Assembly (NCBI GenBank): GCA_031422675.1 | Contig: JANPMG010000009.1 | Location: forward strand, 6,750-70,749 | Length of the DNA: 64,000 bases | Source: Acidimicrobiia bacterium | GTDB taxonomy: Bacteria > Actinomycetota > Acidimicrobiia > IMCC26256 > JAENVU01 | Reading direction: 5' to 3' | Part shown: positions 1 through 64,000 of the stretch, piece after piece | Numbering within the stretch: the stretch's first letter is position 1 | Layout of the letters: every line of letters starts with the position of its first letter | Notes under the pieces: model-generated | The model's database searches: none | The model's input: only the letters and a program-made list of their open reading frames with translations | What the model was told of the DNA's origin: nothing | Translations under genes and position numbers: made by a program

Positions 1-332
1 GCCTGACGAAGCGTCTCGAACGGTGTGACGTCCATGCCCAAGAGCTGCCCGGCACCCCAGTCGTCGCCCGAGTCGTGGCTCATGTCGCCACCGGGGATGA
101 AGACGTCGCCCGTCGCGGTGATGACGAGCCCCGCAAGATCGGGGTCGGCGTCCACGCGGTTGATCGCGTAACGGAGCGCGAAGTACATCGCCGCGGTCAA
201 GGCGTTTCGGCGCTCGGGCCGGTCGATCACGCAGTGCGCGATCGAACCGAACCGTTCGAAGGTGACGAACTTCGTCCCCAACCAGTCGCCGCTCGGCGGT
301 CGAGGCGGCGACGGTTCGTCCGCGTCGTTCAC
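1..332 (-). CDS. enoyl-CoA hydratase/isomerase (crotonase) family, 3' end outside the window
   Basis: Manual translation from GTG at 332 (overlapping the SDR stop): ...CVIDRPERRNALTAAMY...LVITATGDVFIPGGDM, matching crotonase N-terminal motifs. Confidence 0.85.
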   Translation of the reverse strand, partial: MNDADEPSPPRPPSGDWLGTKFVTFERFGSIAHCVIDRPERRNALTAAMYFALRYAINRVDADPDLAGLVITATGDVFIPGGDMSHDSGDDWGAGQLLGMDVTPFETLRQ

Positions 333-1159
333 ACCAGTCGCCCGTACAGGAAGTCGGCGACCGGCGTGGCGTCGGGGAACGAGCCGGTGATTCCCGAACT
401 CATATATCCCGCGTCGGTGATCACGTTGACGCCGTTGAGGGCTCGGGCGGCATCGCTACAGAGGTACACGAGCGCACCGGCCTGCTCCTCCGGAGTCGAG
501 GTCTCGATCCCGACGGCCGCGCGGTAGTCGGCGCCGAAGCTGAGCCACGTCTCGGCGTTGGCGCGGGCCAGGGGCGTGTCGGTGGGCCCGGGCAGGATCG
601 CGTTGATCCGGATCCCCCGCTTGAGCATCGGGAACGCTTCGCGCGCGACGTAGGCACACATCGCTTCTTTGCTCCACTGGTAACTCGCCTTGTACTCGTG
701 CGCGGCGATCCACGCCGCGGCGGCATCGAAGCCGTCGGTGTCGAGATACTCCTTGACCTCATCAAGGTGCGCCTCCCACGCGAGCCCGGCCGCCGACGAA
801 ATCATCCCGATCGCCGAACCCCGCGGCATCAGGTCCGCACCGATCGCGCGTTCGATGAAGTGGCGGTGGCCGATGAAGTTGATCTTCTCGATTCCCGGCG
901 TTCCGTCGGCCACGCCGGCGCACGACAACAACACGTCGATCGGCCCGCCCACCGTATCGACTGCGGTCTCGATGCTCGCCTGATCCCGCAGATCCAACGG
1001 AACGGCAGTCACGCCCTCGAGTTCGATCGGGGCGTAGTCCAACACCACCACGTCGGCGCCGAGATCACGGATCAGCGTGGCGGCCGCCGCGCCCATGCCC
1101 GTCGCGCCGCCCACCACCACCGCGCGCTTGCCATCGAAGCGGAAAGAATCGGGCGTCAT
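329..1159 (-). CDS. SDR family oxidoreductase
   Basis: GGATGMG Rossmann motif, SSAAG, YQWSK (YxxxK), PGPTDT; start at MTPDSF. Confidence 0.9.
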   Translation of the reverse strand: MTPDSFRFDGKRAVVVGGATGMGAAAATLIRDLGADVVVLDYAPIELEGVTAVPLDLRDQASIETAVDTVGGPIDVLLSCAGVADGTPGIEKINFIGHRHFIERAIGADLMPRGSAIGMISSAAGLAWEAHLDEVKEYLDTDGFDAAAAWIAAHEYKASYQWSKEAMCAYVAREAFPMLKRGIRINAILPGPTDTPLARANAETWLSFGADYRAAVGIETSTPEEQAGALVYLCSDAARALNGVNVITDAGYMSSGITGSFPDATPVADFLYGRLV

Positions 1160-1242
1160 GAAAGCTCCTCGATCGGCAGGGAAGCCGGAATGTATACGAT
1201 CCCCTCCGGCTGAGTCCGAGATGGTCTGCGACGGGATTCGAC

Positions 1243-2532
1243 ATGAGTGACACCTCGCCCGCGCCGGCGCCGAGCACGACCGCAAGCGCCATTACCGACG
1301 ACGGTGTGGCCCGGCTACGAGCCCGCATTGGCATCCCCCGCCCCCATACCCGCGGACCGCACTATCTCGTCCCGAACGAAGACGCGTTCCGGAACGTCGC
1401 GCACGCCTACGGCGACGACAACCCGCTGTGGTGTGACCCGGGCTACGCGACGACCACGCGCTGGGGAGGACCGATCGCACCGCCGCATCTCGCGGGCGGC
1501 GATTCGCTCATCGGCGAGGACGAAGTCACCCGCTTCGACGCCGACACCAAGCAACTCATGCGCGGTGACCCCCTCGGCGGAGTCCACGCGTTCTACTCGG
1601 GGTCGTTCCGGGAATGGTGGAATCCGCTCCGACCCGGGACTCGCGTCGCGCGTCGAAATGCGTTGGTGGGCGTGCACGACAAGGAGGGGGATTTCGCCGG
1701 GCGCGCCGTCCACGAATGGTCGGCGGAGGTCTTCGCCGCGGTGGGCGGTCCGGTCCTGGCCGCCCAGTACCGGCTGATGATCCGTGCGGACCGCGATCGC
1801 GCCGTGGAGCGCAAGGCCAACGACACCATCGAGTTGCGGCCCTACACCGACGCCGAACTCGCCGCCATCGACGACGCGCTCGCCGGTGAACGGGCCCGAC
1901 GCCGAGGAGCCGAGCCCCGGTGGTTCGAGGAGGTGCAGGAAGGCGACGAACTCAGCCCGATCGTCAAGGGCCCGATGCGGGTCACCGACATGGTGTGTTG
2001 GCACGTGGGAATGGGCATGGGCCTCTACAACGTGGCGCCGCTGCGGTTGGGGTTCGATCAGCGTCAACGCATGCCGCGCTTCTTCCGCCCTGACGACCTC
2101 AACATTCCCGACGTGCAGCAGCGGGTGCACTGGGACCCGGATTGGGCGCAGCGGGCGGGCAACCCGGCGAGCTACGACTACGGCCGGATGCGCGAGACCT
2201 GGCTCATCCATCTCTGTACCGACTGGATGGGCGACGACGCGTGGCTCTGGAAGTTGGACTGCCAGTTCCGCAAGTTCAACTACGTCGGTGACACGCATTG
2301 GATGCGCGGCCGCGTCACCCGCACGTATCTTGCCGACGGCGATCGCCCCGCGGTCGACATCGAACTCGCGGGGGTGAACCAGCGGGATGAGACCACCACC
2401 CCCGGCCACGCCACGATCCTGCTGCCGTCCCGGGAACACGGCCCGGTGCGCCTTCCCGAACCATCGGGCGGCGCGACCACGTGTCAAGAAACCCTCGACG
2501 CCCTCGCCACCCGCTTCGCCACCGACCGCTGA
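1243..2532 (+). CDS. MaoC-like double hot-dog acyl dehydratase
   Basis: GDDNPLW and IAPP in the N-terminal hot-dog; VHWD...YDYG and FRKFNYVGDT in the C-terminal hot-dog. Confidence 0.8.
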   Translation: MSDTSPAPAPSTTASAITDDGVARLRARIGIPRPHTRGPHYLVPNEDAFRNVAHAYGDDNPLWCDPGYATTTRWGGPIAPPHLAGGDSLIGEDEVTRFDADTKQLMRGDPLGGVHAFYSGSFREWWNPLRPGTRVARRNALVGVHDKEGDFAGRAVHEWSAEVFAAVGGPVLAAQYRLMIRADRDRAVERKANDTIELRPYTDAELAAIDDALAGERARRRGAEPRWFEEVQEGDELSPIVKGPMRVTDMVCWHVGMGMGLYNVAPLRLGFDQRQRMPRFFRPDDLNIPDVQQRVHWDPDWAQRAGNPASYDYGRMRETWLIHLCTDWMGDDAWLWKLDCQFRKFNYVGDTHWMRGRVTRTYLADGDRPAVDIELAGVNQRDETTTPGHATILLPSREHGPVRLPEPSGGATTCQETLDALATRFATDR

Positions 2533-2556
2533 CCCCGGCCAGCGCCTCCCTCGGCG

Positions 2557-2593
2557 CCTCACCCCTCACCCCTCCCCCTCACCCCTCACCCCC
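2557..2593. repeat. (CCTCACC)n-like tandem repeat; G-quadruplex-capable on the minus strand
   Basis: Five runs of 4-5 C separated by TCA or T. Confidence 0.7.
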
Positions 2594-2644
2594 GACTTTC
2601 GTGCAGTTTGCGGAGCCCCGGGTCCCCAAAGTGCACGAAGGTCG
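2593..2644. repeat. REP-like palindrome, family A, copy 1
   Basis: CGACTTTCGTGCAGTTTGCGGA-gccccggg-TCCCCAAAGTGCACGAAGGTCG, an imperfect 22-bp inverted repeat; near-identical copy at 4239. Confidence 0.85.
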
Positions 2645-2679
2645 TCTGGGAAGGGGACGAGAGCGGGCAGACTGCCGCG

Positions 2680-4200
2680 ATGAACCGTCGCCGCCCCGTG
2701 CTCGCCGCCGTTGTCACCACGGTCGTCGCACTTTCGCCCGCGGCGTGTTCGTCGAGTTCGTCGGACCCACGCCTGTCGCCTACCTCGACCCGAGCGTCAT
2801 CGCCGCAGGCGACCGGACCCGACGCGCCCACCCTCGTACCAGCCGCGCGAGTCACGAACGAGATCACCGCCGGGACAGGTATCAACCTCGCGAGCGCAAC
2901 CAGCGGACCTTCGGTCCCGAAGGGCTGGGTCGAATCCGAATACGCGGTAGAAGGCACCGCGAGTTCGTACTCGTCGGCCACGCCGTTGGCCGCCGACGGC
3001 AACTGGACACTCACGGAGAGCACTGCGCGTGCGCCGTACCGGACCCGCATCGTCGTGCGCCGCCCGGTCGCGGCGAAGGACTTCAACGGCACGGTCGTCG
3101 TGGAGTGGCTCAATGTCAGCGGCGGGTTGGACGCGTCGCCGGACTACTCCTACGCGAAGGGGGAGATCCTGCGGAGTGGTACGGCGTGGGTCGGAGTCTC
3201 CGCGCAGTCCATCGGCGTCGAGGGCGGCGCGGTGGCAGTCCCGATCAAGGTCGCCGAGGACGCCGGCGCAGGGAAGGGTCTGCGCGCGCTCGATCCCGTG
3301 CGATACGGCGATCTGCGCCACCCCGGCGACGCGTACTCGTACGACATCTACACCCAAGTGGGCCGTGCGCTTCGAGCGCCGACGGGGGTCAACCCACTCG
3401 GCCCGCTGAAGCTCCGACACCTGCTTGCGATCGGCGAGTCCCAATCGGCGTTCGCGCTGACCACCTACGTCGACGGCGTCCAGCCGCTCACTCGCGAGTT
3501 CGACGGCTTCTTCATCCACAGCCGCGGCGGCGCGGCGGCGCCGCTCGGCGCGCCGGGCGTGGGAATCGACATCGCGACCACTATCACCGGCGCACCCACG
3601 AAACTCCGGACCGATGGTCGGGCACCGATCCTGGTCCTGGAGACCGAGACCGATCTGCTCGGGTTCTTGAACTACCGGGCCGCGACGCAACCGGACAGTG
3701 ACCGGCTGCGGGTGTGGGAGGTCGCAGGAACCGCGCACGCCGATCGTTATCTCGTCGGCTCGATCGGCGAGCAGATCGGTTGTCCGACCCCCATCAACAA
3801 CGGGCCCGGGCGCTTCGCGGTCGGTGCGGCCCTGCACGCGCTCACCCGCTGGGTGGCCGACGGCATCGCTGCGCCGCGCGCACCGCGGCTCGAGATCAGC
3901 GGCGCCACCTTCGTGCGCGACGAGTTCGGAAACGCACGCGGCGGGATCCGCACTCCACTCGTCGACGTTCCGGTGGACACGCTCTCCGGGGAATCCGGCG
4001 GCGGGTCCGTCGCGTGCCTGCTCTTCGGGTCGACCACGCCGCTCTCCCCCGAACAACTCCGCGCGCGGTATCCGTCGCGCGCGAAGTATCTGGCCGAGTA
4101 CCGCGCCGCCACCGATCGCGCGATCACGGCCGGCTTCGTCCGGCCCGCCGACCGGGCTGCGCTGCTCGCGGCCGCCGACCCATCCCGCGTCCGCAAGTAG
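2680..4200 (+). CDS. secreted lipoprotein, alpha/beta hydrolase domain (ABhydrolase_10-like)
   Basis: Signal peptide with lipobox PAAC; FNGTVVVEWLNV, GESQSA nucleophile elbow, EVAGTAH. Confidence 0.75.
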   Translation: MNRRRPVLAAVVTTVVALSPAACSSSSSDPRLSPTSTRASSPQATGPDAPTLVPAARVTNEITAGTGINLASATSGPSVPKGWVESEYAVEGTASSYSSATPLAADGNWTLTESTARAPYRTRIVVRRPVAAKDFNGTVVVEWLNVSGGLDASPDYSYAKGEILRSGTAWVGVSAQSIGVEGGAVAVPIKVAEDAGAGKGLRALDPVRYGDLRHPGDAYSYDIYTQVGRALRAPTGVNPLGPLKLRHLLAIGESQSAFALTTYVDGVQPLTREFDGFFIHSRGGAAAPLGAPGVGIDIATTITGAPTKLRTDGRAPILVLETETDLLGFLNYRAATQPDSDRLRVWEVAGTAHADRYLVGSIGEQIGCPTPINNGPGRFAVGAALHALTRWVADGIAAPRAPRLEISGATFVRDEFGNARGGIRTPLVDVPVDTLSGESGGGSVACLLFGSTTPLSPEQLRARYPSRAKYLAEYRAATDRAITAGFVRPADRAALLAAADPSRVRK

Positions 4201-4238
4201 CGCCGGCGGGCGCAACTCCCCCGTGCGGCCTCACACCC

Positions 4239-4290
4239 CGACTTTCGTGCAGTTTGGGGAGGCCCGGGTCCCCAAAGTGCACGAAGGTCG
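4239..4290. repeat. REP-like palindrome, family A, copy 2
   Basis: CGACTTTCGTGCAGTTTGGGGA-ggcccggg-TCCCCAAAGTGCACGAAGGTCG between convergent genes. Confidence 0.85.
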
Positions 4291-4317
4291 TAGCGCTCGG
4301 TCAGTCGACAAGTTGGG

Positions 4318-4704
4318 TCAGTCCACCCGGCGGCGGAGTGGGTGGTCGGGCGGTACTTCGACGAGCCGCAGTTCGAGACCGTCGGGATCTTCCACCCACC
4401 CCTCGATCAACCCCCACGGCATCCGTTCCGCCGGCTTGACGATCGTGACCCCCGCCGCCGCCAGCCGCCGCTCCTCCGCGCCCACATCGGCGACCTGAAG
4501 CCACAGGCAGAACCCGGGGCCCACGCCGGTGCCACCACGCGTCAGCTCCAGGAATCCACCGCCGAGGAAGTACACGACGCCGGTCACCACTCCGGCCGCG
4601 CCGTACTCCCGGTAAGTATGAAGCCCGAGGGTGAGTTCATAGAAGCGGCGGCTCGCCTCGAGATCCCGCACCCGCACGATGGTTCGACTACTGAGGACGT
4701 CCAC
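4318..4704 (-). CDS. VOC/glyoxalase family protein
   Basis: VRDLEASRRFY...LGL, MPWG...VEDPDG..LRLVE. Confidence 0.85.
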   Translation of the reverse strand: MDVLSSRTIVRVRDLEASRRFYELTLGLHTYREYGAAGVVTGVVYFLGGGFLELTRGGTGVGPGFCLWLQVADVGAEERRLAAAGVTIVKPAERMPWGLIEGWVEDPDGLELRLVEVPPDHPLRRRVD

Positions 4705-4755
4705 CGCGCCAGTCTCGCGTCCGGGGTCCGCCGGATCCGGCCTCTCCGCCCGCCG

Positions 4756-6435
4756 CTATCGCGCCGGGCGCAACCCGGTGGTGATCGGGAGTTCGAGGCC
4801 GATGGCACTGAAGTCCACACTGCCCCCGAGCCGGGGTGGCGCGTACGCGACCGTCGAGGCGATGAGCTGCAGGGTGAGCTTGGCGCCCGCCCGCGCCGAG
4901 AAGACCACGAGTTCCAACCGCACGGTCACCGAATGCTGCACACCGTCGAGTTCCAGCTTCACCGGCGTGATCTGGTTGCCGAGCACCAACCCGGTCTCGG
5001 GGTCGACGATCTGGGCGAACACGCGCGTTGGCCGCTCGCCGGGCGGGGTCGTCCCCGTGTACGTCAGGTTCAGCTTCGGCGCGCCGAGCACCACGGCCGG
5101 CTTCGCGAAGTCCACCGAAAGATCGAGTCCGTTCGTGGCGCGCGCCGGCGTGATCGCGTTGGCGATGCTGCCGAGCGCGGCGGCGGGCGCACCCGGAACC
5201 GGCTTCGCCACCTCGACCGTCGTCGCGTTGAGGCGCAATGAACCGGAGCCCTTCGCGGTGACCGGCCTTCCCGGCGCGGGTGGGTAGGAGTCCGAGACGA
5301 ACCGATCGCCGTTCTGGTCCACGGTGGAGAACCCGGGTCCGAGATCGATGGCGGTGTCCTGCTTCACGTAGCGAGCGAGCCAGGCGATCGCGGCGCGGCC
5401 GTTGTAGGTCTCGTCACCGGGCTTGGTCAGACACACGCCGTGCCCGCCACAGAACCAGATCATTGCGGCGGGGACGCCTTTGGCCTTCAACAGCTCGTAG
5501 TTCGTCACGGCTTCGTCCAGGGTGAAGAGCGTGTCGACGGTGCCCTCGATGATCAGCGTGGGGATCGTGATGCGCGAGACCGTGTCGCCCGGTCCGCGCG
5601 ACGCGAACCACGCCGCGTCCTCGGCACTGATCGTCCCCGTGGCCCGACCGCTTTCGTAGGCACTCGTGATGTGCGGGTCGAGGTTGAAGTTCCGGGCGAA
5701 GCTGTAGAGCTGATCGCCCCACCCGCTCTTGACCGTCTCCGCCTTGTAGAGGCTCGTCGCCAGCGAGTGCCACGCGATCGTCGGCACGATGGCGTCCACC
5801 CGACAGTCTTGGATCGCGAGCACGATCTGGATGTCGCCGCCGTAGGAACCGCCGACCATGCCCATTCGAGGGTCACCCGGCGCGTCGAGCTGGACACCGG
5901 GTTGGGTGGCCACCCAGTCGACGAGCACCTGGGTGTCCTTGCCTTCGTGCGCGGGATCATTCGTGGAGACCACGCCGCCCGACTTGCCGAACCCGCGCGG
6001 ATCCCACGTGAGCACGTTGTAACCCTCGGCCCAGAGGTTCGCGATGTTCACGTCGCCAAAGATGCCGTCACCCTTCGAAGCGGTGTTCACGTCGCCGGGT
6101 TGACTCCAGCCCGGACCCTTCAACACGGTGGGGAACCGCGTCGTGGCCGTGGCGTCAGGGTTCGGGAACCAGTGCGCGCGAATCACCGTGCCGTCGAACG
6201 AGGTGACAGCCATCTCGGCCGGCCGGGCCGGATCGGCCGGGGTGGCCTCCGGCGCGGCGCCCCGCTCGATGGTGCATTGCGGGCGGACGAACGTCGCCGA
6301 CTTCTCTGCGCCGGCCAGCGAGGTGGAGGACGCGCCATCGGTCTTCGACGCCGTCGAGCTCGAACACGCCGCCGCCACGAGCGCGCTCAGCAGGATCAGG
6401 CCGAGCGCGCGAAAAGGACCTCGAATCATCCGCAT
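4756..6435 (-). CDS. CocE/NonD (peptidase S15) family hydrolase, lipoprotein
   Basis: Lipobox AAAC; WDPRGFGKSGG, GGSYGG, DTLF, GGH. Confidence 0.8.
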   Translation of the reverse strand: MRMIRGPFRALGLILLSALVAAACSSSTASKTDGASSTSLAGAEKSATFVRPQCTIERGAAPEATPADPARPAEMAVTSFDGTVIRAHWFPNPDATATTRFPTVLKGPGWSQPGDVNTASKGDGIFGDVNIANLWAEGYNVLTWDPRGFGKSGGVVSTNDPAHEGKDTQVLVDWVATQPGVQLDAPGDPRMGMVGGSYGGDIQIVLAIQDCRVDAIVPTIAWHSLATSLYKAETVKSGWGDQLYSFARNFNLDPHITSAYESGRATGTISAEDAAWFASRGPGDTVSRITIPTLIIEGTVDTLFTLDEAVTNYELLKAKGVPAAMIWFCGGHGVCLTKPGDETYNGRAAIAWLARYVKQDTAIDLGPGFSTVDQNGDRFVSDSYPPAPGRPVTAKGSGSLRLNATTVEVAKPVPGAPAAALGSIANAITPARATNGLDLSVDFAKPAVVLGAPKLNLTYTGTTPPGERPTRVFAQIVDPETGLVLGNQITPVKLELDGVQHSVTVRLELVVFSARAGAKLTLQLIASTVAYAPPRLGGSVDFSAIGLELPITTGLRPAR

Positions 6436-6553
6436 GAGACCCGACCCTAATGGCGACGCTCCCGAGCGCGGGGAGTTGCCACCGCCGCGCCGAGCCAACG
6501 ACGCGGAGCGGCGGCGCGCGAGCAGTGGGCCGCGTGGGCGACGCGCGAGCGAG

Positions 6554-7405
6554 CTATTCGGTGCCGTCGACGCAGATCGTGGTCTTGGTGCCGATCGTCT
6601 TCGGGTCGATCACGTTGAAGGTCCCGTCGTCGCAGGTGATCGTGGAACTCAGGTGGGCGTACACGCCCTCCGGGCTCTCGTACCCGGGCACGACCCACAC
6701 GTGAAGCAGGTACCCGGTCCGCTTGATCAGGCTGCCCTTGACGGCGTCGCAATCGGCCTTGGTGGCGTCTCGGTCGGCGCCGAGCGGCGTGTCGATTCCG
6801 TTGGCACCCTGCACGATGCAGACGTCCTGGTGGAGATGCCAGGTGTCGTTCGGGCCGGCGAACCCGGCCGCATCCGGCATCGAACGGCTGTAGAAGAGAC
6901 CCGAAACCCGCGAGTCCTGATGCGTGCCGTCATAGATCCACGCGATCGGTTTGCGGATGTCGTCGTCGCTCATCACGCCGTCGGCGTCACCGGCGACGTT
7001 GCCGTACGCGATGTAGTGCGCGCCCAGTCCCGGCGAGAAGGGTCCGGCACGGCGCAAGCCCGCCTTCTCCGCGTCGGCGACGGTCGGGTACTGCAGTGCG
7101 ACCTCGCGGGCGAGGGTCAACTGACGGGCCAGCTCCGCCCGATCCGGCTTCGAGATCGCCTCGGGGAAATAGGGGCCGTGTTGCATGCCGTTCCCGAGCT
7201 TCGAGAAGCCGCGATCGTCGACGGCGTCGTCGTCATGGCCCATGGCCGCCATCTCGGCCGCGGTCATGCCGTCATCATGGGTCTTCGTGGACGTCTTCTC
7301 CGACGCGCCGCCACCGGCGGAGTCCGCCTGCTTCGTGTCGGATGAGCACGCAGCCACACTCAGTGCCAGCGCGGCGAGTAAGACGATGCCGAGACGTCGA
7401 CCCAT
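6554..7405 (-). CDS. uncharacterised lipoprotein with conserved-looking His motifs
   Basis: Lipobox VAAC; GLGAHY, WHLH, LLHVW motifs. Confidence 0.7.
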   Translation of the reverse strand: MGRRLGIVLLAALALSVAACSSDTKQADSAGGGASEKTSTKTHDDGMTAAEMAAMGHDDDAVDDRGFSKLGNGMQHGPYFPEAISKPDRAELARQLTLAREVALQYPTVADAEKAGLRRAGPFSPGLGAHYIAYGNVAGDADGVMSDDDIRKPIAWIYDGTHQDSRVSGLFYSRSMPDAAGFAGPNDTWHLHQDVCIVQGANGIDTPLGADRDATKADCDAVKGSLIKRTGYLLHVWVVPGYESPEGVYAHLSSTITCDDGTFNVIDPKTIGTKTTICVDGTE

Positions 7406-7516
7406 GAAAACTCTCCCCCAGAAGTTCCGAGCGACCGAAAACGTGCGCCGCGCCCGAGAGGGTAGGCGCGTCGCCCGACGGCACGCGTCGCTGCCCCGGG
7501 GTATCGGCACCGCTCG

Positions 7517-8290
7517 CTACGTGCCGGTCCACTCCGGTGGGCGCTTCTCGGCGAACGCTTTCGGGCCTTCCTTGGCATCGTTCGACCCGAACACCCGGCC
7601 GGTGAGACCGCCCTGAATCGCCCAGAACTCGGCCTCGGTGGCACCGAGGGTGGCCTTGACCAACTGCTTCGACGCGGCCACCGCGAGCGGCGCGTTCCGC
7701 GCGACGCGCGTGGCCAACTCCATGGCCACCTCGACCGCCGAGCCCTTATCTGCGAGCCGCGCGACGAGCCCGAACTCGAAGCCGTCCTCCGCGGTGATCG
7801 GGTCACCGGTGATGGCCATCTCCATTGCCTTGCCGTACCCCACTCGGCTCGGCAGTCGCAAGAGTCCCCCACCCGCGGCGAAGAGACCGACTCCCACCTC
7901 GGGGATCCCGAGCTTGGCGCCACGCGCTGCCACCAAGAGGTCGCAGCTCAACGCGAGCTCGAGCCCACCGGCGAGAGCAAAGCCTTCGATCGCACCGATC
8001 AGCGGCTTCTCGGCACCGTTCTGCACGAACGTCATCATCGGGCCGATGTCCTCGCCGCGTGCGAACGCCTTGAGGTCCATGCCGGCGCTGAAACCGCGGC
8101 CGGCGCCGGTGAGCACGCCCGCGGTAAGACCGGCGTCGCCGTTCAACTGTTCGACTGCGCCCCACAGCCCGCGAGCCAAATCACCGTTGATCGCGTTCAT
8201 AGCGTCGGGTCGGTTCAGGGTGATGAGGAGAACCCGTCCCCGTTGCTCGACGAGGACCGCTTCGTTGGTCGTTCCCGCTTCGGGCGTCAT
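7517..8290 (-). CDS. enoyl-CoA hydratase
   Basis: LNRPDAMNA, FSAGMDL, AGGLEL, PEV (two catalytic Glu); ATGA overlap with the upstream SDR. Confidence 0.92.
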   Translation of the reverse strand: MTPEAGTTNEAVLVEQRGRVLLITLNRPDAMNAINGDLARGLWGAVEQLNGDAGLTAGVLTGAGRGFSAGMDLKAFARGEDIGPMMTFVQNGAEKPLIGAIEGFALAGGLELALSCDLLVAARGAKLGIPEVGVGLFAAGGGLLRLPSRVGYGKAMEMAITGDPITAEDGFEFGLVARLADKGSAVEVAMELATRVARNAPLAVAASKQLVKATLGATEAEFWAIQGGLTGRVFGSNDAKEGPKAFAEKRPPEWTGT

Positions 8291-9066
8291 TTCGGGGGCA
8301 TCCGGATGCCGCCGTCGACGCGGATGACTTCCGCGTTCATGTACGGGTTGGTGATGCACTCCAACACCATCGACGCCAACTCCTCGGGCGAGCCGAGGCG
8401 CTTCGGGAACAGCACCGACTGGCCGAGGTGGTTCTTGAACCCCTCCGACGCTTCACCGGTGCCGTAGATCGGCGTGTCGATGAGTCCAGGCGCGATCGTG
8501 TTGACCCGAATGCCCACGGCCGAGAGGTCACGCGCGATCGGCAGCGTCATTCCCACGATGCCACCCTTCGACGCAGAGTACGCGGCCTGGCCGATCTGTC
8601 CGTCGAACGCGGCTGCCGACGCCATGTTCACGATTGCACCGCGCTGACCGTCGCCGTCCACCGGCTCGGTCTTGGCCATCGCCGCGGCGCAGAGCCGCAG
8701 CATGTTGAACGACCCGAGCAGGTTCACCTTGATGACGAACTCGAACTGTGATTGGGGCATCGGGTCGTTGTTGCGATCCACCGTGCGGCCCGCGCTACCG
8801 AGTCCGGCCGAGTTGACCAATGCCCGGAGCGGTCCCATCTCCGACGCCGCCGCCACTGCAGCTGCGCCGTCGTCTTCGCTCGAAACGTCACAGTGCACGA
8901 ACAGTCCACCGAGTTCCTTGGCGAGCGCGGACCCCGCGTCGTCGTTCAGGTCCGCGATCACCACGCGCGCGCCGAGCGCCGCGAGCCCGCGCGCCGAGGC
9001 TTCACCGATACCAGACGCGCCGCCGGTGACAACCGCCGACGCGTCCTTCAGCTCCAACCGCGCCAT
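8287..9066 (-). CDS. 3-hydroxyacyl-CoA dehydrogenase type II (HSD10-like SDR)
   Basis: TGGASGIG, AAFDGQIGQAAYSASKGG, MTLPIARDL. Confidence 0.9.
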   Translation of the reverse strand: MARLELKDASAVVTGGASGIGEASARGLAALGARVVIADLNDDAGSALAKELGGLFVHCDVSSEDDGAAAVAAASEMGPLRALVNSAGLGSAGRTVDRNNDPMPQSQFEFVIKVNLLGSFNMLRLCAAAMAKTEPVDGDGQRGAIVNMASAAAFDGQIGQAAYSASKGGIVGMTLPIARDLSAVGIRVNTIAPGLIDTPIYGTGEASEGFKNHLGQSVLFPKRLGSPEELASMVLECITNPYMNAEVIRVDGGIRMPPK

Positions 9067-10235
9067 CAGGATTCGATCCGCTCGATGATGGTGGCGTTGG
9101 CCATGCCGCCGCCTTCGCACATGACCTGCATGCCGTAGCGGCCGCCGGTGCGCTCGAGCTCGTTGAGCAAGGTGGCCATGAGCTTCGTGCCCGAGCCGCC
9201 GAGCGGGTGACCCAGCGCAATCGCGCCACCGTTCACGTTGACCTTCGCCATGTCCGCGCCGGTCTCCTTCTGCCACGCCAACACCACCGATGCGAACGCT
9301 TCGTTCACTTCGAAGACGTCGATGTCGTCGATGCTGAGACCGCTCTTCTCGAGGATCTTCTTGGTGACCGGGATCGGGCCCTTGAGCATGGTGACCGGGT
9401 CCGTGCCCGCGACGGCGAACGAGTGGAAGCGGGCGCGCGGCTTGAGGCCGAGCTCGGCGGCCTTCTCGGGGCTCATGATCAGCACCGCGGAGGCACCGTC
9501 ACAGATCTGTGACGAGTTGCCCGCGGTGATCGTGCCGTCTTCCTTGAACGCCGGCTTCAGGGCCGCCAGCTTTTCGGCCGTGGTGCCCTCGCGGATGCCT
9601 TCGTCGGTGGTGTGCATCTCCGGACCGTCGCCGAGGTCGACCTCGATCGGGACGATCTCGCTCTCGAAGCGACCCTCGCTCGTGGCCACGGACGCGCGGC
9701 GCTGACTCTCGGCACCGAACTCGTCCATGTCCTCGCGGGTGATGCCGTACTCGTCGGCGATCATGTTGGCGCCGATGCCCTGTGGCGGGAGGCCGGTCTC
9801 GGCGTAGCGGTCCATCTGCGCCTGCGGGAAGGGGAACCCGAGACCCTTGACCACCGAGGCGCCCATCGGCGTACGGGTCATGACTTCGACGCCCGCCGCG
9901 ACCACGCAGTCGTACGCGCCGGCCATGACACCCTGCGCGGCGAAGTGCATCGACTGCTGGCTCGAACCGCACTGGCGGTCCACCGTGGTGGCGGGCACGG
10001 ACTCGGGCCAACCCGCGGCGAGGACCGCGTTGCGCCCGATGTTGAGCGACTGCTCACCCACCTGCATCACACAGCCCATGATCACGTCGTCGACCTCGGC
10101 GGGATCGAGATGGTTGCGCTCGGCGAGCGCCTTGAGCACCTCCGCGGCGAGGGCGGCGGGGTGCCAGTCCTTGAGCTTGCCGTTGCGCTTGCCTCCCGGC
10201 GTACGTACGGCATCCACGATCACGGCATCGGTCAT
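9066..10235 (-). CDS. acetyl-CoA acyltransferase (thiolase)
   Basis: RQCGSS, NEAFA, GHPLG, MCEGGG. Confidence 0.95.
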   Translation of the reverse strand: MTDAVIVDAVRTPGGKRNGKLKDWHPAALAAEVLKALAERNHLDPAEVDDVIMGCVMQVGEQSLNIGRNAVLAAGWPESVPATTVDRQCGSSQQSMHFAAQGVMAGAYDCVVAAGVEVMTRTPMGASVVKGLGFPFPQAQMDRYAETGLPPQGIGANMIADEYGITREDMDEFGAESQRRASVATSEGRFESEIVPIEVDLGDGPEMHTTDEGIREGTTAEKLAALKPAFKEDGTITAGNSSQICDGASAVLIMSPEKAAELGLKPRARFHSFAVAGTDPVTMLKGPIPVTKKILEKSGLSIDDIDVFEVNEAFASVVLAWQKETGADMAKVNVNGGAIALGHPLGGSGTKLMATLLNELERTGGRYGMQVMCEGGGMANATIIERIES

Positions 10236-10304
10236 GTTGATTCTCCTGAACTTCAAGTCTCGGGGGTTATCGGTGGGACTGACGTGCGGGTTGGGACGGA
10301 GACG

Positions 10305-10790
10305 TCACACGATCGCGGGCTCGTGCCCGCTCGCGCGACGCAGGTTGGATTGGAGTTGTTGCAACACCGCGCTGAGGGCCTGGCGTTCCGCCCGGGTGAT
10401 GCCGGTGCGCAGTTCGGTGCGGAGCGTCTCGTCGATCGCGGTGACGCGGCCGACGAGATCCTGGCCGGACCGGGTGACCTGAATCTGCCACACCCGGCGG
10501 TCGTCCGCATCCGGATGCCGATCGACGAGTCCACGCGCCTGCAGTCGGTCGATCGTGGAACCGGTGGCGGCCCGACCCTGGCCGAGGTGATCGGCGATCT
10601 TGGTCTGGGTGACGGGACCGAAATCGGCCACGTACACGAGGACGATCGCCTGGGTCAGGTTGAGGTCGAGCTCCGCGAAGCGCTGGTCGTACGCGTCTCG
10701 GACGAGTCGGGCCGTCGCCATCAGTGTGGCTTCCACCCGAGTCCACGGCGGACCGTCGAGTTCATGGGGCGCAGCCGGCTGCACCGTCAT
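10305..10790 (-). CDS. MarR family transcriptional regulator
   Basis: Winged HTH with IDRLQARGLV and DRR; heads the beta-oxidation genes. Confidence 0.9.
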   Translation of the reverse strand: MTVQPAAPHELDGPPWTRVEATLMATARLVRDAYDQRFAELDLNLTQAIVLVYVADFGPVTQTKIADHLGQGRAATGSTIDRLQARGLVDRHPDADDRRVWQIQVTRSGQDLVGRVTAIDETLRTELRTGITRAERQALSAVLQQLQSNLRRASGHEPAIV

Positions 10791-10822
10791 GGACGCGCGC
10801 TCTGTATGCCGGCCGATTGCAT

Positions 10823-10844
10823 GGTTCCATACATTATGGGGACC
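10823..10844. promoter_or_regulatory. candidate MarR operator
   Basis: AT-rich imperfect palindrome GGTTCCATA-CAT-TATGGGGACC just upstream of marR. Confidence 0.4.
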
Positions 10845-10886
10845 TACTGACTGGGGCAAACTGACCCGACGACTCTACTTCCGGGC

Positions 10887-10905
10887 GTATCACGGGTGAT
10901 ACACT
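10887..10905 (+). promoter_or_regulatory. TA operator palindrome overlapping a -10 box
   Basis: Perfect GTATCAC-GG-GTGATAC; TACACT at 10900-10905 lies 8 nt before ATG 10914. Confidence 0.65.
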
Positions 10906-10913
10906 TCGCGTCC

Positions 10914-11150
10914 ATGACTGAAGTCTCGATCCGCGACCTCCGTAACCACGGCGGCGACATCGTCGATCGGGTGCAGTCGGGGGAACGAGTGACGATCACC
11001 CGGTCGGGAACCCCCGTCGCCGAACTCCGGCCGCTCACGCCACGAGGTGTGACCGCGGAGACGCTGCTCGAGCGGTGGCGTCACCTCCCGCACGTTGATC
11101 CCGCCCGGTTCCGTGCGGATGTCGACGAGCTGATCGATCCCGCGCTGTGA
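10914..11150 (+). CDS. vapB: Phd/YefM-type antitoxin
   Basis: VSIRDLRN...V..GERVTITRSGTPVAEL; GTGA overlap with the PIN gene. Confidence 0.88.
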   Translation: MTEVSIRDLRNHGGDIVDRVQSGERVTITRSGTPVAELRPLTPRGVTAETLLERWRHLPHVDPARFRADVDELIDPAL

Positions 11151-11560
11151 CCGGGCGCGGCACCGGGATCCTGGACACGAACGCCGTCATCCTGTTACCG
11201 CGCCTGACCGACGCGGCAACGCTGCCGACCGAGCCGACCATCACCGCGATCACGCTGGCAGAGCTCTCGGTCGGACCACTGGTGGCGGCCACCGCAGCCG
11301 AGCGCGCCGCGCGCCAAGCGCATCTCCAACAAGCCGAGGCCGACTTCGATCCGCTTCCGTTCGACGCCGCTGCCGCACGCGCATTCGGTGGAGTCGCTGC
11401 AGATCTGCGCGCGGCAGGTCGGAAGTCGAGCGCTCGCGCCTACGACGCGCTGATTGCCGCGATCGCGATTTCGGTTGACCTCCCACTCCACACGACGAAC
11501 CCCGACGACTTCACGGCAATCCGTGGGCTGCGCGTCGTCACGCTCGCTCAACCCGACTGA
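11147..11560 (+). CDS. vapC: VapC PIN-domain toxin
   Basis: LDTNAVI, TLAEL, YDALIAA, TTNPDDF acidic PIN residues. Confidence 0.9.
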   Translation: MTGRGTGILDTNAVILLPRLTDAATLPTEPTITAITLAELSVGPLVAATAAERAARQAHLQQAEADFDPLPFDAAAARAFGGVAADLRAAGRKSSARAYDALIAAIAISVDLPLHTTNPDDFTAIRGLRVVTLAQPD

Positions 11561-11888
11561 GCGGAGGAGCCGGGTCGGGTCCGATGAGCGAAGGGGCAGC
11601 CCCTGGCTCGGCGCGTGCTGGCTCGCATGGAGTGGCGCGTCCGGTTGGAAACGCAGTTGCGTCGATTCCCGAGAATGCGACTCGCGGTTCCGGTGAGCGG
11701 TCTGCATTGGGACCACCGCGACGGGCTCGTGCTACGCGGCCTCTCCCGCCTGCCAGTGTTCGCCGGGCCCGCTCGCAACTGAACCGTGGATGCAGGCCTT
11801 GGTGTTCTTCACCGGTCGATTCCTACTAGAACGGGTCCTGCCCGCACCCCGGCCGGGCCCCGCCACCGTCGATTCCCCTGGAGCCACC

Positions 11889-12995
11889 ATGGAACCCGTC
11901 GCCCTCGACGAGTACCCGATCCACCAGGCGCCGCTGTCGCTGCGCCATGTGCCCGCCAGCGACCGCAACTTCTACGACCGGTGTTACTTCAATGCCCACG
12001 ACCGCACCGGCGACATCTTCCTCATCACCGGCGGCGGGGTGTATCCCAACCTCGGCGTGGTCGACGCGTACGCGTGTGTGCGCCGCGGCGACACGCAGTG
12101 GAGTGTCCGCTGTTCCGACGCCCTCGACGACCGGCCACTCGATCTCGAAGTGGGTCCGTACCGGATCGAGGTCATCGACCCGCTGAAGCAGATCCGCATC
12201 ATCTGCGACGCCGACGAGCACGGCATCGGCTTCGATCTCACGTGGAACGGTTCGCATCCGGCGACGATGGAACAACCGCACCTCATGCGCAGCGGTCCGA
12301 ACGCGATCCTGGACGCATCTCGCTTCGCGCAGCTCGGGAGTTGGGAAGGATCACTCCGCGTCGACGGCGACGAGATCGCGGTCACGCCCGACACGTGGCT
12401 CGGCAGCCGCGACCGTTCGTGGGGTATCCGGCCGGTCGGCGAAGCGGCCGGGCCCGGCCGCGGGGCCGAGGAGTTCTTCGAAGGCTTGTGGTGGCTCTAC
12501 GTGCCGCTGCGGTTCGACGACTTCTCACTCATCGTGATCTGTCAAGAATCGCCCGACGGATTCCGCACCCTGAACGACGCAACGCGCGTCTGGGCCGACG
12601 GACGAGTGGAACAGCTCGGGTGGCCCGAGGTCACGATCGACTATACGAGCGGCACCCGCATCCCCGAGCGTGCCCACATCCGGCTCACCGCGCGCGACGG
12701 CACGCCCCTCGCCCTCGAAGTGGAGTCCCTCGGTTACGCAGTGCTCCACCAGGGCGCCGGGTACGGCGGCGACTCGGGCTGGACCCACGGCACCTGGCGC
12801 GGCCCCAACTGGATCGAGGGCCAGGTCTATGACCTCAACGACCCCGCCAACCTCGCGATGCGGCCGTTCGGCGTGATCGACCACGTGGGGAAGGCAACGT
12901 TGAACGGCGAGACCGGATGGGGCCTCTTCGAGCACGGCACCATCGGCCGTCACGATCCGTCCGGGTTCGCGGACGTGGGATCGGTCGCACCCTGA
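11889..12995 (+). CDS. conserved actinobacterial hypothetical protein, possibly AttH/tocopherol-cyclase-like beta fold
   Basis: DEYPIHQ...[11 protein letters not shown] and an RDRSWG motif; beta-rich composition. Confidence 0.6.
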
Positions 12996-13009
12996 GGGAG
13001 ACCAAGCCG

Positions 13010-13770
13010 TTGGGATCGAGGGGCGGTGTCACGGACACGGTGATCGTCGGCGCGGGACTCGCCGGTCTCGCCGCCGCACGCACGCTCACCGACGCCGGAC
13101 ACGAGGTCGTGCTCCTCGAAGGGTCCGACGGAGTGGGCGGCCGAGTGCGCACGGACGTCGTCGACGGGTTCCGGCTCGACGGGGGCTTCCAGGTGCTGCT
13201 CACCGCATATCCCGATGTCGCCCGTCAACTCGACGTCGCCGCGCTCGATCTTCGCGTCTTCGGCCCCTGATCGGCGGCATCCAGCTCGACCCCGAACTCG
13301 GCGCGAGCAGTCGCATGGTCGAAGTGGTGTTGCGGTGTCTCGCAGTCGGCGATTCGGCGGTCCCTGCGACCGGGATGCAGTCCATTCCGGACCAACTCGC
13401 GCGGCGGCTGCCGGACGGAGTGCTTCGGCTCGACACGCCGGTCACGAACATCACCGAGGGCGCGGTCACGACCGCGAGCGGCGAGGTCGTACGCGCCGCC
13501 AATGTGGTGGTGGCGACCAAAGGTCCGGCGGCCGCCGCGCTCCTCGGCCTACCCGCCGTCGGGTCCCGGTCGGTGGCCTGCGTCTGGTTCGCGGCAGACC
13601 AAGCTCCGTTCACCCACAAGCTGATCGCGCTCGACGGTTCGAGCACCGGCCCGGCGCTGAACGTGAGCGTGATGACCAACGTGGCACCCGAGTACGGACC
13701 GCCCGGATCGACGCTGATCGGCGCCGCATGTCCGGGCCGGACCGACACAGACCTCGAAGTGGCGGTGCAC
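13010..13770 (+). pseudogene. FAD-dependent amine oxidase/phytoene-desaturase-like oxidoreductase, internally deleted, frameshifted and 3'-truncated
   Basis: GAGLAG...GGRVRTD...[10 protein letters not shown] stops at 13270. The downstream part ([13 protein letters not shown]...GMQSIPDQLA) resumes in another frame and ends near 13770. Confidence 0.8.
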
Positions 13771-13923
13771 GCGCCACGCTGCGCGAGTGCTCGCGATGAT
13801 CTCGCAGCCGAGCACCACCTCCACCGACGCAGCACTCGGCTCCGGCCGGGGCGGCCGGGGATAGTCCCAGACCGACTCTTCTCCCGGGCCGACCGGATCG
13901 CGCGCCGATCGCTCGACGTTCAC
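13767..13923 (-). pseudogene. DUF427-family protein, 5' fragment
   Basis: ESVWDYPRPP...EIIASTRAAWRV; homology then stops, with no LETxHPPxYY. Confidence 0.7.
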
Positions 13924-14111
13924 ACCGGGCGCGGGAGACGCGGCTGCGCCTCGATTTCACCGAAGCCGTCGGCGCGGTGCTCGAGCTGGAGCGTCACCTC
14001 GTCGTCGGGCTTCTCGAACGAACCGAACACGACGAAGCCGTAGAGGAACACCGCCGCGGCAACCGCAACAAAGACGACCGCGCCGATCTGGAAAATCACA
14101 CTCCGGCTCAC
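13920..14111 (-). CDS. small single-TM membrane protein
   Basis: Hydrophobic N-terminal helix; GTGA overlaps with both neighbours. Confidence 0.6.
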   Translation of the reverse strand: MSRSVIFQIGAVVFVAVAAAVFLYGFVVFGSFEKPDDEVTLQLEHRADGFGEIEAQPRLPRPV

Positions 14112-14317
14112 GACTGGTCCCTTTCACCCGCGAGCATCAATGCGCCGAGCGAGAGGATCGACGGGACCCAGATACCGACAAAGATTCCGGCACTCGTATC
14201 GTCTGCCACGAAATACAGGTACACCGACAGCAAGAACGACGCGAACGCCGCGCCGAACAGGATGAGTTTCACCGCGGTGAGCCGTCGGGCCCTCGTGGAG
14301 GTTGCGGTTGCGAACAT
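14108..14317 (-). CDS. small two-TM membrane protein
   Basis: AAGGAG RBS; two hydrophobic helices, GIFVGIWVPSILS. Confidence 0.7.
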   Translation of the reverse strand: MFATATSTRARRLTAVKLILFGAAFASFLLSVYLYFVADDTSAGIFVGIWVPSILSLGALMLAGERDQS

Positions 14318-14348
14318 CGGAACTCCTTGGTCGAGTGGGGCTACACGC

Positions 14349-14419
14349 CGTCTCCGGAACCAACTCGACCACTGGATGACCGGGTGACCCATCCGGATCC
14401 CCGACCAGATCCGTAGACG
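14349..14419. promoter_or_regulatory. back-to-back ECF (SigK-like) promoter motifs
   Basis: Plus strand: CCATCC(14389)-N17-CGTAGACG. Minus strand: TCATCC(14379)-N17-CGGAGACG. Confidence 0.55.
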
Positions 14420-14424
14420 TCGTG

Positions 14425-16011
14425 ATGGCCGAGGACGACGACCGAAACGAAGCCGAGATCAACACCCACCCGAGGATCGCCATGGACCACCAGCCGGACC
14501 CGCCGACCCGAGTGCTCGTTGCGGGCGCGACGGGATATCTCGGGCGACGGCTGGTGGGCGAGCTGGTTGCCATCGGGTGCAGCACGCGGTGCTTGGCGAG
14601 AACCCCGGCCAAGCTCGACGACGAAGGCTGGCGCGACCGGGTGCAGATCGTCACGGGCGATGTGCTCGACGCCGCGTCGCTCCAGCGGGCGATGGCGGAC
14701 GTGCAGGTCGCGTACTACCTCGTGCACTCGATCGGTTCGGGACCGAACTGGCAGGCGCGAGACCGCCAGGCGGCCGAGAACTTTCGCGACGCGGCCACCG
14801 CGGCCGGCGTCGATCAGATCGTGTACCTCGGTGGACTCGGTGACAGTGGCGACGCGCTCTCGGCCCATCTTCGGAGTCGCCACGAAGTCGGCGAGACCCT
14901 GCGCTCGGGGCCGGTGCCGGTCACCGAACTGCGCGCCGCCGTGGTCATCGGATCCGGGAGCGCCAGCTTCGAGATGCTGCGCCACCTCGTGGAGGTGCTG
15001 CCGATCATGACGACCCCCCGTTGGGTCGAGACGCGCGTCCAACCAATTGCCGTCCGGGACGTGCTCGCGTATCTCGTGGGCGTTCTCCACGCACCCGCCG
15101 GCTACGGCGAGATCCTCGAAGTCGGCGGGTCCGACGTCGTCACCTACCGCCGCATGATGGAGATCTACGCCGAAGAGGCCGGCCTCCCGCGGCGCGTCAT
15201 TCTTCCGGTGCCGGTCCTCAGCCCCCGGCTCTCGTCACTCTGGGTCGGGCTCGTCACTCCCATCCCCGCGACCCTGGCCCGACCGCTCATCGACAGCCTG
15301 GTGAACGAAGTCGTCGTGGTCAACCCGCGCATCGACGCCATCGTGGATCATCGGCCGACCGACTGCCGAACTGCGATCCGGCTGGCGCTCCGCCGCGTGG
15401 AAGATCTCGCCGTCACCACGCGCTGGACCGATGCCGAACTCCACGGTCGCTCGCCCGCGGACCCGATGCCGGCCGACCCGACGTGGTCCGGTGGAACGAT
15501 TCTCGCCGACGAACAGACGGCGTACACGAGCGCATCCGCCGACGCCGTCTACCGCGTCGTGTGTTCGCTCGGCGGGGACCGCGGCTGGCCGTCGGGCCAG
15601 TGGATGTGGACGATCCGCGGCTGGCTCGATCGCGCCGTCGGCGGGGTGGGCCTGCGCCGCGGCCGGCGTGATCCCGACGACCTGCGGGTCGGCGACGTCC
15701 TGGACTTCTGGCGGGTCGAAGCGATCGAGCCGAGCCGACGCGTTCGGCTACGCGCCGAGATGAAGCTTCCCGGCGAGGCCTGGCTCGAGTGGATCATCAC
15801 CGAAGAATCGCATCGCACACGGGTGGAGCAGCGAGCGCGCTTTCATCCGCGTGGGTTGTTCGGGCGGGCCTATTGGTACGCCCTCCTACCGTTCCACCGA
15901 TTCGTGTTCCACCCGATGGCCCAGCGCATTGCCGCACGCGCCGAGTTGTCGGAACTTGCGCCGGCCATTCCGCTCCGCACCGCGCAACGCCCCACCCACG
16001 ATCGGCTCTGA
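14425..16011 (+). CDS. atypical SDR (NAD(P)H-binding) with C-terminal DUF2867, YbjT-like
   Basis: GATGYLG, YYLVHS, HLRSRHEV, GSGSASFE, LRAEMKLPGEAWLE; start may instead be 14422 or 14482. Confidence 0.85.
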   Translation: MAEDDDRNEAEINTHPRIAMDHQPDPPTRVLVAGATGYLGRRLVGELVAIGCSTRCLARTPAKLDDEGWRDRVQIVTGDVLDAASLQRAMADVQVAYYLVHSIGSGPNWQARDRQAAENFRDAATAAGVDQIVYLGGLGDSGDALSAHLRSRHEVGETLRSGPVPVTELRAAVVIGSGSASFEMLRHLVEVLPIMTTPRWVETRVQPIAVRDVLAYLVGVLHAPAGYGEILEVGGSDVVTYRRMMEIYAEEAGLPRRVILPVPVLSPRLSSLWVGLVTPIPATLARPLIDSLVNEVVVVNPRIDAIVDHRPTDCRTAIRLALRRVEDLAVTTRWTDAELHGRSPADPMPADPTWSGGTILADEQTAYTSASADAVYRVVCSLGGDRGWPSGQWMWTIRGWLDRAVGGVGLRRGRRDPDDLRVGDVLDFWRVEAIEPSRRVRLRAEMKLPGEAWLEWIITEESHRTRVEQRARFHPRGLFGRAYWYALLPFHRFVFHPMAQRIAARAELSELAPAIPLRTAQRPTHDRL

Positions 16012-16026
16012 AAGGATCCCATCACG

Positions 16027-16470
16027 ATGCCCCGATACGAAACCAGCAATCACACACCGTGGTCCGTCGAGCGCGCCTTCGCGTACATGAGCGACCTTCG
16101 CCACTTCGAGGATTGGGATCCGGGCGTCTCTCGATCGGTCCAAGTCATCGGCACCGAGCCGCGGCTCGGCGCTGCCTACGACGTCACCGTGTCGAGTCCC
16201 GGGCCGAACCTGACCCTCCGATACGAGACAGTTGGGTTCGACGCACCCCGTCGGATCGAGGTCCGAGCCGAATCCCGTACGCTGCTCTCGATCGACACGA
16301 TCACGGTGACGCCGGACGGTGCAACCGGCGCCACTGTCACCTACGCCGCCGAGCTGTCGTTGCGCGGCACCCTCGGCATCGCCAACCCGATCTTGGGTCT
16401 GGCGTTCAATCGCATCGGCGACCGCGCCGCGCACGGACTGAGGCAGGCGATCGAGGGAACCGAGACGTGA
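16027..16470 (+). CDS. SRPBCC/START (polyketide cyclase-like) lipid-binding protein
   Basis: AFAYMSD...WDPGV, beta-rich core, C-terminal helix. Confidence 0.8.
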   Translation: MPRYETSNHTPWSVERAFAYMSDLRHFEDWDPGVSRSVQVIGTEPRLGAAYDVTVSSPGPNLTLRYETVGFDAPRRIEVRAESRTLLSIDTITVTPDGATGATVTYAAELSLRGTLGIANPILGLAFNRIGDRAAHGLRQAIEGTET

Positions 16471-17456
16471 GCACGGAGGCGGCGAACGCGCCGATGCTCG
16501 AAGAGCGCCTCGCAATGTTGGCTGCGCTGGTGAGCGGGGACGCAACGCTCGCCTACCGACTCGCGAGCGACTGTCTCGCGAATGGCGTGTCGTTCCATCG
16601 GATCGTCGACCACGTGTTGCAACCGGTGCAGGAGGATCTCGGCCACCGGTGGGCCGACGGTGAACTCGGAATCGCCGACGAACATGCGGCGACGGCTGCC
16701 GTGGAGGAGCTGTTGGTGAAGCTCGGCGCCACGGTCGAGACACCCCGCGGGCCGACGGTCGTCGTGGTCAGCGCCCCCGGCGACACCCACTCGCTCGGCC
16801 TCCGCGCCGTCTGGGGTGCGCTCGCGCTCGACGGGTTCCGTTCCGTGTACCTCGGCAGTTCGGTGCCGGCCACCGACCTGGCCGAGTTCCTCGAGTTCCA
16901 CGAGCCGCTCGCGGTCGCCCTCGGCTGCTCGATCCCGGCGGCCCTCACCGGCGCGGCCGAAGCAACCCGCGCGGCACATCGCGTCGGAGTTCCCGTACTC
17001 GGAGGTGGTCGCGCACTCCGGAACGTCGACCGCGCCACGCGGCTCGGTGTCGACGCATTCGCGCCCAACGCCGCCGAAGCCGTCACTCGATTCCGCGCCT
17101 GGACGACCGCGCCCCCCGAACACCTCGCGCCAACCCTCGAACCGATCATCGAACACCACCGACTCGCGGCGCGCGGGCCGACGTTGATCGCCGCCGCCCT
17201 CGATCGCAGCGCCATCACCGAGAGTTCTCGTACCGCCATGGCCGAAGATCTCGCCCGCCTCCTCGCGATCGTCGAAGCGGCGATCCTCCTCGACGACGCG
17301 GCAATCATCGACGAGCACCTGGCGTGGTTGCGCGACACCAGCGCCGCCCACGGAATCGATCGGAACCACGTGGACAGAACCATTCGAGATCTGGCCGACG
17401 CCCTCGACGGTGATCTGCTGCGCGCGGGCGAGTTTCTCCGATGTGCAATCGGTTGA
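16467..17456 (+). CDS. cobalamin-binding photoreceptor-type protein (CarH-like B12 module, no HTH) with C-terminal helical domain
   Basis: W-x9-EH (WADGELGIADEH), DxHxxG (DTHSLG), YLG, GG; GTG start overlaps the SRPBCC stop. Confidence 0.85.
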   Translation: MSTEAANAPMLEERLAMLAALVSGDATLAYRLASDCLANGVSFHRIVDHVLQPVQEDLGHRWADGELGIADEHAATAAVEELLVKLGATVETPRGPTVVVVSAPGDTHSLGLRAVWGALALDGFRSVYLGSSVPATDLAEFLEFHEPLAVALGCSIPAALTGAAEATRAAHRVGVPVLGGGRALRNVDRATRLGVDAFAPNAAEAVTRFRAWTTAPPEHLAPTLEPIIEHHRLAARGPTLIAAALDRSAITESSRTAMAEDLARLLAIVEAAILLDDAAIIDEHLAWLRDTSAAHGIDRNHVDRTIRDLADALDGDLLRAGEFLRCAIG

Positions 17457-17470
17457 GCGTCCGCGAGCCG

Positions 17471-18037
17471 CTACCGGTCTTCCTCCGTGAGCGCACCTCT
17501 CAGCCGCGCCAGGCCGGTGCGGATCCGACTCTTCACCGTCCCTTCCGGCTCACCCAACATCCGTGCGACCGTGCGGTAGCTGTGACCGCCGAAGTACGCG
17601 AGTTCAACGGCCCGCCGTTCGGATTCGGGGAGATCTGCGAGCGCCCGGCGCAGCGTCGTCGCCACCGAACGCGCCTCGACCTCGCCCTGCACGTCGGGCA
17701 CGGGCGTCAGTGGCTGGCGCGCCTCGCGCTCCTCACGCCGGAACCGCGCACCGTCTGCCCGCACCAGATCCAACGCTCGGCCGTGAGTGATCGCGAGCAG
17801 GAACGATCGCAACGTGCCGGTGGGCGCATCGAAGCGGTCCCACTTCTCCCACAGTCGCAGGAACACCTCCTGTGTCACCTCTTCGGCCCGCGCCTGGTCG
17901 CCGACGAGTCGACGGGCGAACGCCAGCACCGGTCCACGATGACGGCGCATGATCTCGGCCATGGCCGAGTCGTCGCCGCCTCGCAAACCCGCCACCAGGT
18001 CCGACTCCGAAACTTTCGCGATCGGCTCAGACGACAC
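17471..18037 (-). CDS. ECF RNA polymerase sigma factor, SigK-like
   Basis: AEEVTQEVFLRLW...FD, LAYFGGHSYR, GTVKSRIR; GGAGG RBS before GTG 18037. Confidence 0.9.
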   Translation of the reverse strand: MSSEPIAKVSESDLVAGLRGGDDSAMAEIMRRHRGPVLAFARRLVGDQARAEEVTQEVFLRLWEKWDRFDAPTGTLRSFLLAITHGRALDLVRADGARFRREEREARQPLTPVPDVQGEVEARSVATTLRRALADLPESERRAVELAYFGGHSYRTVARMLGEPEGTVKSRIRTGLARLRGALTEEDR

Positions 18038-18095
18038 CGGTTCCTCCCCCTCGCACACTACCGAGCGCGCCTGAATCGAACCCCGGGGGAATGTC

Positions 18096-18896
18096 ATGAA
18101 CCGTGACTCGCTCAACCCGGCCCAACCCGACGGGGACCCCGGCGGTCATGGGATCGCCCTCGCTGCGCTCCGACGCTGGAACGTCGGTTTGGCCGTACTG
18201 CATCTGGCCCAGGCGGTCGCGGTGTTGGCGCTCACCAACGCGCGGTCGCTGCCCGTCACCGCGGCCTTCGGGAACGGTCCGCCCGGTCAACCCCAAGGAC
18301 CGCTCGAGCTCGAAACTCTCTTCTCGTACCGGATCGGTTGGGCGGTAGCCGCGTTCCTGATCCTGTCGGCCGGGTTCCACGGCCTCGTCACCACCGGATG
18401 GGGATTCCGGCAGTACTCAGCCGAGATCGACGCGTCCCGAAACCGATTTCGGTGGGTCGAGTACTCGTTGTCAGCGTCGGTGATGATCGTGCTGATCGCC
18501 GGGACCGTCGGCATCACCGATGTGGCCGCGCTGCTCGGACTCTTCGCCGCGAACGCCGCGATGATTCTGTTCGGGTGGCTCATGGAAACGACGTCCCGAC
18601 CGGGCCCGGGCGCAACGTGGTCACCCTTCGTGTTCGGCTGCATCGCCGGAGCGGTCCCGTGGGCCGCGATCACGATCTATCTCGTCGGTGCCGGCGGCGA
18701 CGTTCCGGGCTTCGTCTATGGAATCTTCGTCTCGCTCTTCGTGTTCTTCAACTGTTTCGCCGCCAACCAGTTCTTGCAGTACCGGGCGCGCGGACGCTGG
18801 GCCGACTACCGCTACGGCGAACGGGTCTACATGGTGCTCAGTCTCGTAGCGAAATCGCTCCTTGCGTGGCAGGTCTTTGCCAACGTCCTCGTCTGA
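18096..18896 (+). CDS. heR: heliorhodopsin
   Basis: Seven TM helices; LHLAQ, GFH, NRFRWVEYSLSAS (counterion Glu), ERVYMVLSLVAKSLLAW (retinal-binding Lys). Confidence 0.95.
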   Translation: MNRDSLNPAQPDGDPGGHGIALAALRRWNVGLAVLHLAQAVAVLALTNARSLPVTAAFGNGPPGQPQGPLELETLFSYRIGWAVAAFLILSAGFHGLVTTGWGFRQYSAEIDASRNRFRWVEYSLSASVMIVLIAGTVGITDVAALLGLFAANAAMILFGWLMETTSRPGPGATWSPFVFGCIAGAVPWAAITIYLVGAGGDVPGFVYGIFVSLFVFFNCFAANQFLQYRARGRWADYRYGERVYMVLSLVAKSLLAWQVFANVLV

Positions 18897-18912
18897 CCCC
18901 CTCACCCCATAA

Positions 18913-18976
18913 CCGCAACTCGCACCAAATACGCAAGCCCGGGCTCGCAAAACACGCGTTGGTTGGCGAGATTCGG
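18913..18976. repeat. REP-like element, family B, copy 1
   Basis: CTCGCACCAAATACGCAAGCC-nn-GGCTCGCAAAACACGCGTTGGTT, shared with copies at 37105 and 42432. Confidence 0.8.
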
Positions 18977-19016
18977 GGCGAGATGAACGGACGATGCAAC
19001 CGCGCCCGGGGACCGG

Positions 19017-19994
19017 TTAGTCGCCGTGCGGGGAGACGAATCCGAGGTGCTCGGCGAGCGCGTCGGGTATCGGGGCCCCGGCAGCCGCGACGTCGGTGCG
19101 CATCTCGGCCTCGGAGCGAGCGCCCACCACTACTGCGGTCACCGCGGGATGGGCCAGGGCAAACTGCAGTGCCGCGGCGGCGAGCGTCACCCCCGCATCG
19201 GCGCACCGGTCGCGCAGCGCCATCGCCCGGGCCCGCATCCGGGGCGGCGCAGTCGCGTAGTCATAGGTTGCGTTCGCGTCGGGATCGGCGAGCAGGCCGC
19301 TGTTGAAGACCCCGCCGATGATCACGCCAACGCCCCGTTCGGCACAGCGCGGGAGCAGGACGTCACCACCGCTGGGATCGAGCAAGGTGTAGCGACCCGC
19401 GAGCAGCACACAGTCCAGGTCGACGCGTTGCACGAACCGGTCCAGCATCGGCCACTGGTTCATACCCGCGCCGACCGCGCCGATCACGCCCTGGTCTCGC
19501 AGTTCGATCAAGGCGGGAAAGACACCGGCCATGGCCGCGGCCTCGTGATCGTCCGGGTCATGTACGTGGACGACATCAACCCGATCCACACCGAGGCGTT
19601 CGAGGCTCGCTTCGATCGATCGCAACGTGTCGTCGCGTGAGTAGGCGAACACCGGATCGAGGTTCGGCACGTCGGTGAAGACCGAGGTGGGAGCAGCACC
19701 CGAGGGTGGTCGCAGCACGCGGCCGACCTTGGTGGCCAGAACGAACTCGTCCCGGGGCCGGGATGCGAGCGCACGACCCAGCCGGCGCTCGGCGAGCCCG
19801 TGGCCGTAGAGCGGCGCGGTGTCGAAGAATCGGATGCCCGCATCCCACGCCGCACCGACGGTGGCATCCGCCGCCGCGTCACTCACCGCCGCGAAGAGGT
19901 TGCCGAGGGGCGCGGTACCGAGACCGAGGCACGTCACCACCAGGCCGCGCCGCCCGAGCGATCGCCGTTCCGGGATCACCGGGGAGTCGTCCAT
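19017..19994 (-). CDS. aldo/keto reductase (D-threo-aldose/L-fucose dehydrogenase-like)
   Basis: GTAPLGNL, DTAPLYG, TKVGR, HDPD, LLAGRYTL, GGVFNSG. Confidence 0.85.
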   Translation of the reverse strand: MDDSPVIPERRSLGRRGLVVTCLGLGTAPLGNLFAAVSDAAADATVGAAWDAGIRFFDTAPLYGHGLAERRLGRALASRPRDEFVLATKVGRVLRPPSGAAPTSVFTDVPNLDPVFAYSRDDTLRSIEASLERLGVDRVDVVHVHDPDDHEAAAMAGVFPALIELRDQGVIGAVGAGMNQWPMLDRFVQRVDLDCVLLAGRYTLLDPSGGDVLLPRCAERGVGVIIGGVFNSGLLADPDANATYDYATAPPRMRARAMALRDRCADAGVTLAAAALQFALAHPAVTAVVVGARSEAEMRTDVAAAGAPIPDALAEHLGFVSPHGD

Positions 19995-21274
19995 TCACTC
20001 CCGATCGGATAGGTCAGCGCCGCCATCGACTCGGGCAGCATCTCGATGGAGTACCCCGGCGCGTCGGGCACCACGTAGTGGCCGTTGCGGATCACGACCG
20101 GATCCTTGAAGTGTTCGTGCAGATGACCCGCGTATTCGGTGGTGCGGTCCTCCACCATTCCACTCACGCACACCGCGTCGATCATCGCGATGTGTTGCAC
20201 GTACTCGCAGAGACCGAGACCACCCGCGTGCGGACAGACCGGGATTTCGTGGACGGCCGCGAGCAGGAGCACGACGAGAACTTCGTTGAGTCCACCGATC
20301 CGGCACGCGTCCACCTGGCAGTAGTCGAGCGCGCGGGCTTGCAGGAGTTGTTTGAACATCACCCGGTTCGCCGCGTGCTCCCCCGTGGCCACACCGATCG
20401 GCGCGATCGCCTCGCGGATCGCGGCGTGGCCGAGCACGTCATCCGGGCTCGTCGGTTCTTCGATCCAGCGGAGATCGAACGGCCGGAGGTGCTCGATCCA
20501 AGCAATCGCCTCCGGCACGTCCCACACCTGGTTGGCGTCGGCCATGAGTGAGATGTCCGTGCCGAGCTCTTCCCGCATCACCTCGCACCGGCGAATGTCC
20601 GAGCCGATGTCCACGCCGACCTTGGTCTTGAAGCTTCGCCAACCGTCGGCAAGGGCGGCGCGACAGAGATCCCGCACCTGCTGCTCGGAGTAGCCAAGCC
20701 ACCCCGCGGACGTGACGTACGCAGGCAGACCGGTCCGGGTCAGGTCGTCGATCCGATCGGTCTTGGTGGACGCCTGCGCGCGCAGCAGGTCGAGCACGCG
20801 CACTTCGGGCAGCACGTCGCGCACGTAACGGAGATCGAGGGCATCGAGGAACTGCTCGGGCTCGAGCTCGGCCACGAGTCGCCACACCGGGACCTCACGC
20901 TCCTTGGCCCAGAGATCCCAGACTGCGTTCACGAGCGCGGCCGCGGCCAGATGGATGGTGCCCTTCTCCGGGCCGAGCCATCGGAGCTGCGGATGATTGG
21001 TCACCGCGCGCCAGAAATCGCCCATCGAGTCGACAATGTCCGAGAGGACCCGACCGCGCACCAGTGGCGCGAGCGCTTCGATGGCCTGACAACAGAGGTC
21101 GTTGCCCTGGCCGATCGTGAACGTCATCCCGTGACCTTCGTGCGAACCGTCGGTGTGGAGCACCACGTACGCCGCCGAGTAATCCGGATCGGGATGGTGG
21201 GCGTCCGATCCGGCCAACGTCAGGGACGTGCGGGCTCGCAGATCGTGCGTGGTCACCGCGGTGATGCGCGTCAT
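19976..21274 (-). CDS. L-fuconate dehydratase (enolase superfamily, ENOSF1-like)
   Basis: GSDA...PDYSAAY, LRWLGPEKG, KTKVG, DANQ, EEPTSPDD, ATGE, CPHAGG. Confidence 0.9.
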   Translation of the reverse strand: MTRITAVTTHDLRARTSLTLAGSDAHHPDPDYSAAYVVLHTDGSHEGHGMTFTIGQGNDLCCQAIEALAPLVRGRVLSDIVDSMGDFWRAVTNHPQLRWLGPEKGTIHLAAAALVNAVWDLWAKEREVPVWRLVAELEPEQFLDALDLRYVRDVLPEVRVLDLLRAQASTKTDRIDDLTRTGLPAYVTSAGWLGYSEQQVRDLCRAALADGWRSFKTKVGVDIGSDIRRCEVMREELGTDISLMADANQVWDVPEAIAWIEHLRPFDLRWIEEPTSPDDVLGHAAIREAIAPIGVATGEHAANRVMFKQLLQARALDYCQVDACRIGGLNEVLVVLLLAAVHEIPVCPHAGGLGLCEYVQHIAMIDAVCVSGMVEDRTTEYAGHLHEHFKDPVVIRNGHYVVPDAPGYSIEMLPESMAALTYPIGSEWTTPR

Positions 21275-21351
21275 ACCGATGCTCCTCGATTTCGCGACCG
21301 TCGCGCACCCACCGAGCCGCACATCCGACGCGATCCGGTACCGTACCGGCC

Positions 21352-22056
21352 GTGCCCCCGCGCGTGATCATGGTCACCGGTTCGGCCGGCGGGATCGGTG
21401 GCGCCATCGCCAGCCGATTCCGAGCCCAGGAGGAAGTGGTCATCGGTCTCGACGTCGCCGACGGTTTCGACGTCACCGATCGTTCGACGTGTGACGCAGC
21501 CGTGGTCGAAGCGTTGGACCGCCACGGGCGCATCGACGTGCTCTGCAACATCGCCGGGGTCGGCGCGGTGGGCAGCGTGGTCGATGCCACTGCGGCGGAT
21601 TGGCAACGCGTGTTCTCGGTGAACGTGTTCGGAGTCGCGAACATGAGCGCCGCAGTGCTGCCCGCCATGCGCGCGGAACGCCGTGGCGCGATCGTCCACG
21701 CGTGCTCGGTCGCGGCATCGGTCGGGCTCGTCGAACGGGCGGTGTACTCCGCGTCAAAGGGTGCCGTCCTCGCGCTGACGCGGGCGATGGCCGCCGACGA
21801 AGTTCGCCACGGCATCCGGGTCAACTGCGTGTCGCCGGGCACCGTTTCCAGTCCGTGGGTGGAGCGCCTGGTTGCCGACGCAGCCGACCCGTCGGCAGCG
21901 ATGGACGCCCTGCGCCGCCGTCAACCGCTCGGCCGTCTCGTCACGTGCGAGGAGGTGGCCGACGCGGTGGCCTATCTCGCCGCTGACACCACGTTCACCA
22001 CCGGCGCCGATTTCCTGCTCGACGGTGGAATCACCGGCGTCCGCGTGGTGGAGTGA
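21352..22056 (+). CDS. SDR oxidoreductase (2-keto-3-deoxy-L-fuconate dehydrogenase-like)
   Basis: TGSAGGIG, YSASKG, PGTV; specificity inferred from context. Confidence 0.75.
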   Translation: MPPRVIMVTGSAGGIGGAIASRFRAQEEVVIGLDVADGFDVTDRSTCDAAVVEALDRHGRIDVLCNIAGVGAVGSVVDATAADWQRVFSVNVFGVANMSAAVLPAMRAERRGAIVHACSVAASVGLVERAVYSASKGAVLALTRAMAADEVRHGIRVNCVSPGTVSSPWVERLVADAADPSAAMDALRRRQPLGRLVTCEEVADAVAYLAADTTFTTGADFLLDGGITGVRVVE

Positions 22057-22106
22057 CGGTTTGGTGGAGTGAATGCACGTGACGGACAGATCGCCGGGCG
22101 AGTGAC

Positions 22107-23219
22107 ATGAGTGTGCGGGTGGCGCTCGTGGCCGGTCCGATGTACGACCACCTCTACGCGATGTTCGACGATGCCGGGATCGACGTCGAGATCGTGGTGC
22201 ACGAGGATCACCCCACCCTCAATCGGCGCGTCGCCGAGATGCTGAGCGCGGGCGATCGGCTCGACCTCATCTCCACCCACGCCAAGTACGCGCCGGCCCA
22301 ATCACAGTGGCTCCGCCCGCTGGACGAGCTGGTTGATCCCGACACGCTGGCCGCGCTGGCACCGCGCGCGGTGGACCTCGGACGCTTCGACGGCCGGTTG
22401 TGGTGCGTGCCCCGCAACATCGACGTCCGCATCCTGTGGACGCGATCAGACCGGATGGACTCCGCACCGGACACCTGGGCCGCGCTGGATCACCGCGAGA
22501 CCCCGTTCGGGTTCCCCGGCCGCGAATCAGGCCTGTTCGGCACCTTCTTCGAGCTGGTCGTCGGCGCCGGAGGCGCCCTCTTCGATGGCGCCGGCCAACC
22601 CACCATGGACACCCCCGACGCGGTGGCCGCCATCGACCAGCTCGTCCGACTTTGCGACCGCGCCCCGGCCGACCTCCCCGCCTGGCACTACGACGACGTC
22701 GACCGCGCGTTGCTGGACGGCCGGGTGGATGCCGCGGGCGCATGGCCCGGCGCGTGGGGCGCGATCGCGCGATCCCCGCTTGCGGACCGGCTCACCCCCC
22801 ACCCCTATCCCGCCGGCGCCGTTCGACGCGTCAGCTACTCCGGTTGCCACGCGTGGGCCATCCCGCGCACGGCGGCCGACGTCGACGGCGCGCTCGCGTT
22901 GCTCCACCTGCTCGCCGGTGCGAACGCGCAGACGCTCGATGCTCGCGGGGGCACCATCTGTGCGCACCGAAACGCGCTCGCGACCCTCGAACCCGTCGAC
23001 GATCTGGACCGGGCCCGGCTCGAGATCACCCGGCGCACAATCGCCGACGCGATGATCACCTACCCACCGCTCCCCGCGTTCCCCGCGATCGAGGATGCCG
23101 GTTGGGCTGCGATACACGCCGCCCTCGAACACCGGATCACCGCCGGCGAAGCGGCCGCCCGAATCCAACGCGTCGCCGAAGCCGTCCTCGCCGCCGACCC
23201 TGATCGAACCCCGGCCTGA
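22107..23219 (+). CDS. sugar-type solute-binding protein lacking a signal peptide
   Basis: LRPLDE...G.LWCVPRNIDVR.LW.R.D, SYSGCHAWAIP; in-frame TGA at 22080 rules out an upstream leader. Confidence 0.75.
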   Translation: MSVRVALVAGPMYDHLYAMFDDAGIDVEIVVHEDHPTLNRRVAEMLSAGDRLDLISTHAKYAPAQSQWLRPLDELVDPDTLAALAPRAVDLGRFDGRLWCVPRNIDVRILWTRSDRMDSAPDTWAALDHRETPFGFPGRESGLFGTFFELVVGAGGALFDGAGQPTMDTPDAVAAIDQLVRLCDRAPADLPAWHYDDVDRALLDGRVDAAGAWPGAWGAIARSPLADRLTPHPYPAGAVRRVSYSGCHAWAIPRTAADVDGALALLHLLAGANAQTLDARGGTICAHRNALATLEPVDDLDRARLEITRRTIADAMITYPPLPAFPAIEDAGWAAIHAALEHRITAGEAAARIQRVAEAVLAADPDRTPA

Positions 23220-23269
23220 ACGGCGCGTTCATTTTGGCACCGGGTATCCGGTGCAGGCATCATCAGCCC

Positions 23270-24544
23270 ATGCCGAGCGAGTACGTCACCCGTCAGCCGG
23301 ACTTCTTCGCGGTGGCGCCCGCGTCGGCGCCGGCCGCGCTCGATATGGGCGCGGGCATCTGGTGTTCCCCGGGGATGTCCTCCACATACCTCATCACCAC
23401 CGACGCCGGCCGCATCGTCGTGAACACCGGGATGTGGTTCGAGGCCAAGACCCACCGCCGCAACTTCGACGCCGTGAGCACCGCGTCCACCCGGTTCATC
23501 ATCTTGACCCAGAGTCATACCGACCACATCGGAGGCGTCGCAACCTTCCGCGAACCCGAGACCCGGCTGATCGCCCAGGCGGCCGTCGAGGAGTGCCAAG
23601 CCGACGACCAACGCATTCACGGATTTCGTATCCGCCGTTCCCTTCCGTTCTTCGCCGGGGTCATGGGCCAGCCCGGATACGCACGCGGTGATGACGCCGC
23701 CATTCCGCCGCTCGCCGAACCCGCCCACGCGGACCTCACCTTCGTGGACACGCACTCGTTCCACTGCGGCAGTCGCGCGATCGAGTTACTTGGTGTGCCC
23801 GGCGGTGAGACCCGCGATTCGCTCGTGGTCTGGCTGCCCCAGGATCGGGTTGCGCTCGTCGGCAACATGTTCTCGGCGCTCTTCGGACACTTCCCGAATC
23901 TCATGACCGTCCGCGGCGACCGCATGCGTTCGGCCACCGCGTTCGCGGACTCGGTCCAACGGGTGATCGACTTGGAGCCCGACACGCTGCTACTCGGACA
24001 TCACGGACCGGTCCGGGGCGCGGCGATGATCCGGACGGAGTGCGAACGCATTCGCGACGCGGTGCTGTTCGTGCACGATGCCACCGTCGACGCGATGAAT
24101 CGCGGTGTCGACGTGTGGACCGCCATGCGCGAGATCCGGCTGCCGGTTTCGCTCGATCTCGGCCAGGCGTACGGACGCGTCGACTGGAGTGTGCGCGCGA
24201 TCTGGGAGACCTACGCAGGCTGGTTCCACCAGCACTCGACGCTCGAGCTCTACGGTGCCCCACCGGAGCACGCGGCGAACGAGATCGTCACGCTCGCCGG
24301 CGGTGCCGACGCCGTTGCGACGCGAGCGGCCACGCTCGCGCCGACCGACCCGCTCGCGTCGATCCGGCTGTGCGAGTTGGCGTTCGCCGCCGAGCCCGAC
24401 AACCGGGCGGCCTTCCGCGCCTACCGCAGTGCCCATCAGCAGCTGCTCGCCGACCACGACCGCGGGAACTTCTGGCTCACGAACTGGCTCGAAGGCGAGA
24501 TCCGCAGCACCGAGAACCGCCTCACCCGCCTCGACCCGTCATGA
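23270..24544 (+). CDS. MBL-fold alkyl-sulfatase-like hydrolase
   Basis: QSHTDH, GGET, GHH, YG...W..RAIWE.YAGWF. Confidence 0.8.
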   Translation: MPSEYVTRQPDFFAVAPASAPAALDMGAGIWCSPGMSSTYLITTDAGRIVVNTGMWFEAKTHRRNFDAVSTASTRFIILTQSHTDHIGGVATFREPETRLIAQAAVEECQADDQRIHGFRIRRSLPFFAGVMGQPGYARGDDAAIPPLAEPAHADLTFVDTHSFHCGSRAIELLGVPGGETRDSLVVWLPQDRVALVGNMFSALFGHFPNLMTVRGDRMRSATAFADSVQRVIDLEPDTLLLGHHGPVRGAAMIRTECERIRDAVLFVHDATVDAMNRGVDVWTAMREIRLPVSLDLGQAYGRVDWSVRAIWETYAGWFHQHSTLELYGAPPEHAANEIVTLAGGADAVATRAATLAPTDPLASIRLCELAFAAEPDNRAAFRAYRSAHQQLLADHDRGNFWLTNWLEGEIRSTENRLTRLDPS

Positions 24545-25791
24545 CCGACACCATCCGGATCGACGACCTCGCCCACCCCCACCTCGACGCCGGCCAACGA
24601 GCCGCGCTGGACTACGTGGCAACCCTCGACATCCGCTTCGACGCGGCGGCGATGCTGGAACGAGCGCAGGCGCGCGCGGGCGTCGACGACTTCGGTGATC
24701 CGGAGTTCCGGCCTCGGCTCGACGCGATGATCGACGCCGTCGAGGCCGACACCAGGCTCGGGCCGCTCGGGCGCCTCGCCATCCACCAACGCACCGTCCG
24801 GCTCCTCACCTCCCGCCTGCTCGTGGAGGATCTGCTGCGCCGCCGCCCCGAGATCCTCGCCATCGAGCTGCCCGCGCCCATCATCGTCATCGGGCTCCCT
24901 CGCTCGGGGACCACGCATCTGGTCAACCTGCTCGCGGCCGACGCCCGGCTGCGATCACTGCCGTACTGGGAGAGCCTCGAACCGTGCCCGCTCCCGGGCG
25001 ACGGACCCGATCGCCACGGCGTCGATCCGCGCTACGAGCGATGCCGGAAGGACTACGAAGCCCAGATCGGGTTGATGCCGCTCCTCGCGGCGATGCATCA
25101 CCAGCACCCGGGCGCGATCGAAGAAGAGATCGAACTCCTCGACCTCGATTTCGCGTCGTACACGCTCGAGTGGCTCGCGCGCGTGCCGGCGTGGCGCGAC
25201 TTCTATCTCGGCCTCGATCAGACCGAGCATTACGCGTACCTTGAGCGAGTACTCAAGGTCCTCACCTTCCAACGCGGGCCCGCCCGGTGGGTCCTGAAAT
25301 CACCCCAGCACCTCGAGCAGATCCCTGCGCTCCTCGCAACCTTCCCCGACGCCACGTTCGTCGTCACGCACCGCGACCCGGCATCGGTGATCGCATCGGC
25401 GGTCACGATGCTTGCGTACGGCGATCGCATGCGACGGGTGGCGGTCGAGCCACCGGAACTGGCGGAATACTGGGTGGCGCGCGTGGACCGGCTGCTGCGC
25501 GCGTCGGTCCGTGACCATCACCTGCTGCCGCCCGACCGCACCGTCGATGTGCTGTTCCACGAGTTCATGGCCGACGATGTGGGGACTGCGGAACGGATCT
25601 GCACGCTCGGCGGGCTCCCCGCCACCGATCGTTCGGGGGCTGCGCTCACATCGTTCATGACCGAGAACCCGCGCGGGAAGCACGGACAGATCGTCTACGA
25701 CCTCGCCCGTGATTTCGGTCTTGACCCGGCCGCCGTCCGTGCGCAGTTCGCCTACTACTTCGACCATGTCGCCATCGCGGCAGAGACCTGA
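24541..25791 (+). CDS. sulfotransferase family protein
   Basis: GLPRSGTT 5'-PSB loop, WVLKSPQH, THRDP...S. Confidence 0.88.
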   Translation: MTDTIRIDDLAHPHLDAGQRAALDYVATLDIRFDAAAMLERAQARAGVDDFGDPEFRPRLDAMIDAVEADTRLGPLGRLAIHQRTVRLLTSRLLVEDLLRRRPEILAIELPAPIIVIGLPRSGTTHLVNLLAADARLRSLPYWESLEPCPLPGDGPDRHGVDPRYERCRKDYEAQIGLMPLLAAMHHQHPGAIEEEIELLDLDFASYTLEWLARVPAWRDFYLGLDQTEHYAYLERVLKVLTFQRGPARWVLKSPQHLEQIPALLATFPDATFVVTHRDPASVIASAVTMLAYGDRMRRVAVEPPELAEYWVARVDRLLRASVRDHHLLPPDRTVDVLFHEFMADDVGTAERICTLGGLPATDRSGAALTSFMTENPRGKHGQIVYDLARDFGLDPAAVRAQFAYYFDHVAIAAET

Positions 25792-25799
25792 CCGAGTGC

Positions 25800-27152
25800 C
25801 TACCCGAGCGCCGCCCCGATCTCGTCCGGCATCCAGTTGCCGTGGGCGCCGAAGGGGATCCGTTGCGGGAGCGCAATCGTGGCCACCGGCGGTGCGGCGA
25901 AGTCCTGCGCGTCGAGGATGTTGAGCGTGGTGGTCTCGCCGGCGTCCTCATGACTGAGCACGAGGATCCAACCCTCGTCCTCCGCCGCATCCGGACCGGC
26001 CGGCGCGAACACCGGCTCACCCACGTGCGTGCCCTCACCGCCGAAGGAATGCACGAGTTGCGTCCCCGCATCGAGGTCGTAACGCACCACATGCGGCGCG
26101 AAGACCGGCGACGAGCCCGGTAACAAGCCGGCGATGTAGCCGAACCGCGCCGGCAATCCCACGCGCCGATCGTCGACGCGCGGGAAGTCGCCGGTGCGAT
26201 CATCGAGTTGGGTCTCGGTCACTGTGCCGGCGACTTGGTCGATGGTCCATTGCCACAGCGAGGACTGGTCGCCCAGGTCGTCCATCCCGCCTTCCATGAG
26301 CCCGCCGGCCCGACACAGCTGAATCACGATCTCACCGCCGCGCTCGTACGAGTTGAGCGTGTGGAACACGGTGCAGGGTTCGACTTCGTACCACGTGACG
26401 TCGGCGTTCGTCCCGGTGCGAGGCATCACCCCGACCCGCGCGCCCGCATCGCGGTCGAAGCGGAACCCTCCGCGTTCCAGCGCGAACACGATGGGCAGGT
26501 CATAGAAGATCGCGTAGTGCTCGGTGATGGTGAAGTCGTGCATCATCACCGGCCGGGGAATGTCGATCACTTCGGACTGCACGAGGTTCCCATTCGCGTC
26601 GAGCCGGTGGTACGTGAGATAAGGCTCGGAGAGAAACTGGTAACCGAAGAACAGCAGCTCACCAGTGATCGGGCACCGCTTCGGATGCGCGGTCATCGGC
26701 GTGGTGAGTGCGCCGCCGAAGTCCACGCTCCCGATGGTGTCCAGGTCCGGGGTCATCTCCCACGGCAGGTGAGCTTCTTCCAACGCGAGCAGCCGACCCG
26801 CGTGGCGGATGATGTTCGTGTTCGCCGGCGACGCGCGGAGATCGCCGACGGCGCTCAAGAGATCCATATCGTGCTCGAGGTACGGAGTGCGCACGTACCG
26901 GTTGCGGTACGAGACGCGGCCGTCGCGCAGTTCGAAGCCGTGCACCATGCCGGCACCGAAGAACCAGTGGACCGGCGCCGCGCCCGGCGGGTTGAAGCCG
27001 TTCCGGAGGTACCGACCGTTGAGGGCGTCGGGCACCCGGCCCTGCACCGGAAGATCATCGATGGTCAACTCGTGCTCGATCGGCGCGTAGTTGCCCTGCA
27101 TCCACCACACCGCCGCGTGGTCGACGGTGGTCGGGGTCTGGTCCAGGCTCAT
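25800..27152 (-). CDS. carotenoid oxygenase (RPE65/CCD) family dioxygenase 1
   Basis: Four Fe-binding His: TAHPK, MMHDF, FHTLN, GAHGNW; also EPVF. Confidence 0.92.
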   Translation of the reverse strand: MSLDQTPTTVDHAAVWWMQGNYAPIEHELTIDDLPVQGRVPDALNGRYLRNGFNPPGAAPVHWFFGAGMVHGFELRDGRVSYRNRYVRTPYLEHDMDLLSAVGDLRASPANTNIIRHAGRLLALEEAHLPWEMTPDLDTIGSVDFGGALTTPMTAHPKRCPITGELLFFGYQFLSEPYLTYHRLDANGNLVQSEVIDIPRPVMMHDFTITEHYAIFYDLPIVFALERGGFRFDRDAGARVGVMPRTGTNADVTWYEVEPCTVFHTLNSYERGGEIVIQLCRAGGLMEGGMDDLGDQSSLWQWTIDQVAGTVTETQLDDRTGDFPRVDDRRVGLPARFGYIAGLLPGSSPVFAPHVVRYDLDAGTQLVHSFGGEGTHVGEPVFAPAGPDAAEDEGWILVLSHEDAGETTTLNILDAQDFAAPPVATIALPQRIPFGAHGNWMPDEIGAALG

Positions 27153-27937
27153 GGGGCTTCCTTCGGAGTTGGGGGAATGGGCGATCCCGCGCCCAGATAG
27201 CTCTTCGCCAGGCGCGCTGGGTCGGCGGCGAGTTGCGCAGCCGGTCCGTGGCTGCTCACGACGCCGCGCACGAGCACGTACGCACGGTCGGCGGTTGCGA
27301 GCGTGGCGTCCACGTGCTGTTCCACGAGGAGTACTCCCACGCCCGTGTCGCGTGCGATGGTGCGCACCATACCCAGCAGCTGTTCCACGATGATCGGCGC
27401 CAAACCGAGGCTCAGCTCGTCGATCATGAGCAACCGGGGACGGGCCACCAAGGCGCGCGCAATCGCGAGCATCTGCTGTTCCCCGCCGGACATCAAACCG
27501 GCCGGGCGGTCGAGGATCGCGGCGAGGGCCGGGAACGGCGCCAGCGCGTCGGCGATGGCCGACGCATCACCGCGCCGGGCCGCGAGCCGGAGGTGCGCGC
27601 GACCCGAAAGGCCGTAGAACAGCGCGCGCTCCTCGGGGACGTGCGCGAGGCCATGACGCGCGCGCGCCACCACCGCCTTGGCGCGCATCCGGCGCGTGAC
27701 AACCGAGATCTCGCCGAACACCTCGATCGTGCCGCCCAACTGTGGGAGCAAACCCGAGACGGTCTTGAGCACGGTGGTCTTGCCCGCGCCATTCGGACCG
27801 AGCAGCGCCACGATCTCACCGGCGCCGACCTCGAGGTCGAGCCGGTGCACGACCGGAACGCCGCGATAGCCGGCGGTGAGATCGCGCAGCACCAGCAACG
27901 GCGCGAGCACGGGCGCGGTCGGCATCGCCGCGCTCAT
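27149..27937 (-). CDS. ABC transporter ATPase, LivF-like
   Basis: GPNGAGKT, MSGGEQQM, DELSLGL. Confidence 0.92.
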   Translation of the reverse strand: MSAAMPTAPVLAPLLVLRDLTAGYRGVPVVHRLDLEVGAGEIVALLGPNGAGKTTVLKTVSGLLPQLGGTIEVFGEISVVTRRMRAKAVVARARHGLAHVPEERALFYGLSGRAHLRLAARRGDASAIADALAPFPALAAILDRPAGLMSGGEQQMLAIARALVARPRLLMIDELSLGLAPIIVEQLLGMVRTIARDTGVGVLLVEQHVDATLATADRAYVLVRGVVSSHGPAAQLAADPARLAKSYLGAGSPIPPTPKEAP

Positions 27938-28683
27938 GTACCGCCGCCGAGATACGCGGCGAGCACCGCGGGATCATCCTTGACGGTGGCGGTGGCACCG
28001 GCGGCGATCACCCGTCCGAGGTCGAGCACGGTCAAGGAGTCGGTGACGTCGAACACGAGGCTCATGTCGTGGTCCACGAGGAGCACGCCGATGTCGGCCG
28101 CACCGAGCGACCGCAGCACCGCGCCCAGCGCGGCGGTCTCGGTGGGGTCCAAGCCCGCCGCCGGTTCGTCGAGCAGGAGCAGCTTCGGATGCGAAGCAAG
28201 GGCCCGGGCCACGCCGACGAGCCGGCGCTGACCGTGCGCGAGTTCGGGCGGGCGGACCTCGGCCAGTGCTTCCATGCCCACCATGTCCAACGCGAAGTCG
28301 ACGTCGAGATCTCGCGTACCCCGCGTCGGTGCTACTGCGTCCACGAGCGACGACCACCAGCGCGGGCGATGCGCGGCAACGAGCAGGTTCTCGCGCACCG
28401 TGAGGTCGTCGAACAACTCGACGGACTGAAACGTGCGCACGAGCCCGGCGCGCGCCCGTTGGTGGGGCGGGAGATCGTCGATGCGGCGGCCGGCGAGCAC
28501 GATCGACCCGAGCGCGTTCGGGACGAAGCCGCACAACGCATCGATCATCGTGGTCTTCCCGGCGCCGTTCGGCCCGATGAGCCCCATGATCGCATCGGCT
28601 CCGACCGTGATCGACACGTCGGCGACTGCCTGCAGTCCGCCATAGGTCACGCTGAGATCACGGACGTCGAGCAGCGCGGTCAT
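27934..28683 (-). CDS. ABC transporter ATPase, LivG-like
   Basis: GPNGAGKT, RTFQ, DEPAAGL, AYLG; start at MTALLD. Confidence 0.92.
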   Translation of the reverse strand: MTALLDVRDLSVTYGGLQAVADVSITVGADAIMGLIGPNGAGKTTMIDALCGFVPNALGSIVLAGRRIDDLPPHQRARAGLVRTFQSVELFDDLTVRENLLVAAHRPRWWSSLVDAVAPTRGTRDLDVDFALDMVGMEALAEVRPPELAHGQRRLVGVARALASHPKLLLLDEPAAGLDPTETAALGAVLRSLGAADIGVLLVDHDMSLVFDVTDSLTVLDLGRVIAAGATATVKDDPAVLAAYLGGGT

Positions 28684-30665
28684 GCGCGAGCTCGCGCTCG
28701 CTCGACGAGGCGTCGCGCCCCCACGCTCAGCCCGTCGGGGAGCAGGATCACCACCGCGATCAACACGACGCCGCTCACCGCGAACTGGTAACTGGACGCC
28801 TGGGCCGTGGCACCCCCCTGGAGCTGGGTGAGAATGCCCCCCGACGCCATGAGGCCTGCGATCAGCGCCCCGCTGATCGACGCGATGCCGCCGAGATACG
28901 TGAGGGCGAGAACCGCGAGCGCACCGACGACCATGAACTGTTGCGGGGACAGGGCCGGGAGCTCGTACGCGAGGAGGGCGCCACCGATCGCGGCAAGCAG
29001 CGACGAGACCGCGAACGCGTTGAGCTTCGTGGCGCTCACGTTGATCCCGGCGGCGGCCGCGGCGCGCTCGTTGCTCCGCACCGCGAGCCAGCGCAGGCCG
29101 GTGGAGCTCCGCCGCCAGTTGGCCACGGCCAGACCACTCACGCCGAGGGCCACCAACGCGAGCACACCGAACTCGGGGCGAAAGTTGTCGCGACCAACGC
29201 CGAGAAACCCGAGGTCGATCCCGAAGAGACGGGGGCGCGGGACGTCGGTGAGTCCGTTGAGCGACGGCGAGTTGAACACCAACTGCTCGATCGCGATCGC
29301 GGCGCCGATGGTTGCAACCGCGAGCGTCATTCCCCGCACCCGTACCGCGGGCAACCCGACCAGCACCCCGACCGCCACCGTCAGCACAATGGCAAGGAGT
29401 GGCGCCCACGGAAACGCCACCCCGTTCAACGCCAACTTGGCCGTCGTGAACGCCGACAAACCGGCAAACGCATACTGCGCGAGCGAGATCTGGCCGACGT
29501 AGCCCGTGAGCACCACACTCGACAACGCGATGATCGCGGCGATGACCGACACCACGATGGCCAAGCGCCACAGTTCGTCCAGCGTGAACAACGCGACGAC
29601 GCCGAGACCGACGAGCAGCAACGTCGCAACCAGCGGTCGCCGGGGCACGGGCGACTGCGCGAGCCGCCCCTCCACCAACGCCTCCCGAGTCGGGAGCTGG
29701 GCCCCGCGGATCGAGATCGCCACGAGGATCACCACGACCGGCAACGCCTGGCGCAGGCCACCGTTCGGAAGCCAGTCGGGGAGCCAGTCGCTGCGGGCCT
29801 GGAATGTGCCGAGCGCGCTCTGAGCCATGCTGATCGCGAGCCCGGCAACCGTCACGACCGCAAAGTTGTCGAGCCGGCCGAGCAGTGCTGCGGCGAGCGC
29901 GGGCACCACGAGGAGACTGGTCTCCGTCGGTTCGAGCCGGCCCGACACTCCGGCGACGAGGATGACCGCCAGCCCGGCGAACACGGTGGCGATGACCCAG
30001 TTGAGGAAACCGAGCCGATCGGGCGAGAGGCCGATGAGCATCGCGCCGGTCTCGTGTTCGGCCGCCGCCCGGGTGGCGAGCCCGAAGCGCGTGTACCGAT
30101 ACACGATCGTCAGCACCACCGCCGCCGCGATCGCGAACCCGGCGAGCAAGAAACTCGACGTGGGCACCACCACGTCTCCGAGCCGCACGACGTCGGTCGT
30201 CAGGAGCGACTTGAGTTGGAGGGAGGCGGATCCGGCCCCGGTCTCACTCGACCGCAGCTGCATCACCGACTGGAGGTAGAGGAACACGCCGAGCGAGGCG
30301 ATGACGCGCGCGAGCGGCGGCGCGTTGCGCAGCGGCCGGAACACCAGCGCGTAGATCACCAGGCCGAGCACCGCCGCGAGTACCAGCGAGATCATGAGGG
30401 CGGTGAAGACCGTCGGCCGGTCCACGATGTGCACCCGCGACGGGAGTCCGATGATCGGCAGCACGAGATCGCCGCCACGCTCGGTGCTCGCCACATCGAA
30501 GTTCCGCATCCCGTAATACGCGAACGCGACGTACATGCCCATCGCGGCGTGCGCGAAGTTCACGACGTTCGACGCGCGGAACGTGATGACCAGACCGATC
30601 GCCAAGACGGCAATGACCGACCCGGCGCCCAGGCCAGTCAGCGATTGTTGGAAGTACGCGGAGAT
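28680..30665 (-). CDS. fused LivH-LivM ABC permease, apparent ATC start
   Basis: NFAH, GQISL, RSNERAA motifs; the first TM helix extends to ATC 30665, which follows a GAGGG RBS. Confidence 0.85.
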   Translation of the reverse strand: MSAYFQQSLTGLGAGSVIAVLAIGLVITFRASNVVNFAHAAMGMYVAFAYYGMRNFDVASTERGGDLVLPIIGLPSRVHIVDRPTVFTALMISLVLAAVLGLVIYALVFRPLRNAPPLARVIASLGVFLYLQSVMQLRSSETGAGSASLQLKSLLTTDVVRLGDVVVPTSSFLLAGFAIAAAVVLTIVYRYTRFGLATRAAAEHETGAMLIGLSPDRLGFLNWVIATVFAGLAVILVAGVSGRLEPTETSLLVVPALAAALLGRLDNFAVVTVAGLAISMAQSALGTFQARSDWLPDWLPNGGLRQALPVVVILVAISIRGAQLPTREALVEGRLAQSPVPRRPLVATLLLVGLGVVALFTLDELWRLAIVVSVIAAIIALSSVVLTGYVGQISLAQYAFAGLSAFTTAKLALNGVAFPWAPLLAIVLTVAVGVLVGLPAVRVRGMTLAVATIGAAIAIEQLVFNSPSLNGLTDVPRPRLFGIDLGFLGVGRDNFRPEFGVLALVALGVSGLAVANWRRSSTGLRWLAVRSNERAAAAAGINVSATKLNAFAVSSLLAAIGGALLAYELPALSPQQFMVVGALAVLALTYLGGIASISGALIAGLMASGGILTQLQGGATAQASSYQFAVSGVVLIAVVILLPDGLSVGARRLVERARARA

Positions 30666-30686
30666 GGTGGCCCTCGACCGTTCGGG

Positions 30687-31997
30687 TCAGCGCGCGAACG
30701 CTTGGACGTCGAGCCAGCCGGTCAGCTGGGTGATCTTCCCCTGCTTCAGCTTCCCCAAGGTCTGCTGCGGGGAGCACATCGCCCCGTAGCCCGTGAGTTG
30801 GCGGCCGTTACAGGTGTACGGGTGGCCGAAGAAACTCGGTGTGTCCTTGGACGCTCGGAACGCAGCCAGGATCGATGCCGGACTTACGTTGTCCGCACCA
30901 ATTTTTCGCAGCATCGAGTACAGGTTCATCATCGCCCGGAACGACACCGTTCCCGCGCCTTGGGCCTCGTACTGATACTTCGGACCGTACCGTTTCGCGA
31001 TCTCTTGGTAGAGCGCGTTGTCCGGGTTCTTCGAGCCGAGCTCGGCTTCGAGGTTGAAGATCGAACCCTCGGCTGCCGCACCCACCGCGTCGAGAATCTT
31101 CGGCGCCGCGCAGGCACCCGTGTACATGATCGGTGCGGTGAAGCCGATCTGTTCCGCGGTCTGCATCGCCGGTTGGCACCCGCTGTCGGCCGTCAATGCG
31201 ATCACGGCATCGGGCTTCGCCTGGGCGGCCGTGTTGAGCGCTTGCACCATGTCGCCGTTGATCGCACTCACACTGACGAGCGTCACCTCCACGTCGTGCT
31301 GTTCCATCACGCGCTTGCCGAGATTCGCCGAGTCCGTGATGGGACCGAACTCCGCGTAAATCAGCGCGATCTTCTTCGCCTTGAGCGTCTCGATCGCGTA
31401 CTGGCCCATGCCGAGCACTGCTCCCCAGGTCCCGCCACTGAACTGGAAACTCACCGGGCTGCGCGCCGCATCGAAGCTCACCGGGATACCCCCCACGTAC
31501 GGGATGCCGTTGTTCTCCAGCGTCTTGATCCCGGTGCCCCAGATGTCGATGCCACCGACGACCGCCACCACCTCGTCCGACACCATCTGCTGGGCACAGC
31601 TCTGCGACAAGTCGGCGTTGAAGTTCGTGTTGCACGTGAGCAACTCGATCGGGTGGCCGTCGACGCCGTTGAGTTCGGTGTTGATGAAGTCGACTGCCAC
31701 CTTGTCGGCGACGGTGAGCTCCGGGAACGCACCCGCGGCGCCCGTGTCCTGGTTGATCGTCCCGATCACGATCGGCGTGCCCGTCGCCCGCGTGGCGGTC
31801 TTGGGCATCACCGGTGCGAGAGACGAGCCTTTCGGAGCGCACGCCACGACCGAGACCGCGCCGTCACACTTCGTCGCCACATCATTCGAGGGCGTGGTGG
31901 ACGGCGCGCTCGTCTTGCTGGGCGTGGCTTCACTACACGCGGCACCGACGACGGCCGTCGTGAGCAGCAACGGTATGAACAGTTTGCGGATGGACAC
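30687..31997 (-). CDS. LivK-type ABC substrate-binding lipoprotein
   Basis: Lipobox GAAC; IN..LNGVDGHPIEL motif. Confidence 0.88.
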   Translation of the reverse strand: MSIRKLFIPLLLTTAVVGAACSEATPSKTSAPSTTPSNDVATKCDGAVSVVACAPKGSSLAPVMPKTATRATGTPIVIGTINQDTGAAGAFPELTVADKVAVDFINTELNGVDGHPIELLTCNTNFNADLSQSCAQQMVSDEVVAVVGGIDIWGTGIKTLENNGIPYVGGIPVSFDAARSPVSFQFSGGTWGAVLGMGQYAIETLKAKKIALIYAEFGPITDSANLGKRVMEQHDVEVTLVSVSAINGDMVQALNTAAQAKPDAVIALTADSGCQPAMQTAEQIGFTAPIMYTGACAAPKILDAVGAAAEGSIFNLEAELGSKNPDNALYQEIAKRYGPKYQYEAQGAGTVSFRAMMNLYSMLRKIGADNVSPASILAAFRASKDTPSFFGHPYTCNGRQLTGYGAMCSPQQTLGKLKQGKITQLTGWLDVQAFAR

Positions 31998-32057
31998 GAA
32001 GTTTCCCCCCGGAACAGTGGCACGTGTGACGAGCAGGTGTGACGAGTGATTCCGACC

Positions 32058-33458
32058 TCAGGACGCCGGTAGCCAGTTGCCATGAAACCCGAACGGCACT
32101 CGTTGGGAGAGTTGTACTCGCGCCACCTCTTCCATGCTGGCCGCGTCGAGCACCACGAAGTCGGTGGCAAGGGTGGTCCGGTCGGTCACGAAGTTGAGCA
32201 GCCAGCCGTCGTCCTCGTCCCGACCGGCCGGATCCGGCGCGAAGACCGCCTCGCCGCCGATGCGGTCCGCGCCGTACCCGTGCGTCTGCGCGGCCCCGGT
32301 GGTGAAGTCCACCTTGGTCACCGAGTCGAACATCCCGCCGTCGGGCCGACCGTTCGAGAACGTGGCGTAATAGCCGTAGCGGTGCGCGCGCCCCTCCATC
32401 GCCGCGGGCACCCGAGGAAAGTCCCCCGGCAGTTCGGCGATCTGCTCGTATCGGGCCGAGCGCGCGTGCAGATCCACGGTGAAGCGATGGAGCCAGGCAT
32501 CCGCATCCGCCGTCCCGCCGTCGGTCTCCAAACCGATGTCCATACGAGCGAGGCGGCACGCGTCGAGCGTTACGACCCGGCCGTCCGGGCTGGTGGACGC
32601 GTTCAGGAAGTGGAAGGCGTAGCAGGGGTCGGTGTCGATCCACACCACGTCGCGCCCGTCACCACCGCGTTTGAACACCCCGATGCGGGTCCCGTTCTCC
32701 GGTTTCCAGGTGAGCATCGGGCCACCGCGTGCGAAGGACGCGAAATCGAAGACCGCCGGCGCGTCGAGGAACACCACGTGCTGGTCGGTGACTGCGAAGT
32801 CGTGCATCATCACCGGCGCGGGCAGGTCGAGGTCGATGGTCGTGGTGACCTTGCCGCTCGCGTTGATCGCGACGTACCGCAGGTACGGCGGAACGGCGGA
32901 GTACCCGAACGCGAGCATCTCGCCGGTGACCGGATCGATCTTCGGATGCGCCGTGAATGCGCTCGTGAAGGCTCCGTCGAAGTCGTGGAGGCCGACGGTC
33001 TCGAGTTCCTCGGTCACCTCGGTGGGCGAACCCGCCTCCCACAAACACAGGATGCGCCCGGCGTGACAGACGACGTTGGTGTTGGCCACGTTCTTCATCG
33101 ACGGACCACCGGCAGTCTCTTCCGCCGTGGGGAAGTCGCCGTTCGCCATCCCGCCGTAGATCGCGGCGCCGCGTCGCATCTCCGCCGCGAGCCCCTCGGT
33201 GCGCACCCACCGGTTGCGGTAGCTCGCACCGCCGGCACCGTCGAGGGTCAACCCGTGCAGCATGCCGTCGCCGTCGAAGATGTGGTACCGACCCTTCGGC
33301 GCGAACATCGGATTCGGACCGTTCCGGAGCAACATGCCCGCCAGCCCGTCGGGCAGCTTCCCGATCACCGGGAGTGCGAGGTCATCCCGTTCGGTATCCA
33401 CCGGCGTGTATCCGCCCGAGAGGAACGGGTCATCCGTGGCGCTGATCACACTGGTCAT
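32058..33458 (-). CDS. carotenoid oxygenase family dioxygenase 2
   Basis: RNGPNP, FDGDGM, TAHPK, MMHDF, FHFLNA, GFHGNW. Confidence 0.93.
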   Translation of the reverse strand: MTSVISATDDPFLSGGYTPVDTERDDLALPVIGKLPDGLAGMLLRNGPNPMFAPKGRYHIFDGDGMLHGLTLDGAGGASYRNRWVRTEGLAAEMRRGAAIYGGMANGDFPTAEETAGGPSMKNVANTNVVCHAGRILCLWEAGSPTEVTEELETVGLHDFDGAFTSAFTAHPKIDPVTGEMLAFGYSAVPPYLRYVAINASGKVTTTIDLDLPAPVMMHDFAVTDQHVVFLDAPAVFDFASFARGGPMLTWKPENGTRIGVFKRGGDGRDVVWIDTDPCYAFHFLNASTSPDGRVVTLDACRLARMDIGLETDGGTADADAWLHRFTVDLHARSARYEQIAELPGDFPRVPAAMEGRAHRYGYYATFSNGRPDGGMFDSVTKVDFTTGAAQTHGYGADRIGGEAVFAPDPAGRDEDDGWLLNFVTDRTTLATDFVVLDAASMEEVARVQLSQRVPFGFHGNWLPAS

Positions 33459-35155
33459 ACGAGTGGTACTCCTTCATCCAGCTCGCGGGCCACGGTGCGG
33501 GCGACCGCGGCGAGATCATCCGGGAGCTCGTCGATGCGATCGAGTTCGTCGGAGAAGCGATTGCGAGCGACGGGCGGCGCGGCCTGCACGCCGGGCACCC
33601 ACGCGGAGTGCAGCACGAACGGCAACGTCATCGCACCGTCCGAAAGTGAGGCGAGCGGGCCTCGGTCCACGGCACCCGCATCGAACACGTCCACTCGGAA
33701 GCCGTCGTCCGAACAGACCGGTACCACCACGTATCCGTCGTGGCCACCCGGGTTCGAACCGGCGTGGCGGCTGTGCGCCGGGTTCGCGCCGGGGTCACGG
33801 GGCACGAAGATCGGCGACGTGGGAAAGTCCCCCAGTCCGAACTCGTGGTGCGCACTCGGTTCGAGATCCGGCATCGTCACGGACAGCAACAACGGCGCCG
33901 TCTCCGCCTCGGGCCATTCGGCGCGGTCCACGCGGTCGCCGTAGATCGCGAGCATCTTCTGAGTGATCGCCTCCGGCCGCCAGCCTTGATACACCATGTG
34001 GTGCGCGGTCGGATGCGCCGTGCCCTCGGCGCTCCAGTCCATGGCGCTGAGCTGCCGGGTCCAGAGCCATTCGGGTTGACGCAACTCGGCTCGCTGGGAG
34101 ACCGTGCCCGTTGCCGGGTCGAACTCCACCACCGTGGTTCGGTCCGGACTCATCGGAAATCCGTACAGACCACGCAGCGCCGGATCGCACGGGCGACCGA
34201 GGGCGTCGACGTCACCGGGGCCCTGCGCCATTGCGATGTCGGCATTCTCCGTGTGTTCGAACAACACCTGGATGCCGTCGGTGTCGTCGTAGCGCGCGTA
34301 GTAGTGGTTCATCTCCGGCGCGAGTTCGAACGCGACGCAGTCCACCGCGTCACCCGGCCGGGTGGACTCGAGCGCGTCCTTCCGGATCAGGTACACCGGT
34401 CCGGAACGGTTTGCCGGTTCCGTGCGATCGCCGCCGAAGAACACCTGCGGCTCCACTTTGAAGGCGCAGTCCGCAATGATCAACCACTCGCGCGTCTGGG
34501 TGATGGTGTGCACCGATTGCGGCATGACGGCGCCGGTGATCGGCCACCGCGCCAGCGGGCCTTCGCCGTCCCAGCGCACCACGTTCAACGCACCGAACTC
34601 GGTGTTGACGGTCCAGAGCACGTTCCGTTCGGGATCGATCACCGGGTGGGCCGTCGAGGTGACCATCGGCAGGAGCGGCTGGGGAAACAGTTCCATCGGC
34701 GACCACTCGGACCGGTGGCCCACCTCGCCGAGGAAGTCGAGCGTCAGGGGATCGACTTCGACCGGGCGACCGACGTCCCACGTCATGAACAACCGGTCGC
34801 CCCACGGCAGCGGTGCCGTGTTGGCCGCGTTGGTGAGCCCGAACGGAGAATGGACTCCGAGCATCGTGGGCGTGAAGACGTCTGGCCGGGCCCGGCGCAA
34901 CCGGGCCGACGGCGAATCGATCCGCCGCTGGCGCCACGCGAACGACCCCGTGGGCGCGCCGTGAGTCCCGGACGCCAATGAGAGGCGATAGGTCATACCG
35001 TCACCGAAGAACGCGTGCGGCGCGTCGAGGGTGTCGGGGTGAGGTGCGCTGATGATCAACTCACCGCTCAGGTCCTCGGGCCACACGCCGTGCGAGACGG
35101 TCAGGTCGTGGTCCACGGGATCGTCGGTCCCGAGTAACGAGCGAGGAATCGGCAT
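33455..35155 (-). CDS. divergent carotenoid oxygenase family dioxygenase 3
   Basis: GDGM, NTA, TAHP, SVHTI, MNHY, VLHSAW. Confidence 0.8.
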   Translation of the reverse strand: MPIPRSLLGTDDPVDHDLTVSHGVWPEDLSGELIISAPHPDTLDAPHAFFGDGMTYRLSLASGTHGAPTGSFAWRQRRIDSPSARLRRARPDVFTPTMLGVHSPFGLTNAANTAPLPWGDRLFMTWDVGRPVEVDPLTLDFLGEVGHRSEWSPMELFPQPLLPMVTSTAHPVIDPERNVLWTVNTEFGALNVVRWDGEGPLARWPITGAVMPQSVHTITQTREWLIIADCAFKVEPQVFFGGDRTEPANRSGPVYLIRKDALESTRPGDAVDCVAFELAPEMNHYYARYDDTDGIQVLFEHTENADIAMAQGPGDVDALGRPCDPALRGLYGFPMSPDRTTVVEFDPATGTVSQRAELRQPEWLWTRQLSAMDWSAEGTAHPTAHHMVYQGWRPEAITQKMLAIYGDRVDRAEWPEAETAPLLLSVTMPDLEPSAHHEFGLGDFPTSPIFVPRDPGANPAHSRHAGSNPGGHDGYVVVPVCSDDGFRVDVFDAGAVDRGPLASLSDGAMTLPFVLHSAWVPGVQAAPPVARNRFSDELDRIDELPDDLAAVARTVARELDEGVPLV

Positions 35156-35348
35156 CAGGGTGCTCCCAGTTCTGAATCGGTCGTACACCGGCGCGCGTCG
35201 AGTGGGTCAGACACCACAGCCCGGCGCGTGCCGAACTGCTGATCCACTTCGGCGGTAAACAGTGTAAAGTACGCGGTCGGATCGCGGCCGTCAAGCACCG
35301 ATTCCCCCGCCTCCTCGGCCGCTCCTCGGTTCCGGGTGGAGTCGGGCG

Positions 35349-37040
35349 TCAGCCCCGGGCGAACTCGCGCAGCACCGCGCCGGGTCGGGCGCCGGTGTGC
35401 CGGCCGTGCTCGGTGACCACGGAGCCGTTGACGATGGTGGCGGCGTAACCCTCCGACCGCACGAGCAGACGACCCTTGCCGTTCGGGAAGTCGTGGACGT
35501 ACTCGGGATAGCCAGACTGCAACCGACTCACGTCGAACACGTTCAGGTCGGCGAACTGACCCGCGCCGACCGTGCCCCGATCGACGAGCCCCAGCACGCT
35601 CGCCGGCTTCGCAGTCAGCTGGTGCACCGCCTGCGGGAGGGTCACCTTGTTCCGCTCCCGTTGCCAGTACGAGAGGTAGTGAGTGGGCGCATCCGCGTCA
35701 CAGATCTGACCCGCGTGCGCGCCGGCATCGCCGAGGCCGGGGCACACCCCGTCGAGCTGGAGGAAGTCGCCCAACGCCTCGGGATTGCGGTTGTAGAACC
35801 ACACGTTGAACAGCTCGCGGCCCTCGCTCTCGATCAGCCGGTCCACGATGAACGCCACCGGATGCACACCGAGCGCGGCCGCCTGGACCGCCACCGATCC
35901 TTCGGCCTCCATGCTGTAGTCCGGGTGCTCGTCGTTGCCGAGCGGGAAGATGTAGCCGGGGTCGTACCACGTGCCCTTGCGTTCGCCCTCGGCGAGCAAC
36001 TCGTCGCGCGTCGCGCGGTCTTTCAGTGCAGCAACCCGAGCGGCGACGGTCGGGAGTTTCATGAGCGCGCTCCACGCCGCGCCGCGCACCGGTGCCACCT
36101 GGGCAAGGCCGGTGAGGATCCCTCCGGGCCGGGTCATCGCGGCGGACGTGATGCGACCGGCCTCGGCCCGCGTGCTGCTGAGGAACTGGTCCCAGCCGAG
36201 GGTCGCCGCAGGGGCGCGGTCCGGGTCCGAGCCGACCCCACCCGAGAACAACACGTCGCCAGCCTGCTCGGCCATCGCGCGCAACAGGGCGAACTCGTGG
36301 CCGGGCTTCGTGTCGAAATCCAGGACGGCTTGGAAGATCCCGCCACCGGCATCGTTCATGCCGGCCACGATGGCGGCGTACTCATCGATCTCGGAGTACG
36401 TGCCCGGGACACATCGTCCGTCGGGCACCTTGTGATCGAGCAATCGCGACGTCGAGTAACCCACCGCGCCGCCCGCCACCGACTCCGCCGCGATCGCCGC
36501 CATCCGTGCGAGCTCGTCGGGCGTCGGCGCTTCGTCGGATAGCGAACGCTCCCCCATCACGTGGTACCGCACCGCGCAGTGACCGACGAGGCCCACCACG
36601 TTGAGGGCCGGGCGCAGGCGCGCGACCGAATCGAGATACTCGGGATAGGTCTCCCAATCCCACGGCAGCCCGCCGAGAATCGCCTCCCGCGGGATGTCTT
36701 CGACGCTCTCCATCATCTCCGCGAGGTACTCGCGGTCGGACTCGACGACGGGCGCGAACGTGACGCCACAGTTCCCCATCACTACCGTCGTGACGCCGTG
36801 CCACGAACTCGACGTCATGTACGGATCCCAGCCCACCTGGGCGTCGAGGTGGGTGTGCAGATCGACGAAACCGGGGCTGACGGTCAGTCCGGCGGCGTCG
36901 ATCTCGGTGATGGCGCCCACACCCTGCAGATCCCCGACGGCGGCGATGCGATCGCCGTCCACCCCCACGTCGACCTTCCGGGCCGGCGCACCGGTGCCGT
37001 CGACCACCGTGCCGTTGCGGATGATCAGGTCGTGGGTCAT
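35349..37040 (-). CDS. N-acyl-D-amino-acid deacylase family amidohydrolase
   Basis: VDGTG, PGFVDLHTH, GNCG, DAGAH, ADLNVFD. Confidence 0.9.
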   Translation of the reverse strand: MTHDLIIRNGTVVDGTGAPARKVDVGVDGDRIAAVGDLQGVGAITEIDAAGLTVSPGFVDLHTHLDAQVGWDPYMTSSSWHGVTTVVMGNCGVTFAPVVESDREYLAEMMESVEDIPREAILGGLPWDWETYPEYLDSVARLRPALNVVGLVGHCAVRYHVMGERSLSDEAPTPDELARMAAIAAESVAGGAVGYSTSRLLDHKVPDGRCVPGTYSEIDEYAAIVAGMNDAGGGIFQAVLDFDTKPGHEFALLRAMAEQAGDVLFSGGVGSDPDRAPAATLGWDQFLSSTRAEAGRITSAAMTRPGGILTGLAQVAPVRGAAWSALMKLPTVAARVAALKDRATRDELLAEGERKGTWYDPGYIFPLGNDEHPDYSMEAEGSVAVQAAALGVHPVAFIVDRLIESEGRELFNVWFYNRNPEALGDFLQLDGVCPGLGDAGAHAGQICDADAPTHYLSYWQRERNKVTLPQAVHQLTAKPASVLGLVDRGTVGAGQFADLNVFDVSRLQSGYPEYVHDFPNGKGRLLVRSEGYAATIVNGSVVTEHGRHTGARPGAVLREFARG

Positions 37041-37104
37041 GAGAACTCCAGCCGCGCCGTGAACCGAACCCGCGCAATATACGGCCCCCACTCACACCCC
37101 TCCC

Positions 37105-37164
37105 CCGAACTCGCACCAGTTCCGCACGCCAGGGCTGGCAAACGACGCGTTGGTTCGAGTTCGG
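37105..37164. repeat. REP-like element, family B, copy 2
   Basis: Outer inverted repeat CCGAACTCGCACCA...TGGTTCGAGTTCGG. Confidence 0.75.
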
Positions 37165-37210
37165 AGGGCTCGGTGCCACCTACTCCCAGACCCTGCGAGA
37201 GACTGATGTC

Positions 37211-38818
37211 ATGACCTTGGCCGCGTCGGTCTCCGCCGACATCGCACTCGAAGCCGCGCGGCGCCGCACGTTTGCGATCATCAGCCACCCGGACGCGGGC
37301 AAGACGACCCTCACCGAGAAGTTCCTGCTCTACGCCGGCGCGGTGGCCGAGGCCGGCGCAGTCAAGGCCCGCGCCGGGCGCCGACGCGCCACCTCGGACT
37401 GGATGGCAATGGAACAGCAGCGGGGCATCTCGATCACCTCGACTGCCCTCCAGTTCTCCTACCGGGACTGCGTCGTCAACCTGCTCGATACCCCGGGTCA
37501 CCGCGACTTTTCGGAGGACACCTACCGAGTGCTCGCCGCCGCGGACGCCGCGGTGATGGTCCTGGACGCGGCGAAGGGCATCGAGGCGCAAACACTCAAG
37601 TTGTTCGAGGTGTGCCGAGCGCGCCAGTTGCCGGTGCTCACGTTCATCAACAAGTACGACCGCCCCGGGCGGGACGCGCTCGAGCTGCTCGACGAACTCG
37701 AAAAGCAACTGGACCTCCGACCCACGCCGGTCACGTGGCCGGTGGGCATCGCCGGTGATTTTCGCGGCGTCATCGACCGCCGCACCGGCGACTTCGTGAA
37801 GTTCACGCGCACCGCACGCGGCGCGACCGCCGCCGAGGAGCACCGCCTCGACGCGAACCAGGCCGCCGAGGAGGAAGGCGCGGCGTGGTCACATGCCATC
37901 GAGGAGTGCGAACTCTTGGATGCCGTCGGCGGGACCGTCGACGTGGATTCGTTCCTCGCCGCCGAGACGAGCCCGCTGTTCGTCGGTTCCGCGCTCACGA
38001 ACTTCGGCGTCCGTCACCTGCTCGATGCGATCGTGGATCTCGCGCCTGCGCCGACCGCACGCGCGGCGAGCGGCGGTCTCACGCGAGCGGTGGATGCTCC
38101 GTTCTCGGGATTCGTGTTCAAGATCCAGGCGAACATGGACCCCGCGCACCGCGATCATGTGGCCTTCGTGCGAGTGTGTTCGGGACACTTCGAGCGCGGG
38201 ATGACCGTCACCGTGGCCGGCACCGGGAAGGCGTTCTCCACCAAGTACGCCGCATCGATGTTCGGCTCTGACCGTGACACCATCGACGACGCGTACCCCG
38301 GCGACGTCATCGGGCTGGTCAACGCCAGTGATCTGCGCATCGGTTCGAGTCTGTACGAGTCGGAGCCGGTGGCGTTCCCGCCCATCGCCACCTTGGCCCC
38401 CGAGTTGTTCGCTCGCGTTCGGGCCCGCGACACCGGGCGCTACAAGCAGTTCCATCGCGGCCTCGACCAGATGGAACAAGAAGGCGTGGTTCACGTCCTG
38501 CGCGATCCGCACGGCGATCCCACGCCGGTCCTGGCCGCCGTCGGCCAAATGCAGTTCGAGGTGTTCGCCCACCGGCTCGAGCACGAGTTTGGCGCGGCGG
38601 TCGAACTCTCACCGACGCCGCACACCGTCGCGCGGCGGACCGATGCGGAAACCGCCGCACAGTTTCCGCACATCGGCGGTCTGCTCGTCCTGGTCCAGCG
38701 CGACGGCACGCTCCTCGCGTTGTTCGAGAGTCTCTGGTTGCTCCAACGTCTCGAAGGGCAACACCCGGATTGGGTCCTCGATCCGATCCTGATCGACGCC
38801 GCCGAACCTCCCCAGTAG
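37211..38818 (+). CDS. prfC: peptide chain release factor 3
   Basis: RRRTFAIISHPDAGKTTLTEK, SDWM, DTPGH.DFSEDTYR, FKIQANMDP.HRD. Confidence 0.95.
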   Translation: MTLAASVSADIALEAARRRTFAIISHPDAGKTTLTEKFLLYAGAVAEAGAVKARAGRRRATSDWMAMEQQRGISITSTALQFSYRDCVVNLLDTPGHRDFSEDTYRVLAAADAAVMVLDAAKGIEAQTLKLFEVCRARQLPVLTFINKYDRPGRDALELLDELEKQLDLRPTPVTWPVGIAGDFRGVIDRRTGDFVKFTRTARGATAAEEHRLDANQAAEEEGAAWSHAIEECELLDAVGGTVDVDSFLAAETSPLFVGSALTNFGVRHLLDAIVDLAPAPTARAASGGLTRAVDAPFSGFVFKIQANMDPAHRDHVAFVRVCSGHFERGMTVTVAGTGKAFSTKYAASMFGSDRDTIDDAYPGDVIGLVNASDLRIGSSLYESEPVAFPPIATLAPELFARVRARDTGRYKQFHRGLDQMEQEGVVHVLRDPHGDPTPVLAAVGQMQFEVFAHRLEHEFGAAVELSPTPHTVARRTDAETAAQFPHIGGLLVLVQRDGTLLALFESLWLLQRLEGQHPDWVLDPILIDAAEPPQ

Positions 38819-38911
38819 CCCAGAGGGCGAGCGGACAGACAGTCAACCTCTGCAGACTTCCGCTCGCCCGTGGCCCGAGCGGCCCGTGAACGAAGTGAAC
38901 AGGAGCGGGAG

Positions 38912-39637
38912 TCAAGTCCGCGCCACGTAGACGGTGCTCGAAGACTCCTCGCCGGTGTAGAAGTTCGGAAACGTCACCGTGTGCGCCGTGCACCTCGCGA
39001 AGACTTCGTTGATCGCGGCCAAGAATCCGGCGTCGGCGCCACCATCGGACCAGAGACCGAAGACACCGCCCGGGAGTATCCGATCGGCAAGCTGCGCCAG
39101 ACCGGCTGCGGTGTAGAAGGACGCGTGACTCGGGTGGAGCAGATGGGTCGGCGAGTGATCGATGTCCACCAGCACCGCATGCACCCGATCGCCGACCCCT
39201 GATCCGAATCCTGCCCCCGCGGCGAGCAGTGCGAAGAAGTCGCCGTGGAGCAGGTGGCAGCGCGGATCGGATGTCAGCGCGGCGGCAAGCGGCAGCAAAC
39301 CCTGCTCGTGCCACTCGATCACCTCGCCCAACGCGTCGATCACGTGCAGGGAGCGCACGGTGCTGTTCTCCAGCACCGCTTGCGCGGTATAGCCGAGCCC
39401 GAGGCCGCCCACCACCACGTCCAGTTCCGGCCCCGACTTGTCCGGATCGGGGAGGTCGGCCAGCCCGAGCGTCGCCAACGCGATCTCGGCCACGGTGAAC
39501 AGGCTCGACATGAGGAACTCGTCACCGAGCTTCACCTCGTACACGTCGATCTGGAGGGTGGGTTCCAGACGCCGGCGCACCGTCAGCTCCCCCATCGGCG
39601 TTTGCCGGCGATCGATCTCCTCGAAGCTCGCGCTCAT
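38912..39637 (-). CDS. spermidine-synthase-like SAM-dependent transferase
   Basis: FLMSS, GGLGLGYT, DIDHSP, PGGVFGLWS. Confidence 0.8.
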   Translation of the reverse strand: MSASFEEIDRRQTPMGELTVRRRLEPTLQIDVYEVKLGDEFLMSSLFTVAEIALATLGLADLPDPDKSGPELDVVVGGLGLGYTAQAVLENSTVRSLHVIDALGEVIEWHEQGLLPLAAALTSDPRCHLLHGDFFALLAAGAGFGSGVGDRVHAVLVDIDHSPTHLLHPSHASFYTAAGLAQLADRILPGGVFGLWSDGGADAGFLAAINEVFARCTAHTVTFPNFYTGEESSSTVYVART

Positions 39638-39644
39638 CGCTCGC

Positions 39645-41573
39645 TCAGCGAATTTCGAAGTCTGCGAAATCGGGGGTCTTGGTCCAGGTCCAGTAGTCGA
39701 CGAGTCGCCACGGACTGAGTCCATGGATCTCGCCGTACGCGTTCTTGAAGAACGAGTGCTTGATCGACGGTTGTGACCACACGAGGGTCTTGATTTCGGC
39801 CTGAGTCCGCGTGTGCCAGTCCTCGTACTTCGCGCGCGTCGGTTCCATCGAGCGATGCCCACCGGCGATCAGCTTCTCGATGCATTGGGTGATGTAGCGC
39901 ATCTGACATTCGGAATGGAAGATCAGACTGCCGCCGTGCGCCAGGTTCGTTCCCGGGCCGTACATACAGAAGAGGTTCGGGAACTCGGGCACCGTGATGC
40001 CGAGGTATGCGGCGGGCCGCTCACCCCATTTCGTGCGCAGGTCCAAACCGTTGCGTCCGGTGATCTCCATCGGCCACAGCACTCGAGTGGCGTGGAACCC
40101 GGTGGCGTAGACGAGGACATCGGCCGGATGGCGAACGCCGTCGGCAGTGACCACGGCATCCGACTCGATGTGGTCGATGCCCGTGCGCACCAACTCGACG
40201 TTGTCCCGGGTGAGCGTCTGCAACCAGCTCCCATTGTCCTGCAACGTGCGCTTGCCCGTCGCCGGATAGTCCGGCACCACCTTGGCGATGAGTTCGGGAT
40301 CATCACCGATCTGACTGACGATCCAATCGGTGAACATCTGACGAGTGAGGTCGTTCATCTCGCTGACCGCGGTCTGCTGGTCCGGGTAGTCCGGGTCCAC
40401 GCGCGCGGCTTCCAGGCCCTTGTCACAGCCGGGCCAGAAGATGAGGAAGCGGTACCACCGCCCGTAGAACGGCAGGTGCCGGAGCGCCCACTGCACGCCG
40501 GGCCCGACCGCCTCGTGGTAGTTCGGGTTCGGGAACATCCACTGCGCGGTGCGTTGGAACACGGTGAGGTGTTCGACGGTGGGCGCGATCGTCGGCGCGA
40601 TCTGGAATCCGCTCGCACCGGCGCCGATCATCGCCACGCGCGCGCCGGCCAGGTCCACCGAGTGGTCCCAGCACGCGGAGTGGAAGGCCGGACCGACGAA
40701 CGAATCCTGACCGTCGATCGCGGGGACGTGGGGGCGGTTGAGCTGACCGACGGCCGAGATCAGCGCCCGGGCGCCGAGGGTTTCTTCCGTCCCGTCGGCG
40801 CCGCGCACTCGGACCGACCACGTGGCGGAATCGTCGTCCCAGGAAGCACCGACCACCTCGGTATTCCACCGCACGTGGGGCTCGATCGCGTGCTTCGTCA
40901 TCACGCCCTCGAAGTAGCGCTGGAGCTCGGGCTGCTGCGCGAAGAACTCGGTCCACTGGTCGCTCGGCTCGAAGCTGTAGCAGTAGAAGTGGTTCCCCAC
41001 ATCCACGCGCGCACCGGGATAGGAGTTCTCCCACCAGGTGCCCCCGACCCCCGCGTTCTTCTCGACGATGGTGAAGGGAATGCCGGCTTCCTTCAGCCGA
41101 ATGCCGGCCAGCAGTCCCGACTGACCACATCCGACGACGACCACCGGAAACGCGTCGCGTGCTGCGGCGTCCGACGTTGCGGGGATCCGGCGCGCGTCGG
41201 CACCGTCGAGTTCCATTTCTTCGAGCATCATCGGCACGTACTCGGCGGGGACGGGTTCACAGACGAGCCACGCCATCATCTCGTGCAGGAGTTCGGCGGA
41301 GATCGGTTCCGGCTCCGGGCAGCCGCGATCGCGGTAGTCGCGGATCACCTTGGCTGCGAGCGCGCGCACCTCGGCCTTGGCCTCCTCGCTCATGTACCCC
41401 TGGACCTCGTTGAGAAAGAGCCCCTCGGGTTTCAGCCGGCCGCGAATGATCTCGGGGTCACCGGCCATGTGCACCATCGACAGCATCAAGGTGGGGATGC
41501 TGACGTCGATCAGGACCGCCGCAATCTCCGCGTCCGAGGTCTCGAACGACTCACCGGCATGTGGATTACGCAT
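39645..41573 (-). CDS. Baeyer-Villiger monooxygenase, 4-hydroxyacetophenone monooxygenase-like
   Basis: GCGQSG, GGTWWENSYPG, FVGPAFHSACWD fingerprint, GAGAS, ATGF; long N-terminal extension. Confidence 0.9.
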   Translation of the reverse strand: MRNPHAGESFETSDAEIAAVLIDVSIPTLMLSMVHMAGDPEIIRGRLKPEGLFLNEVQGYMSEEAKAEVRALAAKVIRDYRDRGCPEPEPISAELLHEMMAWLVCEPVPAEYVPMMLEEMELDGADARRIPATSDAAARDAFPVVVVGCGQSGLLAGIRLKEAGIPFTIVEKNAGVGGTWWENSYPGARVDVGNHFYCYSFEPSDQWTEFFAQQPELQRYFEGVMTKHAIEPHVRWNTEVVGASWDDDSATWSVRVRGADGTEETLGARALISAVGQLNRPHVPAIDGQDSFVGPAFHSACWDHSVDLAGARVAMIGAGASGFQIAPTIAPTVEHLTVFQRTAQWMFPNPNYHEAVGPGVQWALRHLPFYGRWYRFLIFWPGCDKGLEAARVDPDYPDQQTAVSEMNDLTRQMFTDWIVSQIGDDPELIAKVVPDYPATGKRTLQDNGSWLQTLTRDNVELVRTGIDHIESDAVVTADGVRHPADVLVYATGFHATRVLWPMEITGRNGLDLRTKWGERPAAYLGITVPEFPNLFCMYGPGTNLAHGGSLIFHSECQMRYITQCIEKLIAGGHRSMEPTRAKYEDWHTRTQAEIKTLVWSQPSIKHSFFKNAYGEIHGLSPWRLVDYWTWTKTPDFADFEIR

Positions 41574-42347
41574 TCAGATTGCGAAGCAGTTCAAGCTGAT
41601 CGCCCGATGCGCGAGGGCGTCCTGGATACCGCTGTAGACGGTGCCGTCGAGCGGGATGCTCACATGGTCCACGTACCGCAACCAGCACGGCGACTGCACC
41701 GTGACGTTCTTGTTGTTGCCGTCGTTGGCCAAGAAGCTGTTCGTGTACGGCACGATCACGGTGTCCAGCGTCGTCGCGAAGTTGGTGTAGAAGACGTTGC
41801 CGATGGTGTCGTCGCCCGCGTTGAGTTCCGCGAGGAACGACGAACCGATCGACATCTGCTGACACGAGATCACACCGATGCAGTTGCCGAGACCCAGGAG
41901 CTTCGCCAGGTTCGCGACCGCGGTGCCGTAGTTGACCGCGGCCAGGTTGACGAGACTGTCAACTTCGCTCGCGCCGCCGAGGTACTTGATGTAGTAGCGC
42001 GACACCATGCCGCCTTGGGAATGTCCGATCAGGTCGACCTTCGCCGACCCGGTCTGCGCCCGCACTCCGTCCACGAAGGTGTTCAGCGCGGCCGCGGCAT
42101 CGCGTGCGTCACCGAGTCCGGAGTTCGGGAGGCCGAAGATGAACGCCGGGTGTCCGTCGGCACGCAGCCGGGCCGCGAGCGGCGCGTAGTACACGCTCGC
42201 AAGACCCTGGCCAGCGAAGGTGCCGGCCACGATCACCACCGGATCGTTCGTGACCGCGCCCGCCGGTGCCGCCGTTCCCGACGTCACGCCCGCGAGGGCG
42301 CCCACTGCAACCACGACCGACGCGAGTACTCGCTTGAAACTGACCAC
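41574..42347 (-). CDS. secreted lipase/esterase (class 2-like)
   Basis: Signal peptide ending AGA; GHSQG; D and H of the catalytic triad. Confidence 0.85.
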   Translation of the reverse strand: MVSFKRVLASVVVAVGALAGVTSGTAAPAGAVTNDPVVIVAGTFAGQGLASVYYAPLAARLRADGHPAFIFGLPNSGLGDARDAAAALNTFVDGVRAQTGSAKVDLIGHSQGGMVSRYYIKYLGGASEVDSLVNLAAVNYGTAVANLAKLLGLGNCIGVISCQQMSIGSSFLAELNAGDDTIGNVFYTNFATTLDTVIVPYTNSFLANDGNNKNVTVQSPCWLRYVDHVSIPLDGTVYSGIQDALAHRAISLNCFAI

Positions 42348-42431
42348 TGGATCCCCCCGAATGCAGTAGGGCGCGACGTGCGCCGGTGTGGTGCGCGGAT
42401 CGTAACGCAGCGCCCCGCCCCACCTTCACCC

Positions 42432-42485
42432 CCGCAGCTCGCACCAAATACGCAAGCCATGGCTTGCAAAACACGCGTTGGTTCG
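42432..42485. repeat. REP-like element, family B, copy 3
   Basis: CTCGCACCAAATAC-GCAAGCCATGGCTTGC-AAAACACGCGTTGGTT. Confidence 0.8.
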
Positions 42486-42586
42486 CCGCGTCCAGGGCGG
42501 CCGCTGATCCCGCGAGTGGGCCGACGATGACGCGACGGTGGCACGGGGATCACGATTCCTTCATGATCGTGATTCACGCTCGAGTC

Positions 42587-43558
42587 ATGACGAATCCACG
42601 AACCCCTGAATCCGGATCGACTTCCTGGCGGCGAGGCGCGATCGCGTCGATCGCGTTGATCGCAGCCGCCGCGCTGGCCGTCGGTGTCATCGCGCCGGCC
42701 GCCGACGCGGGCGCCACCGCTGCTCGACGCAACCGCTGTTCCGCCCCGGCCCAGAAGCACACCGGCGCGTACCGGTCGATTCCCGGTGTGGCGGCCAACG
42801 CCACCAGCCTCGACGTGTACCGGCCGGCCCGAACCTGTGGTGCGCCGGTCGTGATGTGGGTGCACGGAGGCGGGTATCACACCGGCGACAAGCGAAACCA
42901 GGTCGCAGACAAGGTCCGGCTCTTCAACAGCCGAGGCTGGGTGTTCGTGAGTGTGAACTACCGGTTGACTGTCGCCGGCGATCCGACGTCGGCTCACTAT
43001 CCCGACCACTACGAGGATGTGGCGGCCGCGGTCGCATGGGTGCAGGAACACATCAAGCAGTTCGGCGGTGACGGATCGCGGATTGCGTTGCTCGGCCACT
43101 CGGCCGGTGCGGACATCGTCTCGAACGTCACGACGAATCCGCAGTACCTGGGCGATCGCGGACTCGCCCTCGACGCCGTGGACTGCGCGGGACCGCTCGA
43201 CACCGAAGGGGTCGACAAGGTCACGGCCAACGCGGCCGGGGGTGGCGAGAAAGCCCTGTGGCAGGAAGCGCTCGGCAACGCTCCGGACTACGAGCGGACG
43301 ACCTCGGCCATCACCTGGATCCGGCCACACTCGGGGATCCCACCCACCATCGGAGTGGTGCGCGGCGCCCCGGTCCGTCGGGCGATCCAGACCGATTTCC
43401 TCCGGCGCCTGACTGCGGCCGGGATTCCGGCGACCCAGATCGATGCCACCGGTCTTTCCCACGGCGAGGTCAACACGAGGATCGGCGCACCCGGCGACAC
43501 GGTCATGACCCCGCCGCTCGCCAAGTTCCTCGAAACCTGCTTCCGATCGCCACGCTGA
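42587..43558 (+). CDS. secreted alpha/beta hydrolase (HSL-like esterase)
   Basis: HGGG, VNYRL, GHSAG; N-terminal signal peptide. Confidence 0.85.
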   Translation: MTNPRTPESGSTSWRRGAIASIALIAAAALAVGVIAPAADAGATAARRNRCSAPAQKHTGAYRSIPGVAANATSLDVYRPARTCGAPVVMWVHGGGYHTGDKRNQVADKVRLFNSRGWVFVSVNYRLTVAGDPTSAHYPDHYEDVAAAVAWVQEHIKQFGGDGSRIALLGHSAGADIVSNVTTNPQYLGDRGLALDAVDCAGPLDTEGVDKVTANAAGGGEKALWQEALGNAPDYERTTSAITWIRPHSGIPPTIGVVRGAPVRRAIQTDFLRRLTAAGIPATQIDATGLSHGEVNTRIGAPGDTVMTPPLAKFLETCFRSPR

Positions 43559-43598
43559 TCCCGGCCGCAGTATCGGTGGGATCAGAAATCGAACCCGA

Positions 43599-43633
43599 CT
43601 CGGATCCGGCGCAGGCATCGCACCGGATCCGAG
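43599..43633. terminator. intergenic hairpin (possible terminator)
   Basis: Perfect 11-bp stem CTCGGATCCGG/CCGGATCCGAG downstream of the esterase; no U-tract. Confidence 0.4.
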
Positions 43634-43719
43634 CCGGCGAAACCGCACGTTTTGACAGCGCCCCGCCGACCTACGCTCCGCTCCCCCGATCCGGAACGCC
43701 CGAACCAGGAGCTCCCGTC

Positions 43720-44853
43720 ATGCGTACTCCCCTCTGCGACGACCTCGGCATCGAGTTCCCGATCTTCGCGTTCACCCACTGCCGGGACGTGGTCGTCGCG
43801 GTGTCGAAGGCGGGTGGGTTCGGGGTTCTCGGCGCGGTGGGGTTCAGTCCCGAACAACTCGAGATCGAGCTGCAATGGATCGACGAGCACATCGGCGATC
43901 GCCCCTACGGCGTCGACATCGTGATCCCGAACAAGTACGAAGGAATGGACGCGAACATGTCGGGCGACGAGCTCGCGCAGATGTTGCGCGACATGGTTCC
44001 GCAGGAGAACCTCGACTTCGCCCGCAAGCTCCTTGCGGACCACGGCGTGCCGCTGCAGGACGAGAGCGAAGACAACACCATGCAGCTTCTCGGTTGGACC
44101 GAGGCCACCGCGACTCCGCAGGTCCAGGTCGCGCTCGAGCACCCGAAGATGACGCTGATCGCGAACGCCCTCGGTACTCCACCGGCCGAGGTGATGGACC
44201 TCATCCACAACGCCGGTCGCAAGGTCGCCGCGCTCTGCGGCTCGCCGTACCAGGCGCGTAAACACGCCGACGCGGGCGTCGACATCATCATCGCCCAAGG
44301 AGGCGAGGGCGGCGGCCACTGCGGCGAAGTCGGCTCCATCGTCCTGTGGCCCCAGGTCGTCAAGGAGGTCGCCCCGGTGCCCGTACTCGCGGCGGGCGGG
44401 ATCGGCAGCGGTGCGCAGATCGCCGCGGCGCTCGCGCTCGGCTGCCAGGGGGCCTGGTCGGGCTCCCAGTGGCTGATGGTCGAGGAGTCCGAGAACACCC
44501 CCGTCCAGCAGGCCGCTTACATCGGCGCGGGCTCGCGTGACACGGTGCGGAGTCGCTCGTTCACCGGCAAGCCGTGCCGCATGCTGCGCAACGACTGGAC
44601 CGACGCGTGGGAGACGCCCGGCAACCCCGAGCCGCTCGGCATGCCGCTCCAGTACATGGTGTCGGGCATCGCCGTCGCCGCGACGCACCGGTATCCGGAT
44701 CAGACCGTCGACGTTGCGTTCAACCCGGTCGGTCAGGTGGTGGGTCAGTTCGAGAAGGTGGAGAAGACGGCCGCGGTCGTCGAACGGTGGGTCAACGAAT
44801 ACCTCGAGGCCACGGAGCATCTCACCGACCTGAACGCGGCCGCCGGCGCCTGA
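43720..44853 (+). CDS. nitronate monooxygenase/FabK-like flavoprotein
   Basis: PIFAF, QGGEGGGH, AAGGIG, SFTGKP; AGGAG RBS. Confidence 0.88.
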   Translation: MRTPLCDDLGIEFPIFAFTHCRDVVVAVSKAGGFGVLGAVGFSPEQLEIELQWIDEHIGDRPYGVDIVIPNKYEGMDANMSGDELAQMLRDMVPQENLDFARKLLADHGVPLQDESEDNTMQLLGWTEATATPQVQVALEHPKMTLIANALGTPPAEVMDLIHNAGRKVAALCGSPYQARKHADAGVDIIIAQGGEGGGHCGEVGSIVLWPQVVKEVAPVPVLAAGGIGSGAQIAAALALGCQGAWSGSQWLMVEESENTPVQQAAYIGAGSRDTVRSRSFTGKPCRMLRNDWTDAWETPGNPEPLGMPLQYMVSGIAVAATHRYPDQTVDVAFNPVGQVVGQFEKVEKTAAVVERWVNEYLEATEHLTDLNAAAGA

Positions 44854-44888
44854 GCACGAGCCGCATCAGCCGCTGACGCGTCGGTCCG

Positions 44889-45941
44889 TCAGGGCAACGC
44901 GGCGGCGAGATCGCAGAGCGGCATGACGTTCCCCGCGTCGCCGATCATGTCGGCGTTGTAGCCGTTCTTGAAGAACGCGAACGACGTGCCCGTTTCCGGG
45001 TCGGCCCACGCCACCTGGAGGTATGCGCCGCCGTGCCCGAACGATCCGGGTGAGCATTCCTTGCCGAACATCGCGTACCGGAACTGATGCAACCCGTCGT
45101 CACCCGCGAGCACCAGCCCGAGCGAACGATTCACCGGGACGCCCATGAGCGGATCGTCGAACGTGGCGCGCACGCGCGTGCGAGCGTTATCGAGGACGTC
45201 GGCGTTCCAAAGGCCGTTCGGATCGCGTAGCAACGCTTGATAGAACTGCGCCATCGTGGCCGCGGTCATGATCCCGCCCCCGCCCGGTACCCCGGCGGCG
45301 CGCTGCGCCGGATCGTTCGCCACATCGAGCAGATCGATCGACTCGTCGAGTGGCCGCGCGCCGATCCGAACGCCGTCCACCACGTCACCCTGCTCGTCTG
45401 CCGGGATTCCGAGCAGGCGCGGCAGTCCGAGCGGCGCGGTGAGGCGTTGCTCGATCGCATCCCGGAAATCGAGACCGGTGGTGCGCTCGATGATGTCGAT
45501 CAGTACCCAGTGCGCCGACGTTGCGTGGTACTCGAAGCGTGAACCGGGCTCCCACTCCAACTCCCACCGCCCGAACGCGGCGCGCCGACGCTCGGGATCG
45601 GCGCCGTCCACCGGACCGACGAGCGCATTCGGGAATCCCGACGTGTGGAGCATGACCTGTTCGACGGTGATGGCGTTCTTGCCGCTCGTCCCGAACTCAG
45701 GGACGAACTCGGCGACGCGCTGCTCCGGCCGTACGAGCCCGTCACCGATCAGCAACCACACCATCGACGCGACGATCGGCTTGGTCGCCGAGAACGCGCA
45801 GAAGCGGGACTCGTTCGTTGCGGTGCCGAAGGTCTCGAATGCCACCAGCTCGCCATCCCGTGCCACCGCGAGCTGGCAGGCCGGCGTGAGCTTGTCCTCC
45901 ACCAAACGCTGCGCGCGTCCGAGCAGCTCGTCCAGGCTCAT
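44889..45941 (-). CDS. serine hydrolase, beta-lactamase family
   Basis: FSATK (SxxK), LHTSG, FEYH, FGHGG. Confidence 0.88.
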   Translation of the reverse strand: MSLDELLGRAQRLVEDKLTPACQLAVARDGELVAFETFGTATNESRFCAFSATKPIVASMVWLLIGDGLVRPEQRVAEFVPEFGTSGKNAITVEQVMLHTSGFPNALVGPVDGADPERRRAAFGRWELEWEPGSRFEYHATSAHWVLIDIIERTTGLDFRDAIEQRLTAPLGLPRLLGIPADEQGDVVDGVRIGARPLDESIDLLDVANDPAQRAAGVPGGGGIMTAATMAQFYQALLRDPNGLWNADVLDNARTRVRATFDDPLMGVPVNRSLGLVLAGDDGLHQFRYAMFGKECSPGSFGHGGAYLQVAWADPETGTSFAFFKNGYNADMIGDAGNVMPLCDLAAALP

Positions 45942-46034
45942 GGAACGGAGCGTCGCGTACCGCTCCTCGCACCGTCAACCGCGGCCCGCCGGTATAGATG
46001 CACCGCGGCCGCCGGCGCGGGTACCGTCGGGCAC

Positions 46035-46514
46035 ATGACTCACATGTACGACCTCACGATGAAGTCGACCACCGGTGACGACGTCGACCTGTCCCAGTAC
46101 CGCGGCCGCGTCGTCCTCTTCGTCAACGTCGCCAGTTTCTGAGGGCTGACGCCCCAGTACGCAGGTCTGCGTACGTTGCATGAAGCACACGAAGCATCAG
46201 GTTTCAGTGTTCTCGCCTTCCCGTGCAATCAGTTCGGGGAGCAAGAACCCGGAACCGACGCGGAAATCCTCGAGTTCGCCACGTCCAAATACGACGTGAC
46301 CTTCCCGATCTTCAGCAAGATCGAGGTCAACGGCGACGGCGCCTGCGAGCTGTACCAGTGGTTGCGCTCTGCACAACCCGGAGACACCGACTCCGATGCC
46401 ATCACGTGGAACTTCGAGAAGTTCCTCGTGGACCGGGACGGCAACGTCGTTGCACGATTCGGTCCCGCGGTCACGCCCGAGGAGATCGAACCGCACGTCG
46501 CCGCGTTGCTGTAG
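46035..46514 (+). CDS. gpx: selenocysteine-containing glutathione peroxidase
   Basis: VNVASF-[TGA 46140-46142]-GLTPQY, then FPCNQF, QEPG, WNFEKFL in one frame; SECIS-like hairpin downstream. Confidence 0.9.
46157..46174 (+). promoter_or_regulatory. bacterial SECIS-like hairpin
   Basis: GTACGCAG-GT-CTGCGTAC perfect stem, 14 nt after the UGA. Confidence 0.8.
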
Positions 46515-46541
46515 CGCGCCACCGGCTTCGGTCGGCGCGCG

Positions 46542-47918
46542 CTACTTCCAGCGGCGGCGGGTTCCGGCCAGCTCCTGCGCGTAGCCGGCGACCGAGGCCA
46601 CCGAGCAGAGGGCCTGGTAGAGCAGCAGGAAGGCGACGTAGCCGATCCGGTTCTTCCGCACGCGCAAGTCGAGCGGGGCGAAGACCTTGCGCCGCTGGTG
46701 CAAGCGCAGTCCCCCATAGACGAACGCCGTGAGCGGCAGCACCAGCAACGTCCACACGCCCACGATGATCGGGACACCGATCGCGCACAGCACGAGCCCG
46801 GGCAGGAACACGCCGACGTAGGCGAGGTCGAGCAGCGGGATCAACAGGTCGATCCCGGCGATGAGCTTGGTGAAACCACCGGGCTGGCGCCAGGGTGGCA
46901 CCGTCCGCAGTCCCTCGAACATGCCGCGGGCCCAGCGCGCGCGCTGGCGCATGAAGTGCCGCACACTCGTCGGCACATCGGTGAACGCGATCGCCGTCGG
47001 CTCGAAATACACGCGGCCGCCGTCGGCGAGGAGCCGCCACGTCACCACGATGTCCTCACCGATCGCATCCGGCCAGCCGCCCACCTTGCGAATCTCCTCG
47101 GTCCGATAGAGCGAGAACGCACCCTGGGCAACGAGCGTGCTCTGGTACAGACCCTGGACCCGCTTCACGACCGTGATCCCGAGGTAGTAGTCCCATTCCT
47201 GCATGCGCGTCAGCAGGTTGTCGCGCGAGTTGCGCACCAACACCGAACCGGCCACGGCCACCGTGTCGGGCGGTGCGGATTCCAACCGCGACACGAGCCG
47301 GCGCACTGCTTCTCGGTGGAGCAGCGTGTCGGCGTCCACGGTGATCACGTAGGCCGTCGAGATGTTGGCGAGCGCCGCGTTCAACGCATGGGCCTTGCCG
47401 GGCTCGGACTCGTGGACGACCTCGAGGTGAATGCCCAGCTCCGCCGCAACCTGTTCGGCGACCATGCACGTACCGTCGGTGGAACCGTTATCGGCGAGCA
47501 CGATCGTGATCGGTCCGGCGTAGTCACTCGCCGCGGCGCGACGAATCGTGTCGGCGATACCCGCCTCCTCGTTCCGGGCGGCGATCACGATCGAGACACC
47601 GGTGGTGGGGCTGTAAACCGTGAGCGGTGGCTGGCGATCGAGAACTGCCGAGATCGCGAGGAACGCCACCAGGAATCCGGGGATGAACGCCAGCAGTCCG
47701 ATGACAACCCACGCGAACGTCACACCGACATCGGCAGCGAGCTCGTCGTGCCACGGGACGGAGAGATACACCGAGACACCGAGCCACATGCCGGCCACCA
47801 CCAGGGCCAGCACCAGCTTCGCCGCCACCGGGATGTACAACCGCCGACGGCGCACAGGCTCGGGCGCGAGGTCCGGTCGCGCGGCCGGAGGCCCGAGTGC
47901 CACTTTCGGTGTGAACAT
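46542..47918 (-). CDS. processive GT2 glycosyltransferase (PgaC/IcaA-like)
   Basis: ARNEE, DNGSTD, GKA.ALN, DADT, GED, QRARW; start uncertain (could be up to 48089). Confidence 0.88.
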   Translation of the reverse strand: MFTPKVALGPPAARPDLAPEPVRRRRLYIPVAAKLVLALVVAGMWLGVSVYLSVPWHDELAADVGVTFAWVVIGLLAFIPGFLVAFLAISAVLDRQPPLTVYSPTTGVSIVIAARNEEAGIADTIRRAAASDYAGPITIVLADNGSTDGTCMVAEQVAAELGIHLEVVHESEPGKAHALNAALANISTAYVITVDADTLLHREAVRRLVSRLESAPPDTVAVAGSVLVRNSRDNLLTRMQEWDYYLGITVVKRVQGLYQSTLVAQGAFSLYRTEEIRKVGGWPDAIGEDIVVTWRLLADGGRVYFEPTAIAFTDVPTSVRHFMRQRARWARGMFEGLRTVPPWRQPGGFTKLIAGIDLLIPLLDLAYVGVFLPGLVLCAIGVPIIVGVWTLLVLPLTAFVYGGLRLHQRRKVFAPLDLRVRKNRIGYVAFLLLYQALCSVASVAGYAQELAGTRRRWK

Positions 47919-48144
47919 GACCGCGGTCGATTCCCGAACCGTTTCGCCGGTTTCGGGCGCGCGGGCGCGCACGGGTTCCGATTCGGTGTCGACCGCGCCG
48001 GTGTCGATATTCCCCGGCTCCAGATGGGACAAACCATGCGGCTGGATCGGCAGAACCAGTCGGCGCCTGAACGACGCGATCATCGCCACGAAGTACGGTG
48101 CAATCCGTCTATATCGCCGAGACCAGGAGCAAGGGGCATACTCA

Positions 48145-49140
48145 ATGCACCCCCGTGGCTCAACCCGCAGGATTACGACGGGCTGCCTGCTCGTCGTCGC
48201 CGTGGTGACGGCGAGCGCCTGCTCAGATGACGGGAATCAGAAACTGCCCCAGCAAAAGCCCAGTCCACGCAACGGGTCCAACCCCGCGCCGGACACCGCT
48301 CCGCCGCCCACCACGCTCGCCGCGCCGTTGGGGCCGATCACGGCCGGCGCGAGTGGATCTTTCGAGTTCACCGAGTACGCGCCGCTCGAGGATCGGCCGA
48401 TCACCGTGTGGTTCGACGCGCCGGAAGATCTCAGATCGGCCCGCGTGCTCGTGGTCATGCACGGTCAGCAGCGCAACGGCGAGGAGTACCGAGACGAGTG
48501 GGCCCCCTACGCCCGCCGCCAGGGTGCGCTGCTCATCGTGCCCGAGTTCTCGGACGAGTTCTATCCCGGCCCCGAGCGGTACAACCAGGGGAACATCTCC
48601 GGCGACGACGGCGAGCTGAATGCGGAGTCCGAATGGAGCTTTTCCGCGATCGAACCGCTCTTCGACCACGTCCGGTCGCTCACCCAGAACCAGAGCCCGG
48701 GCTACGTCATCTACGGACACTCGGCGGGGGCGCAGTTCGTGCACCGGTTCATGTTGATGAAGCCGACGAATCGGGTGACTCGCGCCGTGAGCGCGAACGC
48801 AGGTTGGTACACCGCGCCGCAGACCGACGTGGCGTTTCCGTACGGTCTGGCCGCCAGCCCATCCACGAACGCCAGTCTCCGTCGTGCACTGGCCGCGCCC
48901 CTCACCGTGCTGCTCGGAGAGCGTGACGTCGAGACTGACAGCGACAATCTCCGCCAGACGCCGGAGGCCGACCGGCAGGGGTCCAACCGACTTGCCCGCG
49001 GGCGCTTTTTCTTCTCCGCCGGGCGAGAGAAGGCCGCCGAACTCGGGACGGCGTTCGGCTGGGAAATCCAGACCGTGCCCGGGGCCGAGCACTCGGATAT
49101 CGAGATGGCGCCGGCCGCCGCCGCCATCCTGTTGCCGTAG
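48145..49140 (+). CDS. lipoprotein alpha/beta hydrolase, PahZ1/PHB-depolymerase-like (paralog 1)
   Basis: Lipobox ASAC; MHG..RN..EYRD, PEFS, GHSAGAQFVHRF, ANAGWYT, QG.NRLARG, VPG..H. Confidence 0.75.
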   Translation: MHPRGSTRRITTGCLLVVAVVTASACSDDGNQKLPQQKPSPRNGSNPAPDTAPPPTTLAAPLGPITAGASGSFEFTEYAPLEDRPITVWFDAPEDLRSARVLVVMHGQQRNGEEYRDEWAPYARRQGALLIVPEFSDEFYPGPERYNQGNISGDDGELNAESEWSFSAIEPLFDHVRSLTQNQSPGYVIYGHSAGAQFVHRFMLMKPTNRVTRAVSANAGWYTAPQTDVAFPYGLAASPSTNASLRRALAAPLTVLLGERDVETDSDNLRQTPEADRQGSNRLARGRFFFSAGREKAAELGTAFGWEIQTVPGAEHSDIEMAPAAAAILLP

Positions 49141-49203
49141 AAACACCGACCCGCCGGAACGAGCGCCCGGCGCACGGGGATCTCTGCGATCAGGCGGCGC
49201 TCG

Positions 49204-50385
49204 TCAAACCTGACGACGCAAACGCAGGTTCAGCTCCGCGCCGTCACCACGGACGACGGCCTTGGGATTGAGCGATCCCAGGAGTGCGACCACCTGTCCG
49301 GCGTCGCACGGCCGGGGTTGGTAGGAAACGACTGCGTTGTCGGTCTGGATGCACTTCATGCGAATCGCCAGCCGGTCCCGGGCACCGAACGAAGTGGTCA
49401 GCACCAGTCCGTAGCCGGGCGCCGCATCCGTAAATCTTCCCGGCGTCGTAAACACGTAGTTGCCGATCGAGTACACCACCGGCATGCCGTCGATGATCTC
49501 GATCGGCTGGACGACGTGCGGATGCAGCCCAATCACGAGGTCATAGCCCGCGGCGGCAAAGGCTCGGGCCAGCATCCGTTGGCGAACGTCGACCGGGGCG
49601 TAGTTCTCGCCCCACTGCACGTGAGCCACGACCCGATCCGCACCCGCCCGCCGGGCGAGCTGGATGCCATCCGCGATGCTCGTGGCGTTGAGCTGGTGGA
49701 TGCCCGGGCGATCGCTCCGCGCGATGTTGAGGCCGCTGTCGTCCGCGAACCCGACGACGGCAATGGTCCCGGCATCGGAGTCCACGAGCAGCGGCAGCCG
49801 TGCCTTCGTATCGTCGGCGCCTGCGCCGAAGGTCTTCACCCCGGCGCCCCGAAAGTTCCTGATGGTGTCGGTCAAACCGGTCGGGCCGTAGTCCAACACG
49901 TGATTGTTGGAGAGAGAAACCGCATCGATTCCGGCGGCGGCGAACGCACTCGCGGTTCGGGGCTGGGCCTTGTAGATGAACCGCTGCAGCGGATCGAAAG
50001 CCTGCCCATGATTCGTGAGCGGACCTTCCGCGTTGGCAATCACGACATCGGAATCCGCGGGCGGCTGGACGAGGGCGGCCGGCCAGTTCACGCCGTTGAG
50101 ATCGAGGAGCGGTTGGCCGGCATCGCCGAGCAAGGTGTCGCCGAGCCAAGTGATCGACACGCCCTTGCCGGTTCCCGGCACCGAGACGCGCGGCGCGCCC
50201 TCCGCAAGATTGGCGACGGACTCGTTCGCCGTCGCCGCCACGACGATCCCAATACAGAGGGTGCCCGCAACCACGAGCGCGATCGTTACTCGGCGCAAAC
50301 TACGGGGCAGCCGCCGACGGCGACGACGTTGCGTCGACCTGACCCGCGATGGGGTCCGGGAAGTTCGCGCGGTTCTCCGAGTCAC
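49204..50385 (-). CDS. capA: CapA/PgsA (PGA_cap) family membrane-anchored protein
   Basis: Arg-rich N-terminus plus TM helix; GD, NAE, SNNHVLDYG, QWG.NY, GLHPHVVQ, YSIGN. Confidence 0.85.
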   Translation of the reverse strand: MTRRTARTSRTPSRVRSTQRRRRRRLPRSLRRVTIALVVAGTLCIGIVVAATANESVANLAEGAPRVSVPGTGKGVSITWLGDTLLGDAGQPLLDLNGVNWPAALVQPPADSDVVIANAEGPLTNHGQAFDPLQRFIYKAQPRTASAFAAAGIDAVSLSNNHVLDYGPTGLTDTIRNFRGAGVKTFGAGADDTKARLPLLVDSDAGTIAVVGFADDSGLNIARSDRPGIHQLNATSIADGIQLARRAGADRVVAHVQWGENYAPVDVRQRMLARAFAAAGYDLVIGLHPHVVQPIEIIDGMPVVYSIGNYVFTTPGRFTDAAPGYGLVLTTSFGARDRLAIRMKCIQTDNAVVSYQPRPCDAGQVVALLGSLNPKAVVRGDGAELNLRLRRQV

Positions 50386-52079
50386 GAACGTAGACGGTCC
50401 GCTTCGATGGTGTGGGCAGAACGATTCCGCGCCCGATACTCCTCCGCCGAGAGGTACTCCTGAACTCGCCCGTTCGCCATCACGCAGACATGGTCGGCGA
50501 TCGCGATCTCAGCCGGGTCGTGGGTCACCAACAGGACTGTGCCGCGATAGTGAGCGACGACGCGCCGGAAGAGTTCCATGGTCGCGGCGTCGAGATTGCT
50601 CGTGGGCTCGTCGAGCAACAGGAGCCGAGGATTGCCGAAGATCGCGCGCCCGAGCGCGATGCGCTGGCGTTGGCCGGCGCTGAGGTTCGTCCCACCCTCA
50701 GTCAGCCATGCCCCCAAGCCTTCCGGTCGTTCCGCGAAGATCTCGTCGATGCGACAGCTCATCACCACTCGTTCGAGCTGCTCATCGGTGGCGTCGCGAT
50801 ATCGGTAGGACAAGTTTCGACGGATGGTCCCCCGCATCAACGGAAGGTCCGGGCTCACGAACCCCATCGCACGGTAGGTGGATCGCCGCGTGCATTCGGC
50901 CAGCAGCTGATCGTCGATGACGATGTCGCCGGTATCCGGCTCGACAAATCGAGCGAGGAGCGACAGCAACGTCGACTTGCCCGCACCGTTGGGACCGGTG
51001 ATGGCAACGATCTCGCCACCCGCGACGGTCAGGGAGACATTGTGGAGCGCACCTTCGACCGTGACGTTCCGGAACTCCACCTGGCCGGCCCGAGGCCGCA
51101 GCGCCACCATGTTCGGGCCATCCTCGGGCTGGATGGCGCGATTGAAGAAGTCGTTCAACTTGCGCCGGGATACCTGCCCCGCAGGCCAGTACTCGTTCAC
51201 TCGCCCGAGAACGCGGATCGGTCCGCTCAGGAACCGGACGGCGGTGATCGCCGCAACGATGTCCGCCAAAGTCGCCTGCTTGCGGGGGATCGCGTACACG
51301 CCCACGATGACCACGGCGCACACTGCGAGGGATCCGGCACCGGAGGAAATGGCGCGCAGCCGACCGCGCGTCGCCACCATCCGGATGTCGGCCTGAATGA
51401 GGTCGTGGCTCTGAGTGGCGAGCCGCGAACGTTCACCCGCCACCCGCCCGAACACCTGGACCACCGCGAGCGAGCGGATCTGTTCGATGATGTTGCTGGC
51501 CAACAACGACCGACGCCACCGGACGGCTCGGGTGGCTCGACGAACCCGATCGCTTGCGGCGAGCGATATGGCTGCGCCGACGAACAGGACCCCGATGACG
51601 GCAACCGCGGCGAGCACGCTGGTGAAGAACAGCACGACGACGCCACCGGTGACGGTGAGCGCGTTGACGATGCCGCGGGCGAGACCCCGGCTGAGCCAGG
51701 TCCGCAGGCTGGACAGGTCGCCGGTGAAGCGCAGGATCAAGGCTCCCTGCGACGAACGCAGCACCGAGCGTGGCGACATGGCGGTCAAATGTCGGTGCAG
51801 ATCCACTCGGATCCGACCCACTGCGTCGTAGCCGGCGGTCTCGGCCACCGTGAACTCGGCGCCGCGGGCGACGGCGAGAACGATCGACACGGCGATCAGC
51901 AGCGCCACGGTCACCGTGAGATCGCTCGATCGGACCGCCGGACCGGAAAGCCGCCCAATGGCTTGATGGATCAGCAGCACGAAGGCGACGACACTCCCGC
52001 CCTGGATCAGTCCGATGATGACGAGCTTGACGAGGTCGCGCCGGGTGATGGTGAACGATCGCGTCCTGCGTGCGCTCAC
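50382..52079 (-). CDS. ABC exporter, fused TMD-NBD
   Basis: N-terminal TM helices with RFTGDL; GPNGAGKS, LSAGQ, LLDEPT, VTH. Confidence 0.9.
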   Translation of the reverse strand: MSARRTRSFTITRRDLVKLVIIGLIQGGSVVAFVLLIHQAIGRLSGPAVRSSDLTVTVALLIAVSIVLAVARGAEFTVAETAGYDAVGRIRVDLHRHLTAMSPRSVLRSSQGALILRFTGDLSSLRTWLSRGLARGIVNALTVTGGVVVLFFTSVLAAVAVIGVLFVGAAISLAASDRVRRATRAVRWRRSLLASNIIEQIRSLAVVQVFGRVAGERSRLATQSHDLIQADIRMVATRGRLRAISSGAGSLAVCAVVIVGVYAIPRKQATLADIVAAITAVRFLSGPIRVLGRVNEYWPAGQVSRRKLNDFFNRAIQPEDGPNMVALRPRAGQVEFRNVTVEGALHNVSLTVAGGEIVAITGPNGAGKSTLLSLLARFVEPDTGDIVIDDQLLAECTRRSTYRAMGFVSPDLPLMRGTIRRNLSYRYRDATDEQLERVVMSCRIDEIFAERPEGLGAWLTEGGTNLSAGQRQRIALGRAIFGNPRLLLLDEPTSNLDAATMELFRRVVAHYRGTVLLVTHDPAEIAIADHVCVMANGRVQEYLSAEEYRARNRSAHTIEADRLRS

Positions 52080-53284
52080 GAGAAATCGCCGACGGGCGGG
52101 GGCAACAGGTCGTCCATCTCGGGGTTGTTGAACTCCTCCAGGACCGATCGCTCGAGGCGTTCCAGATCGATGACTCCGCCTTTCATCAGCATCGTCGCGA
52201 TGTCGGGGTTGCTGAGCTGAGGCGTCGCGATGACCGGGACGTCACAGAACTCAGCCGCTTCGCGATGGGCGAGGGGAGATCGAGTCAAGAGTCCGCTGAC
52301 ACAGAGCAAGGGAAGACCGAGCTCGAGGAGATGACGGCTCCCGGCGAGAGCACCCATGGCATCGCTCGCGGCGAAGATCACTCCGTCCACGCAGGACCGG
52401 AAGACTTCGCTGCGCAGGAGTTGGGCAGTCTCGGTCTGGAAGAGACCGTCAGCCACTTCGATCACGATCTCACTGCAGCCCTGATTCGTCAGATGGTCGA
52501 CGAGACGAACGAAGTTGTTCTCGATCGTCTCGAACGGGATTCGGAAAGTTGTCGCCAGCCCGACGTCGGTGAAGTCGGCGACGCAGTGGGCGCCGGCATC
52601 GACCATCACCCAGTAGTCGGCCCCCGACCCCGTGCCGGTTGCCTTCGTAGCTCCCGGCCGACCGCCGGCGAGCCGTGTCCCCCGAACGAGCGACTCCACC
52701 GTGGTTGTCTTTCCCGAGTTCATGGCCGTACCGAAGACGGCAATGCTCGGTGGGCGTTCGACCGACAGCACGGGCGTATCGAGGGTGAACTGCGACAGGT
52801 TGATGGGCGAGCCGTACCGGTCCGCTACGAGGCCCAGCGCACTGATGTCGGTGGCGCGGCGAACTGCGCCGCTGCGCGACTGAACCGTCGATGCGATCCC
52901 TCCCGATGCGACGAGTTGCGTGCGGCCGAGGCGCAGCGGCACGTGTGATTCGAACTGGTCGGTGGCGTATCGGTCGCCATAGACAACCAGGATCTCGTCT
53001 CCCACGTGGAGGCGAGCGCGGCGCCCGGTCGTGAGTTCGATCTTTCCGTGATGGCCGATGCGGTCCACCCGAGCGAGCACGACATCTCCGGCACGCGGGC
53101 GGATCGCACCGGCGAGCAGCGTGGGCCGGTGTTCCGCGACGAGCCGATCCAGATCAACGTGACGCGTCGTGAACGCGGCTTTGGCCCGCAAGAGTCGATC
53201 CAGCGGAAGCAGCTCGGCCGATGTGTCCCGAACCCATCGGGGCTGGACCACATCGCCCGACGTGCCATTGGTCGCAACCGCCAT
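52076..53284 (-). CDS. DUF1611-like P-loop NTPase
   Basis: GTAMNSGKTT Walker A, KATGTG..D, DFTD, EVADG; N-terminal RYATDQFE domain; GGAG RBS. Confidence 0.7.
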   Translation of the reverse strand: MAVATNGTSGDVVQPRWVRDTSAELLPLDRLLRAKAAFTTRHVDLDRLVAEHRPTLLAGAIRPRAGDVVLARVDRIGHHGKIELTTGRRARLHVGDEILVVYGDRYATDQFESHVPLRLGRTQLVASGGIASTVQSRSGAVRRATDISALGLVADRYGSPINLSQFTLDTPVLSVERPPSIAVFGTAMNSGKTTTVESLVRGTRLAGGRPGATKATGTGSGADYWVMVDAGAHCVADFTDVGLATTFRIPFETIENNFVRLVDHLTNQGCSEIVIEVADGLFQTETAQLLRSEVFRSCVDGVIFAASDAMGALAGSRHLLELGLPLLCVSGLLTRSPLAHREAAEFCDVPVIATPQLSNPDIATMLMKGGVIDLERLERSVLEEFNNPEMDDLLPPPVGDFS

Positions 53285-53487
53285 CTGCTTCTCCCAACCC
53301 TTGTCCTGCCTGGTACGTACGCGCTTTTTCCGCGCCAAACGCCCATCCACCCTAGCGAATGACGAAACGTAGCCTACTGGACGATCTACACAATCCGCTC
53401 ACCTACACTGAATGTGGGCGCGCCCTTGATGCTGAGCGATCACGGTGCTCGGGCTCAAACTGGGTTCGTTGCCGGAGAGGGAGCAGG

Positions 53488-54615
53488 ATGAGTCGATGGA
53501 AAACTTTCGGGGCGATGGCGTTCGGCCTCGTGGGGTTGATCTTCGTGGCTGCGTGCGGCAGCAACGAGTCAGCAGCACCGGTCCCACCGACCGCGACGGC
53601 GGCCCCGACGAGCGACACCTCGCTCCCGGGAGGCCGGAGCGTGAGCGATCCACTGGCCCGTACGGTCGCCGCACTCGTCGAAACTGCGCCGATTGCTCGC
53701 AGCGGCGACGCGTCGGAGGACGTGGCGATCTGGATTGATCCGATCGACCCTTCGCGCAGCACCATCATCGGGACCGACAGTCGTGGGATCGCGGTGTATG
53801 ACCTCGGCGGCACCCAGCTCCAGTACCTGCCGGACGGTGAGCTCCACAACGTCGATATCCGGACCGGGTTCCCGCTCTTGGGGGTTCCCGTGGCCTTGGT
53901 GACGGCCGGGAACCGTGCGAACAACACGATCAACATCTACATCGTCAACCCGCTCTCGCGGCTGCTCGAGAACGTCGCCGCTCGACCGATTCAGCCCACG
54001 GCCGTCACCTTCGGTTCATGCATGTACCACAGCAAAGCGAATGGAAAATTCTTCTTCTTCGTCACCAGCTCGGAAGGGAACGTCGAACAGTGGGAGCTCT
54101 TCGAATCGGCGGGGAAAGTGGACGCGCAGAAGGTGCGTGACTTGAGTGTTTCCCCCGGCCAGCAGCTCGGCGCCTGTGTGGCTGACGACGAGCTGGCTCG
54201 CTTCTACGTCGGCGAGAAGAAGAGCGGAATCTGGCGCTACGGAGCGGAACCCGACTCCGCGGAGCCACGGGTTCGTGGCGATGCGATCGGCTCGACCGGC
54301 CATCTCGTCGCCGACGTCGAGGGACTCACCATTGCCTATGGCCCGGGCAACGCCGGGTACCTGATCGCGTCGAGCGAAGGAAACAACTCCTACTCCGTCT
54401 ACGAACGCGCCGGCATCAACCAGTTTGTGCAGCGGTTCGACATCAGGGGCGGCGGAATCGACGGCGCCGAGGACACCGACGGCATCGACGTGACCACCGC
54501 GAGTCTGGGCCCGATGTTTCCCACCGGCATCTTCGTCGCCCAGGACGCCAGCAACGACGGTGGGAATCAGAACTTCAAGATCGTGCCCTGGGGGAGCGTC
54601 GCCGTCGACGGCTGA
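53488..54615 (+). CDS. beta-propeller phytase-like lipoprotein
   Basis: Lipobox VAAC; D.AIW, NVD, CVADD, IWRY.AEP, DVEGL, TDGID, FVAQD, NQNFK. Confidence 0.85.
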   Translation: MSRWKTFGAMAFGLVGLIFVAACGSNESAAPVPPTATAAPTSDTSLPGGRSVSDPLARTVAALVETAPIARSGDASEDVAIWIDPIDPSRSTIIGTDSRGIAVYDLGGTQLQYLPDGELHNVDIRTGFPLLGVPVALVTAGNRANNTINIYIVNPLSRLLENVAARPIQPTAVTFGSCMYHSKANGKFFFFVTSSEGNVEQWELFESAGKVDAQKVRDLSVSPGQQLGACVADDELARFYVGEKKSGIWRYGAEPDSAEPRVRGDAIGSTGHLVADVEGLTIAYGPGNAGYLIASSEGNNSYSVYERAGINQFVQRFDIRGGGIDGAEDTDGIDVTTASLGPMFPTGIFVAQDASNDGGNQNFKIVPWGSVAVDG

Positions 54616-54643
54616 CGAGCAGCCCGAGCCACGGTCGTCCGAG

Positions 54644-54673
54644 CACCAGTCACCCGAACACCAGTCACCCGAA
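54644..54673. repeat. 15-bp tandem duplication over a stop codon
   Basis: CACCAGTCACCCGAA present twice in tandem. Confidence 0.8.
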
Positions 54674-55807
54674 CAGGATCCTCGCCGCGGCCGGGACCAT
54701 CCCGCCGTTCGAATGCGCGACCCCCGGAACGGTCTGGAGCATCCAGCCGAAGGGGGTGCCGAGTGAGCGCGCCGTCGTCAGCCCGGCTTGGAAAAAGAAC
54801 GAACCGCGAGCGAGCCGGTGCAGGCCCTGGCGATCCGCGCCTGCCGTGTGGCGGAGGTCCGGGTCGGCGGGGTTCGTGTCGTTCTCGCCGAGCAGAACTG
54901 CGACGGGCAGTGCGAGCGTGCGCCGCAGACCGGCGTCCGTGACCGGTCCACCGCGTAGCCCGTAAGGAAACGCGACGCCGAGCTCCGGTGCGGTGTACCA
55001 ACCGGCGTTGGCGACGACCGCACGCTTGACCCGATGGTTCGGCGTCAAGAACAAGAATCGGTGGACGAACTGCGCGCCGGCCGAGTGCCCGTACATGAAG
55101 TAGCCGTCGGTTCGGTTTCCGGTATCCGCTTGCACGAAATCGAAGAGCGGCTCGATCGCGGCGTAGCTCCAGCGACTCGGCGGCTCGGACTCCACATTGC
55201 CGAGGTTGTAGGCATCACTGCCGGGATAGCTCGCCTCGGAGAACTCCGGAACGATCAGAAGCGCGCCGGCACGGCGCGCTTCGTCCAACCAGCTGTTTCG
55301 GTAGGACTCGCCCGTTCTCCCCTGTCCGTGCATGACGACGATGACTTTGGCGGTGGTCAACTCCCTCGCCGGCGCGTCGTACCAGACCCTCAATGGTCGG
55401 TCGGCCAGCGGCGCGTAGCCGCGGAACTCGAACGATCCGGTCGAACCGGGAACGATCGACGAGAAGCTCGGTGGCGACGGTGCCGGGATCGGCGCCGGCG
55501 GTGAAGTCGTGCCGTTCGAGATCCCGCCCGTCGTCGGTGGGGTCGGCTGCGGAACAACCGTTGTCGGCGACGTCGTGGTGGTTGGCGCCGAGCGCGAAAC
55601 CCGATGGGGGTGACGGTGTCGGCGTTGACGCCGGGCGTTGGTCAGCGCCGAGCCGGTGGAGCGCTGAGGCGCGTGTGCACTCACCGCGTTGGCATTCGCA
55701 GCGGCTTCCAGCGTCGGTCCGTCGATCTGGCCCACCGGGAGGAGCACCGCCAGGGCGAGGATGCCGATCGCTACCCGGCGAGGTGCCGCTGGTCCGCCAC
55801 TGCGCAT
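54665..55807 (-). CDS. secreted alpha/beta hydrolase, PahZ1/PHB-depolymerase-like (paralog 2)
   Basis: Signal peptide and Pro/Thr linker; same motifs as 48145-49140. Confidence 0.75.
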   Translation of the reverse strand: MRSGGPAAPRRVAIGILALAVLLPVGQIDGPTLEAAANANAVSAHAPQRSTGSALTNARRQRRHRHPHRVSRSAPTTTTSPTTVVPQPTPPTTGGISNGTTSPPAPIPAPSPPSFSSIVPGSTGSFEFRGYAPLADRPLRVWYDAPARELTTAKVIVVMHGQGRTGESYRNSWLDEARRAGALLIVPEFSEASYPGSDAYNLGNVESEPPSRWSYAAIEPLFDFVQADTGNRTDGYFMYGHSAGAQFVHRFLFLTPNHRVKRAVVANAGWYTAPELGVAFPYGLRGGPVTDAGLRRTLALPVAVLLGENDTNPADPDLRHTAGADRQGLHRLARGSFFFQAGLTTARSLGTPFGWMLQTVPGVAHSNGGMVPAAARILFG

Positions 55808-55957
55808 AAATGTCTCCCGACCAAACACCGAGGAATGCTGGATCGGGAAAGCCCCAACCCCGCCTCAGTAAATGTCGACAGGTACGGCGCAAAAACTTGA
55901 ATGAGGTCCCGTACTCAAGCGCCGCGCGCCGACGCTGCGGGCGGTCCCGCGGCTGTT

Positions 55958-56893
55958 CTAGGGCCGGCCGGCGGAGCCGCGAGTGCGAGGGGTCGACGCG
56001 TTGTCCGAACCTGCCTCGGCCTCCGGCGCGGCGTGGTCGGTGCCGGTCACGTTCTTGTTGTCGCTCGCATCCGATCCGGTCCCGATGCCACCGGTATCGG
56101 GCGCGCCGACCGGCGTGGATTGATCATCGCCTTGGCGGCCGTGGTCCTGTCCCGATGCGCCGGAACCGCGCGTGGACGGCTGCTCGGCCGGGCCTCGCTC
56201 CGCAACCTTCGGTCGGTCGGCCGGCGGCTGGCCGTTGTCGTGACGGTTCGCCAACACATCGGCGCAGTACTCCTTCACCAGCTGCCCATCGGCACGGGCC
56301 GCGCGGCGCAGGTTCGTGAACGCGGTGGAGGTCGCACTCTCGCCGCGATCTGCGTCGGTGCGATTGCGCGCGGCCCACGCCACGCAGAGACCCTGCTTTG
56401 CGGGGCCGGCGGCGTCAGGGCCGACGGGCGCATCGGCCCGATGATCGCGCTCGGAGTCCGTGACTCGATCCGATTCGTGCGAATCAGGATTCGGGACATC
56501 GACGTTCACGTGTGACAGCGCGGCCGCGACGGTGGATTGGGCTGCGTCGGGCAATGATCCCGTCGCCGCCGCTGCAGTGGCGCCGACGAGCACCAGCGCG
56601 GTCGCGAGACTCGCGGCGCGGGCTGAGATACGACGAGAGTTCATGTGGGTACCCTTCAGGGAGTCGAGACGGGTCGGCGCGGCGCGTACCGCAGCGGCAA
56701 TTGATGCCACGGCCTCCTGCTCACCGGCTCCGTCCGACGTCGTTGGCGATCGGAGCGCGGCGAGCAACCACCCGACCGACTCAGGAACGGCAGGATCGCC
56801 CGGCGCGGCTTCACCGGCGAGGAGCCGGTCGGCGGCGGATGCGGAGGAGCCGGAAACGGTCATGGCTTCGGTAGAATCGTCCGAACCAGTCAT
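55958..56893 (-). CDS. membrane-anchored low-complexity protein, probable anti-sigma/partner of the ECF
   Basis: ATGA overlap with the sigma gene; one TM helix, a Cys pair, acidic disordered tail. Confidence 0.6.
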   Translation of the reverse strand: MTGSDDSTEAMTVSGSSASAADRLLAGEAAPGDPAVPESVGWLLAALRSPTTSDGAGEQEAVASIAAAVRAAPTRLDSLKGTHMNSRRISARAASLATALVLVGATAAAATGSLPDAAQSTVAAALSHVNVDVPNPDSHESDRVTDSERDHRADAPVGPDAAGPAKQGLCVAWAARNRTDADRGESATSTAFTNLRRAARADGQLVKEYCADVLANRHDNGQPPADRPKVAERGPAEQPSTRGSGASGQDHGRQGDDQSTPVGAPDTGGIGTGSDASDNKNVTGTDHAAPEAEAGSDNASTPRTRGSAGRP

Positions 56894-57489
56894 CGCGTTA
56901 CACGCTTCTCGCCGAGTATCCGCTCGAGCCGGCGCAGCGCTCGATGCTGAATCACCCGCACGGTCCCCGGTCGCTTCCGAACCAGCGCCGCGACCTGATC
57001 CACATCGAGGCCGGCAACCACCCGCAGGAGCACGATCTCAGCGTGGTCGTGCGGCAGCCACCGGCGTACGAACGCCACGGCGGCATCGCCATCCATGGCC
57101 TCGAGGACGATCGCCTGCGGATCCGCGGCCGCGTCGGGACGGTCGAGGTCTTCGACCGGCGCGACATCGGTTCGCCGGCGCGCCAAGGTCCGTCGGAGGT
57201 CGGCGAGCCGGCGGCGGGCGATCGAGAAGACCCACGCGCGGAACGCGATCTCGTCGCCCTCGAACGCGTGAAGACGCTGCGCGACCGCGAGCCAGACCTC
57301 GCTCTCGAGATCTTCGGCCGCGCCCCCGGCACGCGCTCCGAAATAACCCCGAAGCCGAGGATGGAGGTCGCGGTACAGCACCGCAACCGCCCAGTCCTCA
57401 CCCGCCCGTGCGGCGGCGAGGACTTCACCAAACTCGACCACCGGCTCCACCTGAGAGGTCTCGACCGGCCCGGCCCCGTACTGAACCAC
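56890..57489 (-). CDS. ECF RNA polymerase sigma factor
   Basis: AEDLESEVWL, FRAWVFSIARRR, GTVRVIQHRAL; start uncertain. Confidence 0.9.
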   Translation of the reverse strand: MVQYGAGPVETSQVEPVVEFGEVLAAARAGEDWAVAVLYRDLHPRLRGYFGARAGGAAEDLESEVWLAVAQRLHAFEGDEIAFRAWVFSIARRRLADLRRTLARRRTDVAPVEDLDRPDAAADPQAIVLEAMDGDAAVAFVRRWLPHDHAEIVLLRVVAGLDVDQVAALVRKRPGTVRVIQHRALRRLERILGEKRVTR

Positions 57490-57518
57490 CCGGCCGCCCG
57501 CAGGGACGCATCGAGTGG

Positions 57519-58490
57519 TCAGACTTCCCGGTCTCCGGCGGCGGGCTCGAACGCGGCGGCCAGTTCGGAATATGCGTCGAGGGCGCCCGCGTAGGAGTCC
57601 GGGACGGGGACGTGAGCGAGGAAGTCGGTCACGCCCGCGTCGGCGAGGCGCGCCGCGCCGTCCATGGCGGCGGCGAGGTCGAGTGACTGATCCGGCCGGC
57701 GCGGTATCGGCAACGGGGCCAGCACCGCGAGGGCCGCTCCGTCACCGCCGGCTTGATCGACGGCCGCGCGCATTCGAGGGATACCGGTCACCGGGTCGGC
57801 GGCGTCCTGACCCCACGGGATCCAGCCACTTCCGAATCGGGCCAGGCGGCGCGCCACGGCGCCGTTGGCCCGTCCGCTCACCCAGATCGGCACGCCGCCC
57901 GTTTGAACCGGCTTGGGCATCGAGTGGATCGCCTCGAAGCGAAGATCCGGTGACTCGAAGTTCGCGCGCTGTTCACGCCACAGGGTCTGACAGACCGACA
58001 GGCTCTGATCGAGGAGCCGTCCACGGGCGCCGAAGTCGAGGCCGGCCGCTTCGTACTCCTCCCGCTGCCAGCCGATACCGACACCGAGGTCGACGCGGCC
58101 GTTCGACAGAACGTCGAGTGTGGCCAACTGCTTCGCGAGCACAACCGGGGTGCGGAGCGCGGCGAGCAGGATGTAGGTGCCGAGCCGTACGCGCGTCGTC
58201 TGCGCGGCGACCACGGTCAGGACGGTGAGCGGTTCCAGCCAGTGCCCGTCCGGGCCGGTGGGTTGGCGCCCGCCGTCGACTCCGCCGACCTCGGGGTCGG
58301 CGTAGGCCTCCAGGTTCTCTCCGAACGCCACGTGGTCGGACACGACGATGCGGTCGATCCCGGCGTCGTCCGCAGCGCGCGCTTGTTCGAAGATCGGCGC
58401 CCAGGTCTCAGGGGCCTCCGCCGCAAAGGTGCGGAGCGACACGGTGAGTCGCCGCGCGCTCACGATGGCCGACTGCGTTGGTTGAGACAC
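57519..58490 (-). CDS. LLM-class F420-dependent oxidoreductase
   Basis: VSDH, LAKQLATLDVLSNGRVDLGVGIGW, PKPVQ...PIW. Confidence 0.9.
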   Translation of the reverse strand: MSQPTQSAIVSARRLTVSLRTFAAEAPETWAPIFEQARAADDAGIDRIVVSDHVAFGENLEAYADPEVGGVDGGRQPTGPDGHWLEPLTVLTVVAAQTTRVRLGTYILLAALRTPVVLAKQLATLDVLSNGRVDLGVGIGWQREEYEAAGLDFGARGRLLDQSLSVCQTLWREQRANFESPDLRFEAIHSMPKPVQTGGVPIWVSGRANGAVARRLARFGSGWIPWGQDAADPVTGIPRMRAAVDQAGGDGAALAVLAPLPIPRRPDQSLDLAAAMDGAARLADAGVTDFLAHVPVPDSYAGALDAYSELAAAFEPAAGDREV

Positions 58491-58546
58491 ATGACTTCTC
58501 CCGATGGTCAGGGCTTCGGATGATCAGAGTGTTGAGCGCGAGTCGC

Positions 58547-59608
58547 CTATCCCCTCGCCCGCTTGGCGTGCTGGTGCCGATGATGCGCGTCGCTCACATG
58601 CGCGTGCTCGTGCACGAGGTGCTCGTGTTCGTGCGGATGACTGTGCGGTGCCGCCGGGTCGAGCCGGGGTGGATGATCGTGCTGATGATGTTCGTCGTGC
58701 ACATGGCGATGGTCGTGTTGCATCGGCTGGTGGCGGTGTCGGTGTTCGTGGTGATCGCCCACCAGCAGTACGGCTCCGGCGGCCATGGCGCCGGCGGCCA
58801 GGAGATCGAGCCGGTTCCACGAATCGCCGAGCAACGGCACCGCGAGCACCGCACCAGCAAACGGCGCGGTGGCAAAGATCGCGGCCTCGCGTGCCGCGCC
58901 GAGCAGCCGCAACGCATACGCGTCGAGCACGACGCTGATCCCGTACGCGAGAGCCCCGAGCGCAAGCGCCCCACCGATCGCACCCAACGGCGGGCCGGAC
59001 TCGCCACGCACCAGCGCGATGGAGATGTTGACCATGGCGGCGACACCCGTCTTGACCGCAACGATCTGGAACGGATCCCGTCCGGAAATGGACTGGGTCA
59101 GGTTGTTGTCGACGGCCCACGCGAGGCACGCCAGGCCGATGAGGACGACACCCAATCCGTCGATCGTCCCCGCGCCACCGCGGAACCCGATGAGCGCCGA
59201 CCCCGCGAAGATCGCCACCGTTCCGAGCCCGGCCCGGCGACCGAGATGCTCGCGCATGACCCAGACCCCGACCATCAGGGTCAACGGCCCTTCGAGGTTC
59301 AGCAGCAGCGAGCCCGATACGCCGGTCACCCGCTCGAGCCCGAACATCAGGAGCACCGGCGCGACGATCCCACCGGTCACGACGACGACGCCGAGGCGCG
59401 GCAGATCCGAACGTCGGAGTCCGGCTTCGTGGCGCCGGGGACGCGTGGCGAGCAGCGGCGCGACCGCAACGAACGCGCCGAGGTAGAGCAACCCGGCCAA
59501 CAGCTGGGGGCCGACGGAGTCCAGCAACACCTTCGAGAACGGTGCGCTGGCGCCGAACAACAGCGCGGCGGCGAGACCGATCGGGTAACCGGATCGTCCC
59601 TCGCGCAC
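58547..59608 (-). CDS. EamA/DMT transporter with His-rich C-terminal tail
   Basis: About 10 TM helices; LLLNLE, WAVDNNLT; tail HHEHRHRH...HRHQH. Confidence 0.85.
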   Translation of the reverse strand: MREGRSGYPIGLAAALLFGASAPFSKVLLDSVGPQLLAGLLYLGAFVAVAPLLATRPRRHEAGLRRSDLPRLGVVVVTGGIVAPVLLMFGLERVTGVSGSLLLNLEGPLTLMVGVWVMREHLGRRAGLGTVAIFAGSALIGFRGGAGTIDGLGVVLIGLACLAWAVDNNLTQSISGRDPFQIVAVKTGVAAMVNISIALVRGESGPPLGAIGGALALGALAYGISVVLDAYALRLLGAAREAAIFATAPFAGAVLAVPLLGDSWNRLDLLAAGAMAAGAVLLVGDHHEHRHRHQPMQHDHRHVHDEHHQHDHPPRLDPAAPHSHPHEHEHLVHEHAHVSDAHHRHQHAKRARG

Positions 59609-59639
59609 CGCTCGAAGCTACCCGCCCCCAACCCGCCAA

Positions 59640-60359
59640 TCAGCGCTCGTATCGCGCCTCAGGGGGAGCATTTCGCGTGTCGGTTCGGGAGTTCGGCGAG
59701 ATACCGGGCTCGGCGGCACCGATTCCGGCGGTCGACGATCCCGTCAGCATCGCCGCCACCGCGTCGGCCGCGAGTCGATGCCACGTCGCCGCCCGCCGCA
59801 GCATCGTGTGGCCGGTATGCGCAAGCCGAAGCGAGACCACCTCGCGCGCCACCGTTGCGGTCTTCGCTGCGAACCGTGCGGTCGCGTCGGGACTGGTCGT
59901 GCGATCGTTCGCCCCATGAAGCAACACCACCCGCAGATCCGCGAGCTGAACGTGGGGTTCACCCTCGGGGATCCACGGCGCGAGACCGACGACGCCGGCG
60001 ACGTGGGCCAGTCCACCGGCCCGCAGCGCGGCCCGGCCACCCATGGAATGACCGACGAGCACGATCGGCACCGACCCGAACCGGGCTTCGATCACCCGGA
60101 CAGCGAAGGCAACGTCGTCGACGGGGTCGGCGTGATTCCAACCGCGGTGCCGGTACCGAACGAGCACGATTGCGCGGTCCGGAACTGCACGCCGGATCGC
60201 TCGGACGAACGGCTTCATTCGGAGAACGACCAGGCTGGATTCGCGCACCCGATCCGTGCCTCGCTCACGACCTCCGGGGAGCACGATCACGACCGAGCGA
60301 ACGGCCCCGTCGGGGAGATCGATCGATAGCTGCGGTTCGTCTCCGTCCACCCTCGTCAC
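59640..60359 (-). CDS. alpha/beta hydrolase
   Basis: YRHRGWN, GHSMGG, HG.ND, GH; start uncertain. Confidence 0.75.
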   Translation of the reverse strand: MTRVDGDEPQLSIDLPDGAVRSVVIVLPGGRERGTDRVRESSLVVLRMKPFVRAIRRAVPDRAIVLVRYRHRGWNHADPVDDVAFAVRVIEARFGSVPIVLVGHSMGGRAALRAGGLAHVAGVVGLAPWIPEGEPHVQLADLRVVLLHGANDRTTSPDATARFAAKTATVAREVVSLRLAHTGHTMLRRAATWHRLAADAVAAMLTGSSTAGIGAAEPGISPNSRTDTRNAPPEARYER

Positions 60360-60401
60360 GGTCGACAGTCTTCCCGCAATCGAGATCCCCAACCGCCGCG
60401 G

Positions 60402-61772
60402 TCACTGCACGATGAAGGCCGTGACCATGCCGAACATCATGCCGTCGGCCCGCTCGGCGTGGCTCAGGATGTGGCAGTGAAAGGCCCACACACCTTTGTC
60501 CGACTCCTTGGGCGCAACCAACACCGTGTAGCGCTCGCCCGGGGCCACGAGCACCGTGTCCGCCAGGTACGGCGAGGACAAGGGGAACCCGTCCTTCGCG
60601 ATCACGAGTTGTGGGATGCCGTGCAGGTGCATCGGGTGGACCTGCTGGCCCTCGTTCATGTAGTGGATTTCGACCGTGTCCCCGACCGCCGCGACGACCG
60701 GCGCCGTCGCCGGGAAGGACTTCCCGTTCAGTGAGAATCCGATCACGCCGGAATCGTTCAAGATCATCGGAAGTTCCTGCGTCACCGGTCCGTTGCCCGA
60801 CGGGATCGGTTGGTCGCCGATGATGAAGGCTCCCAGCAGGCCGTCGGCGACCTGGCCCACGGCATAGTCGTGTGAGTGGTACATGCCCACGGCCGGCCCC
60901 TCGGCATCGAACTCATACGTGAAGGTCTTGCCGGGCTTGATCGGGTCCTGAGTGATGTAGGGCACACCGTCCATCGCGTTCGGCGTCTCGATGCCGTGGA
61001 AGTGGACGCTGGTCGACTGCGGAAGTTCGTTCGTGACGACGATCTTCACGCGATCGCCATTCGCGACCTTGATCATCGGGCCCGGCACCTGCCCGTTGTA
61101 AGCCCACGCCTGGACGGTCTTGCCCGGCTCGACCTGCCAGTCGACGATCTTCGCTTCGAGTGAGAACTGCTTGGTGCCGTCGGGAAGTATTTCCGGTGCC
61201 AAGAGCTGGTTCCCGAACCCCTTCGTATTCATACCCTTCGTCAGCTGATCCGTGTAGTCGATGATCTGCTGGTCCATCGCGTGACTGTTCGCCGAGTCGG
61301 CCGACTTCAGCGCGGCAGTGTCGACGCCCGCGCTCGCGCTCCCGGTCGCACCGCCGATCATCAGCATCGCGGTCATCCCTGAGTCCACGTGGCCGGGGAT
61401 CTCGCAGATGATGGTGTAGTTGCCCTTTTTCAAGCCGTCGAGCGAGAGGCTCCCGGTCTCGCCCGGCTGCAAGTTCTTCGATCGCAACTCCGTGTTCTTG
61501 ACGGCGAGATTGTGCTCGACGAGCCCTCCGTTGGTGATGCTGATGGTGCCGTCGACCGGCGCGCTGGTCATCGCCGGCTCGATCGCGAACTCGGTGAGGG
61601 TGACCTTCGTAGCCGATCCGCCGACGGCGGCCTCCGCCTTGGCATCGTCGCTCTTGGTGTTGGCCAGCGCCGCGATTCCCAACGCGCTGAACGCGAGCAG
61701 GACTGCGAGCAGGGCAAACAGCCACGCCCCCATCCCGAACACTTCACGATCGTTGCGCCGTAACTTCAGCAC
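60402..61772 (-). CDS. membrane-anchored cupredoxin fused to a two-domain multicopper oxidase
   Basis: HNL...CEIPGH...M; HFHG, YHSH, HPMHLHG, HCHILSH...M. Confidence 0.88.
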   Translation of the reverse strand: MLKLRRNDREVFGMGAWLFALLAVLLAFSALGIAALANTKSDDAKAEAAVGGSATKVTLTEFAIEPAMTSAPVDGTISITNGGLVEHNLAVKNTELRSKNLQPGETGSLSLDGLKKGNYTIICEIPGHVDSGMTAMLMIGGATGSASAGVDTAALKSADSANSHAMDQQIIDYTDQLTKGMNTKGFGNQLLAPEILPDGTKQFSLEAKIVDWQVEPGKTVQAWAYNGQVPGPMIKVANGDRVKIVVTNELPQSTSVHFHGIETPNAMDGVPYITQDPIKPGKTFTYEFDAEGPAVGMYHSHDYAVGQVADGLLGAFIIGDQPIPSGNGPVTQELPMILNDSGVIGFSLNGKSFPATAPVVAAVGDTVEIHYMNEGQQVHPMHLHGIPQLVIAKDGFPLSSPYLADTVLVAPGERYTVLVAPKESDKGVWAFHCHILSHAERADGMMFGMVTAFIVQ

Positions 61773-61833
61773 GAATCCTCCGTTGCCAGTTGATGGTCCT
61801 TCTCATCTTCTGTATCGCCCGCGCCGCGTTCCA

Positions 61834-61847
61834 GGGTCCAAGGTCAC
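61834..61847. promoter_or_regulatory. DosR/DevR-like box
   Basis: GGGTC-CAAG-GTCAC resembles the GGGAC-N4-GTCCC core; lies between divergent genes near a DosS-like kinase. Confidence 0.45.
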
Positions 61848-61931
61848 AACGGTTAGAGAGCGAGGGCCCTTCACCGGCGGCCGCCCGGCGCCAGAGAATC
61901 GGACTGACAACCACCCACGGGAGGCACGGCG

Positions 61932-62543
61932 ATGGAGATACTGGTCACCGAATCGATCGCCGGGGCCGCCCGGACCGCAACCCAAGAGTTGGAGGCCGCC
62001 GGTCACCGCGTCCGCCGGTGTCACGACGACGACGCCGCGCCCTTCCCCTGCGCCGGACTGTTGTCCGAATGCCCGCTCGACGGAGATTCGATCGACCTCG
62101 TGCTCGCGATCCGCCCGCACGTGGCACCCCGCCCGGCCGCCGACGAGGCCGGCATCACTTGCGGGCTCCGGCGACGCATCCCCGTCGCGATCGCGGGACA
62201 ATCCGTGATGAACCCGTTCGAGCCGTTCGGTGCCGAGGTGATCAATGGGAGTCTCGTCCGCGAATGCGACCGGATCGCCTCGGGCCGCCGACCGGGCCAC
62301 GAGGCGGTGGCGGGCGCGGCGACCCGCGCCGCACTCGTTGCGGGCGGGTTGCCAACCGAGCCCTCCGACGTGGCAGTTCAGCGCGTGGACGGTCGGCTCC
62401 GGGTGCGCATCTTCGTTCCGGCCGAGGTCCCGGAGATGGTGCGCCGGAAGATCGCGGTTCGCGTCGTGGGACAGCTCCGCGCGTTCGACCGGCATGCTGG
62501 CGGTATCGACGTCGGCGTGGCGTCGATCGGTACTGGCACTTGA
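61932..62543 (+). CDS. hypothetical protein with clustered Cys
   Basis: GGAGG RBS; RCH-x8-C-x6-CPL and a later TC. Confidence 0.7.
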   Translation: MEILVTESIAGAARTATQELEAAGHRVRRCHDDDAAPFPCAGLLSECPLDGDSIDLVLAIRPHVAPRPAADEAGITCGLRRRIPVAIAGQSVMNPFEPFGAEVINGSLVRECDRIASGRRPGHEAVAGAATRAALVAGGLPTEPSDVAVQRVDGRLRVRIFVPAEVPEMVRRKIAVRVVGQLRAFDRHAGGIDVGVASIGTGT

Positions 62544-62646
62544 GGCATTTGGCGTAGCGCCGTCGACGCGGAGGCGGTTCGATTCAGGGCCGCAACCCCC
62601 GGAAATCGGGCGCGGCTATGGTCGCCGCACCCGCGGCGACCGCTGA

Positions 62647-64000
<1,354 letters not shown>

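Follow-up and report, generated by a model that had tools for sequence, protein, structure and literature searches.

Introduction

In LitR/LitS of Streptomyces and in CarH, a photoreceptor domain of the AdoCbl type has genetic links to an ECF sigma factor and to light-protection genes, and the logic of LitR/LitS is dark-off, light-on. Both LitR and CarH are MerR-type DNA binders. Control by protein contact is known from AerR/PpaA, B12-binding antirepressors without a DNA-binding domain that act on a transcription factor; their target is the repressor CrtJ/PpsR and not a sigma factor. Sigma and anti-sigma factors are normally co-transcribed. ChrR, the partner of SigE in the singlet-oxygen and blue-light response of Rhodobacter and Vibrio, is a zinc anti-sigma factor responding to singlet oxygen, and according to excerpts of one study photolyase and membrane-lipid genes belong to the SigE-ChrR regulon (PMC5241685). 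In SigK-RskA of Mycobacterium (4NQW), an ECF sigma factor is paired with RskA, an anti-sigma factor located in the membrane. The mycobacterial SigK regulon includes MPT70/83 and the Rv0449c operon (in part after excerpts of PMC7509140 and PMC9861118). For M. kansasii, the available part of PMC9861118 reports light induction of the SigK-dependent mpk70/mpk83 and describes the stimulus of SigK-RskA as obscure.

The photocobilins SasPcob (8J2W/8J2X) and AbPcob (8J2Y; Zhang et al., 2024, PMC10979010) and the photoglobin-B12 proteins (Schneider et al., 2021, PMC8717448) consist, in the excerpts available, of B12-binding_2, B12-binding and a C-terminal five-helix globin, in this order, with W-x-EH and DxH motifs. 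The function of stand-alone photocobilins is termed 'less clear' in sections 7-9 of PMC10979010, where action via protein-protein interactions is described. Partners named in the available portions of both papers are histidine kinases, GGDEF, STAS/SpoIIE/PP2C, WhiB and HTH proteins, not ECF sigma factors. A publication describing a photocobilin-ECF sigma pairing was not found in the literature. Here such a pairing is suggested for a window of 64,000 nt (the whole stretch of DNA that was analysed) and shown to recur in many uncultured actinobacteria.

Organisation of the locus

All genes named in a preliminary description of the window were recovered in place by Pfam and NCBIfam searches. Related loci are numbered L001 onwards. 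The genes and gene remnants of the region are:

13022-13899, both strands: remnants of two convergent regulon-type genes (tblastn with intact L002 orthologues; Pfam fragments)
13022-13770, + strand: flavin amine oxidase remnant, residues 15-97 and 180-348 of 427 kept, in two frames
13768-13899, - strand: DUF427 remnant, residues 6-49 of 164 kept
13920-14111, - strand: second small membrane protein, 63 aa as listed, start overlapping the stop of the preceding 69-aa gene
14108-14317, - strand: small two-helix membrane protein, 69 aa, first gene after promoter P2 (ORF and AAGGAG ribosome site)
14425-16011, + strand: NAD(P)-binding (NmrA/epimerase-like, YbjT-like architecture) and DUF2867 protein, operon gene 1 (Pfam: DUF2867 E 2.4e-37, NAD_binding_10 E 8.4e-16)
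16027-16470, + strand: SRPBCC (Polyketide_cyc2) protein (Pfam E 7.7e-15)
16467-17456, + strand: stand-alone photocobilin, 329 aa (Pfam B12-binding_2 and B12-binding)
17471-18037, - strand: SigK-like ECF sigma factor without adjacent RskA, 188 aa (Pfam regions 2 and 4)
18096-18896, + strand: heliorhodopsin (HeR), 266 aa, 48C12-like (Pfam E 1.7e-95; NCBIfam HeR 300.7 bits, cut-off 100)

The proposed layout was also confirmed. The HeR and sigma genes are divergent with a gap of 58 bp read from the sequence (about 60 bp had been claimed), the sigma gene converges on the B12 sensor gene with 14 bp between them, and the B12 sensor is the last gene of an operon behind the YbjT-like and SRPBCC genes (Pfam; gaps and overlap read from the sequence). 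The gap between these two upstream genes is 15 bp, and the photocobilin GTG start overlaps the SRPBCC stop, which amounts to translational coupling. The longest ORF of operon gene 1 begins at GTG 14422, with ATG 14425 as alternative start. The sigma start was set at GTG 18037, as a GGGAGGA ribosome site lies upstream and orthologues align from residue 1; the longest ORF begins at TTG 18115. As claimed, no RskA or zf-HC2 match was present among the genes adjoining the sigma gene.

The B12 sensor is a stand-alone photocobilin

The B12 sensor combines a CarH-type B12 domain with a C-terminal bilin-binding photoglobin. A four-helix bundle with W62-x9-E72-H73 is followed by a Rossmann B12 domain with D106-x-H108 and by a five-helix photoglobin at approximately residues 230-328; Wx9EH and DxH were invariant across 21 aligned relatives. 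With phmmer the protein matched 8j2y (1.9e-30) and 8j2x/8j2w (about 2.8e-24 to 2.9e-24), and the match reached residue 315. The AF2 model (pLDDT 89.2) aligned over its full length with photocobilins at a TM of 0.82-0.87 in Foldseek, whereas CarH covered only the B12 half (TMq ~0.5). Like SasPcob the protein stands alone, and an Asp and a Trp align with the bilin-contacting Asp270 and Trp296 of SasPcob (read from the phmmer alignment). Identity to known photocobilins is only ~30%, and cofactor binding is here predicted from sequence. Besides B12, the second cofactor is probably bilin, so that the photocobilin may itself hold two chromophores, which the preliminary description overlooked. Counting against this, PF01126 heme oxygenase was not found in the 97.7%-complete genome, which leaves the bilin supply unexplained.

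Neither an HTH or other DNA-binding domain nor a recognised anti-sigma domain (zf-HC2/RskA) was found in the protein with Pfam and NCBIfam, Pfam giving the two B12 domains only. Control would run through sigma contact and not, as with LitR and CarH, through promoter binding. The analogy to LitR/LitS drawn earlier holds only loosely: the locus lacks a DNA-binding B12 regulator, and a MerR-B12 protein was not found in the genome, leaving no rival B12 regulator. The other B12-binding_2 matches in the genome were an open frame of 1247 aa, presumably methionine synthase, and a corrinoid protein of 260 aa whose gene adjoins an IclR gene.

An orphan relative of SigK

The best NCBIfam match of the ECF sigma factor was SigK, at 146 bits, which is less than the cut-off of 226 bits. 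Among solved structures M. tuberculosis SigK is the closest (4nqw, E 1e-24), followed by the SigE of SigE-ChrR (2q1z, E 3.1e-18). The only RskA_C match in the genome lies on another contig and adjoins a second SigK-like ECF (52% identical). Fasciclin and amine-oxidase genes, neighbours or targets in SigK-RskA systems, recur in related loci; DUF1295, acyltransferase and amine-oxidase genes among the neighbours there also resemble the SigE-ChrR regulon. Different from SigK-RskA, the neighbour in the window is a cytoplasmic photoreceptor, and different from ChrR, the candidate sensor is a direct photoreceptor.

Photocobilin and ECF sigma factor form a conserved pair

A scan of genome contigs matched 584 stretches, of which 331 were relatives; 80 were kept, 36 of them with a full-length family member. 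An ECF at least 48% identical to that of the window was found within ~2.1 kb of the photocobilin gene in 25 of these 36 loci (among 80 kept of 331 relatives). Two of the remaining 11 contigs end at the photocobilin gene, so that linkage was observed in 25 of 34 evaluable loci; the neighbourhood conservation proposed earlier as a check applies to this pair, with HeR only an occasional neighbour. The linked ECF gene was convergent with small gaps in 21 cases and divergent in four. L021 counts against the reading, since its contig of 5.4 kb carries a photocobilin of the family but no ECF.

The ECF tree (64 rows) united all 25 photocobilin-linked ECFs in one clade (UFboot 99 / SH-aLRT 89), nested among RskA-linked SigK-like ECFs from the same class, with the genome's own RskA-linked SigK as sister at weaker support (87/68). 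The same two ECF-linked clades, of 19 and 7 rows, recurred in the photocobilin tree, and eight of the nine ECF-less loci fell outside both, the groups in these trees being defined by the way the loci were fetched. Photocobilin and orphan ECF are a conserved, co-diverging pair. Related MAG lineages contribute many of the loci, which makes the counts non-independent, and the window, L001 and L002 belong to one close clade; the arrangement might on these grounds be inherited synteny without a regulatory link between sigma, photocobilin and HeR. We regard this as extremely improbable, as linkage is retained in two gene orientations and at photocobilin identities as low as 41%, a promoter motif is common to the loci, and the pair stays together while flanking genes are shuffled.

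In planctomycete relatives, RskA lies between the ECF and the B12 protein in both loci annotated (L039, L051). The B12 sensor coexists there with a classical anti-sigma factor and may thus act on RskA rather than on sigma. Extended to the window, the photocobilin would be a positive partner, an anti-anti-sigma factor or co-activator that in the light removes or modifies an RskA-type inhibitor or stabilises sigma without sequestration. RskA has been reported as a dual activator-inhibitor of SigK (in the available part of PMC7509140), and one RskA is encoded in the genome; this RskA, however, has a SigK partner of its own with a separate promoter, and neighbour annotation gave no RskA near any of the 25 actinobacterial pairs. 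Such a positive role appears rather unlikely.

A predicted SigK-type promoter precedes the photocobilin operon

Unbiased enumeration of 5-mer/4-mer pairs, covering 20 loci with 204 upstream regions, placed CATCC...CGTA at the top, with 9 occurrences where 0.46 were expected. The motif directly precedes genes for photocobilin, DUF427, fasciclin, photolyase, SRPBCC, SDR and DUF4397, the usual distance to the start codon being 8-9 nt. With a PWM built from 19 sites in these same loci, the window site left out, a same-strand match of at least 15 within 4 kb upstream of the photocobilin gene was obtained in 20 of 26 ECF-linked loci, compared with one of nine ECF-less loci. The elements in the window are:

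14348-14378, - strand: predicted divergent ECF-type promoter P2, before the small membrane-protein genes (CATCC 14378-14374, -10 variant CGGA, PWM 17.8)
14390-14427, + strand: predicted ECF (SigK-family)-type promoter P1 (CATCC 14390-14394, 17-nt spacer, CGTA 14412-14415, 9 nt to ATG 14425)
18038-18075, - strand: conserved leader or promoter-proximal element upstream of the sigma gene, with GGTAGTGTGCGA before the ribosome site, kept in L001 and L002, once per locus

P1 scored 20.1, against a best value of 16.6 in five window shuffles, and was tied for rank 2 among 25 matches of at least 16 in the whole 3.87-Mb genome. Its position suggests a leaderless or near-leaderless operon start. P2 lies back-to-back with P1, and both the CGGA variant and the bidirectional layout are found in L001 and L002. 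CATCC was also present upstream of 15 of 24 RskA-linked ECF genes, with a -10 of CGAA in nine, CGGA in four and CGTA in one, and the SigK-RskA pair of the window genome carries CATCC...CGAA. CATCC-N17-CGTA is thus, as judged from sequence, a SigK-type promoter, in which the -35 is shared and the -10 is mostly CGTA/CGGA instead of CGAA. Against the reading, the motif is missing from the proximal upstream region of the sigma gene itself, where the leader element is not of the CATCC-CGTA type.

Heliorhodopsin is a facultative neighbour

HeR, single-copy in the genome, aligned with PDB 6su3/6uh3 (E 2e-73), including the ...VAKS... lysine and the ...WVEYS... glutamate. In the window and four other loci its gene is no more than ~4 kb away from the pair, in three different arrangements. 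Among 14 other pair-bearing genomes, MAGs of unstated completeness, no HeR match was found in 11 and HeR was remote from the pair in two. An ECF-type promoter was absent from the 300 bp upstream of HeR in all five HeR-near loci; in one other genome HeR, away from the pair, does carry one. HeR is thus not core to the module, in contrast to the earlier suggestion of a regulon that includes or responds to it, and is at most co-regulated in some genomes. The divergent starts 58 bp apart, the recurrent proximity and the proposal of HeRs as sensory switches tied to photo-oxidative stress (in excerpts of PMC8612252) could point to HeR as a membrane-anchored sensor controlling the orphan ECF, with the B12 protein secondary. 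Since the pair persists without HeR, and since the Pfam core takes up residues 25-265 of the 266 in HeR, with no additional cytoplasmic domain, we consider this very improbable.

A proposed light-gated regulator of the sigma factor

Complex prediction for photocobilin and ECF gave 'weak support' for the contact proposed earlier (ipSAE median 0.35; runs 0.37, 0.32 and 0.35; best of three controls 0.07). Of 80 solved complexes, 58 attained this mark, as did 2 of 110 mismatched pairs; with values of at most 0.60, only seven of the 80 attained it, along with both mismatches. The runs had at least 88% of contacts in common, with partner pLDDT of at least 72.

The co-diverging pair, the photoreceptor motifs, the promoter and the photolyase neighbours fit a light-switched sigma regulator with a photoprotection regulon. 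The pair probably switches a small set of light-protection genes, and for the photocobilin acting as a light-gated negative regulator, a functional anti-sigma factor, of the SigK-like ECF we see about an even chance. Of the earlier anti-sigma proposal, the conserved pair and the photoreceptor without DNA-binding domain stand, while direct binding has the weak prediction above; the photoprotection regulon keeps the promoter and the photolyase neighbours and loses HeR as a core member. We infer that this sigma factor reads CATCC-CGTA, that the photocobilin binds it, and also the sign of regulation.

The core of the module would be the photocobilin, with B12 and probably bilin, and a SigK-paralogous ECF that lost RskA. 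The sigma factor would recognise CATCC-N17-CGTA (or CGGA) promoters and drive two back-to-back units, one running from the NAD-binding/DUF2867 gene through SRPBCC to the photocobilin and the other from the two small membrane proteins to the decayed DUF427 gene. In the dark, AdoCbl-loaded photocobilin would hold sigma inactive by direct contact, in place of RskA and, by analogy, on the same principle as AerR/PpaA, whose domains differ (SCHIC, no photoglobin). In the light, photolysis of the cofactor would change its conformation or oligomeric state and free sigma, which would transcribe the protective genes and new photocobilin, resetting the switch; fresh sensor would be needed because AdoCbl photolysis is irreversible. 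Against an anti-sigma function, the photocobilin carries no recognised anti-sigma domain, and the two genes converge, or diverge in four loci, where a co-transcribed pair would be usual. The RskA encoded elsewhere could also cross-react with this ECF.

Alternatively, the photocobilin could be a mere regulon member or have another output, through light-dependent contact with a neighbouring enzyme (NAD-binding/DUF2867, SRPBCC, amine oxidase) or another protein, the ECF being controlled by RskA cross-talk, a small ZAS protein or transcription alone. Photocobilins modulate an enzyme domain in trans (section 8 of PMC10979010, as available), and the coupling to SRPBCC, the genomic RskA and the weak pass of the complex prediction agree with this. 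In the subclade of L011, L012 and L014, moreover, the same promoter precedes the gene of a small HxxxCxxC protein, which could be the actual anti-sigma factor there. On the other hand, a ZAS gene is present in just 3 of 80 loci and missing from the window. No other neighbour is nearly as constant as the ECF, which accompanies the photocobilin in 25 of 36 loci, compared with 10 loci that have a NAD-DUF2867 orthologue and 7 that have an SRPBCC orthologue. In six loci the photocobilin gene adjoins the ECF gene and is the sole gene behind its own promoter, and deep splits are common to both trees. This alternative is possible, if on the unlikely side.

Downstream of P2, the 69-aa membrane protein had no Pfam match and showed 70-81% identity to ORFs in L003, L004, L007, L012, L015 and L023; the 63-aa protein directly follows it also in L004, L012, L015 and L023.

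Gene organization of the locus

Because the window has a G+C content of ~68%, genes were chosen by codon-position G+C together with profile matches. With Pfam and NCBIfam profiles and the sequence itself, all five genes named in the preliminary description were found at the places it had assigned to them:

14422/14425-16011, + strand: NAD(P)-binding and DUF2867 gene (NAD-DUF2867)
16027-16470, + strand: SRPBCC gene
16467-17456, + strand: B12-binding protein (photocobilin) gene, with a GTG start overlapping the SRPBCC stop
17471-18037, - strand: ECF sigma gene
18096-18896, + strand: heliorhodopsin (HeR) gene

Read from the sequence, NAD-DUF2867 and SRPBCC are separated by 15 bp, SRPBCC and the B12 gene overlap by 4 bp, and the B12 gene and the sigma gene are convergent and 14 bp apart, in agreement with the view that the B12 sensor ends an operon converging on the sigma gene. 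The starts of sigma and HeR are divergent and 58 bp apart, close to the ~60 bp described earlier.

Upstream of the operon, a flavin amine oxidase gene and a convergent DUF427 gene are present as remnants (13022-13899), while both are intact in the related locus L002. Of the 427 amine oxidase residues, 15-97 and 180-348 are left, in two frames, and of the 164 DUF427 residues, 6-49; the remnants meet at about 13768-13770, as if a single deletion had taken both 3' ends. The amine oxidase remnant is directly preceded by a gene for an Rv3169-family protein (11790-12995, NCBIfam 490 bits), an order also found in L002. Two small membrane proteins of 69 aa and about 40-63 aa, the first without a Pfam family, are encoded on the - strand at 13920-14317 and recur in L003, L004, L007, L012, L015 and L023 (45-81% identity). 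Elsewhere among the related loci, small membrane-protein genes lie between DUF427 and CbiX or amine oxidase, in an operon ending with the photocobilin gene.

Identity of the B12-binding protein

The B12 protein matched PF02607 (B12-binding_2, four-helix bundle; E 9.1e-12) and PF02310 (B12-binding Rossmann domain; E 6.2e-12). W62-x9-E72-H73 and D106-x-H108 were invariant in an alignment of 21 relatives of equal length, and D106 was nearly invariant in an alignment of 25 sequences. W-x(9-10)-EH and the E/DxH lower-ligand histidine are named as photoreceptor signatures of CarH and photocobilins in a section of PMC10979010. In phmmer searches the photocobilin structures 8j2y (1.9e-30) and 8j2x/8j2w (2.8e-24 and 2.9e-24) were matched, with alignments reaching residue 299-315. 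An AlphaFold2 model (pLDDT 89.2, pTM 0.86; helices at 230-328) superimposed over its full length on photocobilin structures in Foldseek (TM 0.82-0.87 over about 330 columns), whereas CarH-type structures matched the B12 half only. In these comparisons, the C-terminal tail of about 120 residues corresponds to the five-helix photoglobin that packs against the B12 domains in photocobilins.

The bilin contacts D270 and W296 of SasPcob appear to align with an Asp and a Trp of the window protein, counted with a 5-residue offset between chain and paper numbering. The former position is Asp or Glu in relatives, and a distant subgroup lacks the Trp. The photocobilin of the window may itself hold two chromophores. 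Heme oxygenase (PF01126) gave no match in the genome.

A CarH/LitR identity of the protein was rejected, as the NCBIfam CarH match covered profile positions 86-261 only and scored 59 bits against a cut-off of 400. The B12 domain begins about 16 residues from the N-terminus, and no Pfam match to a MerR helix-turn-helix was obtained. In LitR/LitS the partner is a DNA-binding MerR-B12 protein; a search of the genome for such a LitR counterpart gave no match, and the parallel with LitR/LitS drawn earlier applies only loosely. Since phmmer and the full-length fold both match photocobilin structures and a DNA-binding domain was not detected, the protein is, as judged from sequence and model, a stand-alone photocobilin. 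Photocobilins and photoglobins have already been described (2021, 2024; PMC10979010 among them). In the part of PMC10979010 concerned with stand-alone photocobilins, their function is called "less clear" and action through protein-protein contacts is shown.

In L004, L012, L014, L015 and L034, a small CbiX-type chelatase gene was observed just upstream of photocobilin or amine oxidase, which places a tetrapyrrole enzyme beside the gene for a tetrapyrrole-binding sensor.

Identity of the ECF sigma factor and conservation of the gene pair

The sigma factor carries PF04542 and PF08281 (sigma-70 regions 2 and 4). SigK was the best of its 89 NCBIfam matches at 146.3 bits, under the curated SigK cut-off of 226, and the closest solved relative was Mycobacterium tuberculosis SigK (4nqw, E 1e-24), followed by Rhodobacter sphaeroides RpoE of the ChrR system. 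Profile searches of the flanks gave no gene for RskA_C, the domain of the usual SigK membrane anti-sigma RskA, or for zf-HC2. The genome is 97.7% complete, and its sole RskA_C protein is encoded on a different contig, where the gene immediately follows that of a second SigK-like ECF (52% identity to the window ECF). As this RskA_C adjoins a different ECF, "orphan" is a fair label for the window sigma factor, as had been proposed. At that second locus (contig C169, L081), a canonical SigK-like ECF is followed by the RskA_C protein, and the ECF ORF has CATCC...CGAA about 38 nt ahead of it.

To place the pair in a wider context, related loci were fetched by a scan with one genome per species (584 matched stretches, 331 relatives), and 80 loci were retained. 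Among these best 80 of 331 relatives, 36 were full-length family members (L001-L036), from MAGs labelled Acidimicrobiia or Actinomycetes. By tblastn with the window proteins, a close ECF (48-68% identical) was found in 25 of the 36 loci; 2 of the 11 loci lacking it are not evaluable, as the contig stops at the photocobilin gene. The ECF was convergent on photocobilin with a small gap in 21 of the 25 cases and divergent at 0.7-2.1 kb in 4. NAD-DUF2867 (10/36), SRPBCC (7/36) and HeR (4/36) were less frequent neighbours. Thus, the sigma and B12 genes grouped together in the preliminary description are indeed conserved neighbours.

Maximum-likelihood analysis of 64 ECFs placed all 25 photocobilin-linked members in one clade (support 99/89) nested among RskA-linked SigK-like ECFs of the same class, taken from 24 RskA loci; the RskA-linked SigK of the genome itself was the sister of this clade with weaker support (87/68). 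The photocobilin tree showed the same deep split, with two ECF-linked clades and 8 of 9 ECF-less loci outside both, with the reservation that the way of fetching the loci defined the tree groups and that related lineages do not count as independent. Beyond the pair, the flanks are reshuffled between loci, and mere synteny is, for all the relatedness of the lineages, a scarcely credible account of the pairing. Recurrent neighbours encode a DNA photolyase, flavin amine oxidases, DUF427, CbiX, an SDR, fasciclin, DUF4397, DUF1295 with an acyltransferase and the two small membrane proteins.

In another group (L038-L057, mostly MAGs labelled Planctomycetota), the ECF and B12 genes share one strand, and NAD-DUF2867 is frequently close by. 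The B12 proteins there measure 353-367 aa, of which about 145 aa at the N-terminus match no Pfam family.

Promoter motif and putative regulon

When all pairs of 5-mers and 4-mers with 14-18 nt spacing were enumerated in 204 upstream regions taken from 20 loci, CATCC...CGTA ranked first. This motif occurred 9 times, where 0.46 were expected, and has the extended consensus tCATCCg-N16-(c)tCCGTAg. It lies directly before photocobilin in 6 loci and was also found before DUF427, fasciclin, photolyase, SRPBCC, SDR and DUF4397 genes. Mostly, the motif ends 8-9 nt ahead of the start codon, a spacing that suggests leaderless mRNAs. In the window, a site at 14390-14415, outside the training set of the matrix (PWM), lies 9 nt before the ATG at 14425 and scored 20.1 (best of 5 shuffles, 16.6), which ties it for rank 2 among the 25 genome matches of at least 16. 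Back to back with it, a site on the opposite strand at 14378 scored 17.8 with the -10 element CGGA and is followed by the two small membrane-protein genes and the DUF427 remnant; such bidirectional pairs with CGGA are also present in L001 and L002. A scan for sigma-70-type promoters across 13900-19100 gave 0 sites.

A same-strand site scoring at least 15 and no more than 4 kb upstream of photocobilin was found in 20 of 26 ECF-linked loci versus 1 of 9 ECF-less ones, a count that is partly circular because 14 of the compared loci supplied the 19 sites for training the matrix; among untrained loci, 7 of 13 had a site. For 2 of the 6 ECF-linked loci without a site, almost no upstream sequence is present. 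Upstream of RskA-linked ECF genes, CATCC was found in 15 of 24 cases, with the -10 element CGAA in 9, CGGA in 4 and CGTA in 1, and the SigK-RskA pair of the window genome itself has CATCC...CGAA. On the sequences compared, the CATCC -35 element is a SigK-family feature, and co-location suggests that the window ECF reads the CGTA/CGGA promoter class.

The proximal upstream region of the sigma gene contains a different conserved element, which was considered as a shared regulon motif and rejected as a regulon promoter because it occurs only once per locus. In several loci sigma follows NAD-DUF2867 on the same strand, and in L017 it is the last gene of an acyltransferase-DUF1295 operon carrying the motif. 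Among the 25 genome matches of at least 16, 10 gene-start-like downstream ORFs were annotated (DnaJ-like, acyl-CoA dehydrogenase, cupredoxin, sulfotransferase, JetD and others). No obvious light gene is among them, and the regulon in this genome therefore looks local. A strict-regex match before the SDR gene at 21322 scored below 12 in the PWM scan and was dropped.

L004-L016 and L023 share another, highly conserved element of ~40 nt, located about 50 nt ahead of the ECF start and just before the ribosome site. Within it, GTAGCTTGGTC precedes an imperfect inverted repeat; the element is unlike that of the window clade and may act as an operator or form a leader hairpin. In the subclade of L011 (9745-9930), L012 (12838-13029) and L014 (6436-6627), and limited to it, a soluble protein of ~64 aa with an HxxxCxxC (ZAS-like) motif is encoded behind a CATCC...CGTA promoter.

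Photocobilin as a candidate anti-sigma factor

The most economical reading, to which we give about even odds, is that photocobilin is a light-gated functional anti-sigma of the window ECF, having taken over the role of RskA for a SigK paralogue. In the dark, photocobilin would sequester sigma; in the light, sigma would be freed and would transcribe protective genes together with fresh photocobilin. Complex prediction supported the contact weakly: photocobilin and ECF gave a median ipSAE of 0.35 (runs 0.37, 0.32 and 0.35; best control 0.07), in a range (0.60 or under) where the mark used for complexes was reached by 7 of 80 solved complexes and by both of the mismatches that reached it. Of the solved complexes, 58 of 80 reached this mark overall, as did 2 of 110 mismatched pairs. 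The runs agreed in at least 88% of contacts, with partner pLDDT of at least 72. Of the light-switched anti-sigma proposed earlier, the conserved sigma pairing and the photoreceptor motifs stood, while an anti-sigma domain or HxxxCxxC motif was not detected in photocobilin, as Pfam and NCBIfam matched B12 families only and the model has the photocobilin fold.

Besides the missing domain, several observations argue against an anti-sigma role. Photocobilin and sigma genes are convergent, not co-transcribed; the small HxxxCxxC protein stands under the same promoter in three loci; the RskA encoded elsewhere in the genome might cross-react; and both planctomycete loci that were annotated (L039 and L051) retain an RskA_C gene between ECF and B12 gene. 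Photocobilin could instead be a member of the regulon with another output, which we regard as rather unlikely. A positive, partner-switching role of photocobilin appears improbable.

The anti-sigma reading can be extended, more tentatively, to a new kind of anti-sigma in Actinomycetota: a cytoplasmic B12/bilin photoreceptor would have replaced RskA, visible light would directly release the ECF and thereby turn on photoprotection genes, and HeR would have been recruited into this regulon in some lineages. SigK-RskA and LitR/LitS are described systems. For a photocobilin-ECF pair or a link between DUF2867 and light, no description was found in the abstracts and text passages covered. New from the window are an actinobacterial clade without RskA and with convergent photocobilin and ECF genes, a defined promoter motif and the occasional recruitment of HeR. 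A conserved sigma partner and a defined target promoter would give stand-alone photocobilins an output, if true their first physiological one, and, beside the DNA-binding route of CarH/LitR, would open one by protein-protein contact that links B12 photochemistry with transcription. The stimulus of SigK-type sigma factors is described as obscure in a passage of PMC9861118; the pairing offers light as a candidate signal, and the extended reading, if true, would point to light as the long-obscure input of this family.

Heliorhodopsin

HeR is intact, single-copy in the genome and 48C12-like (E 2e-73), with 319 bits in Pfam and 300.7 bits in NCBIfam (cut-off 100). The alignment to 48C12 keeps K of VAKS and E of WVEYS, which we take to be the retinal Schiff-base lysine and the counter-ion, respectively. 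A BCD (Blh) for retinal supply gave no match in the genome, an uninformative result as the control genomes were equally silent.

Within about 4 kb of the pair, HeR was found in the window, L001, L002, L015 (partial match) and L023, in three layouts: divergent from sigma, on the same strand upstream of the sigma operon, or divergent from DUF427. Upstream of HeR, an ECF-type motif scoring at least 6 was not found within 300 bp at any of these five loci. Among 14 further pair-bearing genomes, HeR was unmatched in 11, which in MAGs does not prove absence. In the other three, a HeR fragment lies about 10 kb and a two-piece HeR about 180 kb from the pair, each assuming the same contig, and in G006 an intact HeR is encoded on another contig than the pair, behind a score-20.0 motif, a ribosome site and an ATG.

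HeR is therefore facultative, an occasional neighbour and, unlike in the preliminary description, no part of the core of the module. A regulon including HeR, also suggested there, found no motif in its favour near the pair, yet in G006 HeR is likely a regulon member. HeR as the controlling sensor, which its adjacency at five loci might evoke, is very improbable beside the 11 genomes without a match. In the main text of a HeR gene-context study (PMC8612252), the words sigma, B12 and cobalamin do not occur. The adjacency is real and, in a few lineages, puts HeR in the company of light-response genes; being facultative, it makes the window locus no general key to HeR output. In G012 (L098/L099), HeR matches the profile in two adjacent parts (positions 1-78 and 79-242) that lie in separate frames, and is either a frameshifted gene or an assembly error.

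Follow-up and report, generated by a model that had tools for sequence, protein, structure and literature searches.

The question raised by this locus is why genes of the carotenoid-oxygenase superfamily (CCD) should enclose a complete ABC transporter, and on which compound the two could act together. The window analysed, a stretch of 64,000 nucleotides, comes from a sediment-dwelling member of the Acidimicrobiia, represented by a metagenome-assembled genome (MAG) that is 97.7% complete. Inspection of the ORF listing with Pfam placed three oxygenase-family genes and four transporter genes in one minus-strand run at 25800-35155, with the following features in and around it.

35156-35348, minus strand: candidate promoter region, the 193-nt intergenic stretch upstream of CCD3 (by-eye reading)
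33455-35155, minus strand: CCD3, first gene of the run (PF03055 RPE65, 111.7 bits)
32058-33458, minus strand: CCD2, second gene (PF03055 RPE65, 443 bits)
30687-31997, minus strand: substrate-binding lipoprotein (Peripla_BP_6, 110.7 bits)
28680-30605 or 28680-30665, minus strand: fused LivH+LivM-type permease (BPD_transp_2, 168.5 bits, two stretches)
27934-28683, minus strand: LivG-like ABC ATPase, 249 aa (ABC_tran, 98.9 bits; BCA_ABC_TP_C, 28.6 bits)
27149-27937, minus strand: LivF-like ABC ATPase, 262 aa (ABC_tran, 85.2 bits)
25800-27152, minus strand: CCD1, last gene (PF03055 RPE65, 388.8 bits)
18096-18896, plus strand: heliorhodopsin gene, a neighbour (PF18761, 319.4 bits)

A preliminary description of this DNA had proposed a single run from CCD3 to CCD1 with four His ligands in each oxygenase, and ORFs, Pfam and alignment confirmed it; all seven products belong to the families expected (Pfam, NCBIfam). 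The genes had been described as joined mostly by 4-bp overlaps, and four of the six junctions are indeed ATGA overlaps (CCD3/CCD2, permease/LivG, LivG/LivF and LivF/CCD1), the LivG-like gene starting at 28683 and overlapping the permease stop, whereas the other two are gaps of 60 nt (CCD2 to binding protein) and 81 nt (binding protein to permease, or 21 nt if the permease starts at an ATC codon). A single transcript would span all seven genes. Upstream of CCD3, TTGACG (35294-35289) and TACTTT (35271-35266), 17 nt apart, were picked out by eye, but a consensus scan found no promoter-like site there by its own criteria, so these elements are put forward as a candidate only. A TetR gene stands upstream of CCD3 in four related loci (L023, L044, L053 and L063) and is absent from the window.

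CCD1 and CCD2 are canonical members of the superfamily. Both their iron-binding His (H156/H205/H264/H437 in CCD1 and H171/H219/H283/H459 in CCD2) and their second shells (E126, D322, E379 and E141, D346, E403, respectively) are intact. Their scores are far under the cut-offs of all named NCBIfam equivalogs. The best-scoring named model for both is NF052295, an apocarotenoid 13,14-dioxygenase, with 369 bits for CCD1 and 354 bits for CCD2 against a cut-off of 675; it is also the best named model for the other canonical CCD copies of the host genome, among which the C110 paralogue reaches 559.9 bits. Against solved structures, plant CCD1, NCED, ACO and LSD were about equal in score. In the tree, CCD1 shares a group with L065, L053 and, at a distance, the C110 copy, and CCD2 falls in a CCD3-adjacent clade, its orthologues adjoining CCD3 in related loci. 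CCD1 and CCD2 are bacterial cytoplasmic four-His enzymes of the CCD family, as are two apocarotenoid 13,14 / carotenoid 15,15' oxygenases, MtCCO (Rv0654) from Mycobacterium tuberculosis and NACOX1 from Novosphingobium aromaticivorans; NF052295, to judge from its name set against part of PMC5133782, stands for NACOX1. The shortfall against the cut-off separates them from enzymes of this type, and PMC5133782 (in part) mentions no importer for MtCCO or NACOX1.

The substrates had been suggested to be (apo)carotenoids or stilbenoids. With stilbenoids, the locus would serve the catabolism of lignin- or plant-derived stilbenoids or phenylpropanoids by oxygenases like lignostilbene or isoeugenol dioxygenases, and the importer would take up hydroxystilbene or hydroxycinnamate-type aromatics. 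The sphingomonad enzymes LsdA, LSD4 and NOV1 belong to the same superfamily as CCD1-3, and lignostilbene dioxygenases are catabolic enzymes for feeding on exogenous compounds, with several paralogues in a genome (PMC8191317, in part). The scores to the NCBIfam LSD models are substantial (230 bits for CCD1 and 252.7 bits for CCD2, with 175-189 bits to LsdA), the structural neighbours of the binding protein include Liv-type binders of p-coumarate, caffeate, vanillate and 4-hydroxybenzoate, and near-identical DNA is found in sediment and soil metagenomes. The LSD equivalog scores are, however, below those to the apocarotenoid-dioxygenase model and less than one third of their cut-offs (650-800 bits; 800 for CCD2). 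In LSD, NOV1 and LSD4 the substrate is bound through its 4-hydroxyl by Tyr-101 and Lys-134 (PMC8191317, in part); the positions of the LsdA Tyr and Lys are occupied by Met and Trp in CCD2, and neither CCD1 nor CCD3 has Tyr or Lys at those columns. The absence of this defining pair from all three enzymes disfavours the stilbenoid half of the suggestion, which we regard as very unlikely.

The three oxygenase genes had also been called paralogs, but CCD3 is no ordinary one: this 566-aa protein belongs to a very divergent subfamily of the superfamily, nearly limited to Acidimicrobiia among the genomes sampled. Its ATG start at 35155 is backed by orthologues that begin MP[IL]PRS. The four iron-binding His (H170/H216/H284/H516) are invariant across a 25-sequence alignment, and the AF2 model (pLDDT 89.3, pTM 0.91) retrieved only CCD-family structures among the PDB matches listed by Foldseek. 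The top matches, and the sole sequence-level PDB matches, are structures of the Synechocystis retinal-forming apocarotenoid 15,15'-oxygenase (ACO/Diox1), which shares the fold and the four-His site of CCD3 at only 14-16% identity. The Trp-acid motif of ACO, Trp149-Glu150 (residue names from PDB entry titles), is common to CCD2 and CCD3, but CCD3 has Asp at Glu150 and Ser at the Glu of the GEPIFVP motif. Its second shell consists of D127, Q368 and S447 in place of the canonical Glu, Asp/Glu and Glu, so that two at least of the three canonical carboxylates are replaced, Q368 probably being a replacement as well. These residues are otherwise "remarkably conserved" in the superfamily (PMC8191317, in part), and their loss puts the role of CCD3 as an alkene-cleaving oxygenase in doubt. 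CCD3 may not be such an oxygenase at all and could work as an isomerase or serve in binding or sensing; indeed, the non-cleaving isomerase RPE65 belongs to the superfamily and is among the fold matches of CCD3, although the invariance of the four His within the CCD3 family argues against such a change of role.

The transporter is of the Liv/HAAT type. Its binding protein begins with a signal peptide and a lipobox ending in GAAC, followed by SE, the Cys of which is invariant in 15 orthologues together with six further Cys. It matched no NCBIfam model, and the host genome contains no paralogue of it at E<=1e-5. Foldseek neighbours of its AF2 model (pLDDT 84.1), 14-19% identical to it, are binders of Leu, aromatic acids or a fatty acid; wherever its listed structural matches name a ligand, this is a carboxylate (amino acids, hydroxycinnamates, benzoates, phenylpyruvate, a 2-oxo acid, L-pyroglutamate or a fatty acid). 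Amino-acid, aromatic-acid and fatty-acid binders are not separated by these neighbours, so the system may import amino acids. The p-coumarate, caffeate and 4-hydroxybenzoate binding proteins of Rhodopseudomonas palustris and the fatty-acid binding protein of Thermomonospora curvata share its fold and transporter family, and show that the Liv/HAAT family carries aromatic and lipid-like acids; the present importer differs from them in its low identity, in the lack of an NCBIfam match, in the six extra Cys and in its fused permease halves. The permease, previously described simply as such, is a member of the BPD_transp_2 family but has to be corrected to a LivH-LivM fusion, with LivH-like residues 17-264 and LivM-like residues 315-632. 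It has 641 aa from TTG 30605 or 661 aa from ATC 30665, and the latter is probably the start: conserved N-terminal sequence extends 5' of the first canonical start codon, and the position is an ATG Met in orthologues L021 and L023 and ATC in the window, L065 and L047. The ATPases are both under the cut-offs of their models, at 217.6 bits to NF008449 (cut-off 362) for the LivG-like protein, and 170.7 bits to UrtE and 138.3 bits to LivF for the LivF-like protein.

We compared 43 related loci, many of them from related MAGs and not independent. In 23 of them, importer components (binding protein or permease >=40% identical, or ATPase >=50%) stand no more than 10 kb from a CCD3 orthologue; among the 21 loci with 5 kb or more of sequence on each side, this is so in 15. 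The importer matches in these loci, at 42-85% identity, are taken as orthologues because the binding protein has no genome paralogue and the best permease paralogue in the host is only 31% identical. Tandem, convergent and upstream arrangements occur, with varying orientations. The preliminary description had made operon conservation a test of the system, and the pairing is conserved in rearranged forms. A canonical CCD stands no more than 10 kb away in 18 of the 43 loci. The module is found in two complete Aquihabitans genomes, and cultured carriers of it are Aquihabitans daechungensis DSM 27986 and Aquihabitans sp. McL0605. Neither an aldehyde dehydrogenase nor any other follow-up enzyme is a constant cluster member. 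The importer could nevertheless carry amino acids or another nutrient and share only regulation or a flexible region with the CCDs. Leu-binding proteins rank among the binding protein's top structural neighbours, and the importer is missing at 6 of the 21 well-flanked loci; against this, an importer subfamily without a genome paralogue stays beside CCD3 through at least three arrangements, and the ATGA overlaps amount to translational coupling of importer and oxygenase genes. Taken jointly, that the linkage is not through a common substrate or that CCD3 is not an oxygenase seems to us quite unlikely.

The compound does not appear to be made by the cell. The lack of crt synthesis genes in the window, pointed out previously, was borne out and extends further: phytoene synthase (PF00494) had no match in the whole host genome or anywhere in its family (34 genomes), and was matched in 1 of 22 CCD3-positive genomes vs 60 of 264 genomes of the order. 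Scores to crtI in the host peaked at 96 bits, the cut-off being 238. The substrate of the module is therefore not endogenous. Similarly, M. tuberculosis has an active carotenoid oxygenase in an actinobacterial host without carotenogenic genes, MtCCO acting on foreign (apo)carotenoids (PMC5133782, in part). Of the further CCD copies of the host, one is surrounded by acyl-CoA dehydrogenases, a CoA-transferase, thiolases and a second ABC importer, another adjoins an acyl-CoA ligase and P450s, and a third is grouped with a TetR regulator, a FadH-like dienoyl-CoA-reductase-type gene and PhyH; from gene content, these settings look catabolic.

Taken together, these data favour, at somewhat better than even confidence, a conserved import-and-cleave catabolic module of Acidimicrobiia. 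The uptake-and-cleave system proposed earlier is supported by an importer subfamily that travels with CCD3-type and canonical CCDs across the class, and by a host lineage without carotenoid synthesis. Its substrates are most likely exogenous apocarotenoid-like carboxylates, destined for catabolism. The surface-tethered lipoprotein would capture a compound that is probably a carboxylate whose double bonds form a conjugated chain, for example an apocarotenoid acid or other polyene acid derived from algal, cyanobacterial or plant pigment; the fused permease and the two ATPases would bring it into the cell; and in the cytoplasm the three non-haem-iron oxygenases would cut it with O2, at positions that we infer to be C=C bonds, to aldehyde or ketone products that would enter CoA-dependent oxidation.

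Cleavage of imported carotenoid breakdown products could also feed the heliorhodopsin, one CCD cutting at 15,15' to yield retinal, as had been suggested. A distance of 6.9 kb separates the heliorhodopsin gene from the stop codon of CCD1; three small ORFs and genes of the aldo-keto reductase, enolase-superfamily, SDR, SBP_bac_1 and metallo-beta-lactamase types lie in between. Prokaryotes usually make retinal with Blh/Brp beta-carotene 15,15'-dioxygenase, a membrane-protein family that is unrelated to CCDs and would share an end with the module, the rhodopsin chromophore, only if this retinal reading were true. The host gave no match to Blh (PF15461 or TIGR03753, neither search with a valid positive control) and none to type-1 rhodopsin (control void), which, with PF00494 also missing, leaves room for salvage. 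Where microbes with heliorhodopsin only obtain their retinal is acknowledged to be an open question (10.1101/2021.02.01.429150, 10.1101/2021.02.16.431466 and PMC7734400, each in part), and the RPE65-family enzymes Diox1/ACO and MtCCO form retinal (PMC5133782, in part). In the home genus, heliorhodopsin is found in 10/10 CCD3-positive vs 4/9 CCD3-negative genomes, which are relatives, not independent, and differ in completeness.

The wider distribution does not support retinal supply as the purpose of the module. Both complete Aquihabitans genomes lack heliorhodopsin, as do 8 of the 22 CCD3-positive genomes of the order by profile match, including G217 (95% complete), G218 (98%), G156 (95%) and G150 (92%); outside the home genus it is present in only 4 of 12, and in G115, G118 and G144 it lies on a different large contig from CCD3. 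RPE65-family genes occur in 190 of the 264 genomes of the order, heliorhodopsin or not (52/66 positive vs 138/198 negative by hand tally, no real enrichment). Moreover, CCD1 and CCD2 are not specifically ACO-like (183 and 175 bits), and three oxygenases with a dedicated ATP-driven importer are much machinery for a trace chromophore. We consider retinal salvage as the function rather unlikely, although heliorhodopsin may draw a side benefit from the catabolic module; in five genomes its gene lies 4-19 kb away, and the genes in between differ from one genome to the next.

The minus strand of the window carries, between 25800 and 35155, seven genes running in one direction (ORF listing, Pfam and NCBIfam). 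Three carotenoid-oxygenase-type genes, CCD1, CCD2 and CCD3, enclose a Liv-type importer, and the preliminary description of this run was correct, including the four iron-ligand histidines, whose columns are invariant in all 25 aligned sequences. All three oxygenases score above the PF03055 cut-off of 27 bits.

Genes of the run 25800-35155
CCD3, minus strand, 566 aa, RPE65 (PF03055) at 111.7 bits
CCD2, minus strand, 466 aa, RPE65 (PF03055) at 443 bits
Binding protein, minus strand, 436 aa, Peripla_BP_6
Permease, minus strand, single fused LivH+LivM-type gene
LivG-like ATPase, minus strand, 249 aa, with a BCA_ABC_TP_C tail
LivF-like ATPase, minus strand, 262 aa
CCD1, minus strand, 450 aa, RPE65 (PF03055) at 388.8 bits

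Four of the six gene junctions are ATGA stop/start overlaps and the remaining two are gaps of 60 and 81 nt. A consensus scan gave no promoter-like site, and terminator-like sites were not in excess (3 against a mean of 4.4 in shuffled sequences). An Amidohydro_3 gene lies upstream of the run, 193 nt away, and three small ORFs with no Pfam match lie downstream. The window has 68% G+C and belongs to contig C9 of a 3.87 Mb genome in 217 contigs, 97.7% complete; the relatives of its genes are found almost solely in Acidimicrobiia MAGs and two cultured Aquihabitans strains. Sequencing runs labelled as metagenomes of freshwater sediment, sediment or soil contain near-identical operon DNA; apart from the study that is its probable source, the shares are 0.35-0.42.

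A search for CCD3 with one genome per species returned 43 loci, onto which the window proteins were mapped by tblastn, and the importer was scored as present when a binding protein or permease was at least 40% identical or an ATPase at least 50%. An importer component was found within 10 kb of CCD3 in 23 of the 43 loci, which are not independent since several come from close relatives (for example L023/L024 and L047/L065), and in 15 of the 21 loci flanked by 5 kb or more on each side; the exceptions among the latter are L019, L025, L027, L029, L046 and L051. The pairing of importer and oxygenase proposed from this one operon is thus kept elsewhere, with a variable gene order in which the importer follows CCD3 on the same strand, converges on it or lies upstream of it. 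The transporter itself has no close paralogues in its own genome (no second binding protein at E≤1e-5, best permease paralogue 31% identical), so the matches of 42-85% identity elsewhere are its true orthologues. The far side of the importer is often taken up by a further CCD3-type gene, a distant one (27-29% or 43% identical), and a canonical CCD is found within 10 kb of CCD3 in 18 of the 43 loci. In a tree of 23 canonical CCDs, comprising 18 locus rows and five copies of this genome and leaving out hits shorter than 380 residues or with stops, CCD2 grouped with copies directly adjoining CCD3, with a support of 100/100 for the core and 88/88 for the wider group. A TetR gene is located directly upstream of CCD3 in L023, L044, L053 and L063, and the window has no TetR gene at that position. 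Taken together, the finding is a real and conserved transporter-plus-oxygenase module of Acidimicrobiia. The enzyme superfamily and the transporter family are already known; the literature searched gave no description of the conserved importer-CCD coupling or of a CCD3 subfamily with an altered second shell, and the matches listed included nothing relevant on CCD and ABC transporter clusters in actinobacteria and none joining CCDs and Acidimicrobiia; for carotenoid cleavage together with heliorhodopsin and retinal, the papers listed were two on giant viruses.

The genome has seven RPE65 matches, three in the operon, three full copies elsewhere and one fragment of 30 residues at a contig end. 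The copies outside the operon have catabolic, CoA-linked neighbourhoods.

CCD copy on contig C36 (L059:9664-11001), between two acyl-CoA dehydrogenases, a CoA-transferase, two thiolases and a CUT1-type ABC importer
Another CCD copy, adjoining an acyl-CoA ligase and P450s
Third CCD copy, with a TetR regulator, a FadH-like reductase and PhyH

The C36 surroundings form a second CCD-plus-importer neighbourhood in the same genome, and this copy reads 'LALWWLGG', with Trp replacing the second-shell Glu of the other canonical copies.

Of the three oxygenases of the run, CCD3 departs furthest from the family pattern. The four His, and three acidic residues that hydrogen-bond to three of them, are called 'remarkably conserved' in passages of an LSD4 study (PMC8191317). 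These second-shell acids are intact in CCD1 (E126, D322, E379) and CCD2 (E141, D346, E403). In CCD3 and its orthologues two well-aligned second-shell columns read D127 and S447, and a third column, aligned with less certainty, reads Q368. Where ACO has Glu150, a residue named in PDB titles, every CCD3-type sequence carries Asp ('TWDVGR'). The Glu of 'GEPIFVP' is replaced by Ser ('PTSPIFVP'), with Pro in one distant paralogue, and the third acidic position is Gln in a less secure part of the alignment. Four His retained without the full carboxylate shell question the generality of the rule of seven conserved residues. Compared by sequence with solved structures, CCD3 gave just a weak N-terminal match to ACO (E 8e-4). 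Its AlphaFold model is confident (pLDDT 89.3, pTM 0.91), and all matches listed by Foldseek against the PDB are CCD-family structures at 12-18% identity, with ACO, LSD, VP14, NOV1, NinaB and RPE65 matched at E values of 1e-18 to 4e-22 and TM of 0.6-0.7; as modelled, CCD3 keeps the seven-bladed beta-propeller fold. About 45 further residues, conserved and terminating in a helix, extend the C-terminus of CCD3, and a signal-like sequence is present at the N-terminus of none of CCD1, CCD2 and CCD3.

A homologue search with CCD3 scored 8000 candidates and found 641 proteins at E≤1e-5. Metagenomes often contain orthologues; the 120 listed share 66-92% identity and bear generic names only. The subfamily is present in 22 of the 264 genomes of the order and, in an even sampling of the phylum, in 2 of 401, namely this genome and another of the same class. 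Look-alike clusters with Pseudomonadota members are also present in a protein atlas. CCD3 is a distinct subfamily of the carotenoid-oxygenase superfamily. Weighing its altered shell against the four invariant His and the recurrent pairing, we regard it as unlikely that CCD3 is a non-oxygenase or that the importer and the CCDs have no substrate in common.

The substrate had been proposed to be an (apo)carotenoid or a stilbenoid. The LSD study reports, in the passages concerned, that Tyr-101 and Lys-134 hold the 4-hydroxyl of the substrate (PMC8191317). Aligned with LsdA, CCD2 shows Met and Trp at these sites; in the 25-sequence alignment the loop of CCD1 is shortened, with Glu there, and CCD3 has Trp before its Asp. 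CCD1 and CCD2 do find matches among the LSD models, at 229.9 and 252.7 bits for NF053778 (cut-off 800) and 200.3 and 229 bits for NF053780 (cut-off 650), all under the cut-offs, and CCD3 reaches 30.4 bits against the LSD equivalog models. With the Tyr/Lys pair missing in all three enzymes, the stilbene-type assignment was rejected and the stilbenoid part of the proposal is disfavoured; catabolism of stilbenoids by the module is improbable. The best-scoring named model for CCD1 and CCD2 is NF052295, the 8'-apo-carotenoid 13,14-dioxygenase, at 369 and 354 bits, about half of its cut-off of 675. A paralogue on contig C110, whose ORF is cut by the contig end and which is a distant sister of CCD1 in the tree, scores 559.9 bits with the same model. 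Against solved structures, plant CCD1, NCED, ACO and LSD score about equally for the CCD1 and CCD2 of the window (166-242 bits), and such near-equal scores give no subfamily assignment. Judged by these comparisons, the retinal-forming ACO/Diox1 type would not stand out, at 183 bits for CCD1 and 175 for CCD2, not above the other subfamilies.

The preliminary description had noted no crt genes in the window, which is borne out, and the absence extends to the genome. The phytoene/squalene synthase family PF00494 has no match in the whole genome, with a control that gave a match in 8 of 14 genomes, and the crtI family reaches 96 bits at most, with a cut-off of 238. The Blh models PF15461 and TIGR03753 likewise have no match in the genome or in five related genomes, so that the search had no valid positive control, and Blh is probably absent; type-1 rhodopsin gave no match in the genome, with a void control. 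Phytoene synthase is absent from all 34 genomes of the window's family, and just one of the 22 CCD3-positive genomes, G202, has it (in pieces), compared with 60 of the order's 264 genomes, a total that includes the unpublished G083 and G084. RPE65-family genes are found in 33 of the 34 family genomes and, across the order, in 190 of 264, here including the unpublished G083, G062, G063, G084 and G240; none of these unpublished genomes is CCD3-positive or belongs to the window's family. As there is no PF00494 in the genome or its family, an endogenous carotenoid substrate was rejected, and the substrate must come from outside. Elsewhere in the window, the Amino_oxidase matches at 12917-14043 are split over two ORFs, with an N-terminal crtI-family-like stretch at about 13037-13225, whose 43.5 bits are far short of the crtI cut-off, and Amino_oxidase at 13315-14043; the two ORFs may be one flavin amine-oxidase-type gene that is frameshifted or split.

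The importer is a complete Liv/HAAT set by Pfam, with Peripla_BP_6, BPD_transp_2 permease halves and LivG- and LivF-type ATPases. Its parts match the LivH-, LivM-, LivG- and LivF-type NCBIfam models, all below the equivalog cut-offs, which identifies the transporter family but not the system for branched-chain amino acids as such. Conserved N-terminal residues of the permease, ISAYFQQSLTGLG..., are encoded ahead of the first ATG, GTG or TTG (window 30603-30686). At the site where the L021 and L023 orthologues have an ATG Met, the window, L065 and L047 read ATC, with GAGGG in front of it, and therefore the permease probably starts at a rare ATC at 30665, giving 661 aa, a start that three close relatives share. 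The binding protein carries an N-terminal signal peptide with a lipobox; the Cys of this lipobox and six more Cys are invariant in 15 orthologues. It has no match in NCBIfam, LivJ/LivK included, and its sole match to PDB sequences is a weak one to 3td9 (E 1.6e-5). The fold matches of its model (pLDDT 84.1) are Leu binders, aromatic-acid binders and a fatty-acid binder, all at 14-19% identity, among them the Rhodopseudomonas binders of p-coumarate, caffeate, vanillate and 4-hydroxybenzoate and the fatty-acid binder of Thermomonospora. The fold search does not separate amino-acid, aromatic-acid and fatty-acid binders, and a ligand class taken from the fold was rejected; the only feature common to the named ligands is a carboxylate. 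The most likely reading, which we favour with some reserve, is that the module serves nutrition, taking up carboxylates with conjugated double bonds, of apocarotenoid type and foreign origin, and cleaving them. Carotenoids and the fragments derived from them make up much organic matter whose uptake and consumption by bacteria are barely known, and a conserved importer-plus-oxygenase module would provide a genetic handle on this process; the cultured Aquihabitans strains carry it and could be used for tests.

A heliorhodopsin gene is encoded near the run on the opposite strand, and the module had been suggested as a possible supplier of its retinal.

18096-18896, plus strand, heliorhodopsin, PF18761 at 319.4 bits over the whole model (cut-off 26.7)
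17471-18115, minus strand, ECF-type sigma-70 gene, divergent to heliorhodopsin with a 20-nt overlap
16341-17369, minus strand, 342-aa ORF with no Pfam match, after the sigma gene

Aldo-keto reductase, enolase-superfamily, SDR, sugar-type binding-protein and metallo-beta-lactamase genes lie between CCD1 and heliorhodopsin. The retinal source of heliorhodopsin-only microbes is treated as open in the parts of the literature consulted (10.1101/2021.02.01.429150, 10.1101/2021.02.16.431466, PMC7734400): as stated in the relevant passages, Bulzu et al. found a full de novo retinal pathway in one of 381 heliorhodopsin-only genomes (10.1101/2021.02.01.429150), Chazan et al. found blh to be rare with heliorhodopsin and invoke an unknown pathway (10.1101/2021.02.16.431466), and Nakajima et al. 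showed that an actinobacterium lacking both blh and diox1 has endogenous retinal (PMC7734400). The present genome and its family agree with these accounts, and the finding bears on this source. In the window's family, with no phytoene synthase, heliorhodopsin in about half of the genomes and RPE65-type enzymes in nearly all, salvage of foreign pigments is a testable route to retinal.

Heliorhodopsin lies 4-19 kb from the module in five genomes (the window, G107, G114, G202 and L032; loci noted are L032:632-7022, L063, L064 and L065), with different genes between them each time. A flexible chromosomal region that both share may account for this proximity. CCD3 and heliorhodopsin of L032 are on the same strand, separated by one DUF5650-repeat/HYR surface-type protein of 1238 aa. 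Within the home genus, where the genomes are close kin and the CCD3-negative ones on the whole less complete, heliorhodopsin is present in all 10 CCD3-positive genomes against 4 of 9 CCD3-negative ones; outside the genus the figures are 4 of 12 and 48 of 233. CCD3 and heliorhodopsin are on different large contigs in G115, G118 and G144. Heliorhodopsin occurs in 14 of the 22 CCD3-positive genomes and is absent from eight (G013, G142, G150, G156, G199, G217, G218 and G259), four of which are 92-98% complete. Both complete Aquihabitans genomes (L035, L044) have CCD3 and the importer, and neither has heliorhodopsin or phytoene synthase. By hand tally, RPE65 is found in 52 of 66 heliorhodopsin-positive against 138 of 198 heliorhodopsin-negative genomes. 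The suggested link was thus not upheld, as the module occurs without heliorhodopsin in these eight and in both Aquihabitans genomes: it is clearly not dedicated to supplying heliorhodopsin with retinal, and salvage of retinal for heliorhodopsin as its role is unlikely, the association within the home genus notwithstanding. Retinal is a possible by-product of the module. One can also envisage, with considerable doubt, that the module is the missing retinal route of carotenoid-less, heliorhodopsin-bearing Acidimicrobiia, in which the importer would salvage environmental apocarotenoids, one of the linked oxygenases would trim them to retinal, and growth on the remaining fragments would be ancestral and kept in relatives where heliorhodopsin was lost; the trimming enzyme may then be the CCD3 type with its altered second shell.

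Several other genes of the window are of note in their own right.

39645-41573, minus strand, flavin FMO/Baeyer-Villiger-type monooxygenase, 89% identical in L048
41574-42347, minus strand, lipase/esterase-like hydrolase, directly upstream of the monooxygenase with a gap of 0
7517-10859, beta-oxidation-like enoyl-CoA hydratase, SDR and thiolase, with an adjoining MarR regulator
60402-61772, multicopper oxidase with a cupredoxin-like domain at the N-terminus
62650-63999, GAF-GAF histidine kinase that extends past the window end

The pairing of a monooxygenase with an esterase-like hydrolase is typical of ketone breakdown, and we speculate that this pair is tied to ketone products of CCD cleavage.

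What the first reader, a model, noticed from the sequence alone, without database searches (positions are those of the whole stretch)
46035..46514. Selenocysteine glutathione peroxidase with an fdhF-like SECIS
Seen: the ORF track splits this gene, but TGA falls exactly at the peroxidatic Cys of NVASxCGxT. It is followed by a small GGGC-TGAC-GCCC hairpin and a perfect stem whose apex is GCAGGUCUGC. Known: this apex matches the SelB-binding loop of E. coli fdhF as I recall it, here 3 nt further from the UGA. Sec-GPx is uncommon in bacteria, and known actinobacterial selenoproteins are mostly formate dehydrogenases. Inference: this genome recodes UGA and may hide other selenoproteins.
Basis: partly seen in the sequence, partly recalled or inferred. 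Interest (0 to 1): 0.8.

Follow-up and report, generated by a model that had tools for sequence, protein, structure and literature searches.

The report
Selenocysteine glutathione peroxidase gene with SECIS
This is one intact gene for a peroxide-destroying enzyme whose catalytic residue is selenocysteine, written as a UGA "stop" codon and recoded by a small RNA hairpin just downstream; the type is already known in bacteria, so the call is right but ordinary.

Summary
Window 46035-46514 (+) is a 159-codon glutathione-peroxidase-family gene (Pfam PF00255, E 2e-41). It has one in-frame TGA, at 46140-46142, at the peroxidatic position (NVASF-U-GLT).

A perfect 7-bp hairpin with a GGUC loop starts 14 nt after the TGA (46157-46174).

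The genome carries selA, selB, selD and tRNA-Sec(UCA).

Across 190 related loci, 118 have TGA at this site and 72 have TGC or TGT. The decamer is present in 115 of the 118 TGA forms and in none of the 72 Cys forms. In the 60 TGA orthologs analysed codon by codon, the six hairpin codons are frozen.

The TGA forms make up one clade, mainly Acidimicrobiales, with a nested gammaproteobacterial group and one Cys revertant whose hairpin has decayed. All 118 lack the resolving Cys that 70 of the 72 Cys forms keep.

The small first hairpin is not conserved. At least six other thiol-oxidoreductase genes in this genome also carry an in-frame TGA, while no formate dehydrogenase candidate does.

Bacterial Sec-GPx has been predicted since 2004-2005, and this scan has already reported the same kind in at least 19 other genomes. 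This is a new member of a known kind.

The parts
46035..46514 (+). Sec-GPx coding sequence: 159 codons plus a TAG stop. The start ATG at 46035 is shared with the two same-genus orthologs; an ATG at 46044 is an alternative start.
   Evidence: Translation with TGA=U. Pfam PF00255 E 2.2e-41 over the full profile. Alignment with G017 and G013.
46140..46142 (+). UGA codon for selenocysteine (residue 36) at the peroxidatic position of NVASF-U-GLT.
   Evidence: The same column is TGA in 118 and TGC/TGT in 72 of 190 related loci.
46157..46174 (+). SECIS hairpin: 7-bp stem GUACGCA/UGCGUAC with loop GGUC (46164-46167). It is encoded by codons 41-46 (CAG TAC GCA GGT CTG CGT) plus the first two bases of codon 47.
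   Evidence: Fold -8.5 kcal/mol, z -3.55. It is the RNAalifold consensus of 60 orthologs. All 7 pairs are kept in 114 of 118 TGA forms and 6 in the other 4, against at most 5 of 7 in 72 Cys forms. The codons are frozen in 58-60 of 60 orthologs.
46143..46156 (+). 14-nt spacer between the UGA and the SECIS hairpin. In this genome, together with the UGA, it can form a small hairpin (46140-46156) that is not conserved.
   Evidence: Fold -6.9 kcal/mol. Not in the RNAalifold consensus. Pair counts are no better than shuffles: 83% of cells paired, and the one pair with a change on both sides is matched by shuffling.
45942..46034 (.). 93-nt divergent intergenic region upstream of the gene. The promoter was not identified.
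   Evidence: ORF list. No sigma-70-like or terminator-like site in 45800-46700.
44889..45941 (-). Divergent neighbour: a serine hydrolase of the beta-lactamase family. It is not part of the system.
   Evidence: Pfam PF00144 E 5e-51.
46542..48089 (-). Convergent neighbour: a family-2 glycosyltransferase. It is not part of the system.
   Evidence: Pfam PF13641 and PF00535.

Best explanation
The gene encodes a monomer-type (GPx4/plant/yeast-like) glutathione-peroxidase-family thiol peroxidase whose peroxidatic residue is selenocysteine.

Recoding. During translation the UGA at 46140 is decoded by Sec-tRNA(Sec). That tRNA is delivered by the genome's SelB, which is tethered by its C-terminal winged-helix domain to the 7-bp/GGUC hairpin that begins 14 nt downstream. 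The hairpin lies inside the coding sequence and fixes six codons and two residues (Ala43, Arg46).

Chemistry. The selenolate reduces a hydroperoxide and becomes a selenenic acid. The enzyme lacks the resolving Cys of the thioredoxin-dependent 2-Cys bacterial GPx homologues, one of which the same genome also has. Recycling must therefore go through an external thiol, not an internal selenenyl-sulfide.

Shown: the gene, the UGA/Cys alternation, the conserved hairpin, the Sec machinery and the loss of the resolving Cys.

Inferred: actual Sec insertion, SelB binding to this hairpin, the peroxide substrate and the reductant. For the reductant I favour a low-molecular-weight thiol such as mycothiol, or direct attack by thioredoxin or mycoredoxin; glutathione itself is unlikely.
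For: (1) Family and site. PF00255 covers the full profile at E 2.2e-41. The best solved relatives are GPx, GPx5, HYR1 and GPx4 chains at E 1e-44 to 1e-37, aligned across the site.

(2) UGA/Cys alternation. Of 190 related loci, 118 have TGA and 72 have TGC/TGT in the same column.

(3) Signal.
- The 18-mer hairpin is kept with 7 of 7 pairs in 114 and 6 of 7 in 4 of the 118 TGA forms. The 72 Cys forms have 0-5 of 7.
- Codons 41-46 are CAG TAC GCA GGT CTG CGT in 58-60 of 60 orthologs. Other columns with an invariant residue vary freely; for example R141 uses 6 codons and CGT in only 6 of 60.
- The only common change in the stem is U-A to U-G (30 against 25 distinct rows).
- The hairpin meets all four constraints of the published bSECIS model quoted: loop 4 nt, stem 7 bp, GG at the loop start, 21 nt from UGA to loop, and -8.5 kcal/mol.

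(4) Natural control. The one Cys form nested in the TGA clade (L095) has lost the hairpin, and Ala43/Arg46 have become Glu/Gln.

(5) Machinery. selA, selB (with SelB-wing_3), selD and tRNA-SeC(tca) are present.

(6) TGA is otherwise a normal stop. It ends 1088 of 1519 long high-GC3 ORFs.

(7) The TGA is not an assembly error. Two runs hold contigs identical over the stretch (they may be the source sample), and contigs of other organisms match best over 46140-46183.

(8) Resolving Cys. Residue 82 is Ala/Val/Ile in 118 of 118 TGA forms and Cys in 70 of 72 Cys forms. The genome's own Cys paralogue (C144) has it.

(9) Reductant. No glutathione synthetase match was found in a 97.7% complete genome. 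An MshC-like hit scores 424.6 bits, below the cut-off of 485.1.
Against: There is no direct evidence of selenium incorporation or of expression; no RNA run holds the stretch.

The hairpin is nearly invariant, so no compensatory double changes prove pairing. In one search no measure exceeds the shuffles. The case rests on frozen synonymous sites and on the contrast with the Cys forms.

Rfam has no match in 45500-47000 apart from a chance miRNA hit, on the opposite strand upstream of the gene, at E 1.8. Pfam SelB-wing_2 is not detected in the genome.

The fold of the 61-nt stretch is not unusual (z -1.1).

The reductant is unknown. The MshC hit is below its cut-off, the neighbours give no partner, and thioredoxin is not excluded.

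The 190 loci are not independent samples: the genome and metagenome sets may overlap, and many are close kin.
Confidence: 0.92

Rival explanations
1. The TGA is a true stop. The locus is a GPx paralogue broken by a nonsense mutation, or two separate short genes: a 35-codon peptide and a 112-aa product from the TTG at 46176.
For: Standard ORF calling gives exactly this split. Public protein collections hold many 109-124-aa C-terminal fragments of this family. The genome has an intact Cys paralogue that could make this copy dispensable.
Against: TGA sits at the same catalytic codon in 118 loci from several families and two phyla, and both halves are under protein-level conservation. A nonsense allele would not persist like that, nor be accompanied by six frozen codons forming a hairpin. 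A product starting at the TTG would lack the catalytic residue and the first strand of the fold.
Confidence: 0.02
2. UGA is read through, but not as selenocysteine. The hairpin would stimulate near-cognate read-through (Trp, Cys or Arg), or the lineage would use a variant genetic code.
For: No experiment shows which residue is inserted. RNA structures downstream of stop codons can promote read-through in general (recalled, not from a call).
Against: TGA is the commonest stop of long ORFs in this genome (1088 of 1519), so there is no code change. The site is the redox-active Cys, where only Sec is a known functional replacement. The complete Sec pathway is present. The apex is identical to a hairpin from a gene known to insert Sec, E. 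coli fdhF. selA was found in all 19 same-genus genomes searched, G000 included.
Confidence: 0.03
3. It is a genuine Sec enzyme but works like the ordinary bacterial GPx homologues: a thioredoxin-dependent peroxidase that uses another Cys (C64, or C104 in this protein) as the resolving residue.
For: C64 (in FPCNQF) is invariant in the 60 TGA forms. C104 is present in this protein and in 28 of the 60. Most characterised non-animal GPx homologues are thioredoxin-dependent (recalled).
Against: The canonical resolving Cys is absent in 118 of 118 TGA forms. C104 is Ala in 27 of the 60 and C27 is absent here, so neither is a clade feature. C64 is equally conserved in the Cys forms that do have the resolving Cys (29 of 32).
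Confidence: 0.25

Closest known systems
Bacterial GPX-like selenoproteins (PF00255, UxxT motif): Treponema denticola Gpx, 5 Sargasso Sea sequences, 40 GOS sequences
   Same: Same Pfam family and same U-x-x-T redox motif (U-G-L-T here). The UGA sits at the peroxidatic Cys position, and an in-frame bacterial SECIS lies directly downstream. Sources, passages only: PMC1794560, PMC1088965, PMC2398784, and the review PMC13188914, which lists the family as 'predicted with high confidence'.
   Different: The host is a freshwater-sediment Acidimicrobiales (Ilumatobacteraceae-like) actinobacterium. My two literature searches found no paper naming Sec-GPx in Acidimicrobiia. The one preprint on Sec use in that class (Actinomarina, 10.64898/2026.04.03.716425) does not contain the word peroxidase. 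I could not compare sequences with the published examples, because figures and supplements are not held.
E. coli fdhF (formate dehydrogenase H) SECIS
   Same: The apex decamer GCAGGUCUGC is identical: 3 bp plus the GGUC loop, in the same reading frame (GCA GGU CUG).
   Different: - The apex lies 3 nt further from the UGA (18 against 15 nt to the decamer).
- The stem is a perfect 7 bp with no unpaired U on the 5' side; the fdhF minihelix folds with one.
- fdhF forms one long hairpin of about 40 nt starting next to the UGA. Here no lower helix is conserved.
- The host protein is unrelated.
Thioredoxin-dependent 2-Cys GPx homologues (poplar GPx5 2p5q, yeast HYR1/Gpx3 3cmi, and this genome's own paralogue on contig C144)
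   Same: Same fold and length, monomer-type sequence, 53% identity to the genome's own Cys paralogue.
   Different: These use Cys at the peroxidatic site and keep the resolving Cys (F-C block). The window protein has Sec, and Ala at the resolving position, like all 118 TGA forms.
Animal selenocysteine GPx4
   Same: A Sec peroxidatic residue, no resolving Cys, and monomer-type length. GPx4 chains match at E 1e-38 to 1e-35.
   Different: The eukaryotic SECIS lies in the 3' UTR and has a different structure (PMC13188914 passage). GPx4 uses glutathione, and I found no glutathione synthetase in this genome. The Sargasso paper's own trees suggest that at least some bacterial and eukaryotic Sec forms arose independently.

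Membership tests
Glutathione peroxidase family (Pfam PF00255) | Whole-domain match above the gathering score | tested here: met
   140.2 bits against a cut-off of 27, profile positions 1-108 of 108
Glutathione peroxidase family (Pfam PF00255) | Conserved active-site blocks NVAS-x-[C/U]-G-x-T, FPCNQF-x-x-QEP and WNF-x-KF (their role as the catalytic tetrad is recalled, not taken from a call) | tested here: met
   All three blocks are present in the translation. N31, Q66/Q70, W125, N126 and F127 are invariant in 60 Sec and in 29-32 of 32 Cys forms.
Bacterial GPX-like selenoprotein family (UxxT) | In-frame UGA aligned with the catalytic Cys of homologues (Sec/Cys pair) | tested here: met
   118 TGA against 72 TGC/TGT in one column of 190 loci
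Bacterial GPX-like selenoprotein family (UxxT) | UxxT redox motif | tested here: met
   U-G-L-T. T39 is invariant in all 60.
Bacterial GPX-like selenoprotein family (UxxT) | Sec-decoding trait in the genome (selA, selB, selC, selD) | tested here: met
Bacterial GPX-like selenoprotein family (UxxT) | Selenium actually incorporated at the UGA | not testable with these tools
   Needs 75Se labelling or mass spectrometry. No RNA run is listed.
Bacterial SECIS consensus model (constraints quoted from PMC13188914, Fig. 2 legend) | Apical loop of 3-9 nt and upper stem of 4-16 bp | tested here: met
   Loop GGUC (4 nt), stem 7 bp
Bacterial SECIS consensus model (constraints quoted from PMC13188914, Fig. 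2 legend) | G in the first two loop positions, usually followed by G or U | tested here: met
   The loop starts GG then U. The 3 variant orthologs have the loop CGGGUU.
Bacterial SECIS consensus model (constraints quoted from PMC13188914, Fig. 2 legend) | 16-37 nt between the UGA and the apical loop | tested here: met
   21 nt (46143-46163),
Bacterial SECIS consensus model (constraints quoted from PMC13188914, Fig. 2 legend) | Minimum free energy of -7.5 kcal/mol or lower | tested here: met
   -8.5 kcal/mol for the 18-nt hairpin alone
E. coli fdhF-type SECIS | Apex sequence: GGUC loop closed by A-U, C-G and G-C | tested here: met
   Decamer identical to MG1655 fdhF
E. coli fdhF-type SECIS | Unpaired U in the 5' strand of the upper stem (said to be needed for E. 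coli SelB binding; recalled) | tested here: not met
   The stem here is a perfect 7 bp. The fdhF minihelix folds with an unpaired U.
E. coli fdhF-type SECIS | One continuous hairpin of about 40 nt starting next to the UGA | tested here: not met
   fdhF folds that way. Here only the 7-bp hairpin appears in the consensus of 60 orthologs.
Thioredoxin-dependent atypical 2-Cys GPx homologues | Resolving Cys in the F-C block about 46 residues after the peroxidatic residue | tested here: not met
   Ala82 here. Cys at this position in 0 of 118 TGA forms and 70 of 72 Cys forms.

The most novel reading that the evidence does not exclude
The Acidimicrobiales Sec-GPx clade may be more than a Sec copy of the usual bacterial enzyme. 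It could be a mechanistically separate 1-Sec peroxidase that gave up the internal resolving Cys (0 of 118) and is recycled by a low-molecular-weight thiol of these actinobacteria, such as mycothiol or gamma-glutamylcysteine. In 10 of 60 loci a GCS2/YbdK-like ligase ORF lies directly downstream.

Because its SECIS apex is identical to the fdhF apex, the gene plus its signal would behave as a self-contained cassette that works with distant SelB proteins. That would explain its nested transfer into Gammaproteobacteria.

Together with six further thiol-oxidoreductase selenoproteins, it may be what maintains the Sec trait in a lineage where neither FdhA nor SelD was found as a selenoprotein.
Probability: 0.25. 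Interest if true: 0.5.

Novelty: new member of a known kind. Interest (0 to 1): 0.3.

Why it matters
Gene callers cut this gene in two, so peroxide defence and selenium dependence are under-counted in Acidimicrobiales. These are abundant sediment, soil and marine actinobacteria.

The clade also offers a clean natural data set for how a coding-region SECIS constrains a protein:
- six frozen codons and two fixed residues;
- one revertant in which the signal has decayed.

In addition, it shows a consistent link between Sec use and loss of the resolving Cys. That link is testable biochemically.

None of this changes the known picture of bacterial selenoproteins. This scan has already reported the same kind of gene in at least 19 other genomes.

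Tried and rejected
- Rfam scan of 45500-47000 at E up to 10. The only hit was a chance miRNA match on the opposite strand, upstream of the gene; no SECIS family matched.
- Pfam SelB-wing_2 in the genome: no match. SelB was then found with TIGR00475 and carries SelB-wing_3.
- Covariation test of both hairpins on 60 orthologs. No measure exceeds the shuffles and there are no compensatory pairs in hairpin 2; hairpin 1 was dropped.
- My own genome-wide scan for TGA followed by a stem and a GGT[CT] loop. It gave 21 candidates. The 9 longest (read-through frames of at least 120 codons) were translated and all look like Arg/Ser/Pro-rich off-frame translations. The GC3 filter even missed the GPx gene itself. 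This led nowhere.
- Plasmid collection search with the protein: only ordinary Cys GPx genes below 60% identity.
- SelW-like family (PF10262) in the genome: none.
- No RNA holder is listed for the stretch, so expression is untested. Laying DNA contigs confirms the sequence, but the two identical holders may be the source sample.
- Neighbourhood clustering of the 60 Sec loci. No neighbour is shared by more than 10 loci, and none of the recurrent ones is in this genome.
- Public protein records are shown with C where a record may bear U, so I could not tell which full-length database entries are annotated selenoproteins. One of them (P0002) equals the TGA read-through of L066 at 156 of 156 residues.
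- NCBIfam has no model that claims this protein. The best is NF007900 at 174 bits against a cut-off of 270.
- Structure prediction and complex prediction were not run, because the family assignment did not need them.

Full report
**What is there.** Window 46035-46514 (+) is a single reading frame of 159 codons plus a TAG stop, interrupted by one TGA at 46140-46142. The ORF list splits it into a frame that ends at that TGA and a 112-aa TTG ORF at 46176-46514. Read through, the product matches the Pfam glutathione peroxidase domain from end to end (PF00255, E 2.2e-41, 140 bits against a cut-off of 27). It also aligns with solved GPx, GPx5, HYR1 and GPx4 chains at E 1e-44 to 1e-35. The TGA falls at the peroxidatic position of NVASF-U-GLT. 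The window lies on contig C9 of a 3.87-Mb, 217-contig assembly rated 97.7% complete. Named relatives place it in the Acidimicrobiales, near Ilumatobacteraceae.

**The RNA signal.** The 14 nt after the TGA can, together with the UGA, form a small hairpin (46140-46156, -6.9 kcal/mol). Directly behind it lies a perfect 7-bp hairpin with loop GGUC (46157-46174, -8.5 kcal/mol, z -3.55).
The decamer GCAGGTCTGC occurs once in the fdhF region, starting 15 nt after the fdhF TGA, against 18 nt here, in the same codon phase. The statement '3 nt further' is correct.
- The likeness stops at the apex. The fdhF minihelix folds with an unpaired U and is the tip of a roughly 40-nt hairpin that starts next to the UGA. 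The element here is a short perfect stem, and no lower helix is conserved.
- The hairpin meets all four constraints of the published bacterial SECIS model, as quoted from the review PMC13188914: loop 3-9 nt, stem 4-16 bp, G in the first two loop positions, 16-37 nt spacing, MFE -7.5 kcal/mol or lower. Here these are 4 nt, 7 bp, GG, 21 nt and -8.5 kcal/mol.
- Rfam gave no SECIS match.

**Is it more than chance?** In this one sequence the evidence is modest. The 61-nt fold has z -1.1. The decamer alone occurs 7 times in the genome, against about 17 expected from composition, and only this copy follows a TGA. The combined pattern has 0 matches in 100 shuffles of the window. The decisive evidence is comparative.

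I collected 190 related loci: 30 from 61 related genomes including this one, 80 from species-representative genomes and 80 from metagenomes. The sets may overlap and many loci are close kin. My first scripts read only the + strand and so missed 18 Cys-type loci of the relatives' set; re-did the counts on both strands for all 190.
- 118 loci have TGA and 72 have TGC or TGT in the catalytic column.
- The decamer sits at +18 in 115 of the 118 TGA forms and in none of the 72 Cys forms.
- The 7-bp stem is fully paired in 114 TGA forms and has 6 pairs in the other 4. The same register in the Cys forms gives 0-5 pairs.
- Among the 60 TGA orthologs analysed codon by codon, codons 41-46 are CAG TAC GCA GGT CTG CGT in 58-60 of 60. 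Other columns with an invariant residue use several codons; for example R141 uses six, and CGT in only 6 of 60.
- The hairpin also fixes residues. Ala43 and Arg46 are invariant in the TGA forms, whereas the Cys forms have mostly Glu/Thr/Lys and Glu/Gln there.

There is no compensatory covariation, because the stem hardly varies. The only frequent change is U-A to U-G, and no measure in the pair count exceeds shuffled controls. The first small hairpin is not part of the RNAalifold consensus and is no better than shuffles. I regard it as a by-product of the Gly-Leu-Thr-Pro codons in this lineage.

**Phylogeny.** A maximum-likelihood tree of 92 proteins (60 Sec, 32 Cys; the 18 minus-strand Cys loci were not included) puts all 60 Sec forms on one side of a branch with 100/98 support, together with a single Cys form, L095.
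- Six gammaproteobacterial rows, including L095, form a group nested among the Acidimicrobiales rows. With midpoint rooting only, this suggests transfer from the actinobacterial clade.
- L095 is a natural control. Its codon is TGC, its hairpin has decayed, and Ala43/Arg46 have become Glu/Gln.
- Within the genus of the window, selA was found in all 19 genomes searched, G000 included. The Sec-GPx was found in only 3 of those 19 (G000, G013, G017). A 52-54%-identical Cys GPx was found in most of the others. The Sec-GPx is thus an accessory gene on top of a genus-wide Sec trait.

**Machinery.** The genome has the following.
- selA and selB are adjacent on contig C78, at 467 and 292 bits, both over their cut-offs.
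- SelB is 589 aa with GTP_EFTU, Beta-barrel_SelB and a C-terminal SelB-wing_3 domain.
- selD is on C207 (395 bits).
- A tRNA-SeC with anticodon tca is on C183 (67 bits in Rfam; confirmed by ARAGORN).

TGA is otherwise the commonest stop of long ORFs (1088 of 1519), so the code is not reassigned.

**How it probably works.** Established knowledge of bacterial Sec insertion is summarised in PMC13188914. It implies that SelB carrying Sec-tRNA binds the hairpin while the ribosome approaches the UGA, and delivers Sec in competition with release factor 2. This step is inferred here, not shown.

The chemistry is that of GPx-family peroxidases. One clear difference from the usual bacterial homologues concerns the resolving Cys, in the F-C block about 46 residues after the catalytic residue. 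It is Ala, Val or Ile in all 118 TGA forms and Cys in 70 of the 72 Cys forms; the exceptions are L045 and the revertant L095. The genome's own Cys paralogue on C144 has it. The other cysteines do not substitute as a clade feature. C104 is present in 28 of 60 and C27 in 34 of 60, and C64 is conserved in both types.

The selenenic acid must therefore be reduced by an external thiol. No glutathione synthetase match was found. An MshC-like gene scores 424.6 bits, just under the cut-off of 485.1. I therefore favour mycothiol with mycoredoxin, or direct reduction by thioredoxin, but this is open.

The neighbours give no partner. They are a divergent beta-lactamase-family hydrolase and a convergent family-2 glycosyltransferase, and the scan found no promoter-like or terminator-like site.

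**Other selenoproteins.** A search of the genome with the AhpC/TSA model found six further matches with exactly one in-frame TGA. In each the TGA falls on the redox Cys.
- Two peroxiredoxins have T-P-G-U-T.
- Two TlpA-like proteins have W/H-U-x-V-C.
- One protein has W-U-G-C; its apex is CUGCC[GGUCU]GGCAG.
- One protein has G-U-I-P-C.

An earlier report of this scan described one TlpA-like case in this genome. None of 8 molybdopterin-domain matches has an internal stop, and neither does selD. Here the Sec trait seems to serve thiol peroxidases and oxidoreductases, not formate dehydrogenase. This is 'not found', not 'absent', in a fragmented assembly.

**Comparison with what is known.** Bacterial Sec-containing GPx-like proteins (UxxT) are an established predicted family.
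- One is listed in Treponema denticola (PMC1794560, tables).
- Five are listed in the Sargasso Sea data (PMC1088965).
- Forty are listed in the GOS data (PMC2398784).
- A 2026 review lists the family under 'predicted with high confidence' (PMC13188914).

I saw only passages of these papers, not figures or supplements. Two searches found no paper that names Sec-GPx in Acidimicrobiia. The Actinomarina preprint reports Sec machinery in that class but does not contain the word peroxidase. Public protein collections already hold full-length entries named 'glutathione peroxidase' from Ilumatobacteraceae and gammaproteobacterial MAGs. One unnamed entry (P0002) equals a TGA read-through at 156 of 156 residues. 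This scan has reported the same kind of gene in at least 19 other genomes, and those reports reached the same verdict.

**Verdict.** This is a genuine selenoprotein gene that gene callers truncate. It is a new member of a known kind, and interest is low to moderate. The points worth keeping are:
- the clade-wide loss of the resolving Cys;
- the frozen fdhF-identical apex;
- the nested gammaproteobacterial group with a revertant;
- the thiol-oxidoreductase-rich selenoproteome, in which no Sec-FdhA or Sec-SelD was found.

Noticed in passing
G000 contigs C173:12494-12958(+), C153:2079-2546(+), C2:26022-26348(-), C52:1748-2065(+), C112:18901-19236(-), C180:15281-15580(-): Six further AhpC/TSA-type matches each carry one in-frame TGA at the redox Cys. 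The motifs are TPGUT (twice), WUTVC, HUPVC, WUGC and GUIPC. They are probable additional selenoproteins, and their downstream hairpins differ from one another.
   Followed up: partly
G000, whole genome: None of 8 molybdopterin-domain matches has an internal stop, and neither does selD. A 2006 survey (PMC1794560 passage) stated that FdhA or SelD was a selenoprotein in every selenoproteome then known. This genome may be an exception, but the assembly is fragmented.
   Followed up: partly
L095 (gammaproteobacterial MAG), codon at locus position 1594: This is a Cys (TGC) form nested inside the Sec clade. The SECIS hairpin has decayed, Ala43/Arg46 are replaced, and the resolving Cys is still absent. 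It is an apparent Sec-to-Cys reversion.
   Followed up: partly
L096, L099, L197, about 14-32 nt after the TGA: A variant SECIS in a gammaproteobacterial subgroup keeps the same 6-bp stem GUACGC/GCGUAC but has the loop CGGGUU in place of A[GGUC]U.
   Followed up: no
For example L076:1975-3183(+), and 9 other Sec loci: In 10 of 60 Sec-GPx loci, an ORF resembling the GCS2/YbdK carboxylate-amine (glutamate-cysteine-type) ligases lies directly downstream on the same strand. I named it from the look of the sequence and ran no family search. All ten are closely related Ilumatobacteraceae loci, and the ORF is not in this window. It may hint at the thiol partner.
   Followed up: no
window 46140-46183: In three sediment metagenome runs, contig depth peaks over the TGA plus SECIS. 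Short contigs of other organisms match the window at 90% or more only there, so this is the most conserved DNA of the gene across community members.
   Followed up: no
G000:C98:53968-55134(+): A CysRS-like gene scores 424.6 bits on the MshC (mycothiol ligase) model, below its cut-off of 485.1, beside a second hit at 301 bits. Whether the lineage makes mycothiol is open.
   Followed up: no
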